Assembly (NCBI GenBank): GCA_008632985.1
Contig: QPGO01000037.1
Coordinates: 496,001-560,000, forward strand
Length of the DNA: 64,000 nucleotides
Direction: 5' to 3'
Origin: Psammoneis japonica
Taxonomy: Eukaryota
This document shows, one piece after another, positions 1 through 64,000 of the stretch. Positions within the stretch are counted from its first letter, which is position 1. Every line of letters starts with the position of its first letter. The notes under the pieces were generated by a model. The model had not been told where the DNA came from. It made no database searches and saw only the letters and a list, made by a program, of their open reading frames with translations. The position numbers were made by a program, and so were the translations under genes.

Positions 1-756
1 CGCACACCATGTCTTGCAAAGTGCTCAAGTGTGGCGCGAACCTGTGGCTCCAAATCCACTCCAATCTTGTCGGCCTCTGAGTGACTGTCCTTGCAAGACA
101 ATCTACTGTGGCTCTGGGCAGGAGAAGTTGTGTGGTGAGTGATGCAGTCGTGTGTTGCACATTTGACATTTTGTGCTGTCATGCTAAAATGATTGCCACC
201 GCGCCAGTGCCGCGCACCGGTGTTTTTGTTGCCGCAGGTGGATTGATGGTTCCATGCATCGGGTGGGGTTCTCATTTGTTTCCAACATCTAAAAACAATG
301 TTTTGATGTCAGGCCTTTTAGAGAGATTCCCTTCGGGAATGCTTTTGGAACGCTTTTGGTGTGGCTCCGGAATGGTGGAAACACGGGAATGACGAAATGC
401 CCATTTCGTCGAACAGCATTTCCATGTTGGAGCTGTTGGCGGTTGTCACAGATGTGGTTTAGTGTCAAACAATGCCAGCAGTTACAACACATCCTTGCAG
501 CTCAACTTGTGGCCACTGCAACTCCAAATCATTGAGACTTCTGACAGCCGCTCTTTTCTCAGAGAAAATGGAAACGTGTTTTGACGGGTGCACCTTTTGG
601 CAATGAATCCATCTAATCTGTTAAACTTTTACACTGCTGTGCCACACTCAAATGGTTCTAACTGTGGTGCACTGACAACAGCGCATCACATGTCTCATTG
701 GCGAATTGACCGGCTCCAAAGTTTGATTTCCGCGTGAATTGGTGCATTTGAGAACG

Positions 757-800
757 TTCTTGGAACGGTTTTGGAACACTTTTGGAACGCTTTTGGAATG
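757..800 (+). repeat. Short tandem repeat, four copies of an 11-bp TTTTGGAAC-NN unit
   Basis: ttcttggaacgg ttttggaacac ttttggaacgc ttttggaatg; a related pair lies at 341-359. Confidence 0.7.
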
Positions 801-904
801 GCATGCAAGGGAATCTTGAACGACAATGATCCAAAACAGTCCAGCCCTGGTCCCCCCCAAGAGGCCTTTTTTGGTTTTGGCGTTTGGAGCCATTTGGCGG
901 GATT

Positions 905-1275
905 TGAATTTGAGGTCTGCACTGTCGCACGAAGTGATGAGGTTGAGACAGTCGTGACTGATTCAAATTGGAGTTCGGGATCAAGAAGGGAACTCAACGG
1001 CATCTTGCTCTCCAGTCGCAACATGCCACAATGTGCAGAAATGCCTGGACAAATGCTGTGCTCATGGCAACTCCCATGACATGTGTGTCCAGACATTGGA
1101 ATGTGCGCACAGTCTAAAATGAGCTGACGGGCAGGCACCAACAGAAGGAAGGTGTCGTCATCGTCGATCATCGCGCCATTTTGTCGTTCATTCAGTGTGC
1201 TTGATGTCACCAGCACACCAACCCAATTGAGCAAGTGGAGGTCATTTTTCATGCACAACATTGTTTTGACATTCT
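905..1275 (-). pseudogene. Degenerate coding remnant, function uncertain (weakly SET-domain-like)
   Basis: Part of ORF 695-1366 reads as protein once C/H are back-read as Y (DDDDTFLLLVPARQLILDCAH...GHTCHGS). The SET resemblance is from memory only. Confidence 0.2.
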
Positions 1276-3039
1276 CGCTCTGGTGGGCTGTCTTCTCAAT
1301 GAGAAATTTCGGTGGGGTCTGGTGAAGACAATCCGAGTGGTGCAACGCCCGCATTTCCAGGGGCATTTTGTCTCAGCACCGATTGGAAAAAAAGACAACT
1401 GAGAAACCTTCCATGGAATTTCGACGTTTTGTGAAATCAAACAGAGTCTCAAATGCACAGGATTTGTCCTGCAGCTGAGTGCTTCGAATGTTGTGCATCT
1501 GTGGTGTGTCCCCTGGCAAAAAGCACAAGGATGTGTTTTCATCCCAGGTGAGAAACTTTTGGACACATCACGAGGTTTTCTACGTGTTTCTACATGAGAC
1601 GTACATTTAGCACCAAAAATCTCAGTAAAAAACGAGCTCCATGACAGCAAAAACACATTTTTCCATGTCTCGAACCACAAACCACAATTCGCGCAAACCG
1701 AAAATGGCACCATGCCGTCGCCATGAACTCGTCCATTCTTGCACCAACGGATGTTGTGACTGAGAAGGTGAGAATGCCGAGACAGGTCAACAAGACAACG
1801 CTCAATTGCGATGATGTGGTTGAAAATTTGATCTTTGTTTTTTGTTGTGCCTCATGGATGGCCTTTTGACTCGTGACATTTTTGATGCCTCTTTCTCTCT
1901 TCCTCAGCTTGCGAAGCAGGATTCTCATCAACGCGCTGCTCCATCTGCTTGACACCGGACACTGACAATGAAGAATGTTTCTATGACACGTTGCTGTGAT
2001 TCTCACAATGTGTCGTCCGCACTTTGAGTCGTTGTGGACGATGCTTTTGGGTCGCGCGACAACATCAGATTTCGCCACCGACAAGAGAATCGTCATGTGT
2101 TTGGTTTTGAGGGTGTGTGAGGATAAAGAATCTCAGATGCAAGTGTGACAGTTTCATTGTTGTAAAGCAGAACAATGCCATCAGCGATGTCTCAGTGTTG
2201 CAGCCATTTTATTTTATTCTAAGACAGAACTGGTCATTTTGAGCGGTGAAATTTTGTCAATGTTTCATCTTTAACTCTGCTTGGGCATGTCAAATCACAC
2301 AACAACCCAGACACACATTGAACTTTGACGCCACTGTTTCAATCCCATTGTTTTGTTCACTCAAGTGTCCCACACAGGTCGACAAATCAGTCGATCTTTG
2401 AAGTGGCCGATCGCGCAAAAAAATCACGTGCGAAGTCAGTTCCCCCGATTTTTCTTGTGCAAATGACAGAGTTAGAACGCCGTTCTTTTTTGGCATGAGC
2501 TCTTTGTACAATGAACAATGCGTGCATTCTTTCAAAGTAGTCAGATTCGGTGAAAGAAACAGCAGAACAGTCTCTCAAATGCACCAGAACAACAACAACG
2601 AGCAGACAGCTGTCAGTTTCACTCCAAAAAATGCCGCTTTCGAGACAGCGCTTTTCTTGTACGCACCCTTCAACCAATGAGATTAACAGCTGGCTTTTCA
2701 AAATAAACATGTCTGTGGAAAGAAGAAACGAAAAATCGGGGGAAAGTCCAGTCAGATTTGCTCGCACAAAAAGCACGGCGACGGAAAAGGGACAGATGAA
2801 ACGTCTCACCTCCGTGTGCGCGTTTCTCACCTGGGATGAAAACACATCCAAGCAGTGTTTCAGCGGCAAGTGCGCAAACTTTCGCAGCATCACGCAGATG
2901 GTGGGTGGCACTCGCATGCAGGCAGGCAGGTCTCTGACATTTCTGTGCATTTTTGCAGGGAAAAATGAAAATTTTGAAATTCCCGCAACTCCCCGGCATC
3001 GATGTCACCCTGCCACCCGCGCCGACCCCGCACGCTCAT

Positions 3040-4660
3040 GAAAGATCTGGATCTGTTGCACGCATTTTCAAGGATGGATTGGCAAGCAGAGGTCTGGTTT
3101 TTTGTGAGCTCGCAATTTTTTGGGACAATGACTGGATGCACCGCACTGAATGCTTGCGCGTTCACCAAAAAAAATTTCAGCGACAGGTCGAACTTTGTCC
3201 GTTCGTGAGACATCAAAGAATGCTTGAGGATGGATCATCCAGATGAGGTCTGTTTACGTGCGAGCTCGTTTTTTTTTGAAAAAATCCAGATTTCTCGTGC
3301 TGGGTGCACCCGCGCTTGCCAACAAAATGTTTTCAGCAATGGGCCGAACTTTGTCCCTTCAAAAGACATCACAGAAGGTGTTGGCAATGGTCAGGACCAT
3401 GCACGATCTTTAGCTTGACAACTGCAGACATGTCTGCAGCCAGTCAAATGCCAATTGTCGGCATTTCCTGGAAAGCCATGGCTTGTCTCCCACAAGCAGT
3501 GCGATTTTGGCAAAAAACAGCAGTTTGTCAAATGCAGCAACTGCACCAAATCCGACAATTGGCATTTGAAGGTTGAGGTGTGCAGATCACATGCAGGTCT
3601 GACAGCCCTGATGGGGGCTGGACACACTCACAGACGTGTTCCAGCCGCACATGAACCAAGTCATGCACAAAAATGACATTTGCGCAATTTTTGCATGGCC
3701 CCTGGCTTGTGATCAATCTTTCACCACAAAAAGTGTAGATTCATGCAAACACAAATTTTTTGCAACACTGACAAGACTCGTGTGAGTGTTGCAACATCAT
3801 TGTCGCTGCGCTGTCTGTGTTTTTCATTGCGTCAAAAGATTCGCAACACAACGGATGATTTTCAGCGAAAACATTGCCGTCATTTGGATGTTGCCCAAAT
3901 GTGTCTTTCTATGATGCTGCTTGGCAGGTTTTCCACCTGCAAAGAAATCTCAGTGTAAATCCACTGACGTGCAATCAGCGTTGAGTCTGCTGAGGAAGTT
4001 TGTGATGCACATCCCATGAGGACTTGAATGCCCCACAAAAAACTGTTTAAATGTTCATGCTCTAGAAGCCCACAAAAGTCAATCCGCCCAAGCATTTTGT
4101 GTGAAAATGCTGCATGCACCAAAAGATGCACAAATCACACTCAAAATTGATTGTCGTTTTGTGTGTCACCTGGGACTGGAACACGTCCACAAGTGTTTGG
4201 GGGTGCTCAGAGGCATCGCAAAATGACACGGGCGAAGCATGGGGAAATTGCAAAATCACAAGCCAATTAAAAAATGCCTCACCTGGATGATCCATCCTCA
4301 AATGACAGTTGTGACCATGCAGGACTTTTAGCTCATTGAACAAAGATGTGTCTGCAGCCAGTCAAATGCCAGTTGTTGGCATTTCCTGGAAAGTCGTGGC
4401 TTGTCTCCCCTGAGCAGTGCGATTTTGGCAAAAAACAGCAGTTTCTCAATTGTGGCAACCACGCCGAATCCAACAATTGGCGTTTGAAGGTTGACAAGTG
4501 CAGTTCACATGAAGGTCCAACAGCCCTGATGGGGGCTCTGGTCATGCTCACAAGTGTTTGGGGGTGCTCAGAGATGTCGCAAAGTGACATGGGCGAAGCA
4601 CGCAAAAACAGAAAAAATGCAAGCTTTTTATAAAATGCCTCTGCACGACATTCCATCCTT
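3040..4660. repeat. Cluster of diverged direct and inverted repeats (TE subterminal-like)
   Basis: About 3425-3620 matches about 4343-4540 (direct). About 4188-4280 matches about 4549-4641 (direct). About 3225-3248 is the reverse complement of about 4277-4300. Many differences are CA/TG/CG swaps. Confidence 0.75.
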
Positions 4661-5160
4661 GCAAATCGCTGCTTTTTTTAGGCTTGAATTTTGCCAAATG
4701 GCTCGTAATTTGCATCATTTTTTCTGAATTTCACCGTGCTTCACCACAGTGAAAACCACAAGCCATGAGCACGCGATGGAAGTTTGCCGGCTCCGCACTC
4801 TCATTGGTGCTGTGTTCATCATGTGTTGTGTGATCAGCATCAGATGACAGCACGAAGGCAGAGCACTGCGTTTTTGAGAAATGTTGACATTTGCACCATC
4901 ATTGTTGTGCTTCGAGGTGATGATGCTTCTCGTTTTCATGTGCAATCGGGCGGGAATCTGGACAATTTTTGCACTCAAAAACAAACACTTGTGAACAGCC
5001 TTGTTCAAATGGCATGCAATTCCAGGACAAACAAGGGGGTGACCCCTCTCAAGGGTGGGACATCCCTTGTGTTTTTGACATGTGTTTGCAAAAAGCATCA
5101 AAAATGACTGACATTCACATCATTTGTGATGCAATTGTGGAAAAAACACACCAACGCATT

Positions 5161-5370
5161 CTGTGCTCACCATGCAAACAACACGACAGTGGCTGAAATG
5201 CCATCCATTCATTCTCAAAAACTCAACGGGGCAGCTTCCAAGCACACTGCATTTGATGCGGGCAACAAACTCATGAAGAAAGTTGGAGGCCGCCCCACCT
5301 CCATTGCGTTCAACGAACGGCATTTCAGCCATTGTCGTGTTGTTTGCACGGTGAGCTCAGCATTTGCGCT
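5161..5370. repeat. About 50-bp inverted repeat with about 105-bp spacer
   Basis: ctgtgctcaccatgcaaacaacacgacagtggctgaaatgcc (from 5161) versus the reverse complement of about 5319-5360 (ctgagctcaccgtgcaaacaacacgacaatggctgaaatgcc). Confidence 0.75.
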
Positions 5371-5523
5371 CAAGCTGTTTGAAGGTTTTTTCCATGAGTT
5401 GTGCACATTCGCAAAAAACACTGTCTCATTTTAGCCGTTTTTCCTTTGAAATTTCTAAAATTCACCCAAAAACAAGGGGGTTCCCAGCCTCAAAAACAAA
5501 TTCCAGGAATCTTGGATAACTCT

Positions 5524-5634
5524 GATTCTTAAAAATGGACGTGACTTGCGCCAGTGGATTTTCGGAAATGCTCATTCTTGAGAATCCCCCCCCACTCATT
5601 TTTGAGAATGCTCGTCTTCCATTTTCGAAAATGC
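5524..5634. repeat. Five copies of a near-palindromic ATTYTYRRRAAT motif
   Basis: gattcttaaaaatg, gattttcggaaatg, cattcttgagaatc, catttttgagaatg, cattttcgaaaatg. Resembles a transposase-binding subterminal array (inference). Confidence 0.5.
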
Positions 5635-7458
5635 TGTGCTTCCTCTCCCAAGCAATCTGGTCCACACAAACTTTGTGGTGAACACCACGAACAGTGCATC
5701 ATCTTAATCTCATCGAGCGTTGTTTGAACATGATGCATTCCATCATGAAGCTCAAAGCAGAAGGGCAAATCCAACTTGAACCACCTCCAAGATGCTGACA
5801 CAAGATCAGCTCCATCACACATTGAATGCCTCCTCTCACATTGTGAGTCTGGGGATGCATCGGCCGGACTCAATGTAAAAAAATGGAGACACAAGCACCC
5901 TGAATGGAGCCAGACATCAAAGAAGCATTTTTTCTGCAACACGATGACTTTGAAATGATGGGGTGACACTCACTTGAGGGCCACGCATTGGACATTTTGA
6001 CAGCCGAACCTGTTTTGGTGCATGCCTGCTCCAGTGCTGGAGACTGCATGTCTGCAGATGGCAACAGTCCAAATCTAAAACGTCCTGGTCAAAGAAATGA
6101 CGGACAACATTTGTTGTTTGTGCAAACAAATGACAAATGTGTTTCAGTGATCACACCCAATGTTTGCACCCAATCCTTCTAAACAAACTGCCATCAGTGC
6201 TTGCCCTCCCATCCCCCTGCATGGAACAAAGCAGACTCTCAGCTTTGCATCGATGTGTCACAACATGTGGGGCTGTTTGTTGTGCACACAAAATTTCAAC
6301 TCCTCGTCATTGACATTCAACAACATGGTGTTCTGCCAATGCAAAGTCATCACTGGCCACAGTGCTGACCACAGCACTGGCCACAATGCTGGCCACAGTG
6401 CTGGCGGTGTGCTGATGCAACCAATGATGCAAAGCTGCCCTCACTCATCATCCTCACATCTCTTTGCTCCATGCATTGGACACTTCTTTCCAGCTCCTCT
6501 GCTTCACATGCTTCCACGTGTGCACAAAAAGAAAACCCCCATTTTCAACTCCCAAGGAAATTCGGGCTGCCAACGCAGTTGCAAGTTAAAGGGCAATCCC
6601 TGGAGCTTGTCTCTCATGCTGACAAAATGTGTGCTGGATGTGCTCAACTGCCAGACATTGACTTGCATGACTTGGTGCAAAGTGAGCGCGCAGATTTTTT
6701 GACAACTGCGTTGCACCACAGCCAAGCTTTTTTTTCACAAGCAGTCATTCTGAGGCAGGGGTCTCCATGATTGGTCAGCTCCAAACATGAGTTTGTCAGC
6801 ACTGCGCTGTTGAAATCCCAGTGGGTGTTCCAAAAATCCATCCATGCACGGCTGTTCTTTGCTTGAGCTGAGAGGGTTCCACAGGCACGTTGGCTGAGTT
6901 TGCTGGCAGAGTTGTCGAGTTGTTTGCAAATGCTGACACCAAAGCCCAAAATGAGCAGCAATTGTTGTTTCTTCATTGGGTTGGAAAAACAAGCAACAGC
7001 ACTTCTTTTTCAGCTGCTTGGCAAGTTCGCTCCACCCTTCAAGCACAAGAAGAACAGCTCTCATCATCCCCACCACAAACCAGCGGCAGTGACAAGCAAA
7101 AAGAGGAAGATCTGGGTGTCACTTTTGCCCAGCACAGGGTCAGCATGCTGACACCCTCCACTGATCTGTGACATCCTGCAAGACAACACAGGTCACAAAG
7201 AAAGAAAGAACACAACAGCAAACTGCAAAAACAACCTTGCCAACAAAAAGGTGGTGCAAAGCATGTGATGCTGTGGCCAGGCTCAACACATGAAGAAACT
7301 GCACAGGGCAACAATGCCTTGCTCCAAAGAATCTCCAATGGCAGCAGGGTGCATGTGCTGGCCACATCAAAGTCTTTGACAAACAAGTCAATGAGTGGCA
7401 GTTTTCAACTAATTTTGCTGATCAGCTGAGTCATGGACCAAAGAACAATTCTGTCAGT

Positions 7459-7507
7459 CAACAAACCAACTCCAACCAACCAACAAACAAACAAACAAAC
7501 AAACAAA
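7459..7507 (+). repeat. (CAAA/CCAA)n microsatellite
   Basis: caacaaaccaactccaaccaaccaacaaacaaacaaacaaacaaacaaa. Confidence 0.8.
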
Positions 7508-9052
7508 GCCAAAAGCCAATGGGACATTCTGGCAAGTCACAATGTTGTTGAATCTCATTGAGAAAAAATGGGGCTGGATGGAAATTCACCAGGGTGTGCA
7601 ACGTGGCAAAAATGGCACCAGCAGTCTGCTGGACTCTCTGCCACATTTGCCTCATCCCTGAAAAACACAGTGGACAAAGAAAGTGTCACAATGGTGCTCA
7701 ACATTGGAAGAAACATGGGTGTGTGGCAGTCGAGTGTTGTGCAGGAGATGCTCAAATCTTGGCTGCCAACAAATGAGGCATCTTGATCAAACATTGGATG
7801 CTCAACAGCTCCCCCCCCTCCCATTGGAAAATGCAGGGTTGTTGTCCACAATGGTGGTTGGCAGGTTGGGAGCACTGTGAAAAGTGAAACACGACACACC
7901 CCAATGGCCTGGAAACAATGGAGGGGAGAGGCTGTGCAGTGGAAGGTGCCAATGCTTGGCAGCCCTCTTTTGCAGTTGCGCTGCTTTTGCTGGTCTTGTT
8001 CAGACAAGAGAAGGGATGGCAGCATTGTGTTTCCAAAGTCAGCAACAGCCAGGCCAAAATTTCAAAGGCAAAGTGACTTGACAGCCAACAGAGCAGTGGC
8101 TGCATCCATGAGAGCATTGGACGGAATGGCAGAATTGTCAGAAAAACAAAAAATTGGGGTCAGGAGCAAGCTGGCTTGGACAACAAAACAGGAAGTTCCA
8201 CCAAATTGGCAGACAATGCCAGGGAGCTGAGGCCAGTCACTGCAGATCATGGCTTGCTTGCAGGTGCCAAAACAGACACACAGTGAGCTTGACATGCAGG
8301 AAAGCAGCACTTGTGGGACCCATCCAGTGTTTGCAACAAAGCCACCTTTCCACTTGAGATGCAACAGCCAAGAATGCAACAAACACAAGGGTCTTCTCTG
8401 CAGCCTGATGACAGTGACAACATGTGTGCTGTCTGGCAAGAAAGAGCAAGAAAAGAGGTGGGTCCTCTCATCACAGCAGAGATCTGCGCTTGCCTGCCTG
8501 GGTCTGTCAGAGGCCGCAACACAGTGGTGTTCAATTTTCTTCACATGATTTATGCCAGTTAACATCATGTGCATTGAACTTTTGTTTAGATTTTTTGCAT
8601 GTAAAAATGAATGACACACTGCCTTCATCATTTGCGTTTCACACGGAAATTTGTCACCTGTTTGTTTTTGTTTGTTTTTGACAATCCATTTGAGTTTACT
8701 CTCTTCTTAAAGTCACACATTGCAATTTGACAATGTTGTTGCATTTGTTTTGAAATGTTGTCTTTGGTCATTGTTTTCAACAGCTCCACCTTGCACACGC
8801 CCCGCCGCATTGTCTGGCATGTCCTCTGTGCCCAAGTCACCCCCATGCACATTTCCTGCCTCATTTTTCCAGCACCTCCCAGAACTCCAGTGCATGGCTC
8901 TCTACCCGGCTTCGAGTGCTCTTTCTGCATGTGCAATTGTCTGCGCACTTCACAACAGTGCATCCTCTTCCCAAACTGCCGGCACATTTGACCTGAGCAT
9001 GCACTGTTGTGATCCACGTGCATTCTGCGCAAATCACAACTGACCTCTTGCC

Positions 9053-12000
9053 ATGGCGGTCAACAACTTTACCCCATCCCACGATGAGGTTGACCCCAAT
9101 CCTTCCTTCCGATTTCCCGATGAGGTTGATTTTGATGATGTGGAACATTTTGCCAATGGCTTTGGAATGGAGCAGTTTGGTCCCAAGCTCAAAAGCACAG
9201 CTGCAACACATGCATCCAAAAAGCAGTTTTTGGAGTCAACGAAATGGACTCCCTCTCAACAATTTCTCACTCTTCCCTTCCTTTGCCACAAGCCAAAGTC
9301 ACGTTGAATTCCACATGTTGCAAAAGTCATCCGCACCAACAATGTCATCAGGAAAACTCTTGGACACCCTGACGTTTGGTCTCACATCAAGACTTGGGGT
9401 TGGTCCCTGAAGAAATCCTGTGCACTGAAAGGTCAATGCATTCTTTGTCATCAAAATTTGGAGGATGCTCTCCATTTCTCCAAAACACCCAGAGAGACAG
9501 TCAAAGAAGAGGAACACCGTGTGCAACTTCACCACAACATCAAAGCCATGGCAGAATTTGTTTGCACGATTGTCGCGGTGACGACCCAAATGACCCTGTT
9601 TCTGGCAAGCCTTGTTTCCATTTTTTCATGGTGCAAAAGCCTCCAAGAATTGATTGATGACTGTGCACAAGACCTTCATGGTGCATTCTTTGTCACCAAA
9701 ATTGCAGTGCATCACTTCCAGCACAATCCAGATGACTTTGACCATTGGTTCATGCAGATTTTTTGCAATGTCAAAACCCAAAAGGAGTGGCGCATGTTTG
9801 TCAACAGCTTTCCAGTCTCACGCAAATCCAATGACCCGGGGCCCCAGGTGGCCAATGTCAAGGAATTCATCACACCGGACAAAATCGGCAACACAAAGAA
9901 CTCTGTTGCAATGGCAGGTGACTCCCTCACCCGTCGGGAGGCATGCAAAGAAAAAATCAATTGCATGATGAATCATGAATTTGGGGAGCACTGTCCCAAG
10001 GAGCAACCTGGTGTGCAACCCAAGTGCAGCAAGTTGCTCACAATTCTTTGTTGCAGAATGTGTGATCAGAGGGCTGACCACATGGATGATGACAACAAAC
10101 AAGAGTGTCGGTCCAAAACCAAATGCAAAATCAGGAGGACCCGCAAAGATGGCACCTGTTTGCACGACGGTGTGTGCCCTCCCCCTTTTTCCTTCACCTC
10201 CTGTGTGCACCCCTTTTCTCACTTGTCCATTTTTTCTTCTGTTGTCATTGTGCACATCACAAGAGCCTTCTTTGACCATCCCCAACAAGAAGTCAAGGCC
10301 TGCATCACGCTCGAACCTGGCACATCCTCCGTCATCTGGCGACGTGCCGTTGTCCAGGAAGGCACACCACACTCTCACTGCCAACCTTCCCACTTTGTCG
10401 GAAACTGTGGATTTGGCAAAATCTTCTTCTTCCTCAATGGGTCCCCCCTCCAAGCCACCCGCCACTCAGCCGGTTGTTGCTGGGAAATGCCTGGTTGCAT
10501 CATCTCCTCCACTGGACCCCAACAACATGTTGTGGCTGGACAAGTCTGCTCTCTGCCAGCACTTTGACCCATCCAAGTGTTGTTCTGTCACCTCAGAGGA
10601 AGTTGCTGCCCATGTGTCATGCCTTCACATCATTGACAAGGCGACCAACACTGAGGGCATGCTGCACCATTCCACCACTGACTTTTACCTTGCAGACAAC
10701 CTGAGGGAAAACTGGCACATCTTTTCCAACAAAACTCCCACAAGCAATCCCACCACCGCCTCCCGTGTCAGAACTGAGTGCCCTCCTCACCTGGATCACT
10801 GTTTGGAGGAACTCTCCATCACCCGACAAACCAACTCCATGCACAAAGGGCACTTTGGGTGCCTTCACATGTGCATCCCTGCCCTCCTGCTTTTTATCTT
10901 GTTGAAGGGTGAGTCTGATCTAAAACGTGACGGATTGCTTGCCGTTGAGTCCAAAGACCGATGAAGGATCAAGCTCAGCTGTGCCGGGCAATCACATCAT
11001 CCAAGGATGCCCAGCCCACCAAATCAGCTAAACCCAAGGCCACATGCTGTCTTGCTGTTTTTGAGCCAGACAAAAACTTCAATGCCAATGAGTCATCCAA
11101 AATCAAGGCCATGGTTGCAGACATTCTTGACTCAACTCAGCTTTGCGAAAGCAAGGCAGAGCTTTGGAAACTGAGCAATCCTCTGCCATTCAACTGGTTG
11201 CTTTGGTGCAAGGAGCACTCAAAAGCATTTTGCCGTGAAATGGGTTTTCTACATTTCAAATGGGAGGACGTCACCATGCAGGGATTGTGCATGTCCCAGG
11301 GCATGTTCTGTGATGGGCACTTTGACAGAAAAAACTGCACCTGGTGTCAACATGGGAAAATGCCGCAGGTTGTTTCTTTGTCATGGATGCCTTTGGCGAC
11401 ACATGGTCCTTCAAGGCAGTCACCAACAGCAGAAATCCCGTTGGTCAATGCTGCAATGACAGGCATGACATGAAGCCGATGCTGACTTGGATGCAACACA
11501 ATCAAGCTCAGCTGGACTTTGTGCTTCAAGACATGGACCTGTGACACAACAGCCCTGCCCATCCTGACTGTCCGCTGTCCTCCAGCACATTCAAGCATCT
11601 TTCCCTGGATGACAGCATGCCGTGGAATGATGTTGTCATCGGCAGAGGTGGCAACATCCCCCACGTGCACATGGATTGATTGAAGTTCCTTGCACTCCCC
11701 ATCAGGGACTTTCACTTGTCTGCCCCAGCCACAGCTCTGCGCCATTTCAAGAACATTGTGCGCCGATCTGGGCCTGACCCAAAACAAGTCACAAGACTGG
11801 CCATCCTTGCCGGTCATCCAATGGGATGCCACCACTTCTGCTGTGTTGGGGACAACCACTTGCCCAACCCATGTTGTGAAGGCTCAGACCCCTTCACACA
11901 ATTCACCGATTGCTTGGCGAATGAATTTGGTGTGTTGTTTGGGGACCCACAGGTGGGTGGGATTGGCCCCATCAATTTGACATGCGAGAAGTTTGGTGAG

Positions 12001-13953
12001 ATTTTTCTTGTCAACAGGCAAACAAGCACCACTGACAACCCAGTTGACCTGATGGTTGACGAAATCCATGCAGCGCTGCTTTGGATCAATGACCACGTGA
12101 TCACCGATGAGTTCTGTCCCAATTTAATGGAACAACGCTGCAAGGCTGCCTGCGATGTTTGGGCACACCGAGGAGCAGATTCCACCAAGATTCATCTCAT
12201 GTTGGTGCTGCATTGTCTTGCACCATCTGGTGTTGCAGTGAAGGACCACCCGTGTTTGAACAACATGGTGCACCCTGTGTTCAATTCCGGAGCTGCTGCT
12301 CGACTGGCCCACATCAACCCAGAAGAACAACCGCTCATGCACCAATGGATGTCATTGGAGACCGGGACCAAAGAGCATGGTTGGAACGGAACAGAGCACA
12401 AACTTTGTGAGAATGCCAATGGTCTGTGTTCCAGACAAAACCTGTTCACATTTTCTCCATCAGGTCAGCATCTGCACAAACCCTGTGGATTGGCGGAGTG
12501 TCAAACAGTGGAGTGCATCGAATCCGACCTGAACCTGTGCAAGCAAAAAGTTGCAACAGTTCACAATGGAGTTGCAGCTGACAACAAATTGCACTCTTTG
12601 TCTGGATCATCCAACAGCAACAATTCCTTGTCATGTGATGGACTTGCTGCTGACAATGAATTAAACTCATTGACAGGAACATCCAACGTGGATGAATCCT
12701 TGACACATGACGGAGTTGTGGCAAACAATGAAACAAACTCCTTGCCAGAAGAATCCTCCAGCAACAAAGAAAGTGAGAGAGCAGAGACCGTCAGCTGCCA
12801 ATTGCCGTGTGATGGATTGGTCGATGACACAGTGGTCAACAGACAAAACAAATCAGATTGCTGCGAACCCATCATTGCTCCAGAGGAAGAGGAGTTTTCT
12901 GTTGATGCCACCGACACTTGTGCAAAGGCACCTGACCTTTCACAATGTCCCAATCTGGATGTGGATGAATGCGTGGATGCAACTTTAGTGCAAGTCTCAC
13001 ATTGGTGCATTCTCCCGTTCTGTTTTCTTGTTTGTCTTTGCAACTTGTGTGTCGAGTGCTGTTGTGGCTCATGCAAGACTCTTGCTGCAAATTTTTCAAT
13101 GATGCACAGCTGCAATGGCAGCACCAAAATCCTGTGGCTGTGCATGACAAGGCCTGTCAATGCAGGAGAGCTGTCCTTTGACAAGCTTTGTTCTGACCGT
13201 GGGGTGGAGGTGGCGGCAAACACTCAGCATCGAAGAGACAAGGCAAGGTGTCAAGTTGTGGAAACACTCTGCACGAACGCCACTGTTGAGGCACGCGCCG
13301 TCTCTCTGCAGGACGGAAGTGCCACTCACCACCTGAATTGCAACATTTCTGCAAAGGATTTCATCTTTTGCGTGAAGTCGTGATTCGGCGGTGAGGTTGG
13401 TTTCAAGAACAGCGGACTCATCCAGATTTGCATGGACTGTTGCTGGATGCAACACAGCAAGTGGAACATGATGTCTTTTGGCAATCGCTTCTTCTGCGAA
13501 AACCCAAAAGAGATGATGCAATCATTGTTGCATCCGAAGTTTGAAAGGTGTCACATCACAGTCCCGTGCAACCTGTGGTCCCTCACCCAAGTCGTGCGCA
13601 ACTTGGAGCACATAGAAGAATGTGCACTGATTCAATGCATGGACCACAAAATGGTGCTGGACGAAATTACGATTCGCCAAACATCGCTCGAAATTGCAGA
13701 GAATGACAGGGGCGATTGGCTTGGAAAGCCATCCAACCAGGAAGCCATGCATTTGGGAGTCACAGAACAGGAAATTTGGGAAACACTTCCAGAAACAGAA
13801 AGGGACACTGTCCTAGACTTTGTAAAGCAGCTTCGGAGTTGCGATCTGACAAAGCCATTCAGGTTCTTTTCCTTTGAGAGAAGAGTGCCAAATTGGCAGA
13901 GCTGCCTTGACCCTTGGCCAAGGTGGTTTCTGGAGCCATCCATCAACGAATGA
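9053..13953 (+). pseudogene. Large degenerate gene of unknown function (probable TE cargo/accessory ORF)
   Basis: Chain of co-oriented protein-like segments (9053, 9458, 9975, 10961, 11680, 13432) broken by frameshifts and TGA stops; Tyr is essentially absent. It converges tail-to-tail with the Plavaka-type transposase. Confidence 0.55.
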
Positions 13954-14103
13954 CGTTGATGGACTCAGTTTTACGTGCAGCTTCAATTCCTTAAATCAGG
14001 TGAGTGATGCTTGTCCTGGTTGTGTCGTGGGTTGCCAAAATTGCACATGTCCCGGCAATGTGGGGCTCCAACATGCTGCTGAATTGCAAGCTGCTGTTTG
14101 CAT

Positions 14104-17100
14104 TTACCGTTGTCGAAATTGCCCCTCAAGCGCCATTGTGAAACTTGTTTGCCCATGTTTTTCTCCTGTCTTGAACTGCCCAAACATGCTTTGTCTTTTT
14201 GTGTGACTTGGAGGTGCCTGGTTGCTCCTCGTAAACCAGCAATTTGTTGCCAACTGCTTCAATGGGAACCAAAAAAAGTTTTGGAGTGTACATGGATTTT
14301 TCCCGGTGGTCAAATCTTGGTTTTTCACTTGGTCCAATTGCCAATGACTGATGAGGTTGGTGTGTTGCAAGCACTCCACCATGGCGCGCTTGCCTGCCTG
14401 GTGAGTGCAAGGATGAACAATTGCAAATGACTCACCATTGCTCTCTCTTTGAAAGAAAGAATGAAGCCATGAAGGGAAGAACAAATCACCGCACTGAGCG
14501 CCAAAGTCAATGTTTGCCCAGTCGTGAACAGCCCCTTCACTGTCACAGTCTGGGTGTGCATGGCAAGTGTCGATTCCGTTTTTGTTGCAATGCTCAGTTT
14601 TGCAAAGAATGCTCTCCCGTTGTTTCTCTTGGTCACCAACACAGTCCTTCCACTTTTTGCCTGCAAAGTTCAGGTGCATCAGGTGCACCTGGCATTGTTT
14701 TTGTTTCCCCATCCAGAGGAACAAAACTGCCTTGTTTGCTGCATTGTGTTTCAACATGTGTGAGGACCCACCCAGATGGTGTTGCACCGACTCGCCCACC
14801 ACACAGATTTTGTGATCCGCCTTGTTTGCGATCCATGGATTGGCGGAAATGGCGCGGCAAACCCTCATTTGGTCTTCCATGCAAGACGCCACCTGGCCCA
14901 AGAAGACATCAAAGCTGAGTTGTTGAGCCATCGCCAAGGGCAATTGAAAAGTTCTTCAACAATGACTCACCAAGGCCAGCATCAAAATTCATGGCATGGT
15001 GGAAGAAGAACAGGAAGATGGGCAAATGCATCAATTTGTGGAGTTTTTGCAGCTTCCATCCCGCCCCTTCGTGCCTTGGGGAGAAATGGACTGTGCAAGC
15101 AATCAGCAATCAATTTTTTCAATGTCTTGTGAAGGTCGTTTCTGTCACTGGGCAGGTTGCCAAGCTTGTGCCATGCATGGAATGCAAGCATGTCTTCAAG
15201 TGGCTTGACATGCTGGCAAATGCTGCATCCAATTGGGTGTCTCTTTTTGTTTGTGCACCTCCGCTTGCCCTCTCCATCATCATTTGAATCATTGTCATTG
15301 TTTCTCACAGAACGGCCAGTCTTGCAGGGATCGTCGGATGCATCGTGTCACCAGATTCCCCCTCACACGGCGGATGATCATCATTCTGATTGCATTCTTG
15401 GGGAATGCAGTGACGGTCTGTTTGGAATTTTGGCATGCATTGGCCCAAGGGAACAGACGGTGCCTCTGTGTCTTCCTTGCTGAAGCAAGAGGTGCAAGCC
15501 TCATGACCCTCCTTTGTCAGCAACAGCAGGCAGAAGACAAAGGCCATTCCCACCCAGTGATGAGACTTTAAGAAGGCAAGCGACATCGCCCCGCCTTTGA
15601 AATTGGTTTGCAAAAAAGAAGAGCTGCAAGTTGAGTGGTGTTTCCCAAACATCTTTTCTGCCAGTCTGTCTGCCTTGCTTCTAACGGAGTCAGTCATGCT
15701 GTCTGCAAACACACCAATCTCCCTTTTCAGAGTGCCATTTTCATGCAGGTGCATCATGTTGCTGGCTGTGGAAAGAGTGACACCAAACAGTTGCTCCCCA
15801 AAGTCCACACCCAGCAAGCTGTTGGTTGAAACATTGTGCTGCTTCATGCAGTCCAATTGTTCCCTCCAGTGATTCCTCTCTTTGTTGTCAAGACTGTCAT
15901 CATTGGCATTGTCCTGAACTCACAACAAGTCACAAGCATGGACAAGCTTGCATTCCTTCCAAGGGTCGTCAATGTCATTGCATCCCGTCATGCAAAAATG
16001 GGAGCAACGTTGATGACAATTCTTTGCACCGCACCTGCCCACAAGGCAATCTCCGCTCTTTGCATCCCCGCTGATTGGGGCTGTGGTTGGAATCACATGC
16101 AGGTGATGGATCTTGTCTCCTCTTTGCACACAACACCCAGAGCCACCCCGTTCCATGACATCAAGCAGAGGCTGAAGTGTGGTTTTCAAAACCTTGTGGC
16201 AGTCATGGAGACTTTGCCTCTTTTCTGACTTGTGTGCATTGGACTGCTGTTTGGCTGCAGAAGATGACATTTTTTCAAGGTGGGGAATGCATCCAAGAAC
16301 TCTCCACTTTGCCTTGTTGTGCCACTGTTTGAAGGCAACATGCGCCGAGGTCACTGTGATGGGTTCTCTGCAAGAAATCCCATTGAAGCTGTCTGTCCCA
16401 TCTTGTCGACATGAACTGTCAAACATTCAAGGAACTGTTTTAGTGGATCCTTGACTCTGGCCAAACATGTGCTCCTGTGCCACTCTCCGGCCAAGACGCA
16501 TTTGTTGCCAGGGCCCTTGGCAACATGCATGCCAAAAGGATGGTCTGGGTCTGCAAGATTGCTTTTCTCCGCCCATGTGCAAGTGTCTGACATGCATGAT
16601 TGCCACACTTCTTTGAAGTTCCATTGTGGCGCCATTGCCATTTTCTCACCACGTTTGCCACTGGCATTTTCCAGGTTTGCCGGCATCATCTCTCATTCTG
16701 GTCTGGGAAACGATTGCAAAAGAGTTTCCATCAGTGCACTGCGACACGAGGCATTTTTGCACCCAGCTTGAATGTGGTGCCGCAATGCCTTTTGACAAAA
16801 GAGACAATGTCATTGCGCAGGTGGAGCGGCACTCTGCAGTTGCCTGTCAGCTTGCTCAGCTCCACACAGGCAGCATTTGGGTTGCTCAATGATGACAAGC
16901 CGGCGAAGGCTACCTCGGCTGGGTGTGGGGAAATCTTGCCCAATCTGCTGTCATCCAACAGGGAGGACACATCCTCTTGAGACAATTGTGCATTGCCTGT
17001 CCCATTGTCATCGGAAAAATCCATGGTGATGTCCGGAAGCGCGGTGAAAGATTTCACTTCTGAATTGCTGCTTTTGTCTGAAAGCACATCCAGCAACATG

Positions 17101-17546
17101 AAATTGTCCTCGTCTTTGCCACAGATGGAGGAAAGAGGGGACATGTTGTCTTCGAATGCTGGTGATCATGGAGCATCAGTTGGCCACTCTGATGTCCCTG
17201 TGGAGCCACCCATGTGGACATTGGAAATGGAGGCTCCTTGTCTTGATCGTCTCAATCCATGTGCAGAGGTGTCGTTGGATGACAAGGACATGTCCAATCC
17301 CCTGGAACTTGTGTGCCAAACATTTGCATTCCCAGAGGCGCTCCACCAACCAACCACTTTGACACAATCATTGGGAAACAAGGTGGGTCCCGACGCACCT
17401 TGTCCCGCCAAGTTTGCCATTTCATGAGCGAAAGAGAGGCATTGTGGATTGTGACTCAAGTGACCCAATGTGCACTGGAATGACTGCTTGCAACAAGGAC
17501 AGATGATTGCTTCTTTGCCCTCATTGTCAGACTGGGGTGGTGCCAT
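14104..17546 (-). mobile_element. Plavaka-type (CACTA/EnSpm-related) transposase pseudogene
   Basis: Motifs recognised in order: N-terminal CPCC..HLSH zinc finger; NLADPDHPF...GEWH..TC...DP..QFL..LTVHVDKMG; WRVLGCIP; LHDCH; ISGDAKSGDCLVGRCG; VDFG...MMH..ENG; QTNF.GG; GWKLQKLH.L.HLP...NFDAG.GE..LK. The expected Tyr residues read C/H. Confidence 0.8.
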
Positions 17547-18057
17547 TTTGCAGGTTGTGAGGAAAGAGACAGTTGCGCTTTGGTGCAAATGATGGTGCAA
17601 ATGGTTGCTGCTCAGGTTTGGTCATGCGAATGGTGTGTGCAGTGAGTGGCGACGGAAAACAAGACATGAAATTGGCGCGCAAATTGTGCTCATTCATTTC
17701 TTTGCATTGATGAATGCTTTTGTGGTCACCTGTCAAAAGCATGCATTGGGATCATTGAATGCTTTCAGATTGAACAATTGATGACAATGTGAAAATTGCC
17801 AACGGAAAGGAAAGAGAGCAAGTCAGAATGTGGTCTTCATCATGCGATGTGGTCACCACTCATGGCAAAAAAAATGAGTGAGGTCCAATGGCCATCAGCT
17901 CCAGTGGAAGAAATTTGAAGAGGAGAACAGTCTGAAACAAGAGAGAAGAGAAGAAAAGATGGAGGTGGGCTGCAGCTTGGCAAAAGAAGAGCCAAGTTGC
18001 TGGTTCAGCACAGGGAGGAAGGATCACTCCGGGGACCTGCACCTGTGAAGAGACTGC

Positions 18058-19140
18058 ATGGACATGTTTTGTTCATTTGGGTGCAGCAGTCACACAAGGA
18101 CTGACTTTGGCAACAACGTTCCATCTGTTGATGCAATTTGGAAGATTTGTTGGAACAACACAGAGAGGGAAGAACAAACCGTCAAGGAAAAATGGAAAGA
18201 AATGTGGGAAAACAAATGCAGGACCATGAGCAAGGTGCATGATGACATGCAGGAATGGAGCAAAGAAGCAAGGGAATGTGTGCACACTGCCCGGCAATGT
18301 TCTCCATTCGCAACAAGGACAAGCACGCAAGTGTGATCATCGAGCGTGCAAGGAATGCTCACAGAACCAGGCAGCATTGGAGCTCAACAGCAACACACCC
18401 AGACAGGCAAGGAGAGCTGTTTTGTGAAAGCAGTTGGTTGCACAACGATTGCAAGGATGAGATGCTAGATCTTTCAGCTGCTGGATCAAGGGAGGGCAAG
18501 CTTTGTTTGGCAATTGACAAGCAAGATGTTGGGGCATTGAGAGCAGAGTCAACCATCAGCTTGCCCACCCATGGATTGGACCCAAGTGGGAGATGCAGAC
18601 CACTTGCATTGGACAACGGTTTGGGAGGTGTGTGCTCACTGGTTGTGGACAAAGGGCGTCGCATTTGATGCCAGGAAGCTGGTGGAATTTTTCAAGCAAC
18701 AAGTCCTGCAAGACACACTGCACAGGTTGTGGTGGTGCAACAAACTGGAGTTCTTTGGATTGACGCCAAGGACGGTTGACAGTTGGACATTGGAGATCAT
18801 CAAGAAAATTGACTTGGGTGAGAGGATTGCAGCTGTTGTTGTGAGGACAAGCATGCGGCAATCCGGCAAAGACAATGTCTGAAGACAATGTTTGAAGATG
18901 AAGAAAGAAAAGATCTGCCGTGATTGCATCAAGCGTTTCATTGGCTGTGTCAGCGAGGCAACAAACGCATTTGATCACATGATTGATTGCTCACACAAGG
19001 GAAGGCACAGCGATTTTGTCATTGTCCATTTCAAGGAGGACGCCATGGAAGAATTGGGTTGGAGATCAGTTTTGGTGCCAAGTGGCAATCGGAGGATCAG
19101 AGAACATGGACAAAGCTCCAGCCATTCACAGGGATCAATT
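18058..19140 (+). pseudogene. Degenerate ORF of unknown function, divergent from the transposase
   Basis: In-frame segments 18571-18882 and 18892-19140 are separated by a single TGA. Composition is protein-like with no Tyr. Confidence 0.4.
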
Positions 19141-19168
19141 TTCACATGCGAATCTGCACAGTTGAAAG

Positions 19169-19620
19169 TGCAGCATGCATGCAGACAAAAGGTTGTTTTT
19201 GTCACGCCCTTTGTGACATTCAAAGGCTGCAACACGTTGCCGTGATGCATCAACTCTCATCAGTGGCTGTGTGTTGCACTCCTCCCCATGTGTCACGCGT
19301 CCATGCGGCTCTTTGCTGACGTGTGCGGCACTGACACTGCACGGTTTTGGCGGAACAGTGTGGGTGCGTACGAAGGAACATGCAGAACTGCACAGAGTTT
19401 CACGCGTTCGACAGTGATCAACGTTGCTGCAGACAACTCCCACTCAGGGTTTCGAACCCCTGGCCTCCTGCCCAATGGTTGCGATGAACCACTCCGCTGT
19501 GAATTCACAATGCAGCATGCATGCAGACAAAAGGTCATTTTTGTCACACCCTTTGTGACATTTAAAGGCTGCAACACGTCGCCGTGATGCATTGACTCTC
19601 ATCAGCAGCTGCACATTGCA
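19169..19620 (-). mobile_element. TRIM-like miniature LTR element: 110-bp terminal direct repeats, 232-bp interior
   Basis: Repeats 19169-19278 and 19511-19620 both run TG...CA. AAAG flanks both sides (19165-19168, 19621-19624). On the minus strand a polypurine tract GGGGAGGAG abuts the 3' repeat. No clear PBS. Confidence 0.65.
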
Positions 19621-19942
19621 AAAGTTTCAAATGGAATGATCGAGCCAGATGTCGAATTCATCGTTGACAATTGACCATAAAATTTGAGCTGAACATTTCA
19701 TCTCTTTAATTCAAATGAATGCAACCAAGGATGTTGTCAAAGAAAACACAAACATTGCCAACCACAATTGTTTGGGAAGGAGGTTGCAGTTAAAAATGCA
19801 CAAAGAGGGGAGGTGCTGTCACCATCAGAGTGTCAAGAAAGAGGTTTGAAATTTTGAAAAGCCGGTCTTCCTCTGAAGACCTGCTGCACCACACGATTGC
19901 CCAAACTTCACGCCGTTGCCACAACACATTAAGTCAAGGGCC

Positions 19943-21198
19943 ATGGGAAGGAAAAAGAAGAAGTCGGAGAAGGAGAGGGCAGCAGAAGAGGTGCCGCCGA
20001 ACAGCCCGAGGCTGACAGTGGCATTGCAGCGGTCGGGGGCTGCTGGTGATCACAAATTGCTGAAGAGAGAGGTGGGAGAGGTGGCACGGAGAGAGCTCTT
20101 CCCAAAAGTGAGGTTCCTTGTGAAAGCAGACATGGCAAGTGGTGGCAAGGTGTCACAGCTGACACGGAAAAACATGGCAGATGGCAAGTTCAGCAAGCAT
20201 GAATGGGCAGGATTGTGGGAGGGCTGGGCAAAGAAAAGGGCGTGCTCAATGTGATCAAGGTGAAAAGAAACGCCGTGTGTCAGATGACAATGAAGAGTGT
20301 GATGAGTGGCAAGTGCGGCGGAGGGGGCACATGTCCAAGGTGGGAATGGGTGTGGTGCTGCCAATGAGAGTCTCCTTTCTTGAAGTCATCATGACAGAAA
20401 AAGAAGCCGGGGAAATCTGCAAGAGGAATGAACAAGCAAGGAAGAAAACCAGGAAGCAGAAAATGGCAAAGCCAAGATTGAAGAAAAATTCCTGGCAACT
20501 TGGGAGGATGGGGCTGTTGACACCATTGTGTTTGAGAAGTGCAAGAACAGGGAGGCGCGCATGCATGGTTCCAGGACAACATCCCCAAATGCACGAAGAG
20601 CACTGTGATGTAGAGAAGGATGGCAGAGTCAGGCAGCACCAAGGCTGCAGATCTGGCAATGGCAAGCAACAAGGCACTGGCCCTCTTGATGATGGAAAAC
20701 TGCTGGAAGGTTTGGGAGCACAAAACCACACAGGAGGGAGATGATGAAGGGGGCAAGGAGGAAAAACCAGTGCCGTTGCACACAGACCCATCGCGACAGC
20801 GTGACTCTTGGAAGGATGAAGGAACAGTGCACTTCAATGCCCTGCTTGAGGAGACAAAGAAAGACAGAGCAAGTGAGCAGGGAGTGCATTTCGACACACG
20901 ACACACTGACGGAAAGAAAAAGGAGAGCAAAGGTGAAGGAAAAAAGGAAAGAAACACTAAAAAACCAACGAATTCAGAGCAAAGAATGCAAGCAGCAACA
21001 GAACTTTCCAGTGACAACAAGGAGGACAACAATGCAACAGATGCACCAGCTGACAAGAGCAATGAGGAGGGCGATGGAGCCAGCCAAGAAAACAGCAGTG
21101 GAAGTGAGAAGAATGAAAAACTCAGTGCAAGCCAATTGGAAATGTGGAGCAACCGGCACCACAGCATTGACTCAGTGTCAATTGATGATCAATGTTAA
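19943..21198 (+). pseudogene. Plavaka-associated accessory ORF, degenerate
   Basis: VARRELFPKVRF...W..LW and ASNKALALLMMENCWKVW...PLHT...SWKDEGTVHFNALLEETKKDR match the recalled diatom TE motif SDEAFALL.LENYW...KYT...GWS.EG..RFN.L...V..DR. Confidence 0.6.
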
Positions 21199-21716
21199 AA
21201 AGCAAAAGCAGTGCATCACTGTTGATTGAGAAGAGTGGGCTGAGTTCATTGCAAGCATCATTTTAAATGTAAAAACTGGTGTGTGACGTGAAAAAAACCA
21301 ATGACATTAATTTTCAGCTTCTGCAGTGGAGGAAGGCACATGAACAATGTGAAAAGAGGGGGGCTTTTAGAAAGTTAAAGTTGATTTCTTGCTGTGAAAA
21401 AGATGTCTCCACAGCTGATTTAATTGGCTGTTGCAGGTTGAAATTTGTCACCAGCTGCACAACTGACAAGGTTTGAAACCACAAAAATGTTGACAACAAA
21501 ATGAACAAAAATCACTGCAACAAGGCATGAGGTGACCGCCGCGCATTGCGGCCTCTGATGTCTGTCTCAGCCATCTGCAGAGTCAGCAAGCTTGTGCTCT
21601 CTCTGTGGCAGGTGCTGCATCAGTGCTGGAAGGTGTTGCCACAGCACACTGCAATGGCCAAAAGCATTCTGAGCATGCCAAGACTCATGAGAAGAAACTT
21701 TGTTTTTGTCGAGAGG

Positions 21717-21746
21717 TGCTGCTGCTGCTGCTGCTGCTGCTGCTGC
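21717..21746 (+). repeat. (TGC)10 microsatellite
   Basis: Ten perfect TGC units. Confidence 0.9.
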
Positions 21747-22626
21747 GCTGTGCCACCAGCACAACTTTGTGTGCCGGCACAATGCACAAATGTGTGAAAC
21801 AACAAGATGCTTTCTGTGCATCTGGGAGAGAACATAGTCAGTTTGCTCAGCTGGCGCTGACAAGGCGTGTCTGCTTGAAAGAAAGATTTTGTTCAAAAAG
21901 GGGGCTGGCACAGCAAAAAGTTGGCGCGCCACTGTGCCAAGCAGAGAGAGCCAGCTGCCACCCACAGCACCCCTGCCAGGCAGCTTTGCTGGACAGCGCC
22001 ACTCTCAAGAACTGAGGAGCAACTGTGTGGCACTGCACCTCTCCCAAAATGAAGGCTTGAGGGGTGCTCCCAGCACTTCAGGCAGTTGTTGCCATGCCAT
22101 GGCAGGCTTTCCGTCGGGAGGGGGATTTTGCACATCATGCGCACTCGCACGTTTCATTTCACATGAGAAAGTCCACATCTGAATGAAATTAATGTGATGA
22201 TGCCGCAAGCATCTTTGAAATGCATTCATTGATGTTGTGATGACATGCACATGCTTCCAATGTTGGTTCCTCCTCTCTCAGGTGGAACTCTCTACATCGA
22301 AGTCTGAAACCGAAAGATTTTGGATTGCCGCGCTCGCCACTGTCAGAAAACAGAGGCGTGACGATTGCTTGCACCAATCATTTTGCTGCATTTTTTTGCC
22401 TGTTAAGTGAGTTTTGCGCCGGGCGTCCAAATTAATTGCAACACACAACGGTTGTTTTTTCGAAACAGGGTGCTGCGGTGTGCACTTCTGCGTGACCCAC
22501 GTGACCTGACTAACATGCCTTGGGGCCAGAGCAGTGCGTGGTGCTGGTTGTTTTGCTTCTGACCGTTCTGTCTTCTGTGAGGTTTCACGAGTTCATCTGT
22601 GCATGTTGATGTTGTCTAATTCGAGG

Positions 22627-22855
22627 TGCGGTGGCTCAAGTGAAAGTGCAAGTGTGCGAAATTTGCGCATTGATGCAGTTGTCTTTGCCAAATGGTTGGT
22701 TGCAACTTGCGCCCATTCCATTGTTTCTGTCCACACTCGATCTGCGGTGGCTTGAGTGAAAGTCTGAGTGTGTGAAATTTGTGCATTGATGCGGTTGTCT
22801 TTGCCAAACAGTCAGTTGTGACTTGCGCCCATTCCATTGTTTCTGTCCACACTTG
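22627..22855. repeat. 116-bp tandem duplication
   Basis: Copies start at 22627 and 22743. Differences are nearly all CA/TG/CG swaps (aaatggttggttgcaac vs aaacagtcagttgtgac). Confidence 0.9.
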
Positions 22856-23768
22856 TTCCGCAGGATCCTTGCTTGCTCCTTCTCCCACTCCGCAGCTCCC
22901 GCTTTTTCCAGCTCCTCCTCGGTGAAAAATCTCCCACCAGTCTGTGGTGGTGCTGCCGCCCATGCTGCCTTTAGCTCCTCCATGGTTGAATCATCCCTGG
23001 GCACGTCGACCATTTAGACTAGATTTCGTGCGCGATGACCGCTCAGAAGCAACGGCTGAAATGCAAACGAAGCACGGATGGAATTGCACGTGCTCCTGCG
23101 CATTTTCAGCAAACTCACTGCGACGTTGCGTCCTCCGATCCTTGCATCTGTGAGGTTCAAATTGAATCCATACATCACTTGTAAGTGCTGACACCTGGAA
23201 GGTCACCTTGTTGCAGTTCGACGTGTTTGGATCTAGTTTCTGACGTTGCCAGTTCTCCTTGGCATGATGTGCGCAGCTCTGCAGGGTCTTTCTTGGCACT
23301 TCTGAACGATCGCACTTTTTGTTCCCACAATTTCTCCCCGACTGATTCGATGGCATGCAAAAGAAACACAACGACCTCCCCGGCGGCGAAAGCCAAAGTC
23401 GCCGAAACCAAACAGAATTGTCGCCGGGACGTGGCGCGTCTGTACCTGCATACGTCCGTCTGCACTGCGTGCTACGGTACTACAGCGCCCCGTATCAAAA
23501 CTACATTAATGTTTATTTTTTGCTTTCTTTTCCTTTTCTCTTCTTCTTCTGGCTGGGAGGAACTGCTGGATAGCCTGGGTATTATGTTGATCGACCGCGC
23601 GCGATACCGACCCGCGACGCAAAAAGAGACTTCGACTTCATTCGCTTCGCAGTTCGCAGAAGATACAGTGTATGGCGTTGTTGAGTTCACAGTGCTGTGT
23701 GACCGCAAGAGCATATCTGCCGCTTCTTCTTCTTCTTCTTCTTAACAGGTTGTATAAGTTGCATTGAA

Positions 23769-24627
23769 ATGACTGATTTGGAAGAACCGCTTGTTGCAAT
23801 GGAGGCAGGCGAGGGCACGCCGCTGGTGGACGGTGCGGATCGTTATGATGCCGAGAACGAGCCTCCACCCCTGACAGAAGTCAAGGAGAATACCTTGAAG
23901 GAAAAGATTGTTGCTGGAGCCGGCGCAGTGACCTTTGCAACCTCGGTCGGGGCCATGGTGGTGGAGAGTCACCCCTCTGTCTATGTGTCTGGCGCTCTGG
24001 GTGCTGCTCTCGGACCCTATGCTGCGTTTCAGCAACAGAAGATTACTCAAGTAGAAGCACTCAAGGAAACCAACGGACGCATGGCGGAAGAAGTTGATCA
24101 ACTCAAGTTTGAAAACATGAGACTCCAGGCGAGTGTATCTGAATTGGATGAGAGTGTGAAGCATTTGAAGGAAATGCAAGACACGCTTCATACCATACAG
24201 GCGACGGAGGGGCAGTCGATTAAGGAATTGGAACGGCAATTGAAGGAATCGCAACAGATTCTGCATTCCATGAAGTCAAACTTGAAAGCGGATATCTTGC
24301 AAAATTTAATTTCGGTAGTTCTGGCTTGTGATGATGATGGTGATACGATTCTAAGCGACGACGAGATTAATCAACTCATTGGCAAATTGGAGGGTTTGAG
24401 CGGAGTTCAATTAAAGGAAGAAAAACTGAAGCAGATCATTATTGATAACGGACGCTCGTTGAATGGTACGTTTCTGAGAATGAAGTCTTTGTTTTATGTT
24501 ATTTTTCTGTCTTAGCTCATCTCTTGCCGCGTCTGCTTACTTTGTTGAAGCCATTATGAAAGTGGCGAGAGAACTGCTCGCCGGTGAAGACGCGAGAGGA
24601 CGTATCTTTGAATTCGTTGAAAAGTAA
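23769..24627 (+). CDS. Conserved diatom-type membrane-anchored coiled-coil protein with EF-hand-like loop; 2 exons (23769-24465, 24551-24627)
   Basis: Two hydrophobic segments, a coiled coil and a DDDGDTILSDDEI loop. GT..AG intron 24466-24550 restores the C-terminus AIMKVARELL...FVEK*. Normal TA content. Confidence 0.85.
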
Positions 24628-24999
24628 CGAATTCTTTTGATTGCACTGTAGATAAGAAGGATGCAGTTTTTAAAGGATTGTCTGCTTCTACACTACTGCC
24701 GTACCATACAATAGATGCAATACCGTAAAAGAGATTTTCTTTTCTGTTGCGGTCTAACCAGATTTTACTTTGGGGTGCCTACAAGACTGTTTAGTGTTTA
24801 GTAGTGAAACACAACAATGCAACAAGTAAAGGTGAAAGTATATGCTATCGCTACTTGTACTACGCATTCCGCGAACAGTGAGAAAATCAATCTACGTTTC
24901 GCCTACCTCGAGAAAACACCAGAGAGCAAGTTGCCTCGTTTTTCATGCCTGGTGCTTAGTACGACAACGAGTGGTTTGACAATCGGTGCCATCCTGGAT

Positions 25000-26870
25000 T
25001 TTTTTTGTTACTGTAGATTCGGATTCTGAATCCGTAAAGTAAAGACCCGGAAACAAAACAATCACGCGATCTCCGGGCTTTGCAGTTTTGCGTTGGGCAC
25101 TGACGACCGGTTTGTGTTCTGCTCTTGAGAAATCCACGACATCAACAACCAGCGGCCACATTTTGCATGGTGGGTCGCTGAAGCGACAAAACAGACAGGA
25201 TGCAGATCAAACAGCCCTTTCACGTACTGTGGAACTGAAACCCCGTCCAACTCGCTCTCGACATCTTCAGCGCACGCCTGTTCGGTCCATTCATTCAATC
25301 TTTTGCAGCCATTCGCCCAACAGACGTTCGCTGGCATGCCGAGTGCTGTCCATGACAATGCCTTGCATGTTGCATGCTGGATGTAGCCAACAGTTTCACC
25401 AGTGGGTTTGGGTGGTGAAGAGCATCACATCCATCCTCTGAGAATGCCTCCAGCTCCCCTCGCTTGGAATTGACATTGGATGCTGCTCCTGTCAAAGTGA
25501 GGTTTGCACTTGGCTCAAGTGTCTCTTTGAGGACATTGATGCAGTCTTCAGATGTTGGTTGCTTTTTGCAAAGGCAAGGCAGCACAGAAAACAACTGCTC
25601 TGCCTGTTCTTCCTGGCATTCCTGAAACTTTTGCTTGACAGTTTCCCGTTTGGGAAAGAACCTGGTGCAGCAGGATCTCTGCATCGGGTGACCAGACTCT
25701 CCAGCATTTGTAAGAGACTCTGGTGATCTTGAGTTGCTTGGCTGCAATGAGTCTCTGTCTTGTGGATTTGCTGTCTGAGAGCTCCTCCCCATCGATCCCC
25801 GAGACTCGTGCAACTTTGACATCTTCTGTCTGTTTGACTCCAGCTTGGACTGAAGCAATGAAACTTTCTCTTCTTTTCCCTCCATGTGTCTCTGATGCTC
25901 TTTGGCTTGCCCGTGGCTTCCCTCAGATCTGTGCTCTTCTTGTCTTTTTCTCAGATTTCAGTCCATGGAAAAGACACCTTCCTTTGGCGTTCACAAACTT
26001 CCACTTCTGGGCACCTCTTTTTGGAGCTGACAGATTCAAGCTCCTTGTTCACAGTTGAGAGCTTTGGTCATCCTCTTCACCTCTCCCATCATCATCATTT
26101 TTGTGTTTGATCTTTTTTGTCATGATGCAACACGCGCACTGCCAGCTGTTGCTCAGGTGTCCAAATCAAGCAGCGTTGACTCTAAATGCTTCATCAATCA
26201 ATGTGGCAAGATTGGAAATGCCTTGGTGTCCTTTCAATCCACCACCATGGATGGGTTCAGAGCATCACATGAAACAAACATGGCACCACACTTCAGAGTT
26301 GTGAGATGGTTTGACGCTGCACAGCTGCTCCCCTCAGCAGAAGGTCCTGTTCAAAGAGGCATTCAATCAGTGTGTTCTTCCCAACACACAGCTTCTTTTG
26401 TCCCTCTGAGTGTGTGCACAGCCACTCTCATTGGAAGTTGGAGCCTTTGGATTGCCCTGACTCCAGAAACTGCAGCACGAGCCACCTCTGGAGAGGCGGG
26501 GAGGTTTTGTGATGATGAGGCAGTTTTGGGAGTCATGCCAGTGACCATGCTCCATCCACAAAACTGTTTTCTGCAAGAGTTGATTGGAAGCAGCAGACTC
26601 TGGGTGCCACTCAAATTCGATGCTGCCTCATGTCCCATGGCGGGGGTGCACTCAAGAAATTCTGCACAACAAAAGGCCAGAGGCGGTCAACAGAGACCTC
26701 TGTGTTTGTTTCCTGTGGTCAAGAAACTCACAGCAGCCCTCCTGCCACACTGCTGCCCACTGTGACATGACAAACCCTCAGATGATGGCGGGGACTCGAT
26801 TCATCGTTGTGCGTTTGCGTTGCTTGTGACGAGACTGCCATTGAAATTCTTTTTCGAGGGTTGGCACATT
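25000..26870 (-). pseudogene. Degenerate gene forming small TpA-depleted island D2 (about 25230-26870)
   Basis: Fragmented minus-strand frames (26363-26638, 25295-25885, 25062-25358, 24943-25161). TA is nearly absent in 25230-26870 and returns at 26876. Confidence 0.55.
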
Positions 26871-27093
26871 GGCACGTACGCACCGTACCGTATGCTGCCG
26901 ACTGTTGTGACTGATTATATGTTGATGGATGGACAGACTGACTTAGAGAAACATGGTGCGTGACGTGATAATACCAAGGAAACCGTAGAACCTACGAAAG
27001 AGAAAAAACGCATGCAAAGTTCTGCATGAAAGATGCAGATGGGCTTCGCACTGTCAATGATGCTCTCGCTGCTTGTTTCACGAATAACGCACA

Positions 27094-28989
27094 ATGAGTC
27101 GTTACCACAGCGGACCACCGACCATGGCAGAAGATGATGGCGACGACATGTGTGACAGACGTGGCAAGAAGGACAAACGAACTGTTGAAGAAGCAGTGAT
27201 GGATCAAGCGGCTCAAGATCATCAAGCTCGCAGATGGCAGAGAAAGCTTCGTCAACAGCAGCATCGTCAAGAACGATCTCATCCCCAACTAGTAGATGTG
27301 TCGGACCTAGAAGAGAGTATTGATGTGCCAGTCTCTGCCATGTCTGGTGCTTTTGCAGTCTATGATGAAGGGGACGTTCGACGACGTGGGCGAAATGATG
27401 ACTTGACTGTCGTTTCTGGTTTGGAGTCTGATCGATTGGATTCTGTCATGCCACCGCCGGAGCAAAACGTCAGCACTCTACATGTTGAGGACGCTCAACC
27501 AACAGGCGATTTCGTTGGTCGTTTTCGACAAGGTGAAATCAGTCGAATGGTTCAGGAGGAGAATGCTCGCCTTCAGCAATCCCTTGCCCATGCTGAGGTT
27601 GCTCAAGCTGTCCCGGTATCCGCGAACGACAATGATCAAAACGATGAGGAAAGGACAGAAGAAAAGAGAGAAAGACGGAAACGCTTTTTTATTTATGGAA
27701 TTGTAATGCTGGTGATTGTTCTGGTTGCAGCAGTCGCGATTGGAGTTCCAGTTGCAATCATGAGCAACAACAAGAATGACACTCCTGCTCCCACTCCATC
27801 TCCGACTAGCTCTATCGTTCCTCTCCCCAATACGCTGTGGCGACCCGTTGGTCAAGTTTTGAATGGCAGAGACTCACTTGACTTCTTTGGGGAATCTGTA
27901 GCCTTATCGCACGACGGCGGTGTTGTGGCTGTTGGAGCAGAACAAGCTTCGGACCCAGGGTACGTTGCCGTGTTTCGATTAGATCAATCTAGACAAGAGT
28001 GGGCACAAATAGGTGAAGACTTGGTTGGAGAAGCTGATGGTGACGAATTTGGTGAATCGGTGGCATTGAATGGAGATGGCAATATAGTTGCGATTGGAGC
28101 TGACAACAATGGCAGCGGCGGGACAGGTTCTGGTCATGTTCGTGTTTACGGATACAACAACGCCTTCGACACTTGGACCCAAATAGGCAATGGCATTGAT
28201 GGACTAGCAGCTGGCGATAGATTTGGCGCCTCTGTATCTCTTTCAGACTCGGGAACCATTCTTGCCGTTGGGGCTTCTGGTGAAGACACGGACGGTGGCG
28301 ACAATTCTGGATCGGTTCGTATATTCAAATACGACGCAGGGACATGGGAGCAACTCGGACAGGCACTCACCGGCCAATCTGTTAATGATCAAGTAGGCGT
28401 ATCAGTTTCTTTGAGCAGTTCGGGGACGATAATTTGTGTTGGATCAAGTGGAAATGATGTGTCGGTGTACGAATACAATTCTGAATCGTCATTGTGGGAT
28501 CCAAAAGGTAACGCAGCGAACGGAAGAATCAGTATCGATTCGTATGGGTCTGCTGTTTCTCTTGATGACAGCGGTTCCGTTATGGCCGTGGGATCACCTT
28601 TTAGCGGCGAAAGGGTGTTAATTTTTGCTTACGATCGTGCATCTTTGACGTGGAAACAAAGAGGTCAAACTCTAGAGACGCAACAGGAGGGCGATGCCTT
28701 TGGCTCTTCAGTGGCTTTGAGCGGAAACGGGCATGTCGTGGCAGTAGGAAGTTTTCGGTACAATATCGAAACTCGAGAAGACGTGGGCCAAGTTTCAGTC
28801 TTTCAGTTTGACACAAGCACAGAGAGCTGGGTTGAGGTGGGCAAACGATTAAATGGTGCCTCTAGGCGTGATACTTTTGGAAATTCCGTATCATTGTCTG
28901 TCGACGGCAGTGTGCTTGGAGTGGGAGCAAGGAATCGCGATCTAAACGGCGACGACAAAGGGTCCGCATATATTTTCACCGTCTTGTAG
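27094..28989 (+). CDS. Single-pass membrane protein with FG-GAP/integrin-alpha-like beta-propeller repeats
   Basis: 631-aa ORF with TM segment FFIYGIVMLVIVLVAAVAIGV, a PTPSPT stalk and seven repeats of FG.SVALS.DG..VAVGA...G.VRVY. Confidence 0.9.
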   Translation: MSRYHSGPPTMAEDDGDDMCDRRGKKDKRTVEEAVMDQAAQDHQARRWQRKLRQQQHRQERSHPQLVDVSDLEESIDVPVSAMSGAFAVYDEGDVRRRGRNDDLTVVSGLESDRLDSVMPPPEQNVSTLHVEDAQPTGDFVGRFRQGEISRMVQEENARLQQSLAHAEVAQAVPVSANDNDQNDEERTEEKRERRKRFFIYGIVMLVIVLVAAVAIGVPVAIMSNNKNDTPAPTPSPTSSIVPLPNTLWRPVGQVLNGRDSLDFFGESVALSHDGGVVAVGAEQASDPGYVAVFRLDQSRQEWAQIGEDLVGEADGDEFGESVALNGDGNIVAIGADNNGSGGTGSGHVRVYGYNNAFDTWTQIGNGIDGLAAGDRFGASVSLSDSGTILAVGASGEDTDGGDNSGSVRIFKYDAGTWEQLGQALTGQSVNDQVGVSVSLSSSGTIICVGSSGNDVSVYEYNSESSLWDPKGNAANGRISIDSYGSAVSLDDSGSVMAVGSPFSGERVLIFAYDRASLTWKQRGQTLETQQEGDAFGSSVALSGNGHVVAVGSFRYNIETREDVGQVSVFQFDTSTESWVEVGKRLNGASRRDTFGNSVSLSVDGSVLGVGARNRDLNGDDKGSAYIFTVL

Positions 28990-29504
28990 ATGCCTGTACC
29001 GTAAGGCAACACCATACAGTATGGCTTGGGTGCTGACAAGGACTTCGCGTCAGGTTTGTTGACGTCACGCGCTTGTTGCAAAAACAAAGTAACAAGGATA
29101 TACAATTGCCGAACGGCAGCAAGCAGCAAAACAATAAACGTATCTTTTGGTGTCAAGCAAATGGACAAACTGTTGAAGTCGGACCAGACAAGGATGCCGC
29201 AACCTTGTACCGGCTCGTGCTGGATCCGACAAGTGAGAAACCCGTTCTCGCATTTGCTTGTCGCTCCAGAGAGAATATCTGTACTCCATAGAATCGAAAT
29301 AGTAATGGACGGAACAAATAGCTACAATACAATAGTAGCAAGTGCCTCGACTGACAAGAACTGCATTTCATCCTCGTGGATTCGAGCGTGCTTCCTATCT
29401 TGGGAGTCCAACAGTCAAGACGATCGCACGGTATCTTCACAGGTATGATGGCCGATCTCGAGCAGAGTGCGCGCTCTCTCCATTTTCATCCCATACACTC
29501 TCGC

Positions 29505-30382
29505 CTATGGCCACGTGACAATGACGGTGATATTGTCAAAACTTCCACGAATCAACGCCTCCTTACAAAGTTTGTGAGCAATCTCGTCTTTATCCATACC
29601 CTGAGCTTTCCAATTCCACACCAAATTGACAGCTTCTTGATCCTGCAAGACATCCCACAGTCCATCACAGGCAATAATCAAAAAGTCACTCTCGTCCTCT
29701 TCCCAGTCCCTCTGGGTATACGACACGAACGGCTTGGCAATGACAAATTTCTTCAATCCGTAGTCCCCCAAACTCCTCGCCACAGCCAGCACTCCCAAGA
29801 CTCGTCCCTTCAATACAAAACCACCCGCTTGCTCAATTCGTTTGACTTCATCCGTGTCGTCGGCACGGTGATCGTGTGTCAAGCGTTGGCTCGGCCCGCA
29901 CAACTCCCATACGTTATACGTGCGTCTCCAGCATTGGCGGAGTGAATGGCGGTGCACACAAATCTGGACTGCTCCTCATTCAGCTCGTATTCTAACAAAC
30001 ACAAGGCGACTGTTGCACCCGACGTTTCTATTCCAGCCTTGACATGACTGCAAATGTCGGTCAGCAAAAAACTGCGTTCGAGTTTTTCCTTCATGCTACT
30101 GTCATCATCATCGACAGACAATTCTTGCTTGACGACGTGATGAAGGGTCGCGTGCAGGTAATCACAAATTTCACGTCCCCCGTGGCCGTCGTAAACTGCC
30201 AAGAGACTGTACTTTTTCGTAATGCCATTCTTATCCACAATCGTTACCAAGTCGGGTTGAATCATGTAGGCGTCCTCCATGGTGGAACGTTTGGTTGGAT
30301 TCATTTCTTCTGCAACCCCATACATCAACTCGGGCAGTGACGGCATTGACATTACTTCTGAAGACGTCGGAGATGACGACAT
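29505..30382 (-). CDS. Protein phosphatase 2C (PPM family) with one apparent 1-bp frameshift near 29888
   Basis: Motifs RSTMED, AVYDGHGG, SGAT, ANAGDAR, LTHDH, LAVARSLGD, IIACDGLWDV and GSFDNITV are split across ORFs 29879-30598 and 29505-29957. Start codon inferred. Confidence 0.85.
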
Positions 30383-30739
30383 TGATGATGACACAAGAAT
30401 TATGACCGATTGACTCAAGATGCTGATGAGGGTCGAAGGAGAGGAGATGGTATTTGTTTGGTACAGTAGAGCGACAGCAGCGGCGGTTTGTCTTTGTTGT
30501 TGTCTCTCGCTCTCCATCGTTTTTGGTGCGCTTCGAGGGTGGCGCGTCGCGGCGCGCGATTGGCGAAGATTCAAAAATTGCAACAATGACTGGGACATCT
30601 AGTAGAGGGCTACGTACCTTTCTACATTCGTCTTTTCCACATTGAAATCACGTAGGGCCCCATGCTTGCAGAAGTGGTGGCATTTTGGAAAAATGCAAGA
30701 CTGAAACGCATTTTGGAGTTGTCGGACGAACCACATTGG

Positions 30740-31710
30740 TGTGGTGTGATGTGTCCGTCATCATCACATTCACGAGAAATGTGCAAACAATGTGTTCCCT
30801 CAGCATGCAAAACCTTTGCGGTGATGATGGCATGCCACAGTGGAAAACCCACAGGCTCAGATGTTCAACCTGAGCCTGTAGAAAACCAACTGCAGTGGGT
30901 GACGCACTTGATTTTCTGGAGATGTGGGGGGGGGGGGGTCTGACCCTGCTGAGCATGTTCCTGCTGAGCTTGTCCCAGCCTTGTTTGTGCAATCTTGCAA
31001 ACACACAAATTGTGGACAAAAGAGACATTGGTGCCTTCACAGCAAGCTCTCAAGCAGTGGAGTTTTGCCATTTTTAAAATGTCAGGTTCCCCTCTGCCTC
31101 TGTGTGTGTGTGCTCCAAAAAGTCAGCATGGCGAGCTCTTTTGCACACCTCCATTGCCCAGTGCATGCCTTGGCTCAATTGGGTGGAATGTTTCAGAGTG
31201 GACACCATGTTGTGTGACTGATCCCCTGGCATTGTGAAAAACACCAGTGGCTCCATGTTTGTCAACGTTCCTGACAATGACGTGCATGTTGAGCTGCACA
31301 CTTTGATTGTGTGGAGAAACAAGGATGATCTGCTCCACCAGCCAAAGCCACTCTGCCGCCCCCAGCAGACAACATTGACTCCTGCAGCCTGTTTGACCCA
31401 GTCCAGTGGAATGGTCCTGGGCAGCAACTCACTTGGGAGTGCACATGGCCCCTTTCGCTCTCCAACTTTGCTTCTTCGAGTGTGCAGTGGACGCCACAAT
31501 GTCATGTGCAGGAGAGGGCATGGCTTTTCACTGCTCTGCTTTGACCCACCAGTGTAACTCTTCATCAGCAACTCTCCAGATTGAGTGGAACAATTGAAAA
31601 GAAAAGAGGGGGGTGGCCCATCGGGATCTGTGCTGCCAACAGATTGTGAGCAACATTTTGGCTTTCATGGCTGCTGCCTCACACAAGATTGATCCAGGCA
31701 ATCTGGCTTC
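30740..31710 (-). mobile_element. Relic element 3' portion, paralogous to 33711-35035
   Basis: Shared blocks: 30758-30830 with 33742-33813; about 31210-31265 with about 33963-34015; about 31594-31700 with about 34922-35032. Both minus-strand frames end HH..KGFAC*. Confidence 0.55.
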
Positions 31711-31789
31711 AGTCTTTGTGGGGAGTTGTCAACACACACTGTTTTCTCAATCAGTTTGTGTTTGTCAAATTCAGGCAGTGAGAATTGAT

Positions 31790-33180
31790 CAGTGGCAAAG
31801 AGCCCACCCTTGGTTTCCCCAAGTCTTGGTGGCAGATTTCTCATTTCTCACAATGTTCCACTGTCAAGAAGGATGTGCAGTGGCTTGTTTTTCTCCTTTC
31901 CCAAGGAAGCATTCCTGCAAGCAATGACTGCTGGACTGGTGTGGATTGTTTTTGCCCTTTTTCCAGGCTTTCTAACATCCAGTGTGTGATGCACAAGACT
32001 CCTCGAGCGGCGACAGTCATTCTTCAGAATCGCTGCATGTCATCTTCTCAAATTGACAGTTTTCCTCACTGAGGGCATCAGAGTCATGTTCCTTGCTCTT
32101 GCACTTTGAATTTTTTGCCTTGGAAGTCATCTAAAGAGAGTTGTTGACCAATTGTTTGTTCATGGCATTCAATTCCTCTTGCTTTTGGAGTGGCATTTTT
32201 GGCATGGCAACAAGACCACGCATGTGATTGCCGTTGGTGCATTGCCATTTCAAGTTGCATTCAGCATTCTCTCAGTGTTCATTTGCCAGTCATTTGATGA
32301 CCCAGCACTGATCTATGTTGTGAGTGTTTTTCTTGCAATGACTGCACCGCTCATCAGATTCAGACCATTTGGCACCAGATGGATGACCACCATTTTTGGA
32401 GCCATTTCTGGAGCCACTTTTGGTTTTGGAACCAGGCTTGCCTTCATTGTCATCCTTGACATAAATTTGGTTGAACATGTCCTCTGCAACCTCCAGATGT
32501 TCCAAAAATTCAACCAACTTGTCAAAGGCATGATCCACAATTTCAAAACCTTGTGGGGTTGACTGATGATGTCACTTGTGAGGTGCAAGGTTGCAGACAA
32601 CATCCTTGAGCCCATCTTTGTCCAGATTCTGGTCAGATTTGCAGGGAGGATAGAACTTGAAATCTTTGTTGACCTCCTGAGCCCATGCAGCAATTTCTCG
32701 GATCTTCGTTGAGTCTGGCTTCTTGAGATCATGACACAGGTGTTGTTTCTGATTCTGAAGTGCATTCTTTGGGAAAACACATGTGGCTTGAGAGATGATG
32801 CAGGCACTTTTTGAAGGCTCCTTCAGCTTCTTCTTCAACGTGCATTTCCTTGTTCTCAAAAACTTGCAGAACGTCTCCCTGCAACAACACATGCATCATG
32901 CGGAACTTGTCGGCTTGCTCCATGATGTTCTGTCCAATCAAAAGTTTTGTGCAGTTCTTCAGAAATTTGATGTACTTTGGAACTCCCTGCTTGTTGCAGC
33001 ACTTGATGTTGATTGTGCAGGTGCAGCTCTTCTTGTCTCCAGGATGAAAACACTGCTCCATCTTCATGTGCTGGCTCAGTTTGAGAGTCTTTGGCTTGGA
33101 AAACAACTCCAGCAGTTGAGGTGCAATCTTGTCCTGCTTGACTGTGGACTTGCTGTTGGCTGCATGAGATGAAAGCTTCA
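31790..33180 (-). mobile_element. Ty3/Gypsy gag and protease remnant
   Basis: Gag motifs GQN...LLQGD.L..F...AF..CL..L...FPK, ALQNQK..L..DLKKP...KIRE and LVEFLEHLEVAE. CCHC knuckle CSHCKKNTHNIDQC (about 32305-32346). Protease KPLHILLDSGT (about 31855-31890) followed by TW.TKGG.F.T. Confidence 0.85.
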
Positions 33181-33431
33181 TTTTTGTGCTTTTGCCTTCT
33201 GTGGTGTGTGTGCACAATGCACTGTGCTTGAAGAACAAGCACAAATGAAAGCAGAGCAAATCACAAAAAGTGGAAAATTGTGAGATTAGATTCTGTGCTG
33301 AGATTTTGGGATTCTCTGAAGGAGCCCTCGATGGCCTGAAGCCATCATGCTGCTCCTGCAGAGCAAAGGCCGTGACAACAGATTGTCCAGATGTGATCAA
33401 CATTGACATTTTGTGAGTCAACATCTTTTGT

Positions 33432-33696
33432 CAATTGCACCCGCAATTTTAGACTTCAGATCAATTCTGTGTGATCAATCTGACCGTTGCATGCATCCAC
33501 GATTGTTGCGCAATTGACATGTGCAACAATGTGCAATTGCGAACATGATGTGCAATTTTGTCTGCCAATTGCATCTGCAATTTTAGACTTCTGATCAATT
33601 CTGTGTGATTGATCCAACCATCGTGTGCATCCACAATTGTTGCATGATTGACATTTGGAACAATCTGCAATTGTGAACATGCACAATTTTGTCTGC
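33432..33696. repeat. About 134-bp tandem duplication
   Basis: caattgca..gcaattttagacttc.gatcaattctgtgtgat... occurs at 33432 and 33566, with many CA/TG/CG swaps. Confidence 0.85.
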
Positions 33697-33710
33697 TTGG
33701 CAATGCATGC

Positions 33711-35035
33711 TGCACATGTGTGTGTGTGTGTGTGTGTGTGATCATTGTCACATTCACAAGAAATGTGTGCACAATGCATGCCCTCAGCATGCAAAACCTT
33801 TGTGGCAATGATGATGAGACACCACAGAACTGCTCAAACCAAAACCAGCACTCTGTAGATGGCAAGTGTGGCATTTGATTTTCTTGTGTGTTGCCTGCTG
33901 GTTGTCTTTTGTCAAGGCAGGTTGCCACAGTCCAGACTCCAATGGGGTGGGGTGACCCACAACTGTGTGGCTGATCCCAGCAACACAGAAAACACCAGCA
34001 CTGCCTTGTTTGTCAAAACACATCTGCCAATGTGCTTTGTGCTTGGGGCCACTGCTTCTTTTGGCACAGGAATGATGGGGTGATCTCTGTCAAGGCCACT
34101 CACCCAGCAGGCAAAATGCCAGTCATCATGCAGCGTTTTTGCCTCTGATGGCTTCCAGGCCCATCCACCTTCTTTTCTTGACTGTCTTTCCATCTGCTTC
34201 TTGGAATGCACAAACAATGGCACTGCCACAAGAATTTGTGCTGGAGGAGAGGGAGCACATTCCCAAATGATGAGGCTTGCTGGCACACTCTTTTTTGGAC
34301 ACACCAGCTGGGTGGGATGATGGCCTCATTGCTGTCCATTCAATGTGGCAGAGGGATGTGGCCATGGCATTGTCCCAGAGGAGCAATGCCAACTTGTGCC
34401 AACAAGCAATCAGTTGTTGAATCACAAGAATGACCAATGCTGCAGGCAGGAACAGGTGCCTGTGATGACTTCCTTGATGGCTGTGGGCACAAGACCAAGA
34501 GAAGAGCAAGCATGATGACAGCATGCAGCATCAAGCCATTCATCATTTACCTCAAGTGAACACTGATGAAAGAAACATGTCAAGGGTGATGAGCACACAC
34601 TCTTGCATTTTGGTGGGATTCCAGGCATGGTGCATGGCCAAAAAAAAAAACTCACATTCATGGGTGCACTTGATGAACATGAAGAGGGATGCAGGACATG
34701 ATGGAAAAGCACATTGGTCTGAATGAGTCCAACACTGTAGAACTGATCATCATCTTAGTTGCTTTTGTTGCACTGACATTTCTGCTTGTTTGGGGGTCTG
34801 TTGCAGCAGCAGGTTCAGATCTGCTCTCCATCTCCCATCACACACTTGTTGTTGCTGCTCTGCTTTCACCAGCCACCAGCATGATCGTCCTTTGGCAACC
34901 CTCCACATTGAATGGCACATCATTGAAAAGAAGAAGAGGGGGAGGGCCCATTGGAACCTCTGCTGTCAACATGATTGTGGGCACCATTTTCAGCTTTCAC
35001 GGTGGCTGTTTTGTTCATGATTGATCCAGGCATTG
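33711..35035 (-). mobile_element. Relic element ending in a (CA/TG)n tail, paralogous to 30740-31710
   Basis: Homology blocks as listed for 30740-31710; (TG)12 at 33717-33740 is preceded by TGCACA. Confidence 0.55.
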
Positions 35036-35731
35036 TCAATCCACCAGCTGTGGTCTTTGGTGGGAGCGATCAGCACAGTGAGGATTTTTGTGATGGACAT
35101 TAACACTTTGTTGAAGGCTCTTCCACAGCATGCCTACGGACACTGCCACTCATTGCTGTCAGTGGTGTTGGCAGCAATTGTCGGTGGTGTTTGCTGCGTG
35201 TGGGCTGTTGTACGAAAGTGCAGTCATACCTGCCTCTTTGGACATTGCATTGCTCTAGCAGAGAGGTGGAGAGATCTAGTTACATTGTAGAGTGCGGCAG
35301 TAGCTGCAAAAGAAATGCTCGGTTCGAATGTCATTTCGCTGCTCTAGAACAATGGGAAGAAAAGCGCAAATGTGTGATTTGAAATTCAAATTTTCAACCT
35401 AAGCAATGTGAAGATACTTCAATGCTCTCCACGAACTTGGTGGACCCTGATGGACCTGCCATTAACTATGATCTATGGGATGCGTTGCAACTATTAAATT
35501 GCTTCAAGTAGCGTGAGCAATGTTGTGACGATGCACTTCAACTCTATGTGAACATAAAGCGCTGGACTCACTTGTGGATTCTGTAGCATTTCTTGATAAA
35601 GCACGACTCTGCTAGAGAGCCGAAAGTGTCCATATTTGCATTGAGAACGCCGTTCAGAAGAGAATTTCAAACACGTTCCTAGCACTGAATGCACCGGCTA
35701 CTTTTCCTGGTAACTGACTAGAGTGGTTGTT

Positions 35732-36751
35732 TCAGCCTTCGCTTTTGGCTCTTAACTCTTCTTGCACCCGATGAATTGCCGGTAGTCCCCGAGTGTGGTT
35801 AGCGGCAGCCTCGGCCATTATCTTATAGCTGGCACTAGCGGCACCGGCACTGGAATTCGCCATTGATGCTCTCTCCTGGTGCATGGAACGGAGTTCTGTG
35901 ACTTCCGTTTTGACAAATGGGTGTGCTGCCATCATGGCAGAGTCGTGTCGTTGTGTAGGATCCTTGTCACAACAACAGCGTACAAAGTCAAGCATTTCCG
36001 GAGACCACTCATCCGGGTCGGCCAGCGTCGGTGATGGTTTGGTGGGAATGACGAAAATGGCACGGAGCGGGTTCAACTCTGAGTGCGGTGGCGCACCTTC
36101 AGCCATTTCTACAACCGTGATACCCAAACTCCATACATCAGCACGTCCATCATAGTGCGACTCGCGAATGACTTCGGGCGCCATCCAGTATGAAGAGCCT
36201 GCAACTACATGTGGTGTGCTTGGCATTTCCGCTGCTCGACCGAAACCCGCCAGTTTAACGTATCCCTCGTTTGTCAACAATACATGCTGGCACCTAACAT
36301 CACGGTGACAAACGTTCATCACACCATGCAAGTACTCTAATGCTAAGACAACGCTGGCGCAAACGGCCCTGATAAAGTCTTCTGGCAACATTGATTCCTT
36401 GTTGGCCTCGATCAGATCCACCATACTTCCACCATCGCAGTGCTCCATAACAATCCACATTTCCTTGAGTTTGTTGAAACACTCCAAATACCGTATAATA
36501 TATGGTGAATCACATCGACTAAGAATCCTGACTTCACGCATGCTCTTTTCAATTTCGTCTGTCGTTTCATTAGGGATCACTTTAACCGCAACCGTGGCTC
36601 CGGTAGGCTTGTGAGTGGCTTGATAGAGCTTGTGGGTAGATGGGGGGAATTCAGTTTTCCCGAGGGGCCCAAAAGAGCCTTCTCCAAGCAGGGTGACGAT
36701 ATCAAGATCATCCGAATTATCTTCTGAAACCTGATTCAAAACAAAGGGCAT
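35732..36751 (-). CDS. STE20/MST-like Ser/Thr kinase with degenerate catalytic motifs
   Basis: LGEGSFG, VAVK, YWMAPEVIRESHYDGRADVWSLGIT.VEMAEGAPPH...NPLRAIFVIP (STE20 signature). The catalytic loop reads HRDVRCQH and DFG reads GFG. Confidence 0.85.
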   Translation of the reverse strand: MPFVLNQVSEDNSDDLDIVTLLGEGSFGPLGKTEFPPSTHKLYQATHKPTGATVAVKVIPNETTDEIEKSMREVRILSRCDSPYIIRYLECFNKLKEMWIVMEHCDGGSMVDLIEANKESMLPEDFIRAVCASVVLALEYLHGVMNVCHRDVRCQHVLLTNEGYVKLAGFGRAAEMPSTPHVVAGSSYWMAPEVIRESHYDGRADVWSLGITVVEMAEGAPPHSELNPLRAIFVIPTKPSPTLADPDEWSPEMLDFVRCCCDKDPTQRHDSAMMAAHPFVKTEVTELRSMHQERASMANSSAGAASASYKIMAEAAANHTRGLPAIHRVQEELRAKSEG

Positions 36752-39700
36752 CGGTAATTTTCAGAAAAGCAGCACGGAACAAGATTGTCCGGATGGCGCA
36801 CAAGGGAAAAATCGAGACGCAGCAATGGTGTTGGTAAGTGCGACATGCTTGGTGACAAGACATAGTGCAAATAGAGTTCACAGAAGAAGCGGAATGCACA
36901 TAGTTCGTCGACAGAAATTTCATTGTTGAAAGCTTCAACGTTGCTCGTCGCTCGCCCTTCTCGTGTCACAGGCGTCGTTCAACCCAAAGCAATCCGGTTG
37001 TCTCACCGCATCCCTCCATCACCGGACGACGTCTAGCTGAAGCAAAGCATAATGTCGTGAGCGTGAAAAGAACGTACTTTTACCTCCATGGTCTTCCGTG
37101 GAACTTTCAGAGCTCTTGTTGGTGCTGTTTGAGTTTGTGGCTGGTTCTGGCGTCGCAGAGTGAGTGACCTAAGGGTGAGGAGATTGATTCAACCTACAAA
37201 CACGTTGTTTTCGCCACTCTTCAATATTTTCTTGCCTCAACTGCTTGTTCCCGGCGTCTGTTTTTGTTTTTTAAACTGCGACGAAAGGCGTTTACCAGGC
37301 CCTGAACATGAACCGCGTGTTGGTCTTGCAAGACTGACGAATCATCTGAGACGACTCCTCCAGACTATCCAAGACTGATTCTTGCTCGTTGTCCCCGCCC
37401 GCCCTCGTCGCGCTTTCACGCACGCGGGGCCCGCTACATTTTTCAGTTCACTTGTCCGTCGATTTTTTTAATTAGGGGACCTCCCTCCGAGGCTGAAATC
37501 TTTCAATCCGCCGATTGCCGCCATGAGAACCGTAGAGCGCCACTGGCAAAAGATGCCACAGCCATGACGACGATGAACACCGGCATTGCAGTGACCCTCG
37601 GGCCTTCCGACTTCATCGGCCGCATTGGATGGGGTGATGTTGAGCCTCGAGAAGTCAAGAAGGCCTTGGATGGGAGGAAGTTCACGACAGCAAAAAAGAA
37701 ACAGCTTCTCATTCAACCCAAATTGTGGCAGAACTTCGCACAGTCGCTTTGAGTTGACATCGGGCGAGGTTGATCCGCACATTGCTCAACCCGAGGAAGC
37801 GACAAAGGAAATGCCCAATCTCTCAAGAGGCAACATCAGTGGATCAATTTGCAGCGAATGGCAGACATGAACGATTGCTCGTCGAAACAAAATCCAAAAT
37901 GCACAACCACCTTTGAGTTGGCTTTGCCAATTTTCACACTGTTGCAAAAAATCCTCCAAGATGTTGGTGGGACAATGTGCATGTTCGTCCATGTCTCTGA
38001 AGGTCAGCTCTGTGGTGCGAATTGGTTGATTTTGAACGCAGAAGTTGGAAAGGTGCAAGGCGTTTTGTGTGCATGCAGTGAACAAAAACTCAAGCACCAA
38101 CTCACCAGTTTGCTGTTGACTGTGCTCTTTTCTCTTTCTACGCTGATCACAGTCACACATGACTTTTGCTGCAAACTGCTCAAATTCCAGTGTCTCTTGA
38201 GTGGTGTCTTCGAGCACTCCAGTCCCATGGATGCCCTCAAAATTTCGGTGCCAGCCCTCTGGTGCTGGCATCTGGCAGAATTCGCTGCTCTGCACTGTGC
38301 TCTCCAATCTCCCCGCTGCCCTCTTTCAAGTCACCTGGGGCCCTGTCAGTGCAAGCTCGTCATGAAGGCGCTCGCTCCCGCACTGTGTTTCCGTGTGTCG
38401 GCGTGGCTGTTGTTGTGCTGGGAGAGTCTTGTCCTCTGAAAAAGACAGAAAATCAAAGGATGCTGCTGCTCAGTCACTCAAGAAGGGATCAGTCACTGTG
38501 CTCTGGCATTCTGCACAAAGAATTTGGATTGAACTCACTTGTGCTTCCAAAGCAAAACCAATGGAGAATGGAGAATGTGCATCTGGAGAAAAATGAGTGC
38601 ATGGGGAGGACTGTCTCTGTCCTGTTCCAAGCCAAACATGGAAAAGGAGCTTGGGAGGAGACCACAAGGACCCAAGGCCTGGTGCATTCATTGCCATGGG
38701 GTCAGAAGCAGCAGCCATGGCAATGATCAGTCCAAGTTGCCGTCGAAACAAGAGACCTTCCAACTGTTGGCATGAAAAGCCTCTTGGAGAATGTTTGCAG
38801 CTTGTGAGTTGTGTTCTTTGAGATCTGTTGTTCACAAGAAAACATGGGCAGCAAAAGATGTCATGCAAGCACTCCTTCAACCTTTTCTAATCCAGTCACA
38901 TTGGACAAGCTCCCACCCTCGCAATGCATGGGCTCTTTTGTTGCCCGTGTGCCAACTCTCATGACAAGTGTTTTTTGCCAATTCCGCACGTGGTTTCTCC
39001 ATCGACTGAGTGCCCGATTGGCTGGACACTGTTCAGTCTTTGTTGTTCTCTTGCCAACAACATTCATTCCCAGTGAGAAAACGTTGTGAACGAATCATTC
39101 ACAAGTCTCTTGAGTGTGGAGCCCTCGGCTTCTCACAACTGCACCGCGTCGGTGCACGGTCGTTGCAGGGGGGCGCGTTCTTGCATCATTCTGCACTTTT
39201 CCATTCATTGTTCTTTGCAGCAGTGCTCCACATCATCATGTGCACCACTGCATCATGTGACACCAATGCCAAAGTGGCCAGTTTGCTCCACATGATGGCA
39301 GATGGGTGGTCATGGTGTGTTTTGCCGTGTGAATCTTGAATCTCACGTGGCTTGTCGGATTGAAACATTTCAATTTAAAACAGAAAATTAAGAGAGCCCA
39401 TGCAGAGCAGAAGGGAACAGCAGAGGGAGGCACGGAGGTGGCTGCAGTGACGGCAGAGTAGAAGGGCCGAAGGACACAGGACAAAGGGCGTTTAGAGGAA
39501 GGTGTGGGTGAGGAGGGAGCAGGGAGGGAGGAAGTGAATCGGAGGATGTGCGTAGAAAGGTGAAGAACGACGTTGCAGCCAAGGGTTTGGGTGGCCCACT
39601 GGGATGGGGAGGCTGTGCGGCAGGTGCTCCCAAAGCGATCGGCGGACAGGCAATGCCATGCGAAGTCAGCGGATGGAAGGATTGCAGATGGAGATGACAA

Positions 39701-41636
39701 AGCACAGAGGAAGGCGGAGCAGGAGGCAACGGAGTGACAAAAGTCAGAGGAAGAGGACCAGGGCGGCTTGGGCTGAGAGCAGATGGAAGAAGACGCAGGG
39801 CCAAAGAGCAAGCGGTGAGCAAAGCAGCCGAGACCACCAAGGTGATCGACGGTGAAGGGGAGCAGGAAGATGCCATCGTTGTCAAGCAAAGAAACAACAA
39901 GGGATCCATCAGCAAAGGAAGCAGAGGGGCCAAGGAACTTCAATCTCACGCTCGAGTGGTGTGCCTCAGTTAAAATGGGAGAAGAGGGAGCAGGCAGACC
40001 TGGAGGAGGGCAAGAAGGAGCTTGAGGGACGGCAACATCCACTGCAATGTAATGATGATGGGAAGGAGCAGAAAGGGAGGCGGGAGGGGGAATTGTGTCA
40101 ACTGGGGTGTCTGTGGGGTTGGCAGTTGTGTGGTGGGGAAACAGGTGGTGGAGGAGGCGTGTGCAGTGCGCTGGGAGAGGGAGAGAAAAAGGGTTGGCCA
40201 AGGGTGCAGACAGACGGTCGTGAGGAGGAGTTGGTGATGGTGGGATGGCAGAGGAGGAAAGCTTGACATGTGGAGAGATGGTTGGAGAGAGCAAAGCCAA
40301 AATTGAGGCTGAGGATTTGGGAAGCCCAGAGCAGGAGTGTTGCTGCATGACAGGAGGAGCCGAAGTGATTGGTGAAAGTTTGTTTCCAGGCCGCATTGGA
40401 TTGGGTGAGGAGGTTGGAAGGAGCTAAAAGGGAGTTGGTGCAGGCGGAGAAGGATGCGTGCGAGTTGGACAAAGAGGATGGGCTGGACCAGGGCGGTTTG
40501 GGAGGGAGGGGTGGGACGGAGGAAGAGGCAGTGGTGGAAGCGCCAAAGAAAAAGACATGGAAGTGATGTCCAATGCCTCCGAGGTGGTCAAAGGTAAAAG
40601 GGAGGAGGAAGAGGCCTGCTTGGTTGATGGCGTCAATGACGTCGGAGCCATGAGCAGAGGATGTAGAACAGCCGAGGAGCTTGTCCCGAGTGCTGCTGAG
40701 GTGAGCCTTGTTGAGTGGGTTTTCAGGGACAGGCAAACCAGGTGCAGGAGGCGGGGGAGCGGGCGGTGCGGTGACACCAATTGCCAGGAATTGGTGGGTG
40801 GATGGAGCGTTTGGTGGTGTGGAGCCGGGAGTGAGTTGGATGCCGACGTTGGCGGGGTGTTTTAGAGGGTGGTCGGGTGGGAGTCCGGCAGGGTCGAGGT
40901 AGACTTGTTGGCGAGACCGGCAGAGACCGCACATGGGGCCGAGGGTTTCGATGACAGTGTGGATGGTGTCACGGATGTGGTTGGACAGAGGGCCTTTGTG
41001 CATTTTGGAGCAGGCAAAGGCGCGATCGCTGCACGGGTCGGGGTGGGCGTGGCCACATGGGCAGTTGTGTTGGGAGAGGGTGGATGGGACAATGGGCAGG
41101 CGGAGCTTGCGCAGGAGGAGGATTGTGAAGAGGTGTGGCGGAAGGCGGTTGGAAGTGGGGGTGCGGGACAGGGAGTGAAGGCACAGGCTTGTGAGTGGGG
41201 ACAATGGGGATGGGAGCACCAGTTGGATGGAAGGATCAGCGAGGAGCAGGGGAAGGGTGTTGTGTGCATGATGGTGGAGGTGAAGGTGCTGTGAGAGACT
41301 GCATGGGGTGTGGTGTTTGACAGCGTGTGGAAGGGAGGTGAAAGAGGAAGAATCAAGTTTGAGAAGGGTGGGAGCGCAGTGGCGAAAGATTTGGTAGAGG
41401 GAGAGAGTAGAGCAAGGGTTGGACCATGAACCAAGAGCGGCAGAGCGGCTTGAGGGAAGGTGGAAGATGGTGCCACCGGTGAGTGGGATGCCATGTTTGG
41501 TGCAACGGACAGATCGGAGGAGGGAGGTGATTAGAGCGGGGACGGCAACTGCGGAGACATCTCAATGTCCGATGCTGCCCAAGGAGATGGGCAGGGTGGC
41601 AATGAGTTTGGAGGCGGATGGGAACGGGTCGGCATG

Positions 41637-43515
41637 CTACCGGAGGACTCAACCGGTCCCGGCGTCCGTGACTGAAATTTCACCACGGTGAAGCACGAGA
41701 GTCGAATAATTCGATTGGACTCAACCGGTCCCGATTTTGCATTGAAAACGGCATGTTGTACTTTGATGCATCTCGCCATGGCATACATCGTTGGGTCGAT
41801 GTATCTTTCATGTGGGATCTTTTTCTATCGTTGTTATAAAGAGGTTGATGCATTGGTTTGGTTTCCTGGGGGGCTTTGGTGGCGACACACGGTACAAACG
41901 GTTGCGTGCCTCGACTCGTGACTCGATTGCTGCACGGTACGGGTGACATCTGAATGGTCGACAACGTTGCCGTGGTAAGTTCTTTCTGTGTTTTCTCATT
42001 TTATACCGTTTATCTACTCACTGAAGATGTTGTTTGTGCTTTGTTACAGCTTCATAGGAGGATATATCGTCTCGTACGGTCGATTATTGCATCTGCAATA
42101 TTGGCATCTTTTTCACGTCGTCGTCATCACAAAAGCGCATCCGTTTGGGAGCCTTGTGCTTCATCCCACTCCACATCTTTTGGTACATCTATTTTTACTA
42201 TTTATTTGGACTTGTGACAAGCTTGATATGTTTTTGAAGGTCTTGGTCGGCTCGTAATCACAGCATGTCGTTTTTCGGCGATAACAATTTCTTGAAAGTG
42301 CATGCCGTGGGAACAAAACGATGCGATGGAGTCTCGGGGATACTCACGACATTGGCATTTGTCAGACAGCCTTTCCATAGTCCAAAGAAGGTAACCCTGT
42401 GAGCATGTTGTGATTGATTGAGTTTTGGACTCGTTTTGACGAAACTTGCATACCTCACGAGCCTTTTTTGGTGCGTCTCGATCATGCGCACAGGTGTCTG
42501 GTCCTTTTTGACCCTTTCCACCTACCCTTCAACCGCATTATCATCATCATCTAAGACACAATATTGTCCACGTTATTTTGGGAGATCTTTGTGGTGTAAC
42601 TACGACTCTAGGCTTTGCAATGGGTAAAATGGGAAGGTTGAGGCTTGTGTTGGCGGGTTCATCGCCTCCTCTTGAATGCGCGGATGCCACGAACCGCTGA
42701 TGTTACTTGGGGGCATAAAAATTAGTAAGGCGACTCAGCTCTACATTTAAAAGGTGCCCTAGTGAGTATACTGTGACATGTAACCCCAATGGATTATTAT
42801 TGTGTACGTTGTTCCACTCATATTTTCATTTTGCCTGTCATTTTCCAGTGTGACTGTCGTTGACCGTTAAAGCTTGCAGTGGCATTTCCAGGCCCATGTT
42901 CTACATGACAGATATCTTTTGATACTCTTTGCTCATATGGGGAAATCAGATCCTGGAGCACTCAGTTCCTAGTCGGGTGTAGAGAGGTACAAGTGCAATG
43001 GATGAAATTTGGACCAGGGCACAGATGGAGTTGGGGCGAACGTGCTGTTTCTTCTCGCTGGTAGAGTTAGTTAGTGTGGGTGTGCGTGCGGATGGCCTCT
43101 CTATTTAGGGCTACTACTCTCTAGAGTGCTACAGTGCCACTCTAGAGTAGAACTTGGCGCAAAAGGTAAGAGATCAATTTTTTTGTGATTTTCGACTCGT
43201 CGCGGCATCTTCGGCGTTGTCCGTTGACGACGATAAGCAATCAATTGAAATGACTTATAGACTTATAGGCATTTTGTTGTTCTTTAGAGATATGATTGTA
43301 TAGCTTCTAGTATTCTAGCTTTCTTCAAGGGTAGGATTGTATCGCATGTCCTTCGGGAAGAAGTCGCTTTGCGTTATCATTGCGTTGTGGCGGCACTCTC
43401 AAACTCATCCATCGCGGCGGCTTGTGCGTAGGGCTACGTACTAATTCTAGCGAGCGTCCGTCAGTCAGCCGGCGGGACCGGTTGAGGCAGCGGGACCGGT
43501 TGAGTCCGCCGGTAG
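41637..43515. mobile_element. Young non-autonomous DNA transposon, 1879 bp, 25-bp TIRs, CATG target-site duplication; not TpA-depleted
   Basis: Left ctaccggaggactcaaccggtcccg vs reverse complement of right ctaccggcggactcaaccggtcccg (1 mismatch). CATG at 41633-41636 and 43516-43519. Extra ctcaaccggtccc copies near 41720 and 43474. Excision restores the host frame LTQH/ADPFPSASKLIATLPISLG. Confidence 0.9.
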
Positions 43516-43519
43516 CATG

Positions 43520-45076
43520 TTGGGTGAGGCAGGTGAGGAATCGGAGGGAGTGGCCGATGATTTGGTCGGTGAAGGGGGATGCCCATTGAAAAGGGGGTGG
43601 GAAGTCATCGGAGCGCAGAAGGTTGTGACATGTGTCGGCGGACAGCAGGTGGGTGATGGAAGGGATGGAGCACTTGCGGAAGAGGGTGCTTTGTGTTTGT
43701 TTGTCGGTGAGACGGACGGTGAGGCGATGAAGGTCGGTGGCAAAGGAGGTGGCCTTGTTGTGAAGGAAATCGAGGGCAAAAGTGGGCGAACCGATGGGGC
43801 GACCGAGGAAGCGGGTGCCGGTGGTGATCTCGGGCGTGACATGGGGACTGTTGTGGGGATTTAGGAAGGTCAAGGCTTCGGAGAGTGCGGCGGCGTCGGC
43901 AGGTGGGAGGTGGTTGACGGGAGAAGAGCCGGCAATGGATGTGAGAATTTGGGTCTTGGAGGTGTTGAGCTTGATGCCAAATTGGGGGCCGCAGGTGGAG
44001 AGTTGTTGGAGGAACCAAGGGAGCTGGGAGAAGGGAAGGAAGATGTGGGTGTCATCAATGCATGAAGAGGCAGCAGATTTGGAACGGGGAGGGAGTCGAT
44101 GACACAGTTCGTCGTTGACGGGGTGGAATGCGTGAGCCAAAACAAGGTAGGAAAAGGCAGGGCTGAGGGGGCAGCCTTGAGCAAATCCCTCGGGTTGAGA
44201 GAAGGAGGACCATTGCAAGTGGTGGTCACGGTGCCAGCAGGTGTCAGGGTCTTGGCAGAGCAGGTCGAAGAAAGGCACAAGAGGGTGGCACTCGTCGGAG
44301 TTGTCGAGGGTGTGGCGACAGGCATCACGGGAGCATTCGTTGAAACAACTGGACAGGTCAAGGAGGAGGAGAGCTTTGGTTGGCGTGGAGTCTGGTTGAA
44401 AGTGTCGTTCGATGTTGGCACAGGTGGTGTCGACGAGGCAGTCGAGACCTCCTTTGACTCCGACTCCAAATTGGCCAGAGAGTGGGAGGTTGGCAGCAAA
44501 GGTGGCGGCAAAAAGGAACATGATGAGGGTGCCGATGATTCTGTGAAGGGCGGTTCCGACGCTGATGGGTCGAAGCTTGGATGGGTTGGATGAGTCTTTG
44601 TGGAGAGCGAGGAAGTGGTTGGAAGAAAAGACAGGTTTGATGGATGCAGGGATGTCCGCTGCAAGAATGAGATCGAGCAGATGTTTGAAGGTGAGCAAGC
44701 AGGGGCAGGAAGTGGATGTTGGCGTGGAACGGCGGTGGAGGGCGCAGGCCTTGAATGGGTCGGTGGAATCGGCAAAGGTGCCGGGTGCTTTGCCTGGTTG
44801 ACATTTGGCGAGGGCTTTGCGGAGATCGTCGGTGGTGCAGTGCAGGGGGGAGGAAGCAGATCGTTGGTGTCGGGTGGAGGGGGGAGAAGGCAGCGGTGGG
44901 TGTTTCCGGGGCGGATAAAGTTGCTTGACAAGTTCCATGCGTTCGGGGGTGAGAGAGGCAACGGGAAGGGAGGAGGTGGCCCGGGCGCAGGCGGCATGAA
45001 GGTTGTTGACGTTAGCGGCAATTTGGGCAGAGTGGGCGCAGGATGTGTTGTCAAAGTCGGGAGGTTCGTCAGACAT
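43520..45076 (-). pseudogene. Reverse transcriptase domain of CRE element B; catalytic YIDD reads CIDD
   Basis: ORF 43325-45076. The codon at 44060-44062 (minus strand TGC) precedes ATT GAT GAC. The frame continues at 41632 after removing the insertion. Confidence 0.9.
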
Positions 45077-47779
45077 GTCTGGGATGGGTGTTGAGCAAGA
45101 TTGGTCATAGAGGGCACGGATGGAACCGTTGCGGAAGAGGAAAAGACGTTGTGTGATGGTGGTGGAGAGAGGGATGTTGGAGTTCTTGGGGCGTGGGTGG
45201 AGGACGAGAGATTCAAAGAGGAAGAGGAGCTTGAAGAAAGGGTCAGAGGCTGTTTGCCAAGAAGGGGGTGGGTCGTCGGCGGGGTCGAAAGGCTTGGAGG
45301 AGTCGACAGTCCATTGGATGAGATGATGGAGGGTGAGAAGGACCTAGAGGCGAGAGGAAGGGGGGAGTTTGTGCCAGATGGAGGCGCAGAAGGGCGGAGT
45401 CGACAGGGGCAGTGAGTGGAGCCACTGAAGGGAGGCTGCCCAATCAGCAAGCTCTTGGCATGGGTGGGAGGATGCAACGAGCTGAAGATTGGCAGTTGTG
45501 CGGAATTGAAAATGGATGTCAGAAATGTGGGTGTGTGGGTGAGTGTCACGGAGGTGCATCTTGGTGGTTCGTTGGCAATGTCGGCATGGGTGCAGGTCAT
45601 GGAGCTCGAAAAAGGAGTTGGGGATGGCAAGGAGGCTGCGGTGTTTGTGTGCAGAAGAGAGATGCATGCGCAGAAGCTTGGGCACTTGAGGCGGAGGAGC
45701 ATTGGGTGGGAGGGAGAAGGAGCAGCCCTCGAAGGGGCAGGAGCAGTTGGCAACCCCTGGTGGGGTGCGGGTGCCGATGGGTTCCATTGCTGGAGGGTGG
45801 GGCGAAGTGTGTTGGGGTCTTGATTGGTGTCAGCAGCCTGTTGGGCGAGTGTGGTCCACTCAGCGAGGTGTGTGGGAGCAAAGGAGTGGACCCATTGGTC
45901 GAAGACATCGAGAAGCTCAAGGTCGCGTTGAGAGCACTCGATGTCCATGTCGGGTGGGTCGGGGTGTGGCGTGCATTCTGTGGGTGTGGACGGGGCATTG
46001 CATGTCAAGGTGGGAGTGTCGGTGGCGAAAGGGTCGGGGTCCATGGCAGCAGTTTCGGAGGAGAACGTGGAGCTGTCGAGGTCGGGAGGGTGTGAGCGTT
46101 TCTTGCGTTGTTGAGAAGGGGGCGTGCGGGTGCTGTCGCGTGTCAGTGCAATTGGGGACGGTGGCGTGGGTTCCCAGGAGGCTTCGAGGAAGGAGAGGGC
46201 TGTTTCGGACAGGGTGTCTTTTGAGAAGGTTGAGAGGTTGCTTGGGCAAAGGACGCAGATGTTCGGGCAGGGGAGGGAGGGGGGCGGCGGGGAGGGAGGT
46301 CCTTGAGGAGGTGTTTGGGGATGTTGGGACAGAGGTGGAGGGTGGCGTCAGTGATGTCCATGACAAACGGGGTGGCGAAAAAAAGGAGCTTGTGTCGGAC
46401 TGGGGTGTCACTGTGAGAGAAAAAAACAGGGATGAAACCAAAAAGGTCAGGGGTGGAGAGAAGTTCGTCGTAGTCGGAAGGCGCGGAGATGTTGAGGCGG
46501 CTCGTGACGATGGCAAAGCTGTCGGCTTGGCGTTTGTTAATGGCTTGCAGGCGCGTGGCGATGGGAAGGGTTTTGGGAAAGGAAGGGAAGGGGACAACCG
46601 AAAGGGAAAGGCCGAGGATGTGCATGATTGGAGGCGGCGTGTTGGAAGGGTTGACGACGGATAGAAAGGAGGTCCACATTTCGGGCGTGGAGGTGGTGAG
46701 AAAGTAAACGTCAGACTGGGGGATCTTGGCGGTTTGGGCGGAGAAAGTTGGGAAGCGGGAGGGGCGGACACCGACGTGATCAAGGAAGGTGCTGCACTCA
46801 GAGAAAAGAGAAAGGGTGGGGTCTGAGGGGTTGGCAGGTAAAAGGGATTTGACGTGAGTGTGCAGTTGTTGGAGAAGAAATTTGCAGGTGCATCGAGATT
46901 GACCATGGGTTTTGGGGTTGATGCCGGCGAGGATGCCGCGGGCTTGTTCAGTGAAGGAGTTGCAAGCAGGGATGAGAAAGGTGGCATAGCGAGTCCAGGG
47001 GTTGGGAGATGCGGGGGTGTCTATGGCATCCGAGGGAAGGAAGTCAGGGGAGGTGGAGGAGGCAGAGTGGTGCTTGAATTGTGTGGGAGGGTGCAGGTGC
47101 CACTTTTGCACAGTGAAGCAGAGAACTTGGTCATGGAAAGGGAGGAAATCGAAGGGTTCGTGGGAGGAGACGGGAGCAAAAGTTAGTTCGAAATAGGAGG
47201 CCCATTGATTGTGGTGAGGGCGGGAGCGGTGCTTGGTTGCAGAAAAGGTGATGTTGGCAATGTCGAAGAGAAGGCGGGGTTCACGTGCAGCGTGTGTTCA
47301 GAGGGTGGTTTGGACAATGGAGTGGACGCCGTCAACATCGATGGCGGGTTCGGGCTTGTCGGCAGGGTTGGATGGGTGCAAGAATTGAAGAAGGAGCTTG
47401 GCGGTGGTCGGAAGTGGGTTGGGATCGATGGTGTCGGTGGAGGCGTCAGGCTGCACATGAGTGTTGGAAGCATCGGGAATTTTGGTGGCGGGAGAAGGGG
47501 TGGCAGCAGCAGTGAAGATGGAAGAGGAGTCAAGGGATGGAGGGTGGGAAGGGGAAGTGACTGTGTGGACAGTTGGGGGCAGAGGCTGGGCTGGGGTCTT
47601 GGGTGGAGACGCAGGCAGGGAGTGGGGGTCGTGGGGGTCGCGTGGTGGGGCAGTGGGGGTTGGAAGCAAGGGTTGAGATGTCTGGGAGTCTTGGGAGTTC
47701 TGGATGCTTTCTTGGAGGGAGGGCCAGTTGGAGTGGTCATTGAGGGAGGACATGGCGGAGTGCAAAAGGGAGCGAAAGG

Positions 47780-48240
47780 CGGAGTCGAAGTCGAAGGCAG
47801 AATCGAGGGTGGAGTCGGAGGCGAGAGCGGAGTCGGGGGTGGAGTCGGAGGTGAGAGCGGAGTCGGGGTTGGAGTTGCAGAGGTTGAAGTGTTGCGCAGG
47901 TTGTCTGTGCATTGTAGGAGATTTGACATGTTCAGAGTCGAGTGCAGGAAATTGGATGTGTTCAGAGTCGATGTGGTGCGTAGATTCCCCGTGTGTCGCA
48001 GGAAAGTTGATGTGTTCGGAGTCAAAGTCAAAAGCGGAATCGAAGTCAGAGCAAGAAACAAAAGCAGAGTTGTGGTCATTGATGTGTTGCGTAGATTTCT
48101 CATGTGTCGCAGGAAAGTTGATGTGGTCAGGGTTGAAGCAAAAAGCGGAATTGAAGTCAGAGTCGGAAATGAAAGCAGAGTTGTGGCCATTGATGTGGTG
48201 CGTGAATTTGTTGTGTGTCGAAGGAAAGTTTTTGTGTGCC
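47780..48240. repeat. Coding tandem repeats (30-bp and about 108-bp units) in the CRE B ORF1 region
   Basis: Repeated ggagtcggagg.gagagcggagtcgggg and gatgtg.tgcgtagatt...tgtgtcgcaggaaagttgatgtg units. Confidence 0.75.
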
Positions 48241-49205
48241 GCAGGAAGGGAGAAGGTGTGAGCAGACACAAGAAGGAGGGCAGTTGGGGAGGGTGCACAA
48301 AATCGTGGCTGAAGCAAAACTTTTTGATGGGGGGCCATTGAGGGTGTCATGGGGGCCACAAGAAGGGTTGGAGAAAGAGAATGAGGAGATGGGGTCAGAG
48401 GCCGGAACACGACTGACAGTGCAGGGGTGATCGTGGAGGAGGGCATGCGATGAGGGGGAGAGGGAGAGGGAGAGGGAGGGCTGTTGGGGGTGTCAGAAAG
48501 GGGTGATGGAGTGGGGCTGTGTGGTTGTTTGTGGGGGGGTGGAAAGAGGAAGGATGGAAGGGGGGTGATGGTGAGAGAGGGGGGCAACAGTGGGGAAGGG
48601 GTCGCAGGAGCAGCGCACGGGTTGAGGACGATGAGGAAAATGGCGAAAACCGAAATGACGCGGAGGAGGTGCCACAAAGCGAAAGGCCCAAGGAGTGGTG
48701 GTGGGTCGGGAGGCCATTTCGGAAGGTGCAGCGAAGCGCTGCTTGACTGGGGAGTGAACCCCATCGGCGTTGTCAATGGGGCTTTCACAATCATCGTTGG
48801 ACGGCAGCTAAGTTGCACGCATGTTGATTGAAATGCCGACATCGGCGGGACGGAGAAGCGGGCGGCGGGTGGGGAGCAGGTTGGCAGGCTCGAGATGAAC
48901 GTCATTGGGGGAGCGACAGAACTCTGCAAGGGGTCAGGGAGGTCCCATATAAATAAAAAAATCGACGGACAAGTGATCTGAAAAATGTAGCGGAACAACA
49001 CGTAGAATTCTACACCCGTACATAAATAGGAACCACGATTCACACGACTCACCCGTGTCAGCAATTTTGAATCTTCACATCATGAACTCACATTTTAGAA
49101 AAAGCCTGGATGCGATTCCAGAGGAGTTCTCATTGTTATTTGCATCAACCACAACAACTCGAAAAAGACAATAGTCGACCACATATTGTGTCAACAGATC
49201 CATCT

Positions 49206-49553
49206 ATGGCTGACGACGACATCAAAACGGACGTTGAAAAGCAAGAGGAGGCAGCGCTTGAGCCGGAAGGCGTGGAGGACCAAACCAACGACGAAACGAC
49301 GGAAGAGAACAGTTTCAAGTCCAATTATTCATACCAGGCAAATTACTCCGCCTTTTCCCTCTACGCGTCATTTTGTGTTGCCTGTTTTTTGAGCTTTATG
49401 GCTTTCGGAAGCATCGTAAGTTTCTTTTGTTGTACAGAACAGATTTTCGAATGCTGGCATCTGTTGTTTATGGATGCGGCTACAACACAAGCAACCACTC
49501 ACAACTCACCTTTCGCTCGTCCGCAGGGCGCCAGTTTCAGCGTTTTCTCTATT
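49206..49553 (+). CDS. 5' part of a small membrane-protein gene (exons 49206-49415, 49527-49553); continuation not found
   Basis: MADDDIKTDVEKQEE... followed by a hydrophobic helix. GTAAG donor at 49416, CAG acceptor at 49526, second GTAAG at 49554. Confidence 0.45.
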
Positions 49554-50025
49554 GTAAGTTGAAAGAAAATTGTTGGAGGCAGTTGCGGAGTGCATTCCAA
49601 ACAGTGCCGACCAACGATATTTGAGTGCTAACACTGCGTTCATCTCCCTGTTTTGCTTTTAAAATTATACGAAAGGCATCCTTCTGTAGCTCCTTCTCCA
49701 TCGCCAGCTCCTTTTCCAACTTTGCCATTTGCTGCTCCAGAGAATCCTTCAAGATTTGTTGCTGAGTGGAACGAGTAATGGTGTTATTTGGACGCAAGAA
49801 GCGAATGCAACAAGGAGTGACATGCGAAAAATCAACACAGTAGAGGAAAGATACTCTCTGTGTATGTAGCGCAATCGTCATAAAATTTAGGATTTAGGCA
49901 TTAAAAGCAATCTATTTTACATAAACTCGACTGAACGCACAGTCTTTGTGGTGCCCCTGGATTGTTGCCGTAATAACTGAATTGAAATGACAACATTGCA
50001 TTGCTCTATACCGAGTACCGGTAGT

Positions 50026-50105
50026 GAGACTGGGTCGTGCCCGGCGGGTCGATCCGAACATGTTTATCGGGGAGACTGGGTCGTGCCCGGCGGGTCGATC
50101 CGAAC
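50026..50105 (+). repeat. Perfect 34-bp direct repeat, two copies with a 12-bp spacer
   Basis: gagactgggtcgtgcccggcgggtcgatccgaac at 50026-50059 and 50072-50105. Confidence 0.95.
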
Positions 50106-50303
50106 CCATCTCTGTTTTTTCGGACCCGGTACATCCAGTACATCTACTTTACCGGTACATATCGCGTAGAATTCTACGTAGAAAACCACGATTCACATGA
50201 AACACAGACGCACCAGAATGGCTTCTCCCATTTCTCGCTATTTTCGAGTTTCGATTATCACCCAAGATAGAGCCCGCCGCTTCCTTGCAGCTAACACACA
50301 GCG

Positions 50304-50678
50304 ATGGTGGATGCGTTGATTTATGTCGGAGGCGCCCTGACGCTAGTCTGGGGACTCGCCCACTTGATTCCGACCAAGAATGTTGTCAGAGACTTTGGTG
50401 AGATTGGTGACGACAACAAGAATATCATCACCATGGAGTGGATCAACGAGGGAATCACACTTATATTCTTTGGGGTGTACCCAATCGTAGTGACAACCAT
50501 TGATTCCTCCACTGATGAAAGCCGGGCAGTCTATGTTATTACAAGTATTGGACTATTCGTACTAGCTGTGATTTCCCTCTTCACCGGATTCAGAGTGAAC
50601 TTTCTCCCATTTCGACTCTGCCCGGTCATATTTACTCTATCGGCAATACTCATTCTCATTGGAGGACTTAACGAATGA
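50304..50678 (+). CDS. Small 4-TM membrane protein resembling a prokaryotic hypothetical family
   Basis: Intronless 124-aa ORF with WGLAHLIPTK.VV..FG.I..DN..IITMEWI.EG and ISLFTGFRV..LPFRLCP motifs, recalled from bacterial/archaeal hypothetical proteins. Confidence 0.8.
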   Translation: MVDALIYVGGALTLVWGLAHLIPTKNVVRDFGEIGDDNKNIITMEWINEGITLIFFGVYPIVVTTIDSSTDESRAVYVITSIGLFVLAVISLFTGFRVNFLPFRLCPVIFTLSAILILIGGLNE

Positions 50679-50940
50679 AAAAAAGGCCGATTCTTGCCGA
50701 AAAACGAGCACCGAACCACTGGAGATCAATCACTAGCTACGGGTATCAACCTGCGCTTGGCTCCTTGTCGCATTCCTTGTCTTTGACAAGTACACTACAT
50801 AATGGAATCCACTGTCCCCTCTTCGTCGTGTGATTTCAACATTGAGCACAACTCAACGGTATATGTCTAGTAGACACGAATTTTATAAGAAGTGTGATAC
50901 AACAAATTCTCACAGTACGAAAATAGATTCATCTATGAAT

Positions 50941-53900
50941 CTATTTCCTCCAGATTGTTCCATCCTCGTATTCGACTTCTAAGACTTTGCAGCCGGGCCC
51001 AGATTCAATCCCCTGCATGACGTGACGCTTGCAACCCTTTGTTACGGTGCTCGACTTCTTTTTTCCAGTTTGCTTTGCTTTGTGCGGATGATTCTTGCTC
51101 CTCCAGACTGTTCCATCAGCGTACTCGACTTCGAGGACTTTGTAGCCCCGCCCAGTCTTCTTCTTTCCAGTCTGCTTTGCTTGGTGCGGACTATTCTTGC
51201 TCTTCTTGGATTTGCTAGTAGGTAAACTACCTGGTGGCGACGCAAGCATGAGGGGGGCCACAGGTACGCTGTTCTTTCGCTGGTATCGAGCGAGTTTCTT
51301 CTTCATTTCGTTCGTCAGCATGTGGTCTCTGCATTGCTTGGGCGTTCTGGCTTGAACAAAACGTGCAGAAATGATTTCCCACTTGTGTAGTTCGTTCTTG
51401 TAATTCTCGAATCCTTCGAGCAAGAGAGATTCTTCCTGCTCTGTCCAAACGGTCGCAGTCACGATAGCGTTCGCGCCATTCGTACATGCATAAGTGACGC
51501 TTCGCTCGTTTGGACGTTGAAAGAGAGCCAGCTTATGCTTCATGGTCTGGGTGTTCATGCGCTCTTTGCACTGCGAGGGAGTTCGAGTTTGAACAAAATT
51601 CGCCGAAATCGTCTCCCACTTACGCACTCGGTGCTTGCATTCGTCAAAGCCCTCAAGCAAACGGGCGTCCTCTTGTTCAGTCCAAAAGTTGGTCTCTGGG
51701 GATTTCTCTCCCGAATGCCCTGAAAGAAACTCATGCCCTTCGCCGTCTGAGTACGGGCCCGCTTTCTGGGGAGGCTCGAGCCGCTATCAAAAGCATTTGC
51801 AGCCAAACTCGTGCTCGGCAAAGTACTCTCGACTGCCTGTTCCATCAAGCAATGAATCAAACTTCCACTCTCGCTCCTTGATACCGACTTTTCAGCTGCA
51901 AAAACCGCATTAGTGGTCGATCCCATGTTTGTCCATTGCGGTAAGCTTTGCTCCAGTCCTCCTCGTTCGCGCCTCCCCTCGAGTAGGGAAGAGGGAGTGA
52001 GAGACGCTAAAATTTCAGCAGTGGTGTTTACAAGACCAATGATGGAGGAAGAAGTTGGATTCGTGGGTTGATTAGCTTGCTGAATTGCTGGCACAGTTCC
52101 GTTGCTCCCTTGATGTTGAAAAGAACCGACTTTCTGCTTTATGGTTTTGGTGCGCATACGGTCTTTGCACTGCTTGGGTGTTCTTGTCTGGACCAAACTG
52201 GAGACTTTGTCCCAGCTCTCGATGTCGTCCTTGTATTTGTTGTAGCCTTCCAGTAAGAGGGCATCTTCGTGCTCGGTCCAAAGGCCTGTAATGTTAAGCG
52301 ATTTCTCGCCGGTAGAGGCCTTTTTTGCATCGGTAGTCGTGGAGAGTAGTGGCGATGCCAGAGAAGAAAACGCTGTGGCAGTAGTATCGGACTGCTGATT
52401 ATGTACCAGGGATGGAAAATCTCCGCTAGTCTCTGGAGGTTGCAACGAGGTTAGTTGAGTCTCGGAATGCTCTTGCGGTGTCAGGTCCATTTCCTCGCGA
52501 ACGCATTGAAAGAAAATAGAATCGTCTGCTGGAGGAGTACGTGCCCGTTTTCGTTTGGGACTTCTGACACTCTTCTTGCTTTCGTCCCTCGTCTTGCTGG
52601 AATCGAGCTTTCGCCGCATGGTTTGGGTGCGCGTGCGATCTTGGCACTGTTGGGGTGATTTTGACTGAACGTAGTGCTTCGAGATATTTGTCCAATTGTT
52701 CCCATAGCGATTGCACCCCTCAAGCAAGAGAGCATCTTCTTGCGCGGTCCAAGAAGTGGGGCACTTCCTCTTGCTACCACTGACTGCAGCAGAAGCTGAG
52801 AGCTCCTGCTGTGGTTCCTGTTCGTTCCGAAGGGCTTCTTCTTGATCCGTGCAGCGAGACGTTTGGAGGCTGTTTTGGGGTGCTTGGTCCTGCCTGTGAT
52901 CAATGCTGTTACCTTCAATCTCGCCCGCTTTTTCTGGACTATACTTAGGAGGCGACGAGTTGTCGGTGACGGGCACAGATGCAGCAGCAGCGTTTATTAC
53001 AATGGCTTCCTGATGCTCCAATCCCCTTGCGCTGCTCCCAACCATCTCACCCGGCGAGTCCGCGGGGTTACTGCGGAATCAATATCTACGGTCCGAATGC
53101 TTGTCGAGTTACTGCTGGTAGAGGAGACAGTGTTGAACTGTTGTGGTTGCTGCGGTGGTGGTGCAGGCGTGCAACTCTCAGTAATTTCCGACTGCTGCTC
53201 CAGCTCCTGCGGTGCCTGTTCCGTCTGACTCTTCAAAAAGGCAGAGACTTTCTCCTTCATTTTCTCGATCCTCATGTGCTCCTCGCATTGCTTTGCGGTT
53301 CTTGTTTGAACAAAGCTTGCCGAAATGGTTGGCCACTTCGGCCTTTTGTCCTTGCATTGGTATAGCCTTCGATCAAACGGCTTTCCTCTTCTTCGGTCCA
53401 ACGGCGAGACCTGGGCCTGCGTTCCGGTGCTTGGCCCTGTTTGTGCTCACTACCGTGAACGCTACTCTTGCCCGCTTGGTCAGGACTTTGATTGGAGGAG
53501 GACGACGGCTTGTCAGCGCCGGGTACGTGTACAGCACCATCATTTGATGATTCTTCTGAACGCCCCAATTCCTTCGTATTATTCCCAATGCTATCGTCGC
53601 GCAAGTCCGCCGTGGGAACTGCGGTATCTTTGTCTGCAGTCCGGGTGTTTGTCGAGCTACTGCTGGTAGAGGAGGAAACAGTCGGGGACTGTTGTTGCGG
53701 TTGTGGTGGTGCGGGCGTACGGGCCTCCTCAGAATTCGACTTCTTATCCTTCTGTGCCTGTTCGGCCAGGCTGGTCATAAAAAAAGAGAGCTTCTCCTTC
53801 ACTTGCTTGGACGACGACGAGTTGTCAGCTTCGGGTACGTATACAGCAGCTGCAATTGGTGCTGCTTCTGACTGCCCCAACCCCTTTGTGATATTCCCAA

Positions 53901-56900
53901 CGCTATCGCCGGGCAAGTCCGCAGCAGGAACTGCAATATCCTTGTCTGCAGTCCCGGTGTCTGCCGCACTACTGCTGGTAGAGGAGGAATGTGCAGGCGT
54001 AGAACTCTCAGCAGAAATCGATTGCCCTTCCTGAGGTACCTGTTCGGTCTGGCTGGACATGAAAGCAGAGAGCTTCTCCTTCATTCCCTTGGTCCTCATG
54101 TGTTCTTCGCATTGCTTTGCGGTTCTTGTTGGAACGAACAAAATCGAAACGGCTAACCACTTTGGCCTTTCATCCTTGCACTTGACATAACCCTCAAGCA
54201 ACTTGCTTTCCTCTAGGTCGGTCCAACGAGGCCTATTGGGCTTGCGAGGCCTCTTGGACTTGCTTTCCGATGCTCGGTCCTGTTTGCTGTCCATGCCTTG
54301 AACGTCACTAATACCCTCTTGGCATGAACTCTGCTCGGAAGACAAAGCGTTCTCAGCGGCAGGTACACTAGGAACTTTTGAACGTGCTTCTTCTTGCTCC
54401 GAACTCCCTACGGAATTGTCGATCATCTCCTCCGACATTGGGACTGCGGTGGATGGTGTAGAATGCCTGTTTGCCATCTGCATAGTTTCCAAGCCGGGCT
54501 GGATTTGTGCTGGTGACGTTGGAAGAGACTCGCAAGTTCCAGCCGTTTCGAGCTCTTGTTGCTGCGGTAAACTTTCGAACTGGTTCTGTCGAGATAAACT
54601 TGCGGGCTGCTCCTGCTGCAGTGGCACCCTTTCTGAACGATCCTGCAGCAGCAGCTGCTGCATCGGTGCGGTTTCGGACTGGCATTCCTGCTGCTGCTGC
54701 TGCTGCTGCTGCTGACCGCTTTCAGACGGATCTTGCTGCTGCGGTGCTTGTTCCAGCTGACTTGTTAGATAAGCAGCCAGTTTTTCTTTCATGCTTTTGC
54801 ACTGCATGTGTTTCTTGCATTGCGAAGCGGTTCTTGTTTGAACAAAACGAGACGAAATATTGGCCCACTTTGGTGTCACGTCCCTGCATGCAACATAACC
54901 CTCGAGCAGCTGGGCCTCCTCTTTAGCTGTCCAGTATCTAGTTGCTGGCCTGTTGTCTTCGGTAGGGGGGCGACTGTCATTGGTGATAGACGCTTCTGGT
55001 GGTGGTGCCTCGGGTCCTGCAGTTTCGCCATTGCTACTGCCTTGACCGTCGTTCGGAGTAACCGGCTGCGTACTCGTCTCATCAGACGATGACGAGTCGG
55101 TGATTGCTATAGCGGCTGACGAGTTCAGCTCTAGTTCGCGACTGTCGCTCTTGCCGTCGTGTGACAAATCATAAGTGGGAACAGCAGTACTCTGCAATAC
55201 TCCATCCACCACGTGTTGGTCCAATTCATTCCTCTCACTTTTCGAGGAGGACGAGCTGTCCCCAGCAATCCGCGCAGCAGTACTCGTGGCTGCTACCTCC
55301 GCCACGTGTTGCCCCAATAATCCTTCCTTAGCACTCTGCTTGGACGAGTCGCCATCCATGGGTGCAGTAGAAGGACTCTTGGTTGCTTCTGCCGTCGCGG
55401 GTATTTCCGATCCGTTCCTCATGTCCGCCGAGGACGAGGAGTCAGCAGTACTGGATACACTACTTTCGGTCGCACCCTCCACAACGCCTTGTTCCAATCC
55501 TTGTGTTTTCTCGTCTACAGGTAGCGAGTTGTGTTCCAACTGCTGCTCCGGTGCTGCTAGTGCGTTGTTGCTCGCAGTAAGCGGCTGATGAGCAGCGGAT
55601 GGAGAGGCCTTGTCGCTGTTGAGAATACTAGCAATTTCGGACGCTTCTTGTGCCGACGAAACTACAGCTGTAGCATTTTGGGACGCGTCTTGTGTTGCCG
55701 TAGATTCAGTAATTGCCGATGATTCTGCTGAACGACAGAGTTTTTCCAACCTTTCCTTGATACGCTTGGTCTTCATGTGAGCCATGCACGACGCCGCAGA
55801 GCGAGTCTTGACATAGTCTTTTGAAATCACTGCCCATTTGCGACGGTTATTGTTCTTGTGTACCTGGTATCCCTCAAGCAAGCGATCCTCCTCTTGGCTG
55901 GTCCACCAATGAACGACGCGTTTTGCAACAACACTCTGCTTTTCTTCGAGTGCTGCACCATCTTGTGGCTGATGAGTTGCTTCAGCATGGCCCATAGGTG
56001 TTGGACTCTTGCCTGGCAATGCGTCGTCCTTTCTTTGAGCTGCCGTATCTCCGGTTTCTTGCGTGACTTGCTGCTCAATCCGCGTCTCGGGTGACGTCGA
56101 GGCGGGTGCCGTGGATGCGTTCGCCGCGTCTTGCCCCTTGGTCGCCGTGGATACATTATTTGATTCACCACTGGTCATTGCGGCTCGTGACTGTTCCGGC
56201 GCACCTCTGTCGGTCCGTGACGTGTCATCCTTGGTGTATGTCTCGGCCTGTGCTATCGTTTCGGTCGCACCTGATGCAGTGCTTGATAACGACTTGTTCT
56301 CATTCACTACTACTGCTTCCTGCAGAACTCCTTGCCCGCTCCCCGCGATCACCTTGGAAGAAGAGCCTCCGGTTTCTGCGTCGAATCTTGTAGCAGGCAA
56401 TGACGAGTTGTCCTCGGCGGATGTTTCCATCACGTGCTGTCCTTTCGCTTTGGTCGCTGCGTTTGACAAAGAGCAAGTGGCTGCAGCAGTACTACTACTC
56501 TCGATGCTTGCTGCCTGCTGCTCCCTCGCACCTCTGTTGGGCAATGCCAACGGCACAGCGTTGACCTTGGGTGCTCCTGCTACTGCTTTCGTCTGTTGGT
56601 TCAATCCCTGACTTGTTGAGTCAGCGCGTACTTGTTGCTGTCCTTGTTCCAACCCTACCAACGCGTCGGATGTTTCTACCGCGCTTTCTGTTGCTGCAGT
56701 AGCAGTAGTAGGCAGAATGACTGCTTGTTCTTGCTGGACTGGACGACACGACGATGATGCATGACTAGATGACAATGCTGCCAGTTGATCCAATGATTCA
56801 AATCCGTCACGCCTCACTTGTGGTAGTGGAGGAGTGACTTGAGCAGCTGGAGGCTCTTTTCCCAGCACTTGTAAGGTAGGCGGTGACGGGGCTGAAGGCG

Positions 56901-57216
56901 GGAATGCCGAAACAAGAGCATTGCTGCTGCTCTGATAGTACTGCTGTAATCTTGACATGTTATTCCAAGCATGGTGACCGTGGTGATGTACTGCTTGTAA
57001 TGCTTGTTGTTCTTCTGCAATGGCTCGTTGTAACTGTTCGTCGGCGAGCCTTCTTGCTTGTTCTGCCGCGGCGCGGGCTTGAATCGCTCGATCGAGTCGT
57101 TGTTGTTCTGCTGCATGACTGTTGTTTTGACTCAGACGCAACAACTCGATACAACATTCTTGTTCATCGAGCAGTTGTCGACTGTTGGTATCGTCCGGTG
57201 ACGGCACCATGGTCAT
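50941..57216 (-). CDS. Large protein with eight dispersed Myb/SANT (TRF-like) domains; three apparent 1-bp frameshifts
   Basis: Eight copies of WT..E(E/D)..LLEG.....W..IS..V.TR(T/S)..QC..(H/R)M across ORFs 53272-57363, 52997-53401, 51555-53045 and 50941-51660, separated by Ser/Gln/Ala-rich linkers. Start inferred. Confidence 0.85.
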
Positions 57217-58469
57217 GGTGATGTGTGAAAATGCCTTTTTCTTGTGTGTGATGATGGGTGGTGGTGCGTGGCGTAAAAAAATGGCGAATGCAAGTGCCGC
57301 ACCGAGAGTGCCGCAGGCAGTCCCAAGTCTCTGAGTCTTCGTCATGCGCAGACAAAAACTCACGGCGCGCCAACATTTTCATCAGGGCAAGCGTTGACTT
57401 GACGCACTGCCACACTCACACTGGCCATGAGCACTCCGAACAGAAAGAGCCCAGATTCTAATGTTGAAAGTGCTGGAACTTTGCACGGGGACTTCGAAGC
57501 GTCGCCATCGAACGTTCTTTTCATTTTCTTTTGAAGAACATCAACAGCAAAATTGACAGACAGATTAAATGTGCCACAGTTTGATGCAGGGTGCCTCTGC
57601 TGCTGTTTGGTCGTCTTTTGTTCGATTTTTTCATCTCTGGGTTGCACAGTTGAGAGCCCACAAAGATGCCGCACCCTGGCCTTGGGGGTCATCAAGGAGC
57701 TGGCAGTCAACCCAACAACAATGTGTCACCCTGTGCACCCAGTTCCACTGCTGCACAGGGTGCTGCCCCCAAGCCCCACCAGCCCCACAGGCTGCTCCAC
57801 AAAAGCGCTTCCCCCCCCCCCAGCAACACAGAGCCACAGGTCATGCCCCTTTGAGCCCAGCCAGCAGCACCACAACAAGAGCTCCCAAGGGTGTCACAGC
57901 TGCACATGGCTCCAGGCTCACATGTTCCTTCAGCACTGCCACAAACACCCAGAATGAGCTTGGGCCCCTCTGCTGCACCTGTTGTCAAGACAAGAGGAGG
58001 TGACGATGTTGGGTTTTGCTGCCACAGGCTGCAAAGTGCCGCTGCTCTGTTCCACCTCATTCATTGCAAAATTTGCAGAACACATTGTGAGAGTGCAACA
58101 CAGATGAACCAACACAACCCATGGGAACGGCAACACGGACTTGCCAGTGCATCCGATGCCGCTGATTCTGGAGCAGGCAAGTTTGCAGCAGAAGTGCTGT
58201 TGCTCTCATCCACCTTGTTCATTGCTGAAAAGCACAGAGCACATTTGTGAGAGTGCGACACATGTGAACTAACATGAACAGCAACACACACTTGCCGGTG
58301 CATCGGTGCACCCGGCAACGCTGATTCTGGAGCAACGTGGACACAGGTGTGCAGTGTAAAACGTCAAGCACCCAGCTCCACCCCTGCAACTCAAAGAAAA
58401 CACACACAGAAAGAAAGCATGTGAGCAAGCAAAAAACATCTTAAGTGCCACAGAACACACTCACTAAGG

Positions 58470-58710
58470 TGGGTGTGGGAACAAGCACCACCCGCATGTG
58501 CACCACACTGTGCAAGGCGCTGCGTGAATGACAATGTCATGTGGCAATGACTGAGTTCACCCCGCACCTCCTGTGCTGCAGATGGTTCATCAATGACATG
58601 TTTAGAGCATGGACCAGGAACAGCAGAGAGACTTGGGAAGCCTTTGACAATGAGCCCAACAACTCAGGCAACCTCCAATGGGTTGCCTCCCCACTCTCTG
58701 CCTCCAACTT
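58470..58710 (+). mobile_element. Penelope-like element reverse transcriptase fragment
   Basis: VGTSTTRMCTTLC...E matches PLE MGT..A.MYATLY...E. LLCCRWFINDMFRAW...WEAF...NN.G.LQW matches LLYYRRFIDDMFGIW...W..F...LNNFG.L.W. Confidence 0.8.
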
Positions 58711-58721
58711 GAGTGCTGAAC

Positions 58722-58970
58722 ACATCAAAAACCAATGAAGCTCTTTTTGTGCATGCCTTTTTTGAAGAGTGTCATGTGTGGCAAAGAACTTTTCATGTGT
58801 GTGATTCTGAGAGCTGCAGGAACAAGCACCGCCTGCAGTCTTGCCAGATCTGGACACAGAAATTGGAGAAGACGGATGTGTTGTTGGCAAGCATGTCAAA
58901 AACCAATGAGCTTCTTTTTGTGCATGCCTTGTTTGAAGAGTGTCATTTGTGGCAACTTGTCATGATTCTG
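58722..58970. repeat. About 60-bp diverged direct repeat, period about 171 bp
   Basis: tcaaaaaccaatga...tctttttgtgcatgcctt.tttgaagagtgtcat.tgtggcaa at about 58725 and about 58896. Confidence 0.75.
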
Positions 58971-59714
58971 GATGCAAAACTCTGACATGCGCAATTGCAC
59001 CAATGCTGCAGAAAAGCAAATTTGTGACGTGAGTGCACACAACAACATGCCAGCAGCTCAGCATTCTGGACATGGCAGATTCGTGACAGCACACTCGCGA
59101 TCACGAAACTCAAGCTGCGCCCAAATCAAAACCTGTCTTGACCAACCAGAAGGACAGCAGGTTTTGCCATGCATTGAGCTGCTGTCATTGGCCAATGGGG
59201 TGAAGTCTTTCACCGCCACATGGCCGGTTGTCGATTTGCAGATTTGCCACCAAACGCAGAATCCACGTGAATCACAACAGCACATGCTCTCACCTTTTGA
59301 CTGGTGTGTCATTGTGAAGTGTGCAGAAAATTGCACACGTGAAAAAAAAACACTGAAAATGCCACAGACCAAGGGGCTGCAAAAATCTGAGAAGCATGAA
59401 GAGGAATTTAACATGGAGGGTGGGTCACGTGTGTGCGTGAAGTGGGCTGCACATGTGCAAACATGTGTGCGTGAGTTGAGGAGGGCCAAAGTGGAAACCA
59501 AGCTCAAATTGATGACCATCAAAAGGAAGCCAAACTGTGCATCACAAAACACAGATGTCAGCTCCAATTGAATTAAACATTGCATGCATTTGATTGAAGC
59601 TTGTGCAAGAAAAGATGATGAGACATCAGATGAAATGCAAAAAACAACTGCAATTTGTTGAGCACATTTTCAAATTTTGCTTGTCAACAATTTTGACAGC
59701 GCACATTTAAAAAA

Positions 59715-60626
59715 TTACAAAGGAAAGTGAAAACCACTGCATTGCAACCTCTGATGCAGCTTCTGCCACCATGGCCATGTTTGGCAGCCATGCCACCTGA
59801 GACCAGATGTGCTGCCACACAAAATGCATTGATGGGTGATGGCAAGCTCAAGGAGTTTTCTTTGAGATGCCAGCCTCTCTGTCAGTCTGGTTGCCAAGCT
59901 TTTGGTGCAGCGTGCCTTTGTGTGAGGCACAATCATGACAAGGAACTCATGCAAAGCCTTGCACCATTTGTGTTTGGCTTGGCTGTGCCCTGTCAAACAC
60001 AGCAAATGATGCATTGAAGAGCACTGGGCCAGCAGATTTTTCATGGCAGCAATGACAACCCCCAAGAACCCTTGCCAACACTGTGGTGGCTGTGGAGTCA
60101 CCTGGTGATGTGCAAGCAAAGAGGCTCTTGCCTCCATGCTGTGAGCTGCACAGCTCTCATTGGGCAGGAAAAGAGCAGCACCAATGCTGGCTGTCCCAGG
60201 TGCATGGCAGCAAGTTGTCACCCAGTTGCTTGTGGAACCTTGGCAGCAGGTTGACCATGTCCATGCCAGCAATGTCTGGAAAATGTTTTTACTCTTCTTG
60301 CTCAGGTTTTGTGTGTGCTCAATGGTGCACTTCTTTGTGCTGGGCAACTGGCTCTTGTTTGCCATTGAATCAAAACATTCATGTCTTGAGTCATCAGCCA
60401 AAGTGGAAGAAATGCACCCAACAAACTTCTCTCTCATTTGCCTGCCCAAATGCCCAACAAGAACAATGGTGAGCCAGCTCTTGCTTGTCAATGGCAATGA
60501 CACCCAAGTGCCAGCAAGCTGCCAGCCAAAGCAGGAGAAATTAAAGCCAAAGAATTTCACACTCATTTGCCCAGTTGCAAAACAACAATGGCTCACAACT
60601 CCTGGCTGCAAACTCATTCTTGGCAA
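59715..60626 (-). pseudogene. Degenerate ORF of unknown function
   Basis: 303-aa Tyr-free frame with a protein-like C-terminal half (KHKWCKALHEFLVMIVPHTKARCTKSLATRL). Confidence 0.3.
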
Positions 60627-61380
60627 TTTTGTGCTTGTCGTTGTGCTTCACCAACCTGCTCTGTTTTGGCAATGCAAGAAATGCAGGTTGTCTTGAAAGT
60701 GATTGTCACCAATGTGGGACATGATCTGTCCAGACAACAACGAAAACAACTGAGCGCAGTGACGACTCTTCGCTTCTGGCCAAGTGTTTTTGAAATGTGG
60801 TGGTCTCGGATGGCTCCTACATTGCTACGTACATCATACCAGGACTACTTCAACATGTCACGACGTCGTGTTGATGGCGCGAAGAAGAGAAAAGGGACCA
60901 CTAAATACAGTCGCTGTCGCTTTCTCAGTAAGGTTTAAAGGAGCTTTTGTGGGCTTGAACATTAACGGATCTGTCGTAGGGCCGCGTACTGCCGTCAAAC
61001 AACTCGTTTTACAGAAAAGAAACTACCCCCAAAGAGATTCTCTTGTTGAGAAAGCCGTTCTCTGAAGGCAAGGTTACGATGATTGATGAGGTATGTCAGA
61101 AACTTGACAAGCTCAGCGAGGGCAAGACTGCGGAGCCTGATCCTTCAGAAAAAGTAAGAAGTGTCTTGCCAAGTCCGAAGCCGACAAGGTCGTAGAATCA
61201 GTCAACAAGGAATCCGACGTTGTTCAAGTTGGTCTACTGACTGGAGAGTTTCCCTACATGTTCACGATACGTGAGAAATGCGAGAGATGGTCGTTCTATA
61301 TAATTGAAGTTAGATGTTAAATGAGCATGCTTCCGGCATGAACTACGTCCACAGCCTGGAGCTCTGTTTGAGAATATGAC

Positions 61381-62070
61381 TCAATCCTTGGAGATTTTAG
61401 CCTTTTGTGGTTGAAATGAACAAAAGGTCAAGTAGTTGCCAAGGAAGCAGAAGACAAAACCAATTGCCAGGTATATTGCCACACGAGCTCCAATGGCATA
61501 TAGAAAGGGCCATGACCCCGAATTGATTTCAGTCCGCCCATAATGGAATAGCCCTGAAAAGGGATTACCGAGTAAAGAGCATGCTTCCAACGATGTCATT
61601 AGAAAGAAGAGATAGCTAACCAAATGGCAGCTGTGCCCTAACCTGGCTAGGTCGTCCTTCAAAAGCGAATGACACTGGACCCAATACCACAATGCAAAAT
61701 AGGAAAATACCAAAATGAAGCCACCAGCAACGGCAAACAGAGTAGGATGATATTCCATGGTACCGAATGGTCCGAGCATCGACAAAACACCGATTGTCAC
61801 TGCGATACGAGGCAAGATATGTACTTCGTTTGCCCGGACCAAGGCACCTAGGAAGATCAGTAACAAGGAGAGTGGTGCACCCAAAGCAATGGCCATAAAG
61901 ATGGGCCCAAAAGCAGCCCATGGAGTATTCTCAAACTCTTCCGCCGGTTTACTTAGCCACACAGGCGACGTGAACCACGGGGTAACCCAAGAAACTACCG
62001 ACAGAGATGTCATGCCCGCAATGAAGCAAATGTTTGGAACGCTTAAATATGTTCTAGTCTTCATGTTCAT
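61381..62070 (-). CDS. Multi-pass membrane protein resembling a prokaryotic hypothetical family
   Basis: Intronless, about 229 aa from MNMKT, about six hydrophobic segments. Motifs WA.FGPIFM.IAL, Y.P.LF...GG.I, C.LLGNPFSGL. Normal TA content. Confidence 0.75.
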   Translation of the reverse strand: MNMKTRTYLSVPNICFIAGMTSLSVVSWVTPWFTSPVWLSKPAEEFENTPWAAFGPIFMAIALGAPLSLLLIFLGALVRANEVHILPRIAVTIGVLSMLGPFGTMEYHPTLFAVAGGFILVFSYFALWYWVQCHSLLKDDLARLGHSCHLVSYLFFLMTSLEACSLLGNPFSGLFHYGRTEINSGSWPFLYAIGARVAIYLAIGFVFCFLGNYLTFCSFQPQKAKISKD

Positions 62071-62109
62071 CACTCGATCATAGTGCTGAGGAGAACAGGA
62101 TGTACCCGG

Positions 62110-64000
62110 TGTGATGCAACTTCGTAATGGGATTAGATGCCCCAGAGACACAGAGATCCGAACCCTGTGATCACAATCACAAGAGGAGAGAAGGCTGATG
62201 GAAGTCACGATTGATTCACCTTTTTCATGGATCACGACTGAACACGTCATTTTTTACCTCACCCCCGCCCATCGCTGCTGCTGTAGCTCACAAGACCGAA
62301 CTCTGTTTGAACTCACTTTTCCGATCGAATCGCAATCTCCATGACGATCATGATCTTTCAGACTCTGTTGCTGACAACAAAGTCTTGCTCTCAGCACTGT
62401 TGCTGTCATCCAAACATGTGGACTCCAGCAGCCCAAGCACGATGCTGCAGGAGGAGGGGCGCCGCTGCTTCTTGTGCCCGTGCCCAGCCATGCTTTGGCA
62501 CAAATCTCTCTGCCTGGGCTGTCACTGAGAACAGCTTTTTTGAAGCAAACCTGGGAAGCAAGTTGGCTCTGGTGCCACTCATCTCTTCTTCACATTGCCA
62601 ACAAGACATCCTCATGCCATGTCGGAAGAGGAGCAGAAGAAGAGGAGGAGAAAAGCCAGCTGGTGCCCAGGCCCCAGAAATCATCGCTGGCACAGCTCGT
62701 GAACCCTTTTGAGCTGCTGCTGGAAGTGCAGGCCCACCAACTCCCACTCCACCCATTGGAGATGGGGCACATCACACCCACAGCATTTGCGTTGGCAGCT
62801 CTCTTTGGACAAAATGCGTGCACACAACTCCGCCAGAGACCCAGGGGCACTCACACTTGAAGCACTGCTCAAGGCAAGTTAAAAGCCCAAGCTTCCAGCA
62901 TGGTGTGTTGCCTTTGCTGACAATGCTGTTGAGTGGAATGACGGGGCAAGACTCATGAGTGGCGTGCAAAGTGCAAGGGAAAAGTCTCCAAGAAGCAGCA
63001 CATCTCCTGCTCTGCCAGTGCCGCTGCACTGCTGGGCATCAAGACAATTTCAATCACCCAAAAGGGCACCAAAAAGAAGCATCTGGCAACCTTTGCCAGG
63101 TCTTGAGGACTCCAGCCACAATGTCCCCATGGGCCCTCCCAAGCAGACTGTTTCATCCTCCTGCAAGCAGCCTGAACCATCCAGAGCGCCTGTTGCTGCT
63201 GCGTTGGTCACTCTGACCCCCCTTCTGTCAGCCACAGGGAAGACATCTAGGATGTGCACCACATTGATGCTTCAAGCTCAATGACCACCAACCCTGCCTC
63301 AACTTGGGTTGTGGTCAAAACAGTTCACCCCAAAGACACCAATGATTTCTTCAAGTGCTCTGACACTTTCTGCACTCAAAAATGAACCTCTGGACACTGT
63401 GCAGTCAGACAAGGTGTTGGATGATCATGTTGTGGCAACCAGAAATTCAAATTTTGAAGGTGCACGCTGTGACTCACCTCCAAGCATTGCCTGTTGTGTC
63501 TTTAATTTCTGTGATCCTAAAGTCCCTGGCTTTGTCAATCAATGCAGCCAAATGTTGGAAATGAGATTTGCATGTGAGGCCCACCCTGTCAACCATCAAA
63601 CTTTTCCAATCTGCACATTTTCTGGCTCTCAGCCATGCTTCAGGAGACAGTGCTGTGCTCCTGTTTTTTGCCACCTCCATGCACCCCTTGGTGTCTGGTG
63701 TGCACCACACTGCCAATGTGAAATCCCGCCCTTCTTGCACTGCTTCCAGGCATTGTGGTTGGTGCTCTCTGCAGCCATCATGGTCTGGCCATCTGTCTGT
63801 GTTGGAAACCTGGCTCCAGCAGAGCATCCATTTGCCAGTGTGTCTGCCCACACCTGCAAGCAGTCATGAAAAAGCCAGACAACTGAGCCATGTCAGATTT
63901 GGGCAGTCTTTGTGAGTGCAACAAGGTTGAAAGTCAGCAGGTCTTGCCAAATTTGTCACACATCATCCCAGGCATTCATTGAGCAAGTGACTCAAGAGGG
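62110..64000. other. TpA- and CpG-depleted relic domain D6 (degenerate coding sequence, runs off the window)
   Basis: TA fades out over 62100-62290 and then occurs only a few times (ttaa, ctag, ctaa). Frames are Tyr-free. Confidence 0.8.

Follow-up and report, generated by a model that had tools for sequence, protein, structure and literature searches.

Flank-dependent survival of TA dinucleotides in TA-depleted, repeat-derived DNA of Psammoneis japonica

The window analysed here is a stretch of 64,000 nucleotides of Psammoneis japonica DNA (contig QPGO01000037.1, positions 496,001 to 560,000, forward strand). TA and CG counts mapped in 250-bp steps show seven TA-poor blocks (43,500 bp in total) that alternate with DNA of normal TA content. 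The features are as follows, with the strand given where a feature has one.

1-23000: TA-poor block 1, which includes the 17.8-kb stretch examined below (250-bp TA/CG map)
5461-23240: the 17.8-kb stretch; TA-poor, CG-poor and TG/CA-rich (dinucleotide and NTAN counts)
14107-17699, minus strand: Plavaka-type transposase relic, broken by stops and frame changes, with conserved Tyr columns now Cys or His
14288-14291: surviving GTAC; on the minus strand it reads TAC, a Tyr codon that the Plavaka relic has kept, column 14290 (NTAN count and homologue alignment)
19368-19371: surviving GTAC (NTAN count)
23170-23173: surviving ATAC at the block edge, where TA density is back to normal (NTAN count and 250-bp map)
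25251-26750: TA-poor block 2 (250-bp TA/CG map)
30751-35000: TA-poor block 3, TA O/E 0.05, CG O/E 0.15 (250-bp map, dinucleotide O/E)
37501-41750: TA-poor block 4, G-rich on the plus strand from 39001, with a reverse-transcriptase relic on the minus strand (250-bp map, tblastn)
39600-41561, minus strand: a second relic of a reverse transcriptase, to which the homologues of the one listed next also align (tblastn; Tyr columns 39622-41504)
43325-45343, minus strand: RVT_1 reverse-transcriptase relic, a 672-aa open frame (PF00078, E=4.5e-9; 29 homologues)
43501-48750: TA-poor block 5, plus strand G-rich (G 0.44, C 0.14)
48751-57250: largest TA-normal stretch, used as reference, with three Myb-domain ORFs
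57251-60750: TA-poor block 6 (250-bp map, dinucleotide O/E)
62251-64000: TA-poor block 7 (250-bp TA/CG map)

Further TA-normal reference stretches are 23001-25250, 26751-30750, 35001-37500, 41751-43500 and 60751-62250. The observed/expected ratios in 5461-23000 are 0.05 for TA, 0.37 for CG, 1.68 for CA and 1.77 for TG. In most TA-poor blocks the loss of TA goes together with CG decay; in block 5, TA is gone (O/E 0.08) yet CG is kept (O/E 0.84). The G+C content of the TA-poor DNA is not lowered. The 17.8-kb stretch is repetitive: from a single run, 3,904 contig pieces resemble it at a likeness of at least 85%, only 781 at 99% or more. Internal repeats within the TA-poor blocks show 36 TG-versus-CA double differences.

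A Pfam family search of the window's own ORFs matched none for the Plavaka relic. The read-through of 14912-16426 (X at stops) has 494 homologues at E<=0.001, and six of the eight top homologues tested match PF18759 (Plavaka). The reverse-transcriptase homologues give 34 tblastn HSPs at 39-42 kb, on the minus strand. Conserved Tyr columns with a TGY, CAY or TAY codon in the window were counted in the Plavaka and reverse-transcriptase relics (n=23): 13 are now Cys, 8 His and 2 Tyr. At such columns, six ordinary homologues keep Tyr in 49 of 59 cases (Fisher 4e-10 against 2/23 in the relics). Both kept codons follow a pyrimidine (2/11, against 0/12 after a purine). Loss of TA by mutation to TG or CA is thus shown in two transposon relics.

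In 5461-23240, 66 TA survive: 40 in YTAR context, 23 in mixed contexts and 3 in RTAY. The YTAR survivors comprise TTAA (21), CTAA/TTAG (15) and CTAG (4), and the mixed ones GTAA/TTAC (12), CTAC/GTAG (5), ATAA/TTAT (4) and ATAG/CTAT (2). These counts bear out what an earlier note on this DNA had seen by eye, namely that survivors are mostly YTAR, followed by TTAC/CTAC with GTAA/GTAG (12+5) and by fewer TTAT/ATAA/ATAG (4+2, the latter with CTAT), and that RTAY is nearly absent. Neither ATAT nor GTAT occurs among the 66 TA of 5461-23240, and the RTAY exceptions that it placed near 14288, 19368 and 23170 are exactly the three sites counted (GTAC, GTAC and ATAC, with T at 14289, 19369 and 23171). 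Position 14290, within the first GTAC, is G in one diverged contig.

Local base composition predicts 16.5/33/16.5 sites (RTAY/mixed/YTAR) for the 66 TA; the earlier note had named a match with this expectation as the alternative, and the survivors do not match it (chi-square p=4.6e-11). A first-order Markov model of the region, which predicts 13.1/32.6/20.2, is rejected as well, both for the 17.8-kb stretch (p=3e-7) and for all TA-poor blocks (p=2e-11). The TA-normal DNA of the window has 733 TA, distributed 227/383/123, a spectrum clearly different from that of the stretch (p=3.4e-21) and independent of coding: 32/52/16% in Pfam-supported ORFs and 31/52/17% in the remaining normal DNA. The TA-poor blocks outside the 17.8-kb stretch show the same skew (122 TA, 4/62/56; p=2e-10), and all TA-poor blocks together hold 183 TA (6/84/93), whose six RTAY survivors are all GTAC. 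The pattern is alike in unrelated elements, that is, in the Plavaka region, the reverse-transcriptase blocks and the other TA-poor blocks. The context skew of the surviving TA is real.

It is also specific to TA among the 16 dinucleotide cores. In the TA-poor blocks the share of R..Y flanks is 3% for TA and 18-29% for the 15 other cores; CG, likewise depleted, is unskewed (R..Y/mixed/Y..R, 25/49/26%). With the TA-normal DNA as a stand-in for the ancestral sequence of the blocks, the relative TA densities are 0.0125 for RTAY, 0.103 for mixed sites and 0.356 for YTAR, in the order of loss proposed by the earlier note. Across 1-kb bins of decreasing TA O/E, the RTAY share drops from 0.32 to 0.03, with a rise of the YTAR share from 0.16 to 0.61; the intermediate bins in part combine normal with mutated DNA.

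The purine/pyrimidine rule of the note keeps its ranking and proves too coarse: survival is graded over all four bases, CTAG is not spared, and the second flanking base counts. With a four-parameter half-site model the deviance is 26.7 (df 6), down from 232.7 (df 9). Half-site survival in this fit depends on the base that follows A, at 0.85 for A, 0.41 for G, 0.21 for C and 0.08 for T, so that TAA survives better than TAG, TAG than TAC and TAC than TAT. A misfit remains (p=1.6e-4), due to CTAG (5 against 15.1 fitted), ATAG (11 against 5.4) and ATAC (0 against 4.1). CTAG, although of the YTAR class, is depleted like the mixed sites (5 versus 42 in normal DNA, ratio 0.056). An A at the second flanking position is protective: TAAA/TTTA is found at 93 of 183 survivors and at 79 of 733 normal sites. 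When sites are grouped by their +1 base, those with A at +2 survive best (TAAA 0.555, TAGA 0.248, TACA 0.123) in every group other than +1 T, where TATA contains a second TA. TAAAA is hardly depleted (1.08 versus 1.27 per kb), and the flank effect fades by +4 (p=0.15). The G-rich reverse-transcriptase blocks retain 22 RTAR, 12 YTAR, 2 YTAY and no RTAY sites, and here a single flank alone seems to count.

The earlier note could not decide whether the 5' purine or the 3' pyrimidine drives the preference. For survivors this is no true alternative, because each equals the other on the opposite strand; the real question is which flank controls a given A:T pair, the adjacent one or the far one. The outcomes at conserved-Tyr columns, the comparison of TG and CA that the note had suggested for YTAY, are 7:2 (TG:CA) at Y-TA-Y and 6:6 at R-TA-Y, a lean to the near neighbour with a contrast short of significance (Fisher 0.37). 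At class level the log-likelihood is -13.1 under the near-flank model, -14.6 under a coin model and -20.4 under the far-flank model; base-specific rates give no separation (near-flank -17.0, far-flank -16.7, coin -14.6). Both His outcomes at Y-TA-Y are at T-TA-Y, where the near-flank model expects Cys, and a better fit comes from dividing the sites post hoc according to their 5' base (A/C 10:1 versus G/T 3:7, p=0.0075). Product contexts TGY and RTG have risen equally. Three database homologues that lack Tyr have opposite Cys:His biases (7:0, 1:7 and 2:4), so something besides the flanks, for example strand, picks the pair that is hit. On balance, the outcome test leans towards T-[A]-Y and is not decisive.

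We consider it probable that the contexts of the surviving TA are the kinetic footprint of a TpA to TpG/CpA hypermutation by a sequence-reading enzyme; hypermutation of the kind described in Bigelowiella natans is the best reading. The process would be nearly complete in the repeat-derived blocks and would leave the genes between them untouched. About two bases on each side would set the rate of loss. Loss would be fastest with T or C 3' of A (equivalently, with A or G 5' of T on the opposite strand); a G there would slow it, and an A, especially AA, would slow it most. With rates graded in this way, ATAT, ATAC/GTAT and GTAC would be lost first, and TTAA, CTAA/TTAG and TAAA/TTTA would be left. 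The putative enzyme would act on both DNA strands, and its likeliest candidate may be a TadA/ADAT2-type adenine deaminase working on DNA, preferring T-[A]-Y and aimed at silenced repeats. The 'enzyme-like' character that the earlier note gave to the signature is an inference.

Other readings are less probable to differing degrees. The primary chemistry may lie on thymine, a JBP/TET-like enzyme oxidizing R-[T]-A to 5-hydroxymethyl- or 5-formyluracil in silenced DNA, which mispairs with G and gives T>C. The flank rule is then identical, seen from the other strand; by sequence alone, A>G on one strand is indistinguishable from T>C on the other, all counts fit both, and dinoflagellate 5-hydroxymethyluracil is reportedly enriched at TpA and TpC. 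We regard this as possible but doubtful; the preprint on B. natans, the sole experimental system, treats adenine deamination only in the text available, also without proof (10.64898/2026.01.13.699255). Somewhat less likely, TA next to A-runs could be less accessible to a TA-specific agent through physical properties of the TpA step (its opening or flexibility, A-tract stiffness, nucleosome position) rather than through recognition of bases by a protein. The strongest protection does come from an A-run beside TA, as in TAAA and TAAAA, and neither single flank predicts well which pair is hit; however, the +1 order T > C > G > A is graded over four bases, CTAG is strongly depleted and TTAA is not, and an effect gone by +4 is shorter than nucleosome-scale features. 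A similarly low probability attaches to the view that the present TA are recent arrivals, made by C>T or G>A from CA and TG in a balance of creation and removal. Precursors abound (about 8,960 each of CA and TG in the blocks, both strands pooled), two surviving TA are TG in other contigs, and two CA of the window are TA there. Yet precursor abundance is even across the four 3' bases (CAN+TGN 3,997-4,855 per N, while TAN ranges from 24 to 170), and the two Tyr codons kept at conserved-Tyr columns are more simply survivors. Even at balance, the sevenfold TAN range needs context-dependent removal; this reading would alter the arithmetic and leave the inference as it is.

Polymerase eta-like error-prone repair synthesis, with its WA hot spots, might be recruited to methylated, deaminating repeats; TA>TG belongs to its WA>WG spectrum, and TA loss accompanies CG decay in most blocks. 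This is very unlikely: AA is undepleted (O/E 1.27 in 5461-23000 versus 1.24 in normal DNA), block 5 has kept CG, and the loss affects a single dinucleotide, almost all of which is gone. Editing of repeat RNA by an ADAR-type enzyme, with reverse transcription fixing the changes, is scarcely credible either, although ADARs favour U before the edited A (PMC10661471; 10.64898/2026.01.13.699255). Their hot spot is 5'UAG, yet TAG survives best of TAG, TAC and TAT; the Plavaka relic, a DNA transposon, is affected too; and both strands are hit, yielding Cys as well as His. Just as improbable is the absence of any mutational preference, the contexts stemming from local composition, native element sequence, selection or a sequencing artefact. 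The window's normal DNA stands in for ancestral copies, but the composition, Markov and normal-DNA expectations are all rejected, the skew is TA-specific and alike in unrelated elements, and a second, independent assembly of reads into contigs reproduces the sequence (3 differences in ~2.0 kb and 3 in ~1.0 kb).

The hypermutation favoured here resembles several known systems. Repeat-induced point mutation (RIP) of Neurospora and other ascomycetes is also a dinucleotide-specific transition hypermutation that wrecks repeats, spares genes and ranks contexts (CpA > CpT > CpG > CpC). RIP depends on duplication and a sexual phase, which may or may not apply here, and its chemistry is opposite: it turns CpA into TpA and lowers G+C, whereas TpA is destroyed here without a drop in G+C. 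TadA/ADAT2 and the TadA-derived adenine base editors deaminate A after U or T, similar to the T-[A]-Y lean found here; U33 precedes the A of the TadA target U-[A]-C-G, and early adenine base editors prefer YAC. Unlike with TadA, +1 T here at least equals C, A at +2 protects, and TACG (0.078) is not the most depleted word (TATB words, 0.022-0.054). The natural TadA target in tRNA-Arg has the motif 5'ACG (PMC10661471), and amphioxus ADAT2 has been reported to edit DNA (cited in 10.64898/2026.01.13.699255). ADARs share the A>G changes, the U/T before A and the targeting of repeats; they differ in their hot spot, 5'UAG (PMC10661471), which is not favoured here, and in their RNA substrate, which would mark only one strand of retroelements. 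APOBEC3 enzymes provide a deaminase defence, as may be the case here, with short contexts (5'TC and 5'CC, extended to four bases; PMC10661471); they act on cytosine in single-stranded cDNA (G>A/C>T), in contrast to the A:T>G:C changes here.

The closest likeness is to B. natans, where, according to a preprint on giant-virus and virophage DNA (Mettrop et al., bioRxiv 2026, 10.64898/2026.01.13.699255), mutation-accumulation lines show de novo TpA to TpG/CpA changes confined to integrated viral DNA, and an ADAT2-like candidate is proposed. As far as the preprint describes them, both cases involve TpA>TpG and TpA>CpA only, in foreign or repeat DNA, and TpA-depleted, CpA+TpG-enriched clusters with reverse-transcriptase and DDE transposase domains; the values of 5461-23000 (0.05; 1.68 and 1.77) lie within its cut-offs (Rho TpA <=0.43, CpA+TpG >=1.52). 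B. natans is a chlorarachniophyte in which the process is seen live; here the lineage is another and only the end state is seen, with far deeper depletion (TA O/E 0.05 versus Rho 0.45 in its NCLDV region). The words 'context', 'flanking' and 'trinucleotide' do not occur in the main text of the preprint, so the flank rule is not reported in that text. APOBEC3 footprints have been used to identify the enzyme, and the contexts of the surviving TA in P. japonica may likewise serve as a sequence fingerprint for the mutating activity.

Two kinds of DNA alternate along the 64-kb window, and a map of TA and CG counts shows sharp borders between them. TA is nearly absent from seven segments (the blocks), which together cover about 43.5 kb; in 7001–8000, one TA is observed against 65 expected. 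The observed/expected ratios (O/E) in the blocks are 0.05–0.13 for TA, 1.61–1.94 for CA and 1.23–2.05 for TG, so that TG + CA is almost doubled; CG is mostly low, and G+C (0.45–0.58) is like that of the TA-normal remainder (normal DNA), which serves as the reference. Loss of TpA with gain of TpG and CpA is the pattern reported for Bigelowiella natans (10.64898/2026.01.13.699255).

Blocks and transposon relics in the window
1–23000, 25251–26750, 30751–35000, 37501–41750, 43501–48750, 57251–60750 and 62251–64000: TA nearly absent
About 14.1–17.7 kb, minus strand: Plavaka relic, a long but broken frame (X placed at stops in the read-through)
43325–45343, minus strand: reverse transcriptase (RT) relic, a 672-aa frame; RVT_1 at E=4.5e-9, 29 relatives

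The other 20.5 kb has ordinary dinucleotide frequencies and carries long ORFs with Myb, protein-kinase and FG-GAP domains; the window is therefore a piece of a eukaryotic chromosome. These host genes are spared in the normal DNA and the Plavaka and RT relics lie inside the blocks, a restriction to foreign or repeated DNA that is also of the B. natans type. Three adjacent ORFs of 280, 507 and 1368 aa at 50941–57378 (minus strand) all contain Myb DNA-binding repeats and are mutually similar; together they make up a tandem cluster of Myb genes within TA-normal DNA. The segment 41751–43500, TA-normal and richer in A+T (G+C 0.44), is located between two G-rich RT blocks and may have been inserted later or been protected.

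The relics provide the evidence that the blocks have been mutated. The read-through of 14912–16426 (minus strand) has 494 relatives, 233 of them at E<=1e-10, and six of the eight best relatives tested carry the Plavaka transposase domain (PF18759). Relatives of the RT frame at 43325–45343 also match 39–42 kb. Columns of conserved tyrosine were defined by at least eight aligned homologues, with Tyr in at least 30% and His and Cys each below 15%, after homologues with less than 1% Tyr had been dropped (6/150 and 1/29). There are 23 such columns at which the window has a TGY, CAY or TAY codon, and they encode 13 Cys, 8 His and 2 Tyr; Tyr codons have thus become TGY or CAY at 21 of 23 positions. 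Six ordinary homologues judged by equal criteria have retained Tyr at 49 of 59 columns and show one Cys and no His (Fisher 4e-10).

Other frames in the blocks were screened for protein families. Among the block ORFs of at least 90 aa (125 + 105, a set without the 672-aa RT frame, itself scanned separately), no Pfam family scored above the cut-off, and the single weak match, to AvrLm4-7, fell below it. Against Pfam, the pieces of the read-through Plavaka frame and five other ORFs did not rise above sub-threshold noise. An open frame of 567 aa at 11680–13380 (plus strand) has no Tyr, is rich in Cys and His and includes a 72-bp tandem repeat (12566–12767); two protein searches returned no relative of near or shorter length. 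Annotators should take note: in such DNA, open frames devoid of Tyr and rich in Cys and His are mutated relics.

The stretch 5461–23240 retains 66 TA sites, which were classified by their flanks (R, purine; Y, pyrimidine; mixed, RTAR or YTAY). RTAY is nearly absent, as the earlier note had observed, and the three exceptions that it listed are exact, with the T at 14289, 19369 and 23171. The GTAC at 14289 is a retained Tyr codon of the Plavaka relic, and the site at 23171 falls where the TA-poor block ends. Base composition, first-order Markov and normal-DNA expectations are all rejected.

Surviving TA sites in 5461–23240 (observed; expected from base composition, from a first-order Markov model and from the normal DNA of the window)
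RTAY: 3 (GTAC 2, ATAC 1); 16.5, 13.1 and 20.4
Mixed: 23 (GTAA/TTAC 12, CTAC/GTAG 5, ATAA/TTAT 4, ATAG/CTAT 2); 33, 32.6 and 34.5
YTAR: 40 (TTAA 21, CTAA/TTAG 15, CTAG 4); 16.5, 20.2 and 11.1
p: 4.6e-11, 3e-7 and 3.4e-21

The same skew is found in the blocks outside this stretch, where 122 TA sites are divided 4/62/56 (RTAY/mixed/YTAR; p=2e-10). Among the 16 possible core dinucleotides in the blocks, only TA has skewed flanks: the share of sites with R before and Y after is 3% for TA versus 18–29% for the others. CG, likewise decayed in the blocks, has unbiased flanks (25/49/26%). The reference is independent of coding, with 32/52/16% in Pfam-supported ORFs and 31/52/17% in other normal DNA. 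CAN and TGN, the possible precursors of new TA, are equally common for all four N, and TAN counts range from 24 to 170. These controls confirm that the flank skew of surviving TA is real and far beyond chance.

The order of loss proposed in the earlier note (RTAY, then mixed, then YTAR) is borne out by densities of 0.0125, 0.103 and 0.356 relative to normal DNA; the purine/pyrimidine classes themselves proved too coarse. The block/normal ratios of individual tetranucleotides are 0 for ATAC/GTAT (0 vs 114) and ATAT (0 vs 46), 0.042 for GTAC, 0.056 for CTAG, 0.068 for both ATAA and ATAG, 0.104 for CTAC, 0.175 for GTAA, 0.436 for CTAA and 0.656 for TTAA. CTAG, although a YTAR word, is thus not spared. 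A model in which the half-site on each strand contributes independently gives a graded survival according to the base after the A (A 0.85, G 0.41, C 0.21, T 0.08) and reduces the deviance from 232.7 to 26.7, with some misfit remaining (p=1.6e-4). The second base after the A also has an effect: TAAA or TTTA is found at 93 of 183 survivors versus 79 of 733 normal sites, and A at +2 gives the best survival in each +1 class except T, where TATA contains a second TA. TAAAA is barely depleted (1.08 vs 1.27 per kb), and the flank effect has faded by the fourth base. In 1-kb bins ordered by falling TA O/E, the RTAY share declines (0.32, 0.24, 0.12, 0.05, 0.03) and the YTAR share rises (0.16, 0.19, 0.42, 0.49, 0.61), a gradient that is partly plain mixing in bins straddling a border. 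What this window adds is a gradation over four bases, the exception of CTAG, the influence of the +2 base and the test of outcomes described below.

The earlier note had posed the question of whether the 5' purine or the 3' pyrimidine drives the loss. For survivors the two are equivalent, each being the other read on the opposite strand. The distinction that matters is between the near flank of the mutated A (T-[A]-Y), the far flank (R-T-[A]) and recognition of the whole site with the hit pair chosen otherwise. The comparison of TG and CA outcomes suggested by the earlier note was made at the Tyr codons. Those following a pyrimidine gave 7 Cys (TG) and 2 His (CA), with 2 Tyr kept; those following a purine gave 6 and 6, with none kept (Fisher p=0.37 for the contrast). 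When rates are set per class (kY 2.19, kR 0.52), the near flank scores a log-likelihood of -13.1, a coin model -14.6 and the far flank -20.4; under the far-flank model, at least 7 TG of 9 has p=2e-4. With base-specific rates the models are not separated (near -17.0, far -16.7, coin -14.6), because both His outcomes occur at T-TA-Y. According to the base before the Tyr codon, the Cys:His counts are 4:1 for A, 6:0 for C, 2:5 for G and 1:2 for T (columns 14526–16527 and 39721–44917); a post hoc split into A/C (10:1) and G/T (3:7) gives Fisher p=0.0075. The Ile columns yielded two ACA (Plavaka) and one ATG (RT), and Ile, Val and Leu together offer too few unbiased events. The product contexts TGY and RTG rise equally and do not discriminate between the models. 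We lean weakly towards the neighbour of the mutated A as the driving base.

Copies within the window were also compared. No mutated/unmutated pair was found there, either by self-BLAST, which gave 16 short pairs, none of that kind, or by tblastn of all ORFs of at least 60 aa against the window. Internal repeats differ by TG versus CA at 36 positions, by CG versus TG/CA at 38 and by TA versus TG/CA at 6. TG/CA differences between copies are expected if each copy was hit independently; as such a pair can descend from TA or CG, internal repeats do not reveal the near or far flank. Three full-length public Plavaka homologues of 14912–16426 (P0071, P0081 and P0099) contain 0.1% Tyr, and their conserved-Tyr columns have Cys:His ratios of 7:0, 2:4 and 1:7. 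These proteins seem to represent hypermutated copies, with the strand mainly hit varying from one copy to the next.

The two RT relics (minus strand) lie in G-rich blocks, 39001–41750 and 43501–48750, with G 0.40–0.44 and C 0.14–0.17 on the plus strand. Here TA is lost (O/E 0.08–0.13) and CG is kept (O/E 0.64–0.84). Their 36 surviving TA sites comprise, on the plus strand, 22 RTAR, 12 YTAR, 2 YTAY and no RTAY, so one flank alone seems to count. We do not adopt this one-sided pattern as proof of strand-specific attack, since it may reflect the ancestral composition of these purine-skewed elements. The flanks are not the sole determinant of the outcome, as seen from these blocks and from the Cys:His spread among the homologues. 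The base skew, for which TA loss alone cannot account, gives rise to spurious open frames, rich in Pro/Ser/Thr and as long as 825 aa. In most blocks CG is also low (O/E 0.15–0.37), as left by CpG decay (CG to TG/CA), and 43501–48750 has lost TA (O/E 0.08) without losing CG (O/E 0.84). CpG decay by cytosine methylation is a second, separate and flank-blind process in the blocks.

The TA-poor sequence is reproduced in contigs assembled independently from reads, which differ from it at 3 positions over some 2.0 kb and at 3 over some 1.0 kb. The contig relatives of the stretch 5461–23240 number 3,904 pieces, 781 of them at 99% likeness or more; with thousands of diverged relatives, the stretch consists of repeat families. 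A repeat of about 100 bp occurs twice (19169–19269 and 19511–19611, 91% alike), and its bin has a summed contig depth of 73,400 versus about 60 for single long contigs, which makes it a very abundant short family. Depleted DNA is not all high-copy today: 5461–8425 is TA-poor yet looks low-copy, with near single-copy depth and long, almost identical contig pieces. About four of the 40 contig differences listed, from a total of 1,319, touch TA, too few for a spectrum. The stretch is present in one DNA read run, and no RNA run was listed.

The best-supported explanation of the skew is flank-dependent kinetics of a TpA to TpG/CpA hypermutation that targets repeats; both strands are affected. Its agent would be an enzyme that recognises roughly T-A-Y(-not A), and a DNA-acting adenine deaminase of the TadA/ADAT2 kind is the most plausible candidate. 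This proposal agrees with the absolute requirement for a preceding T, with the lean to a 3' pyrimidine and with the candidate put forward for B. natans. Of the NA dinucleotides, TA alone is depleted (AA O/E 1.27, GA 0.99, CA enriched), which places a T directly 5' of the target A, as for TadA/ADAT2-like enzymes. The natural TadA site has a C 3' of the target A, and the deaminase fold is marked by the motifs HxE and PCxxC. A literature search on a 'YAC' preference among early adenine base editors found only unrelated uses of 'YAC'.

Modification directed at thymine would give a trace identical to that of adenine deamination. Mutagenesis of the polymerase-eta type, with WA hot spots at which AA is hit as well as TA, is disfavoured by AA, which is untouched (O/E 1.27 in 5461–23000 vs 1.24 in normal DNA). 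Ascomycete RIP converts C to T at CpA, creating TpA and enriching repeats in A+T; here TpA is destroyed, not made, and block G+C stays like that of normal DNA, so the two reactions are opposite. ADAR-type editing has 5'UAG as its preferred triplet (PMC10661471). It would share the target A after a 5' T and would mark a single strand of an RNA-derived element. Here, by contrast, UAG is not preferred (survival is 0.41 for TAG versus 0.21 for TAC and 0.08 for TAT), the affected elements include a DNA transposon, and hits occur on both strands (Cys 13, His 8), all of which disfavours it.

To our knowledge, TpA-specific hypermutation has so far been described in one 2026 preprint only, in another lineage. 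In that work on B. natans, the de novo mutations in integrated viral DNA are all TpA to TpG or CpA, clusters of TpA depletion occur genome-wide, and an ADAT2-like candidate is proposed; the lines carry 231 de novo mutations, and the process is ongoing there, with some lines mutating at a very high rate per generation; its main text does not use the words 'context', 'flanking', 'trinucleotide' or 'diatom' (10.64898/2026.01.13.699255). Among the matches listed for the diatom literature, judged by titles and the beginnings of abstracts, there is no account of TpA hypermutation. A single preprint is known to describe this kind of process, of which the present window offers a case in a different lineage; the flank fingerprint seems to be the part absent from print.

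With the flank rule, short oligonucleotides can serve to test candidate deaminases or thymine modifiers, and the process can be recognised and dated in other genomes. Footprints of this type led from mutation spectra to the APOBEC enzymes. A natural enzyme converting A:T to G:C in DNA within a defined context would be of interest to makers of base editors. It is possible, if rather doubtful, that a genome defence in at least two distant protist groups marks silenced repeats and invading DNA by adenine deamination in duplex or transiently open DNA, following a four- to six-base rule (T-[A]-Y preferred, A-runs refractory). If so, the context fingerprint could be matched to candidate deaminases, the enzyme would be a natural DNA adenine editor, and the defence would be the A:T counterpart of fungal RIP.

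Follow-up and report, generated by a model that had tools for sequence, protein, structure and literature searches.

In ascomycete fungi, RIP changes CpA to TpA (C to T); TpA and AT content rise as a result, and stop codons appear. In animals, retroelements and viruses are hypermutated by APOBEC3 and ADAR enzymes, whose substrates are single-stranded cDNA or double-stranded RNA; the resulting one-strand signatures are fixed by reverse transcription. The nearest described system to the one treated here was found in mutation-accumulation lines of Bigelowiella natans, in which integrated viral DNA undergoes TpA-to-TpG/CpA changes at ~6e-7 per site per generation (Mettrop et al., 2026, bioRxiv 10.64898/2026.01.13.699255). 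According to the available part of the preprint text, DDE-endonuclease and reverse-transcriptase domains are overrepresented among the TpA-depleted coding sequences of this species, and its genome holds 124 clusters, each made up of at least three 1-kb windows; that part of the text mentions neither flanking context nor diatoms. TpA-erasing, defence-like mutation has been reported once so far, in this unrelated alga, and no report of TpA hypermutation in diatoms was found in the literature searched.

Here, we analyzed a stretch of 64,000 nucleotides from the diatom Psammoneis japonica ("the window"), in which an earlier note had described a systematic replacement of Tyr by Cys or His in a Plavaka transposase and a "partner ORF." We propose, with a probability of roughly 0.8, that this replacement is the protein footprint of a DNA-level TpA-to-TpG/CpA (A:T to G:C) hypermutation that affects only transposon-derived or foreign DNA in the nuclear genome of the diatom. 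The process is deduced from the end state of the sequence and not from de novo mutations.

Tyrosine loss in a Plavaka-family pseudogene

The region described by the earlier note (14104..21198; 7,095 bp), termed the focal region below, contains the following features:

14141..17504, minus strand: Plavaka-family (DDE) transposase pseudogene, Tyr-free except for two Tyr at its 3' end
19877..21198, plus strand: purine-rich ORFs in three frames (the "partner ORF"), putative only

In a tblastn comparison with 150 relatives, the pseudogene was colinear with residues 191 to 1151 of the 1,154-aa relative P0001, with five in-frame stops (16695, 15922, 15307, 15121, and 15112) and at least four frame changes. 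It has 389 relatives at an E value of ≤1e-3, the best sharing 44% identity across about 310 residues. While none of the 11 window ORFs submitted to the Pfam search matched Plavaka, the Plavaka domain (PF18759) was present in 9 of 12 close relatives at an E value of ≤0.001, and for 7 of these the match exceeded the curated cut-off. Judged from this similarity, the family assignment made in the earlier note holds transitively, via the relatives only. Terminal inverted repeats were looked for in this copy, and none were found. We take Plavaka to be related to CACTA/EnSpm-like and KDZ elements.

We defined a conserved-Tyr column as a codon column with Tyr in at least half of at least eight aligned relatives. 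The window copy covers 10 such columns and holds His in five, Cys in three, Arg and Leu in one each, and Tyr in none, in line with the systematic replacement claimed for the minus-strand gene. Control residues were largely kept (Trp, 9/10; His, 10/10; Gly, 23/27; Phe, 18/25), and conserved Arg had changed to His (four cases), Gln (two), Cys, and Trp (one each). The Tyr residues of P0001, at 33 aligned positions in five slightly overlapping HSPs, correspond to His nine times, Cys six times, Phe three times, and never Tyr. Since Cys or His codons stand here where many relatives encode Tyr, the direction of change is from TA to TG or CA.

All seven strings on which the earlier note relied are present in stop-to-stop ORFs of the focal region: WRVLGCIP, LHDCH, and GRCG in the minus-strand ORF 15920-16426, TVHVDK and GEWH..TC in the minus-strand ORF 16351-16692, and ENCW and PLHT in the plus-strand ORF 20614-21198. 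The minus-strand Tyr motifs that it gave for the family agree with the consensus of 20 aligned relatives (WRxLGYIPDLE, RNYHKCL, GxWYxxT, YxDKTG, and FHAWYK), except that GRYG appears there only as GRxG; P0001 has GRYG at this site, and other relatives have GRFG.

This one gene contains both Cys and His outcomes, sometimes only 12 bp apart (codon 16479, His; codon 16467, Cys), and therefore the change was carried by both DNA strands, as previously claimed. The proposed check for strand asymmetry revealed no bias, either at the conserved Tyr columns (five His versus three Cys; binomial P = 0.73) or in the focal region as a whole (739 CA versus 764 TG; P = 0.54). The further claim of a double-stranded DNA process does not follow from change on both strands, as a single-strand-specific enzyme alternating between strands over time would fit as well.

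At the site of the plus-strand ORFs, the opposite strand carries a 302-aa ORF. The plus-strand ORFs had no Pfam family above threshold and no homologue at an E value of ≤1e-3 among proteins of near or greater length, which leaves ENYW and KYT unconfirmed as motifs of a partner family. Stops over the six frames of the focal region comprise 329 TGA, 18 TAA, and 7 TAG. TA-free DNA keeps almost only TGA stops, so long ORFs are expected in every frame, and the "partner ORF" is no more than a candidate.

TpA is lost in sharp-edged blocks

The focal region contains 17 TA dinucleotides versus 462 expected, and the lowest count in 1,000 mononucleotide shuffles was 412; CG occurs 164 times. Tyr codons make up 9 of 14,186 codons (0.063%) over its six frames versus 845 of 43,080 (1.96%) in normal blocks. 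The loss of Tyr is the codon-level view of a block-wise loss of TpA. For the whole window, rho(TA) is 0.23, and ~70% of its 64 kb falls into seven sharp-edged low blocks with values of 0.03 to 0.11:

1..23440: TA-depleted block 1, rho(TA) 0.03-0.11 in four sub-blocks; its tested part is repetitive
25040..26877: TA-depleted block 2, rho(TA) 0.03, rho(CG) 0.27; flanked by two host genes
26877..30653: normal-TA block with host genes
27088-28986, plus strand: FG-GAP repeat protein, host gene in the block 26877..30653
29508-30598, minus strand: PP2C phosphatase, host gene in the block 26877..30653
30653..35100: TA-depleted block 3, rho(TA) 0.05, rho(CG) 0.14
35735..36760, minus strand: host gene for a Ser/Thr kinase (Pkinase, E = 2e-55), lying in a normal-TA block
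37533..41640: TA-depleted block 4, rho(TA) 0.08; plus strand G-rich
43513..48950: TA-depleted block 5, rho(TA) 0.08, rho(CG) 0.83; contains the reverse-transcriptase ORF
43328-45343, minus strand: reverse-transcriptase ORF (RVT_1, E = 4.5e-9; 36.7 bits versus a cut-off of 29.6)
48950..57274: normal-TA block; contains three ORFs with Myb/SANT repeats
50944-51783, 51558-53078, and 53275-57378, all minus strand: Myb/SANT-repeat ORFs
57274..60818: TA-depleted block 6, rho(TA) 0.06
62284..64000: TA-depleted block 7, rho(TA) 0.04; continues past the window end

The two block types separated completely, with rho(TA) of 0.03 to 0.11 in 10/10 low sub-blocks and 0.46 to 0.68 in 6/6 normal blocks, and the shift in composition at their borders is completed in about 100 to 200 bp. 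Low blocks (42,392 bp) have rho values of 0.07 for TA, 1.71 for CA, and 1.61 for TG, compared to 0.54, 1.20, and 1.24 in normal blocks (21,552 bp). For other A-containing dinucleotides, the low blocks differ little from the normal ones (AA, 1.26 versus 1.18; GA, 1.01 versus 1.15), and GC content is 0.49 in both. TA density in the low blocks, taken as 44,522 bp, is 4.2 per kb. The effect that the earlier note had tied to the Plavaka gene is thus real there but spans ~44.5 kb, including the reverse-transcriptase element and ORF-less DNA. Non-ORF DNA of normal blocks keeps a rho(TA) of 0.68 (331 TA in 6,789 bp), which rules out a genome-wide neutral bias.

Among long ORFs, Pfam matches above cut-off were found for 1/41 in low blocks versus 7/11 in normal blocks, and the named best relatives of the host kinase are all from diatoms (54 to 63% identity). 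This one gene placed the host among diatoms; a second attempt at placement resolved no further than Eukaryota. A depth-based test of repetitiveness, which covered 11001-31000, gave a summed contig depth of 148 to 2066 over 11001-23673, with a peak of 64,082 at 19005-19671, compared to ~53 in single-copy blocks. Block 2 is TA-free yet has single-copy depth (48 to 62).

CpG is depleted as well, with rho(CG) of 0.43 in low versus 0.93 in normal blocks and signs of decay in 9/10 low sub-blocks (0.14 to 0.59). Block 5, however, is TA-free with nearly normal CpG (0.83), so that any tie to cytosine methylation does not hold throughout. CpG decay is a second process alongside TpA loss; as the sole cause of the CA/TG excess and, via Arg CGY codons, of the Cys/His gain, it would account for the CpG depletion and the conserved Arg that became His, Gln, Cys, or Trp, but it is refuted, since it cannot produce the TA loss (rho 0.07), leaves Tyr codons untouched where 8/10 conserved Tyr became His or Cys, and is contradicted by block 5.

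Flanking bases tentatively influence TA loss, the reservation being that the baseline is host DNA, a stand-in for ancestral transposon composition. Loss is total in ATA/TAT contexts (ATAT, 0/46; ATAC/GTAT, 0/114 in low blocks), and survival is best in TTAA, with densities relative to normal blocks of 0.71 for TTAA, 0.47 for CTAA/TTAG, 0.17 for GTAA/TTAC, and 0.05 to 0.09 for the others. A one-flank model misfits at CTAG (0.31 predicted, 0.07 seen).

Repeat copies mutated independently

Alignments between repeats in low blocks (10 HSPs, 1,464 columns) held 32 dinucleotides that were CA in one copy and TG in the other, the next class counting 4, while alignments between normal blocks (9 HSPs, 1,963 columns) held 4. 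Duplicated segments that differ as CA versus TG at the same dinucleotide must have mutated independently after duplication. The same low-low alignments contain 23 CA/CG and 18 CG/TG pairs, and by a rough estimate CpG decay accounts for about 12 of the 32 discordances. A listing of 40 of the 210 differences that set the window apart from other contigs includes 23 within 11151-23095, 11 of CpG type and 2 involving TpA. Given that only 2 of these 23 involve TpA, this locus may have reached saturation, or the hypermutation may have ceased there.

Of 150 relatives, four, all from environmental assemblies, are nearly Tyr-free and carry His or Cys at conserved-Tyr columns; the Tyr-free relatives come from assemblies of three different source collections. 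Some are full-length open ORFs (1,127 to 1,290 aa) that occur in several near-identical copies. In one nearly Tyr-free cluster, five 1,200-aa members (≥90% identical) differ at 20 columns, of which 16 are of the TA-to-TG versus TA-to-CA type, one Ile/Met/Thr column included. The two 1,290-aa members of another cluster differ solely at two Cys/His columns.

A proposed targeted process and its alternatives

The hypermutation that we favor would be enzymatic and targeted, probably via a silent chromatin state of the low blocks, and would strike the transposase pseudogene, the reverse-transcriptase ORF, and the repeat-depth DNA over 11 to 23.6 kb, producing TG and CA equally. Its role would be genome defence. 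It would remove every Tyr and alter Ile-ATA, Leu-TTA/CTA, and Val-GTA codons; TA-containing signals, e.g., TATA boxes and AATAAA, should be lost too. From the codon table, it would never create a stop (TAA to TGA remains one, and TAA/TAG to CAA/CAG/TGG erases one), so that mutated elements would remain open in all frames. As TpA is its own reverse complement, adenine deamination and thymine modification are indistinguishable by sequence. We give about even odds to a nucleic-acid deaminase that converts adenine to inosine with a strict 5'-T preference; some other chemistry is conceivable but doubtful, and T-to-C mispairing after the T of TpA has been modified or oxidized on both strands seems less probable still.

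Alternatively, an ordinary TpA-to-TpG/CpA lesion might go unrepaired in silent chromatin, with no dedicated enzyme. We consider such a passive bias unlikely: while CpG decay in most low blocks is as expected for silent methylated chromatin and a TpA-targeting enzyme is as yet a postulate, erasure is near total (rho 0.03-0.11) with sharp edges, and TA is densest in the adjoining host noncoding DNA (rho 0.68). Moreover, in the available part of the B. natans preprint (bioRxiv 10.64898/2026.01.13.699255), the target rate is ~1000x baseline in 11/15 lines only, which points to regulated activity.

It is very improbable that transposon transcripts underwent A-to-I editing by ADAR- or ADAT-like enzymes, fixed by reverse transcription or RNA-templated repair. 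The known 5'-U preference of ADARs and tRNA adenosine deaminases, which also appears in the available preprint text (bioRxiv 10.64898/2026.01.13.699255), and the reverse-transcriptase ORF in one low block would suit such editing. However, the element singled out in that note belongs to the DNA transposons, a poor fit that the earlier note had rightly held against one-strand editing; strands changed equally (His 5:Cys 3; CA 739:TG 764); ORF-less DNA is affected to the same degree; and other A dinucleotides hardly shifted (AA, 1.26 versus 1.18; GA, 1.01 versus 1.15).

Equally little credence is due to selection of TA-free elements, e.g., for escape from a TA-reading nuclease, with no host mutation. 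The open, near-identical Tyr-free relatives of 1,127 to 1,290 aa speak in its favor, but open frames are expected anyway, since TpA-to-TpG/CpA changes create no stops. Conserved, presumably functional Tyr were replaced, and the copy in the window is interrupted by 5 stops and no fewer than 4 frame changes. Sister copies also differ at the same column (His versus Cys; Met versus Thr versus Ile), and hence the pattern is one of mutation and not selection.

Hardly credible at all is a sequencing or assembly artefact, e.g., the miscalling of a modified TpA base as G or C: the assembly is imperfect (an apparent extra base at 14946 and 16376 relative to run X1 contigs), and run X1 possibly stems from the very sample that was assembled and would then not be independent, but separately built exact-word contigs of that run show the TA-free stretches with 0 to 3 differences per 380 to 570 bp, repeat copies hold stable, differing CA/TG states, Tyr-free relatives occur in assemblies of three source collections, and the same change is heritable in Illumina-sequenced B. 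natans lines, according to the available preprint text (bioRxiv 10.64898/2026.01.13.699255).

Comparison with known systems

The window copy shares colinearity over about 960 residues with its Plavaka relatives, from which it differs as a Tyr-lacking pseudogene below Pfam significance. The proposed process resembles APOBEC3/ADAR in that deaminase-type editing is directed at nucleic acids of mobile or viral origin and shows a nearest-neighbor preference; in contrast, the window shows a DNA transposon and ORF-less DNA affected, symmetric strands, and an apparently absolute 5'-T requirement. Like the 5-methylcytosine-driven decay of silenced transposons, which affects the same blocks, TpA loss turns a palindromic dinucleotide into TG and CA on either strand, but the former acts on CpG and causes no Tyr loss, and block 5 (43513-48950) is TA-poor with CpG kept.

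RIP is likewise a dinucleotide-specific transition hypermutation of duplicated or mobile DNA, acting copy by copy, that yields sharp compositional blocks and ruined transposase genes. Its chemistry is opposite, however: the diatom window loses TpA at unchanged GC (0.49), with no stop creation possible. Repeats as such are only a possible trigger in the window, block 2 being TA-free at single-copy depth.

B. natans, as far as the available preprint text describes it, differs in host lineage (chlorarachniophyte, Rhizaria, versus diatom, Stramenopila) and in extent, erasure being near saturation here (rho 0.03-0.11) versus 0.45 in its still-mutating giant-virus region. The targets there are integrated viral or foreign DNA, here transposons and repeats without recognized viral genes, and mutation rates were measured there, while the diatom window is known from its end state. 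Both systems nevertheless share the same dinucleotide target and the same two products, in TpA-depleted, CpA- and TpG-enriched clusters that form discrete regions of foreign origin adjoining normal host DNA.

Loss of conserved tyrosines from a transposase pseudogene

The motifs quoted in the earlier note, together with the pseudogene that contains most of them, were located as follows.

About 14141-17504, minus strand: transposase pseudogene, Plavaka by its relatives (tblastn of the 150 listed relatives)
15920-16426, minus strand: open reading frame (ORF) with WRVLGCIP, LHDCH and GRCG
16351-16692, minus strand: ORF with TVHVDK and GEWH..TC
20614-21198, plus strand: ORF with ENCW and PLHT

The motif assignments follow the stop-to-stop ORF list; over 9.5 kb, 134 ORFs of at least 50 amino acids occupy all six frames, with Tyr almost absent. 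Used as a HMMER query with its one TGA read through as X, the frame 15305-16426(-) retrieved 389 relatives at E <= 1e-3, 184 at <= 1e-10, and 17 at <= 1e-30. Residues 191 to 1151 of the best relative, P0001 (1,154 amino acids, 44% identity, E = 7.9e-71), map by tblastn colinearly and in order to 16940-14141, which amounts to full-length colinear homology. The family proposed in the earlier note, Plavaka, was reached transitively: the Pfam Plavaka model (PF18759) is found in 9 of the 12 top relatives at E <= 0.001, 7 of them above the curated 26.3 bits, whereas none of 11 ORFs from the window itself matched it at E <= 0.1 or reached its gathering score. The motifs WRxLGYIP, RNYH, and GDxKSGD align between the window and the relatives, and since the consensus of 20 relatives (WRxLGYIPDLE, RNYHKCL, GxWYxxT, YxDKTG, and FHAWYK) shows the Tyr versions, the family motifs given in the earlier note were essentially right, apart from GRYG, which reads GRxG there.

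The pseudogene has five in-frame stops, at least four frame changes, and no intact open frame. The sequencing run X1 has contigs with an extra base where two of these frame changes lie (at 14946 in the sole contig there and at 16376 in one of several), so these two may be single-base indel errors of the assembly, or differences between copies, some of which may have kept the frame. No terminal inverted repeats were found at a seed of 14, and at a seed of 9 only short pairs with 71-89% complementarity appeared. The plus-strand ORF (20614-21195), which the earlier note had cast as a partner of the transposase, gains that status from no search: it has no Pfam family above threshold and no homologue among near-length or longer proteins, and the alignments of the 150 transposase relatives are confined to 14000-17700.

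Conserved-Tyr columns were defined by Tyr in at least half of at least eight aligned relatives, with all HSPs projected onto window codons. At the 10 such columns the window features His (5), Cys (3), Arg (1), and Leu (1), and never Tyr (0/10 retained); among the other conserved residues, retention was 9/10 for Trp, 10/10 for His, 23/27 for Gly, and 18/25 for Phe. Against P0001 alone, 33 aligned Tyr residues, counted over five slightly overlapping HSPs, face His 9, Cys 6, and Phe 3 times and Tyr not once. The two main outcomes are interleaved, a His codon at 16479 and a Cys codon at 16467 lying 12 bp apart, and the proportion of Cys to His (3 versus 5) shows no strand bias (binomial p = 0.73). 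A second and ordinary process, CpG decay, is visible in the same column table, where conserved Arg was replaced by His (4), Gln (2), Cys (1), and Trp (1).

TpA is erased from discrete blocks of the window

Across the 7,095 bp at 14104-21198, TA occurs 17 times against 462 expected, the lowest of 1,000 shuffles having 412, and CA (739) and TG (764) show that both orientations are present. Only 9 of 14,186 six-frame codons are Tyr, compared with 845 of 43,080 in normal blocks, and the six-frame stops comprise 329 TGA, 18 TAA, and 7 TAG. The effect acts on the dinucleotide, not on the codon. The Tyr loss described in the earlier note is confirmed; a view confined to the genes was too narrow, as 70% of the window is affected: beneath a window-wide rho(TA) of 0.23, TA is split into two states.

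TA states of the window and recognised genes
Low state, seven blocks, 44,522 bp, 70% of the window: rho(TA) 0.03-0.11, 4.2 TA per kb; rho(CA) and rho(TG) about 1.2-2.0
Normal state, six blocks, remainder of the window: rho(TA) 0.46-0.68
Low blocks 1 to 3: about 1-23440, 25040-26877, 30653-35100
Low blocks 4 and 5: 37533-41640, 43513-48950
Low blocks 6 and 7: 57274-60818, 62284-64000
43328-45343, minus strand: RVT_1 ORF, the sole Pfam match above cut-off among the long low-block ORFs
Host genes in normal blocks: FG-GAP repeat protein, PP2C phosphatase, protein kinase, three Myb-repeat ORFs

The borders between the two states are sharp, the change taking place within about 100-200 bp. Low blocks as a whole have rho values of 0.07 for TA, 1.71 for CA, and 1.61 for TG, an end state from which we infer the mutations themselves; the A-containing dinucleotides other than TpA differ little between low and normal blocks, and GC content is 0.49 in both. 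A genome-wide neutral bias against TA, masked in genes by selection, is not the cause, because the normal-block DNA outside long ORFs has the highest TA density (rho 0.68, 331 TA in 6,789 bp).

A Pfam match above cut-off was obtained for 7 of 11 long ORFs in normal blocks versus 1 of 41 in low blocks, namely RVT_1, beside which the transposase, through its relatives, is the second recognisable low-block gene. Mobile origin is shown for two of the seven low blocks, by the transposase and the reverse transcriptase (RT), and depth is at repeat level over 11-23.6 kb. On the host side, the kinase gene at 35735-36760(-) has 1,034 relatives, and all named ones among the best 120 are diatoms (Amphora 63% identity, Cylindrotheca 59-61%, Fistulifera 61%, Nitzschia 59-61%, Pseudo-nitzschia 58%, centric genera 54-60%), with no match above 67%. 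Judged from this one gene, the host is a diatom, probably a raphid pennate, and the collection searched has no closely related sequenced species; a piece of the PP2C gene was placed no more precisely than Eukaryota.

Three adjacent intron-less ORFs of 280, 507, and 1,368 amino acids in 50944-57378(-), each with several Myb/SANT units, share the recurring motif W-T-x-x-E-[ED]-x-x-L-L-E-G and internal DNA repeats of 61-81% identity; lying in a block with normal TA, they represent a host gene family that has grown by tandem expansion. Two further normal blocks, 41640-43513 (rho TA 0.68) and 60818-62284 (0.56), are without a recognised gene, and a 290-residue ORF at 61384-62253(-) has 10 Tyr and no Pfam match; these blocks could hold host genes of unknown family or young, unmutated mobile DNA. 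The plus strand of 37533-48950 exhibits an extreme GC skew (G 0.35-0.44, C 0.14-0.19), which makes the sense (minus) strand of the RT element rich in C and poor in G, its ORFs being rich in Pro, Ser, and Thr and reaching 825 amino acids. The RT-element block is TA-free and has kept its CpG (rho 0.83 in 43730-48711), with a plus-strand CA:TG ratio of 251:530. Possibly, the skew reflects a second, strand-specific mutational or compositional process.

The few TAs that survive in low blocks are unevenly distributed over flanking contexts.

Density of TA contexts in low blocks relative to normal blocks
TTAA: 0.71
CTAA/TTAG: 0.47
GTAA/TTAC: 0.17
Remaining contexts retaining TA: 0.05-0.09
ATAT: 0 (0/46)
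ATAC/GTAT: 0 (0/114)

A one-flank multiplicative model fits all classes except CTAG. We tentatively suggest that residual TAs obey a flank rule, tentatively because the baseline is host DNA; the trinucleotide products do not tell a preference at the +1 flank from one at the -2 flank, because CpG decay confounds them.

Copies of the repeats were mutated separately

Summed contig depth in X1, computed over 11001-31000 (20 kb), is about 48-68 in normal blocks and 148-2,066 in the first low block as far as about 23.6 kb, which marks this block as genomic repeat. The contigs came from X1 and two runs of the same sample, none of them listed as RNA. At 19005-19671 the summed depth climbs to 64,082, compared with about 53 where DNA is single-copy, so that this short repeat must have very many copies; within it, two 117-nt stretches, 19162-19278 and 19504-19620, are direct copies of each other (342 bp apart, 86-91% identical), and it is the end or joining point of many contigs.

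When low blocks were compared with one another (10 HSPs, 1,464 columns), 32 adjacent double mismatches paired CA with TG, the next class numbering 4, whereas the comparison among normal blocks (9 HSPs, 1,963 columns) gave 4 CA-versus-TG pairs. Such discordance is exactly what is expected from an ancestral TA (or CG) resolved separately in each copy. The same low-block alignments hold 41 CG/CA and CG/TG pairs, and we estimate that about 12 of the 32 discordances could be attributed to CpG; the remaining 20 or so would correspond to roughly 31 ancestral TAs per kb, the density of normal blocks. Near-identical contigs differ from the window at 210 places, and the 40 of these that were listed include 23 over 11151-23095; 11 of these 23 are of CpG type and 2 involve TpA, and the TpA process at this locus looks finished rather than ongoing.

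The low block at 25040-26877 has single-copy depth in X1. It is a 1.8-kb, TA-free, CpG-poor stretch (rho TA 0.03, CG 0.27) between two host genes, with no recognisable Pfam domain. The block may be an ancient remnant, its copies now too diverged for the 90% level, or else repeat status is unnecessary for targeting.

A contig of another run, X2, omits 85 bases at 24464-24550 (GT..AG ends, depth 366), adjoining the host ORF 23703-24512(+). This gap is a spliced intron, and because the contig is spliced there, X2 is probably RNA-derived, although its record does not say so. X2 contigs fall on host genes; within 11001-23673 there is depth only at 19005-19671, and the missing cover is uninformative on expression.

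Environmental relatives carry the same signature

Tyr makes up a median of 2.8% of the relatives' residues, and 4 of the 150 listed are nearly free of it: P0061 (1,200 amino acids), P0064 (1,290), and P0121 (1,127) with one Tyr each, and P0055 (101) with none. They derive from environmental assemblies of three source collections; no DNA loci related to P0121 or P0061 were found among metagenome contigs. In an alignment of the window with 20 relatives (A1, 21 sequences), 11 conserved-Tyr columns were scored. P0061 has His 7, Cys 0, Tyr 1, and other residues 3; P0064 has His 4, Cys 3, Tyr 1, and others 3; P0121 has His 0, Cys 6, Tyr 0, Phe 2, Ala 1, and two gaps. The outcome bias is thus opposite in P0061 and P0121, and mixed in P0064 and the window (5:3). 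The numbers are small, but in some elements one strand may have taken most of the mutations, and an enzyme specific for single strands would then be favoured.

Within the P0061 cluster, five 1,200-residue proteins of at least 90% identity vary at 20 columns, 16 of which are of the predicted kinds: six are His/Cys, two Tyr/His, and two Met/Thr, and one features Met, Thr, and Ile together (ATA to ATG or ACA). The other five are Leu/Ser, Asn/Asp, Ala/Thr, Arg/Gly, and Val/Met. Between P0064 and P0278, 2 of 1,290 residues differ, both Cys/His.

Proposed mechanism and implications

In sharply bounded mobile or foreign DNA, TpA has been turned into TpG or CpA in each copy separately and with both strands affected, probably by a targeted enzymatic activity. 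By analogy, a silent-chromatin state might direct the targeting, CpG decay being seen in most low blocks as well; the rho(CG) of 0.83 in block 43513-48950 makes cytosine methylation insufficient as a description of the target. TpA is its own reverse complement, so deamination of A and modification of T are not separable by sequence. The earlier note had argued for a process on both strands of DNA and against RNA editing, which is right in substance given the balance of CA and TG and of His and Cys; its further claim of a double-stranded process is borne out as regards change on both strands, while a double-stranded act is unproven.

By the codon table, mutation of this type creates no stop and removes TAA and TAG, hence the TGA-only stop usage and the long ORFs in all frames. 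Damage to the protein is purely missense, affecting all Tyr, Ile-ATA, Leu-TTA/CTA, and Val-GTA codons and any first-position A that follows a T. At conserved positions of the pseudogene, Val became Ala 4 times, Asn became Asp 3 times, and Ile became Val twice.

Our broadest reading, to which we assign a probability of about 45%, is that diatoms and chlorarachniophytes share a TpA base-editing defence that is enzyme-driven, guided by chromatin state or small RNA, and still active. It would work as a "reverse RIP" against transposons and integrated viruses, removing TA steps, tyrosine, TATA boxes, and poly(A) signals and creating no stops, and would either be no younger than the last ancestor that Stramenopila and Rhizaria shared or have spread between both lineages. 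Activity in natural populations is suggested by near-identical environmental transposase copies, in which almost all differences are His/Cys, Tyr/His, and Met/Thr/Ile at shared positions.

Natural, region-limited A:T to G:C editing at a defined dinucleotide has one prior description, a 2026 preprint on a rhizarian alga. A saturated signature in a diatom means that it is not one species' curiosity; major marine primary producers may commonly defend their genomes in this way. For locating the enzyme and the targeting signal, diatoms are far better suited genetically, and base editing would clearly be interested in a DNA adenine editor found in nature or in a thymine modifier specific for TpA. 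The process explains how repeat-rich diatom DNA can abound in long homologue-less ORFs, where TGA-only stops affect gene prediction; Tyr-free ORFs, or rho(TA) below 0.1, provide a quick screen for assemblies and metagenomes, and in genomes of this kind simple divergence does not reveal how old transposons are or how their families are related. What is added here is evidence for independent mutation of each copy, the no-new-stop property, and a candidate flank rule.

Comparison with known systems

Fungal RIP changes C to T at CpA, raises TpA and AT content, and creates stops. Its chemistry does not fit the window, where TpA is erased rather than enriched, GC content is the same in both block types, and TAA and TAG together make up 25 of 354 six-frame stops at 14104-21198. 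RIP also targets duplicated sequence and mutates each copy independently; in the window, duplicated segments show independent outcomes (32 CA/TG discordances) and depth is at repeat level over 11-23.6 kb, but one TA-free block has single-copy depth, and the target in B. natans is single-copy too. ADAR-type hyper-editing, which leaves A-to-G changes of one strand on retro-copied sequence, is rejected as a source fixed by reverse transcription, given that the changes affect both strands and are found in a DNA transposon as well as in DNA without ORFs. The passages on "hypermutation" and "diatom" in the SPLASH paper (PMC9258296) bear no relation to the window.

The full-text literature covered, with most subscription journals outside its scope, describes TpA-directed hypermutation only in the preprint on Bigelowiella natans and none in diatoms, making this, as far as our searches reach, the first diatom case. 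According to that preprint (bioRxiv 10.64898/2026.01.13.699255), 231 of 302 new nuclear point mutations in mutation-accumulation lines fell in two integrated viral regions, 230 of these 231 being A to G or T to C, all on TpA, at about 6e-7 per site per generation in the target region and in 11 of 15 lines, no more. The preprint also reports a single-copy target, 124 TpA-depleted clusters genome-wide, and 324 TpA-poor coding sequences enriched in DDE-endonuclease and reverse-transcriptase domains, and Mettrop et al. propose an ADAT2-like adenosine deaminase as the enzyme; diatoms, flanking bases, and trinucleotides are unmentioned in its text (bioRxiv 10.64898/2026.01.13.699255). The two cases differ in that the B. 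natans targets, as described there, are integrated viral regions and those of the window transposons, and in that the window (rho 0.03-0.11) is far more completely depleted than the giant-virus region (rho 0.45). They agree in the A:T to G:C change at TpA with both TpG and CpA products, as judged from the end state in the window, and in its confinement to discrete blocks beside normal host DNA. The window therefore extends this kind of process to a second lineage, only distantly related to the first.

Follow-up and report, generated by a model that had tools for sequence, protein, structure and literature searches.

Near-saturating loss of TpA after insertion in a family of short LTR retrotransposons (TRIMs) of the diatom Psammoneis japonica

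Mutation-based genome defence has so far, to our knowledge, been a speciality of fungi, in the form of RIP (C to T). In ascomycetes, RIP is confined to repeats, changes C to T (CpA to TpA) and so creates TpA, and it leaves long same-strand runs. Within the reach of our search, an A-to-G counterpart on chromosomal DNA is in print in one 2026 chlorarachniophyte preprint, which describes, in its accessible text, TpA hypermutation of integrated NCLDV/virophage DNA in Bigelowiella natans (Mettrop et al., bioRxiv 10.64898/2026.01.13.699255). There, the rate measured in living lines is ~1000-fold above baseline and the process is on in some lines only; according to the same text, transposon domains are enriched in TpA-depleted genes, ADAT2-type deamination is proposed as the cause, and RIP is named as a comparison. 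Neither 'diatom' nor 'LTR' appears anywhere in that text.

The diatom process described here is a variant of the kind known from that preprint. As far as its accessible parts go, both systems change A to G or T to C at TpA, yielding TpG or CpA, on either strand, in chromosomal DNA, locally and far above background; the diatom changes are likewise TpA-centred transitions on both strands, with mobile chromosomal DNA hit and genes spared. The target in the diatom is a multi-copy, non-coding TRIM with 8.5% of TA left, whereas the Bigelowiella NCLDV region, in the text seen, keeps a Rho of 0.45. The Bigelowiella rate comes from living lines and the diatom estimate, at least ~200-fold, from a fossil record; a context hierarchy, the sparing of TTTAAA and same-strand bystander edits are seen in the diatom only, the accessible preprint text reporting TpA hits alone. 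New in the diatom case are thus the other lineage, the transposon target, the near saturation, and a described event size and context. Among the papers listed by our search of the literature outside subscription journals, there was no report of TpA loss in diatom repeats. The TRIM family provides a large internal assay of TpA mutation in a second lineage.

RIP is like the diatom process in being confined to repeats and in making dinucleotide-specific transitions after insertion on both strands. However, RIP creates TpA and the diatom process removes it (TA in 8 of 7344 cells at 72 constant TG/CA sites), and strand choice in the diatom is independent beyond 3 nt, unlike the long same-strand runs of RIP. 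Fungal RIP was rejected as the process on the first of these grounds.

Our reading of the locus, which we hold with very little doubt, is that a TRIM entered an older repeat, that its family stems from a TA-intact source, and that TpA was lost after insertion by A-to-G change on either strand, alongside a slower decay of CpG. The window analysed is a stretch of 64,000 nucleotides (contig QPGO01000037.1, positions 496,001 to 560,000), and the focal element occupies positions 19169-19620. It is 452 bp long, has TG...CA ends and two 110-bp LTRs, and is flanked by a target site duplication (TSD) AAAG (19165-19168 on the left, 19621-19624 on the right, both plus strand). A polypurine tract, GGGGAGGAG, adjoins the left LTR on the minus strand at 19279-19287 and lies there in all three copies inspected; it provides the orientation of the element, so that the LTR at 19169-19278 (minus strand) is the 3' LTR, if the purine tract is taken as the guide, and that at 19511-19620 (minus strand) the 5' LTR. 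An earlier note on this DNA had proposed an unannotated TRIM, and its ends, duplication, minus-strand tract and length were all correct.

The left LTR holds 10 TA-type swap sites, one TTTAAA site and four CG sites. Its TTTAAA site (19219-19224) is mutated to TTCAAA in the focal copy and retains TA in 88 of 99 scored copies, while the partner at 19561-19566 retains TA in the focal copy and in 95 of 100 scored copies. The internal region (19279-19510, minus strand) is non-coding and measures 232 bp in the focal copy, which has an insertion of 5 nt private to it near 19322-19328; the total length of most copies is 445-449 bp. No ORF of ≥ 120 amino acids lies inside the element. A motif scan of the minus strand picked out a putative box-B-like motif of the Pol III promoter type, GGTTCGAAACC (19448-19458; its GGTTC core is as in the accessible part of PMC10886601), and a putative box-A-like motif (19489-19499), the first dinucleotide of which is a TA-type site that reads TA in three little-mutated copies. 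A 12-bp palindrome (19498-19509) occupies the place of the expected primer-binding site, and no TGG-type site was seen there beside the 5' LTR, where a tRNA-half or self-priming site may serve instead. We rejected a tRNA identity of the internal boxes: ARAGORN called no tRNA gene in the window or in any of five copies, Rfam gave no relevant match, and the fold z-score was 0.08.

The element is a TRIM, i.e. a non-autonomous LTR retrotransposon, of a 447-bp type with an unusual internal Pol III-like core. The dispersed family, TSDs, purine tract and solo LTRs bear out the earlier assignment; no recognisable tRNA primer site was seen. With TRIMs and Helenus, as described in the text seen of PMC10886601, it shares a length below 1 kb, the lack of coding capacity, two LTRs, a purine tract, a TSD, solo LTRs and tandems, and box-A- and box-B-like motifs are common to it and Helenus/TRIMp3 (Kojima 2024, PMC10886601). 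In Helenus, according to that text, the tRNA-derived part lies in the LTRs, whereas the diatom TRIM has its box motifs internally and neither a recognisable tRNA-complementary primer site nor a tRNA call. An identity with Helenus (TRIMp3) was rejected, as the boxes are internal and no tRNA sequence is found in the LTRs; the word 'diatom' occurs 0 times in the part of PMC10886601 seen.

Comparison of the two focal LTRs (19169-19278 and 19511-19620) yielded a gapless alignment with 13 mismatches at a length of 110 bp only, shifted lengths of 108, 109, 111 and 112 bp giving 82-90 mismatches. All 13 differences are transitions (19194/5, 19206, 19221, 19238, 19251/2, 19264/5 and 19270-73; partners at +342), and they fall in eight YR dinucleotides, five of which are TG/CA swaps; the remaining three read CA (19221) vs TA (19563), CG (19205) vs CA (19547) and TG (19238) vs CG (19580). 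The earlier note had described exactly this pattern, without indels. YR is present in both LTRs at 68 of 110 positions, so that the probability of all 13 differences lying in YR is 0.0012; that of 13 transitions out of 13 is 6e-7 at a rate of 1/3 and 0.0013 at a rate of 0.6. The twin-LTR read-out undercounts change, because five site pairs of the focal copy have reached an identical state and are invisible in it. The focal copy is converted at 30 of 31 TA-type sites, including all 20 TA-type LTR positions and one of the two TTTAAA sites. At window position 19715, the contig from run X1 reads G where the window has A, in flank of unique depth, which may be an allele or an assembly error.

A DNA search of the genome with the element returned 41 matches from 322 candidates, 40 of which were scored. 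Exact matching found 211 occurrences of a 24-base internal probe and 386 of a 23-base LTR probe, and none of the reversed controls. After removal of three duplicates there were 120 distinct copies; 18 that were truncated or interrupted were set aside ahead of any counting, leaving 102 full-length copies (L030 was not recovered by the core match). An exact 4-bp TSD borders 87 of the 102, the tetramer starting with C in 50 and ending in G in 53. The family also includes solo LTRs with a TSD (L123, L125 and L128) and three-LTR tandems (L073 and L090). Ten loci around unpaired or odd LTR matches, taken from the matches listed (100 of 386), proved to be full TRIMs, interrupted copies and solo LTRs, with no long autonomous partner among them. 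A diatom LTR element with a 4-bp duplication (TTCC) is already on record in the accessible part of PMC2806351, so the length of the TSD does not name the partner of the TRIM. Identical loci were seen on two contigs each for L018/L019 (C112, C94) and L131/L132 (C41, C317), as uncollapsed haplotypes or recent duplications would give.

The focal TRIM sits in an older multi-copy repeat at about 17700-21000 (true ends not mapped), which is eroded at both TpA and CpG and has 33 other matches in the genome. All 14 paralogs examined lack the element and carry a single tetramer at its position (13 AAAG, 1 TAAG); they are empty paralogous sites. The earlier note had suggested a search for empty-site alleles with one AAAG. 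Together with the 211 exact core matches, they set aside its own counter-case of an element with no other copies and no empty site. For an empty allele of the focal locus itself, no joint skipping the element was seen among the contigs of run X1, a search by which absence is not shown. Against its two closest paralogs, the host repeat has 26 CG in common and 95 mismatched, which is far more CG loss than in the TRIM and is in keeping with a greater age.

What the sites looked like before mutation follows from the family. Across the 102 copies, the 31 TA-type sites read TA 265, TG 1567, CA 1283 and CG 20 times (3135 cells; TA left, 8.5%), and the 23 CG sites read CG 2069, TG 143, CA 109 and TA 0 times (2321 cells; CG kept, 89%). 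Three TA-type sites, 19174, 19516 and 19614, show TA in no copy; 19614 was classed by its TA-showing sister, and 19174 and 19516 by their mixed TG/CA state only. TA is most frequent in the least-mutated copies, namely L087 (19 of 31 sites) and L046, L053 and L107 (13-14 of 31). These data show that the family spread from a TA-intact source. At the focal element, six of the eight swap sites were ancestrally TA and two CG, as the earlier note had allowed by naming TA and CG as alternative origins. Ordinary 5mC decay of sites that were all formerly CG is practically out of the question: such decay is real at the 23 CG sites and explains the two focal CG sites, but the swap sites read TA 265 against CG 20 times, true CG sites stay CG in 89% of cells, and little-mutated copies show TA. 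A CpG origin of the 31 TA-type sites is refuted by the same counts and by the TA-retaining copies. The CG component itself fits ordinary 5mC decay; DNMT5-dependent CG methylation of transposons was demonstrated in Phaeodactylum (PMC9998398, in the part seen).

The two dinucleotides decay at very different speeds. The hazard per dinucleotide is 2.47 for TA and 0.115-0.12 for CG, a ratio of ~20; the CG value is 0.115 with and 0.120 without site 19453, which lies inside the search pattern and is therefore biased towards retention. Restricting the count to copies from pattern-search loci (71 copies, not picked for likeness to the focal copy) gave hazards of 2.37 (TA) and 0.123 (CG). Sister LTRs across the 102 copies differ by 771 transitions and seven transversions in 2239 positions at TA sites, by 92 and five in 815 at CG sites, by 131 and 13 in 5165 within 4 nt of a TA site, and by 65 and five in 2948 further away, 46 of these 65 transitions being in columns 19169 and 19180. 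Non-target columns > 4 nt from a TA site were changed in 0.5% (G/C columns) to 0.9% (A/T columns) of cells, columns near the private insertion of the focal copy being left out of the background counts. The per-base excess at TA is at least ~200-fold (1.2 per base vs ~0.5-0.8% non-target changes), a lower bound owing to saturation and to a background that includes copying, insertion-time and assembly errors. The earlier claim of no background divergence holds for the focal copy, while family-wide the background is small but non-zero; likewise, its single mutator acting on TA and CG alike was right in that TA loss far exceeds background, but TA and CG represent two processes. As an illustration and not a date, the TA hazard would take ~2.8e5 generations at the Bigelowiella rate of 8.7e-6 per TA per generation, which we computed from the counts in the preprint text seen. 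Dating by LTR divergence would overstate age many-fold in such genomes unless TA- and CG-derived sites are masked.

Sister LTRs agree at 581 of 910 resolved site pairs (63.8%), compared with 59.9% under random pairing (p 0.002-0.006), and each of the 102 copies has at least five TG and at least five CA outcomes, with no strand excess per copy (sum of z2 104, ~102 df). The near-independence of sister LTRs and the mixture of TG and CA in every copy indicate change after insertion, on both strands; the agreement of ~4 points over chance indicates that a small part was inherited or converted. In L087, the ten scored TA sites of the left LTR are intact except the first, against a right LTR in which most sites are converted; L053 shows a similar picture. 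Editing before integration, by an ADAR-like enzyme on RNA or a deaminase on cDNA, could account for that small excess, and the genome does contain two loci with ADAT1/ADAR-type deaminase domains. It predicts a single strand polarity per copy, yet all 102 copies mix TG and CA, and it predicts matching LTRs, yet these are nearly independent and some copies pair one intact with one converted LTR. The mutated TSD copy of L120 and flanks with the same depletion also speak against it. ADAR favours UAG, and TAG is a slow context in the diatom family. LTR independence, TG/CA mixing and half-intact copies exclude RNA or cDNA editing as the main source, and we consider it very improbable overall. Equally improbable is GC-biased or ectopic gene conversion among copies, which could supply the same small excess of sister agreement: G/C is gained only at TA and within 3 nt of it, while CG sites drift to A/T, and agreement between copies averages 0.61 in pairwise comparison, with no clades.

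The TA sites that survive in a copy tend to be neighbours (84 adjacent pairs vs 70.9 ± 3.9, more than in any of 699 permutations), which suggests that exposure was patchy. In L087, L046, L053 and L107, the outermost left site (19174) and the right terminal 30 bp (19588-19614) are nearly all converted and the interior is intact; across the 102 copies, the last five LTR sites retain TA in 17 cells on the inner (left) LTR vs 3 on the terminal (right) one. This pattern, driven by few copies, hints at an inward spread of conversion from the flanks.

The size of single events was examined through agreement in strand. Between TA sites there was no excess of same-strand agreement in distance bins from 4 to 341 nt, and long same-strand tracts were not found. 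At closer range, a TATA pair (2 nt apart) was correlated (phi 0.68 and 0.40), and one TA pair 3 nt apart was mildly anticorrelated (-0.26, -0.30). Adenines outside TA were changed in 3.3% of cells within 4 nt of a TA site vs 0.6% further away. At several columns these edits accompany a same-strand TA hit, e.g. 34/74 with vs 1/23 without such a hit at 19253, 15/32 vs 1/57 at 19380, 7/12 vs 5/86 at 19592 and 33/85 vs 1/14 at 19511; 19510 (6/14 vs 19/85) and 19475 (3/47 vs 5/51) showed no link. The link reached p < 0.05 in eight of 16 hand-picked columns and lay above this in the other eight, and the associations hold in the 71 copies from pattern-search loci. The bystander edits were rejected as inherited sub-family marks, the carriers forming no clade and the edits at 19253 and 19595 being shared between sisters 6 times vs 8.2 expected. 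The simplest reading is that a TA hit and changes at adenines within ~3 nt constitute one short same-strand event; stepwise change of the context after a first hit is possible instead. ApT steps near a TA site also mutate on either strand (at 19510-19511, AT 47, AC 30, GT 21, GC 4) and possibly represent a secondary target there and at 19179-19180.

Short same-strand clusters of A-to-G change are also what a small repair patch would leave if error-prone repair in repeats employed a polymerase-eta-like enzyme inserting G across from template T in WA motifs. Polymerase eta has a TA-first WA preference, which counts in favour of this explanation. Against it, transversion-type outcomes at TA sites amount to only 11 of 3162 cells (TT 5, TC 3, AA 3), A before A far from TA sites was changed in 8 of 2952 and A to G ≥ 7 nt away from a TA site in 31 of 7432, and a single dinucleotide near saturation with 0.2% transversions elsewhere is hard to square with such an enzyme. 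We regard error-prone repair as quite unlikely.

We determined the sequence context in a set of 198 depleted flank segments (247 kb, chosen at TpA O/E < 0.15). Surviving TA ranks, from most to least, TTAA, TTAG/CTAA, CTAG, TTAC, CTAC, TTAT and then CTAT, GTAC, ATAT and ATAC, and the best-kept well-sampled 6-mer is TTTAAA (118/711). An additive model of the 3' neighbour gave A 0.18, G 1.0, C 2.2 and T 2.8 (R2 0.97, with 10 values and four parameters, and coding DNA with only 28-72 TA per 4-mer as control). In the TRIM family itself, strand-resolved hazards are higher before a 3' pyrimidine than before a purine (p 0.003), with no significant effect of the 5' neighbour (p 0.13); the 3' means (A 0.94, G 1.15, C 1.51, T 1.88, sister-LTR sites being counted twice) are weaker than the flank fit. 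Secondary edits near TA sites obey the same rule, with 5.4-5.7% where a pyrimidine follows and 0.2-0.4% where a purine follows. ATTAAC breaks the pattern: it is edited fast, even though no 4-mer is spared more than TTAA in flanks.

This context invites comparison with TadA, which prefers UACG, and with TadA-8e, which prefers UA (accessible parts of PMC8052359 and PMC12296453). In those sources the TadA and TadA-8e editors resemble the diatom process in A-to-G change, in the U/T 5' of the edited A, in a favoured 3' C (wild-type TadA; PMC8052359, text seen) and in the editing of nearby adenines. By contrast, T 3' of the A is at least as good as C in the diatom, and TadA base editors are engineered and Cas9-guided, with preferences measured on RNA and, for TadA-8e, no clear 3' preference (PMC12296453, text seen). 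The TpA signature thus resembles that of the TadA/ADAT family, by analogy and as a resemblance only. The accessible parts of PMC13101598 and 10.1101/2024.05.17.594556 held no usable context data.

The process is targeted to repeats. The element lies in a TpA-depleted domain (1-22000; TpA O/E 0.02-0.12 per 2 kb), whereas gene-bearing 2-kb windows have a TpA O/E of 0.5-0.7. Around the copies, TpA O/E rises from 0.04 in the nearest 200 bp to 0.16 at 1.0-1.25 kb, and TA-rich DNA is reached at 42 of 204 edges, the nearest at 0, 40, 254 and 259 bp. In L120, a 700-bp flank holds 52 TA up to the very edge of the element, which keeps TA at 4 of its 31 sites, and the TSD reads CTTA outside on the left and CTCA on the right. 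The targeting boundary can therefore be base-sharp, with one clear case (L120) and a second at 40 bp among 204 edges. L120 is also the only one of the 102 copies with TA in its TSD, which suggests that TpA had been removed beforehand from the DNA where most copies inserted, or persisted.

Copies that retain more TA tend to have lost less CG (rho -0.39). This would suit an adenine mark (6mA or another adduct) at TpA in silenced repeats that deaminates or miscodes, its specificity set by a methyltransferase-like writer, since such a correlation is what shared silencing, or age alone, would give; likewise, each palindromic dinucleotide is hit once, on either strand and independently of other sites, which parallels CpG decay. 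We nevertheless think such a mark unlikely, because it would need a 20-fold faster decay than 5mC and because a mark alone leaves unexplained the same-strand edits at adenines outside TA within 3 nt. Moreover, eukaryotic 6mA occurs mainly at ApT and in active genes.

As a candidate mechanism, the loss of TpA is probably, though far from securely, the work of a repeat-targeted DNA adenine deaminase of the TadA/ADAT type. Such an enzyme would be brought to silenced repeat DNA, with a small RNA, 5mC or a heterochromatin mark as candidate guides, and would open a few base pairs at a T-A step, best with a pyrimidine 3' of the A and worst in A-tracts; it would convert that A to inosine, which replication would fix as G, and sometimes also edit a second A within ~3 nt on the same strand. 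An edit would remove TA on both strands, so that each site would be hit once and sister LTRs would end up TG vs CA ~40% of the time. The genome encodes an ADAT2 gene (C26) and a TadA-like gene (C38), and also dCMP deaminases, a deaminase-2OG oxygenase fusion and the two ADAT1/ADAR-type loci. Exon-wise domain searches, which provide lower bounds, gave at least nine matches to PF00383, at least five to PF14437 and at least four to PF02137; they found no ADAT3 and no expanded or chromatin-fused deaminase, and no candidate stood out. The ADAT2 asparagine stressed in the preprint is also present in the three best solved ADAT2/Tad2 matches, so this residue does not single out the diatom ADAT2, which appears ordinary. 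Among the deaminase loci, L135 (313-1785, minus strand, G000:C79) fuses a zinc-deaminase domain to a DIOX_N/2OG-Fe(II) oxygenase in one frame, and its predicted role is probably nucleobase salvage; the A_deamin (ADAT1/ADAR-type) genes are two separate ones, L160 (C40) and L161/L162 (C79).

More tentatively, it is a serious possibility that diatoms use a TadA/ADAT-type DNA adenine base editor as a genome defence that acts with near base precision on repeats, reads T-A-pyrimidine within a ~3-nt one-strand window, is also at work in the rhizarian Bigelowiella and may be old in SAR. Our literature search returned no primary study of small RNAs as targeting guides in diatoms. Candidate enzymes can be tested against the event size, the 3' context, the sparing of A-tracts and the sharp edges, and a natural DNA adenine deaminase, if true, would matter to base-editing tools.

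Spared TTTAAA sites looked like landing sites for a TTAA-targeting DNA transposon. In L122 (1152-3727, G000:C4), the LTR is interrupted at the TTAA of this site by ~2.4 kb of DNA bearing short inverted ends, and the duplication reads TTAA on one side and TCAA on the other; we take this insertion to be piggyBac-like. L051, L096 and L110 break at the same TTTAAA site.

Elsewhere in the window, genes with normal TpA lie between depleted blocks at 27088-28989, 29505-30598, 35732-36760 and 50941-57378, and encode an FG-GAP repeat protein, a PP2C, a protein kinase and Myb-repeat proteins. For one gene of the window, the three nearest Atlas clusters are eukaryotic, with Bacillariophyta the most frequent group, at a recognition value slightly below the threshold. 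Loss of TA erases the stop codons TAA and TAG, so that long spurious ORFs arise in dead repeats. A block at ~39000-49000 that is poor in TpA and strongly G-skewed contains a long ORF (43325-45343, minus strand) with a reverse transcriptase match (RVT_1, E 4.5e-9) that is nearly tyrosine-free, as TA loss predicts, and is likely a dead non-LTR element.

Follow-up and report, generated by a model that had tools for sequence, protein, structure and literature searches.

Architecture of the locus

The window, that is, the whole stretch of 64,000 nucleotides analysed here, harbors on its minus strand a block with the organization of a non-LTR retrotransposon (Table 1). Contigs that do not contain the block join position 39376 directly to 48951 or 48957, and no direct repeats (that is, no LTRs) were found flanking it. 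The tblastn matches of five full-length relatives extend from 45448-45793 down to 43484-43532, and the intact relative L009 has two ORFs. A profile built from 28 family members matched two R2 proteins, 9nl3_A (E 1.7e-8) and 9dou_A (E 2.5e-8), ahead of LINE-1 ORF2. Beyond the nested insertion, the region 40098-41561(-) aligned with the C-terminal 467 residues (757-1223) of the relative P0032 (BLASTP E 3e-38); it gave no Pfam match, and it presents a C-x-C...S-D-R-x-F-x-C arrangement, the relative having G-D-H-x-F-x-C.

Table 1. Coordinates of the retroelement, its parts and the codons discussed in the text (window numbering)
Feature	Position	Strand	Evidence
Whole retroelement block, G-poor sense strand, TA-purged	39377..48950	-	Composition; contig junctions
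ORF1-homologous part	46305..47360	-	tblastn with L009 ORF1, E 1e-20
ORF2 N-terminal part and RT domain of the non-LTR retrotransposon copy	43520..45793	-	Pfam RVT_1; tblastn
In-frame TAG stop within ORF2, upstream of the RT domain	45344..45346	-	Same-frame homology of relatives crosses the stop
His243 codon CAC, Tyr-majority column (Y in 55/80 relatives)	44615..44617	-	Alignment; contigs of other copies
His314 codon, Tyr-majority column (Y in 43/83)	44402..44404	-	Alignment
Cys363 codon TGC, strongest Tyr column (Y in 71/83 relatives)	44255..44257	-	Alignment
His371 codon, Tyr-majority column (Y in 43/84)	44231..44233	-	Alignment
Tyr399 codon TAC, one of six residual TAs	44147..44149	-	Alignment; contigs
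RT motif C, S-C-I-D-D (Cys codon TGC, 44060-44062)	44051..44065	-	Alignment to relatives
Nested 1.9-kb element splitting ORF2 (29-nt TIRs 41633-41661 / 43491-43519)	41633..43519	.	Repeats; contigs
ORF2 C-terminal domain, Cys/His-motif and endonuclease-like, resuming the RT ORF past the insertion	40188..41632	-	BLASTP; tblastn
Second copy of the C-terminal domain, 5'-truncated, divergent, directly downstream	39536..40165	-	tblastn
Left arm of an inverted repeat (partner 48936-48993) flanking the block; possible outer TIR element	37431..37486	.	Self-comparison

The copy present in the window is broken, both by the stop codon within ORF2 and by the nested transposon, and it is so regardless of the residue found at motif C. 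The contigs of other copies lack the nested element, connecting 41621 or 41630 straight to 43514 or 43520. The summed contig depth is high over most of the length of the nested element in two runs, and along the retroelement it is about 75-340 in the 5' part and increases to 1,000-5,400 toward the 3' end, although summed depth reflects copy number poorly. Scanning the window for Rfam families and for tRNAs gave 0 matches, and thus no RNA-gene insertion target was found.

The GC skew of the region (+0.5 on the plus strand, 39.4-49 kb) was considered as possible mutational damage and ruled out. It is a family trait, because the relatives show the same abundance of P/T/S/H and scarcity of G/E, and the sense strand is G-poor in all 42 related loci (C 0.36-0.45 and G 0.13-0.16 in the closest ones).

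A cysteine in motif C of the reverse transcriptase

Positions 44051-44065 of the plus strand read GTCATCAATGCATGA, and the motif belongs to the minus strand because it is the reverse complement, TCA TGC ATT GAT GAC, that yields S-C-I-D-D. These five residues are numbers 427-431 in a stop-to-stop frame of 672 codons (43325-45343(-)), which matches Pfam RVT_1 over residues 251-472 (E 4.5e-9; 36.7 bits, the curated cut-off being 29.6 bits). The assignment of this pentapeptide to RT motif C, made in an earlier note on this DNA that did not state the strand, is therefore borne out, in frame and within the RVT_1 match. The 583-aa ORF referred to in that note corresponds to the same frame counted from Met90. 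Its RT-derived part had been credited with one Tyr, and this holds inside the RVT_1 match, where Tyr399 is the only one; the ORF as a whole contains three (143, 399 and 671).

In an alignment of 88 sequences, Tyr (50 sequences) predominates in the motif-C column, followed by I 12, F 11, V 4, L 2 and one each of W, S, H and C; the only Cys is that of the window copy, and it is no accident of the alignment. None of the 83 relatives offers a natural C-I-D-D. The relatives present S or A, followed by one of the other residues just listed, any residue and D-D; the window copy retains the D-D pair, as well as the invariant columns N335, G386, Q389, G390 and P392. The position varies naturally, since 33 of the 83 relatives carry a residue other than Tyr. 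Judging from the alignment, the Cys most likely derives from Tyr, as had been proposed, because Tyr is found in 50 of the 83 relatives (Cys in none) and because TAC to TGC is a single transition, while Ile or Val would need two changes. The ancestral residue is not certain: in the tree, the clade nearest to the window copy shows I 7, V 4 and Y 1 at this position, and the window copy pairs with the Tyr-bearing P0011 at a support of only 0.60. For this reason, the motif-C codon cannot polarize the process alone, and the direction that had been read from it rests instead on the ensemble of sites and on the pair of metagenomic loci described below. The codon illustrates the process well, but stronger evidence lies elsewhere.

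Across the RT region, each of the three minus-strand frames stays open over hundreds of codons, as suits a sequence where G is scarce and TA nearly absent, so the open frame is no evidence of function. The closest relatives recovered by the search share 41-45% protein identity with the window copy, and none nearer was found.

Fate of the conserved tyrosines

A similar pattern extends to the other conserved tyrosines of the RT. Across six columns where Tyr is the majority residue, the window copy shows Y 1, C 2 and H 3, while in 84 pooled relatives Cys or His occupies 40 of the 500 cells, and Cys only 3 of 500 (binomial P = 1.8e-5 for the excess of Cys plus His in the window copy, an approximate value because the sequences compared are related). 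When the 83 sequences listed are ranked by Cys plus His at these columns, the window copy comes first and the TA-depleted (hereafter, purged) locus L010 comes second. All five lost tyrosines became Cys or His, as the earlier note had anticipated, and none was replaced by a random residue. The complementary outcome at motif C, S-H-I-D-D, is found in P0171, a Tyr-poor relative (Y 0.6%, C 3.5%), and about nine Tyr-poor, Cys-rich proteins from several sources are present in the family. At the column of the remaining Tyr399, the relatives mostly carry Cys, and the 14 contigs covering the site all read TGC.

Additional Cys residues replace F, M, L or W in the window copy (residues 302, 333, 352 and 451, among others), which is beyond what TA to TG changes can explain. 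Moreover, 11 of 82 conserved columns are mismatched (71 intact) compared with a median fraction of 0.07, indicating that the window copy has undergone some ordinary decay too.

Loss of TA in the RT part, in related loci and in other copies

The RT part (43520-45793) contains 6 TA dinucleotides vs. 100 expected from base composition, that is, a rho of 0.06 (0.07 on slightly different bounds). Among 42 related metagenomic loci, 39 show TA values from 0.41 to 0.90, and the remaining three appear to be purged as well (L010, 0.02; L035, 0.03; L033, 0.26). In L010 and L035, the depletion ends near the boundaries of the element. The CpG rho of the RT part (0.88) lies inside the range of the relatives, and thus the loss of TA has outrun ordinary decay.

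The products of this loss can be followed in L010 and the unpurged L008, which are 75% identical across 3.5 kb. At 146 aligned TAs of L008, L010 shows CA in 56 cases, TG in 49, TC in 17, TT in 6 and other dinucleotides in 12, having kept 6. CA and TG thus account for 105 of the 140 TAs lost in this comparison, while other dinucleotides were each kept at 41-77%. Since TA is converted to CA as often as to TG, the process acts on both strands, and the TA to TG change proposed in the earlier note is one of two equally frequent outcomes.

Other copies of the element were surveyed in contigs from a run of the same organism, for which 40 of 1,882 differences were listed. At the His243 site, the five covering contigs all combine 44616 T>C with 44617 G>A and read TGC (Cys). 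As the window copy has CAC at this very codon, TA was changed to CA in one copy and to TG in the others. Among the differences listed, a TG/CA pair is also found at 41566-41567, and in contigs TA stands opposite the TG at 41305 and the CA at 45628 of the window. Position 44061 does not figure among these 40 differences, and the motif-C codon was accordingly not observed as TAC in any close copy. The two copies of the C-terminal domain (40.2-40.9 and 39.5-40.2 kb), being 36-48% identical over tblastx segments, are too far apart for a comparison of this kind. Among the TAs that remain, TTAA and CTAA/TTAG contexts are over-represented, and the L010/L008 pair neither confirms nor refutes a rule based on the 3' neighbor.

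Regional limits of the purge

The depletion occurs in blocks. Pooled over 43,918 bp, about 70% of the 63,103 bp classified, the purged blocks have rho values of 0.08 for TA, 1.60 for TG and 1.70 for CA, vs. 0.56, 1.22 and 1.19, respectively, in the 19,185 bp of normal blocks. Consecutive 1-kb windows within the purged blocks range from 0.00 to 0.16 for TA, and CpG is also lower there (0.44 vs. 0.93). All Pfam-recognized host genes lie inside normal blocks and retain synonymous TAs (Leu/Val NTA share 0.34, NNT|A share 0.31), the corresponding shares in the retroelement being 0.12 and 0.02. At the 5' end of the retroelement (48.95 kb), the depletion ends within about 200 bp, and the adjoining 49.0-50.9 kb is TA-normal despite having no Pfam-recognized ORF. 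On the other side, the purge includes 38-39.4 kb, beside the element, and it covers a further 34 kb or so of DNA without any RT.

The content of these other purged blocks is difficult to recognize. No Pfam match above cut-off was obtained for the scanned ORFs of at least 130 aa, nor for 150 of 152 ORFs of 80-129 aa; the one purged-block ORF used in a homology search (567 aa, 11680-13380) had no homologue at E <= 1e-3, and a self-comparison of the window showed little repetition among purged blocks. Among the 80-129 aa ORFs, a match to AvrLm4-7 was seen at E 9e-4, below its cut-off. Because recognizable content was not found elsewhere, the notion that mobile DNA is targeted derives from the retroelement and from the TIR-flanked DNA next to it. 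In the nested TIR element, TA content is normal (rho 0.75) at high depth, and hence either repetition alone is not the trigger or the nested element is too young to have been affected.

Proposed mechanism and alternatives

These observations can be integrated by assuming that a dead, multi-copy retrotransposon has been hit by a DNA-level, strand-symmetric and regionally limited A:T to G:C hypermutation at TA, an explanation that, on sequence comparison, we regard as probable. The element would be of the non-LTR type, with ORF1 followed by an ORF2 in which the RT precedes a Cys/His, endonuclease-like domain at the C-terminus, and would reside in a pennate-diatom-like genome. The mutations would take place on DNA, on both strands alike and specifically at 5'-TA-3'. 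A change of the sense-strand A would give TA to TG and convert Tyr (TAY) into Cys (TGY), and a change of the A on the opposite strand would give TA to CA and convert Tyr into His (CAY). The conversion of SYIDD to SCIDD in motif C would then be one among at least five Tyr conversions in the RT, and one that may disable the enzyme. The process would strike blocks of DNA (the retroelement, its TIR-flanked surroundings and other unannotatable blocks) and spare host genes. The agent would presumably be an enzyme, the simplest option being a DNA adenine deaminase with TpA as its site, and its target may be mobile or foreign DNA. ADAT2/TadA-like deaminases bearing the residue that a preprint associates with DNA editing would be candidates (bioRxiv 10.64898/2026.01.13.699255).

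It might be argued that the editing is coupled to retrotransposition, with the RNA of the element (A to I, ADAR-like) or its first-strand cDNA being deaminated during copying, so that the mutations would be acquired copy by copy and would be bounded by the element. The limits of the depletion at the 5' end of the window element and near the ends of L010 and L035 fit such a scheme, as do the differences between copies at shared sites and the preference of ADAR for U before the edited A, mentioned in the same preprint (bioRxiv 10.64898/2026.01.13.699255). However, editing of RNA alone would produce only sense TA to TG, and editing of cDNA alone only sense TA to CA, while the outcomes are balanced (49 TG vs. 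56 CA in L010; 2 Cys vs. 3 His in the window). In addition, the DNA without RT at 38-39.4 kb and in the other 34 kb is equally purged. We therefore consider this explanation improbable.

To the same low degree, we can envisage that there is no targeting at all, but a slow, genome-wide bias from TpA to TpG or CpA on all unselected DNA, the TA-normal stretches being those under selection or young. The large purged fraction of the window, mostly unannotatable, and its low CpG, reminiscent of old methylated DNA, would be in keeping with this idea. Nevertheless, host genes conserve TAs even where they are synonymous, and the nested TIR element and the 49.0-50.9 kb stretch are TA-normal. Furthermore, the RT part has lost more than 90% of its expected TAs, yet its CpG is undecayed and most of its conserved columns are intact.

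A third possibility, which we deem very unlikely, is that both TA avoidance and C-I-D-D are native to an active sublineage with a functional ORF, selected, for instance, to evade a TA-recognizing host factor. The 672-codon open frame, the retention of D-D and of the five invariant residues, and the tolerance for I, V, F or L at the motif-C position in relatives could be invoked in its favor; against it, Tyr has been lost at the best-conserved Tyr columns (such as 363), ORF2 contains an in-frame TAG and a 1.9-kb insertion, contigs of other copies carry Cys at a column where the window copy has His, and open frames are what so TA- and G-poor a sequence would give.

Modified bases cause systematic miscalls in some long-read data. 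Least probable of all is an assembly or base-calling artefact of this nature, in which TpA modified in silenced regions would be misread as G or C with the TAs still present, for although the library types of the window source and of the runs are off record, the same signature is found in the independent metagenome contigs L010, L035 and L033 and in the Tyr-poor, Cys-rich proteins of several sources, the changes are clean TG or CA with no excess of CG, unlike mixed-strand miscalls, and the comparable changes in Bigelowiella were scored as de novo mutations in the preprint (bioRxiv 10.64898/2026.01.13.699255).

Implications

Under the hypermutation model, the signature is a pointer to a naturally occurring enzyme that works on adenines of DNA within one particular dinucleotide. 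A more ambitious proposal, which we advance tentatively and hold at somewhat less than an even chance, is that diatoms possess a fast, near-saturating TpA hypermutation for genome defense, a mirror image of RIP, identical to the Bigelowiella system and therefore old and widespread among SAR protists. In such a system, newly resident mobile DNA would have its adenines at TpA deaminated on both strands (or A:T otherwise turned into G:C), and the erasure of Tyr codons and TAA/TAG stops would leave unrecognizable transposons and genomes full of long false ORFs. A near-saturated signature of this kind, shared by the genome of a diatom-like host and by unrelated metagenome contigs carrying the same transposon family, would move TpA hypermutation from the curiosity of one alga toward a general defense of protists.

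There are practical consequences as well. Gene finders will call long false ORFs in purged DNA, which is stripped of TAA and TAG stops and of Tyr codons. The annotation of transposons fails on such DNA, as seen in the other purged blocks, where Pfam gave no match above cut-off, and compositional statistics of diatom genomes will be skewed by it.

Comparison with known systems

In fungal RIP, C is changed to T at CpA, which creates TpA. The process described here resembles RIP in being a DNA-level, dinucleotide-specific transition hypermutation of mobile elements that spares genes and leaves compositional blocks. It differs in that TpA is destroyed and CpA/TpG created, the base changed belonging to an A:T pair, and in that the high-depth nested TIR element is unmutated, so that duplication alone seemingly is no trigger. 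With APOBEC3 (G to A) and ADAR (A to G) in animals, it shares deaminase-type, context-dependent transitions that kill retroelement copies. However, those enzymes edit a single strand (cDNA or RNA), with an asymmetric signature as the result, whereas here TG and CA are balanced and DNA without recognizable RT is also affected.

As for the element itself, its RT is nearest to R2 structures, and several traits recall the R2/CRE/NeSL/Ambal group: the putative C-terminal Cys/His-motif domain, the two ORFs of L009, the depth rising toward the 3' end and the 5'-truncated copy adjoining the first. It departs from this group in the lack of an RNA-gene target in the window scans (Rfam 0, tRNA 0) and in the unusually G-poor sense strand (G 0.13-0.16) across the closest relatives. 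Ambal belongs near CRE. 'LINE/Ambal' is reported as abundant in the diatom Pleurosigma (PMC12803021).

The closest parallel is found in the chlorarachniophyte Bigelowiella natans, a rhizarian, whose description in a 2026 preprint was the only one of TpA-directed hypermutation returned by our literature search, which found no report in diatoms; the word 'diatom' occurs 0 times in the text of that work (Mettrop et al., bioRxiv 10.64898/2026.01.13.699255). In the preprint, mutation-accumulation lines of B. natans showed A to G/T to C changes almost exclusively at TpA in integrated viral DNA, coding sequences depleted in TpA were enriched in RT and DDE Pfams, and many TpA-depleted regions were unannotatable (bioRxiv 10.64898/2026.01.13.699255). 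Both cases thus have in common the conversion of TpA to TpG and CpA, with A to G/T to C on either strand, the presence of RT-type Pfams among the depleted sequences and the abundance of unannotatable depleted regions. They differ in the host, a diatom-like stramenopile here, and in the target, here a retrotransposon and there an integrated giant virus or virophage. CpG depletion accompanies the loss of TA in most blocks of the window. The evidence is comparative here and consists of de novo mutation in B. natans, and the depletion, with a rho of 0.06-0.08 vs. the 0.45 given there for the NCLDV region, is here near saturation.

Loss of TA in the Retroelement and Its Products

The reverse transcriptase (RT) part of the retroelement copy in the window (43520-45800) contains 6 TA dinucleotides against the 100 expected from its base composition, corresponding to an observed/expected ratio (rho) of 0.06, or about 0.07 on slightly different bounds. 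Among 42 related metagenomic loci, 39 presented a rho TA of 0.41-0.90. The loss is real and specific to the window copy; three related loci, L010 (0.02), L035 (0.03) and L033 (0.26), were low too. The CpG rho of the window RT part (0.88) lies inside the range of the relatives.

The direction of the change was derived from the comparison of L010, which is purged (nearly free of TA), with the unpurged L008, both being 75% identical over 3.5 kb. At the 146 aligned TAs of L008, L010 presented CA (56), TG (49), TC (17), TT (6), TA (6) or another state (12). All other dinucleotides were kept at 41-77%, which makes TA the ancestral state, and the about equal numbers of TG and CA products show that A:T->G:C changes take place on either strand. 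The polarity that the earlier note had deduced from a single codon of the RT catalytic motif was correct, that codon being part of a larger process. In L010 and L035 alike, TA depletion ends close to the boundary of the element-like sequence, rho TA being 0.39 (3501-3946) and 0.55 (1-500) beyond it vs. 0.00-0.14 and 0.05 inside.

The Catalytic Motif and the Fate of Tyrosine Codons

The plus strand at 44051-44065 reads GTCATCAATGCATGA, and its minus strand (TCA TGC ATT GAT GAC) encodes S-C-I-D-D at motif C, the RT catalytic motif, usually (Y/F)xDD. This confirmed what had been read there from the sequence alone and placed it on the minus strand, where the five codons encode residues 427-431. 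Their stop-to-stop frame, 43325-45343(-), has 672 codons and matches Pfam RVT_1 above the curated cut-off (E 4.5e-9); the 583-aa ORF proposed earlier is this frame starting at Met90. The accompanying statement that the RT part has one Tyr stands for the Pfam RT match, which contains only Tyr399, but not for the ORF, which has three.

In an 88-sequence alignment, the motif-C column holds Y 50, I 12, F 11, V 4, L 2, and W, S, H and C once each. TGC and TAC are separated by one transition, sited in a TpA, while two changes would be needed from I or V. In the tree, the window copy pairs with a Y-bearing protein with a support of only 0.60, within a clade (support 0.83) that otherwise carries I/V. 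Tyr is the most probable ancestral residue. The sole His at this column (S-H-I-D-D) belongs to P0171, a family protein low in Tyr (0.6%) and high in Cys (3.5%). P0171 is therefore likely to be a purged copy too, one in which motif C shows the complementary outcome. Eight family proteins (P0142, P0151, P0027, P0147, P0126, P0171, P0052 and P0148) present less than 1% Tyr (family median 2.7%) and 3-5% Cys, and are probably purged copies from other sources.

At Tyr-majority columns of a 28-sequence alignment, the window copy carries Cys at 215 and 363, His at 243, 314 and 371, Tyr at 79 and 143, Leu at 115 and Trp at 645. When the fate of Tyr codons, expected earlier to run to Cys or His, was checked against relatives in a leave-one-out test (88-sequence alignment), the six Tyr-majority columns retained one Tyr, the losses being Cys (two) and His (three). 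In 84 pooled other sequences, Cys or His occupied 40 of 500 such cells and Cys only 3 of 500, yielding a binomial P of 1.8e-5 for the C/H excess in the window copy, an approximate value as the sequences are related. Of 83 listed sequences, the window copy ranked first by this measure, followed by the purged L010.

One public run contains 43% of the sampled RT-part words, and 2,288 of its contigs match 39000-49500 at ≥80% likeness; therefore, the element is multi-copy in the same organism. The differences described here are those among 40 listed of 1,882 between contigs and window, 44061 lying outside those 40. Changes 44616 T>C and 44617 G>A occurred together in 5/5 covering contigs, so that codon 243, His (CAC) in the window and Tyr in 55/80 relatives, is TGC (Cys) in the other copies. 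One ancestral TAC thus ended as His in the window copy and as Cys in the others. The same TG-vs-CA contrast was found at 41566-41567, and at 41305 and 45628, where the window reads TG and CA, respectively, contigs present TA. At Tyr399, 14/14 covering contigs carry TGC, the usual Cys of the family, and hence the TA left in this codon may have arisen later.

Identity, Structure and Decay of the Retroelement

The family is large: a word-indexed search yielded 29 proteins, and an exhaustive one 1,160 at E ≤ 0.001, the best with 41-45% identity. Full-length members have ~1,200-1,300 aa, and five of them served to map ORF2 by tblastn (see table). Its C-terminal piece, which has a Cys/His motif, matches residues 757-1223 of the family protein P0032 (E 3e-38). 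The relative L009 is intact, with two long ORFs (at least 1,193 aa and 1,264 aa), and the closest solved structures are R2 retrotransposon proteins. Taken together, these features identify the element as a non-LTR retrotransposon, probably from the group whose members carry a C-terminal endonuclease.

Features of the window
Feature	Coordinates	Strand	Details
Purged blocks	1-22900, 25000-27000, 31000-35000, 38000-41632, 43520-49000, 57000-60900, 62000-64000		
ORF1 homology	46305-47360	-	tblastn
ORF2 homology, first stretch	from 45448-45793 down to 43484-43532	-	tblastn
In-frame TAG in ORF2	45344-45346	-	
Insertion splitting ORF2	41633-43519		1,887 bp; 29-nt terminal inverted repeats (TIR), 97% complementary
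ORF2 homology, second stretch	from 41591-41636 to about 40188	-	tblastn
Second C-terminal-domain copy	39536-40165	-	5'-truncated, divergent; directly downstream of first element

The window copy differs at 11 of 82 well-conserved columns (family median fraction 0.07) and is somewhat decayed, though much less so than expected from its loss of TA. The motif-C Cys might inactivate the enzyme, as suggested in the earlier note; the copy is in any case broken by other lesions. The two C-terminal-domain copies are 36-48% identical over tblastx segments. In the 5' part of the element (ORF1 region), 3-4 copies of a 111-nt unit, 67-89% identical, are arranged in tandem at 47886-48237. Contigs linking 40090 with about 48826-48830 also occur, a hint that insertions recur at one kind of site.

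On the plus strand, G amounts to 0.37-0.46 and C to 0.12-0.17 over 39.4-49 kb. This skew was rejected as a mutational signature: the relatives' proteins are equally P/T/S/H-rich and G/E-poor, and the sense strand is G-poor in 42/42 related loci (GC skew -0.07 to -0.57), the closest having C 0.36-0.45 and G 0.13-0.16 (0.43 and 0.14 in the window copy). Since relatives' loci and proteins share it, the G-poor coding strand (39400-41632 and 43520-49000) is a native trait of this retrotransposon family.

The nested TIR element has a normal rho TA (0.75) inside purged DNA, and some contigs, linking 41621/41630 directly with 43514/43520, represent copies without it. In two runs, summed contig depth is high along most of this nested element, which contains internal copies of a 17-nt word and lacks any ORF of at least 130 aa. 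An inverted repeat (37431-37486/48936-48993, 44-58 nt, 91-95%) flanks the retroelement block. Because other contigs link 39376 with 48951/48957, that is, flank without element, the retroelement seems to sit within another repeated, TIR-flanked sequence, TA-depleted at 38-39.4 kb.

Regional Extent of the Purge

The window is a mosaic of purged blocks (43,918 bp; rho TA 0.08, CG 0.44, TG 1.60, CA 1.70) and TA-normal ones (19,185 bp; 0.56, 0.93, 1.22 and 1.19, respectively). All Pfam-recognised host genes, encoding a kinase, a PP2C, an FG-GAP protein and three Myb proteins, are found in normal blocks. The conserved kinase has its best named relatives in the pennate diatoms Amphora, Cylindrotheca, Nitzschia and Fistulifera (59-64% identity), which makes the host diatom-like. 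The PP2C is split between minus-strand frames 29508-29975 and 29882-30598, which overlap, indicating an intron or a frameshift. Three adjacent minus-strand ORFs at 50941-57378 (280, 507 and 1,368 codons), with Myb DNA-binding repeats, normal TA content and shared internal repeats (~70-80% identity), look like a tandem Myb gene cluster.

The host genes make a genome-wide bias less likely as the source of the TA loss, since they retain TAs at synonymous places (Leu/Val NTA share 0.34 and NNT|A share 0.31, vs. 0.12 and 0.02 in the element). The purged blocks lacking recognisable content in Pfam/ORF scans, which lie outside the retroelement, and the TA-normal nested TIR element weigh the other way.

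The TA-free DNA of 1-22900, 31000-35000 and 57000-60900 contains long open frames, the longest with 567 codons (11680-13380). None matched Pfam, no homologue was found for the 567-codon one, and they are probably false ORFs derived from the loss of TAA/TAG. In these three blocks CpG is also very low, reaching 0.03, which is what methylated DNA would be expected to show. The 212 TAs left in purged blocks have a context bias, with TTAA best preserved (ratio 0.66 vs. normal blocks), followed by CTAA/TTAG (0.45), and ATAT (0.03) and ATAC/GTAT (0.02) least. A preference for certain flanking bases, or new mutations of later date, could account for this bias, the L010/L008 pair favouring neither.

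Comparison with Known Systems

Literature searches found this TpA signature reported for no diatom, nor for other algae besides Bigelowiella natans, and no follow-up on the latter. A diatom DNA-methyltransferase paper brings up RIP solely in connection with fungal DNMT4 relatives, and the word deaminase does not occur in it. Fungal RIP runs in the opposite direction (CpA->TpA) to the purge described here (TpA->TG/CA), and APOBEC and ADAR editing is one-stranded, whereas the purge in the window family affects either strand. The closest parallel is a 2026 preprint (bioRxiv 10.64898/2026.01.13.699255) that nowhere mentions diatoms. It reports that in B. natans mutation-accumulation lines A->G/T->C changes arise in integrated giant-virus and virophage DNA, nearly all of them at TpA, and that TpA-depleted CDS are enriched in RT and DDE Pfams; a DNA adenine deaminase is proposed. 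The retrotransposon in this diatom-like genome has undergone a near-saturating TpA purge, with parallels in metagenomic relatives, of a kind previously known from that one preprint.
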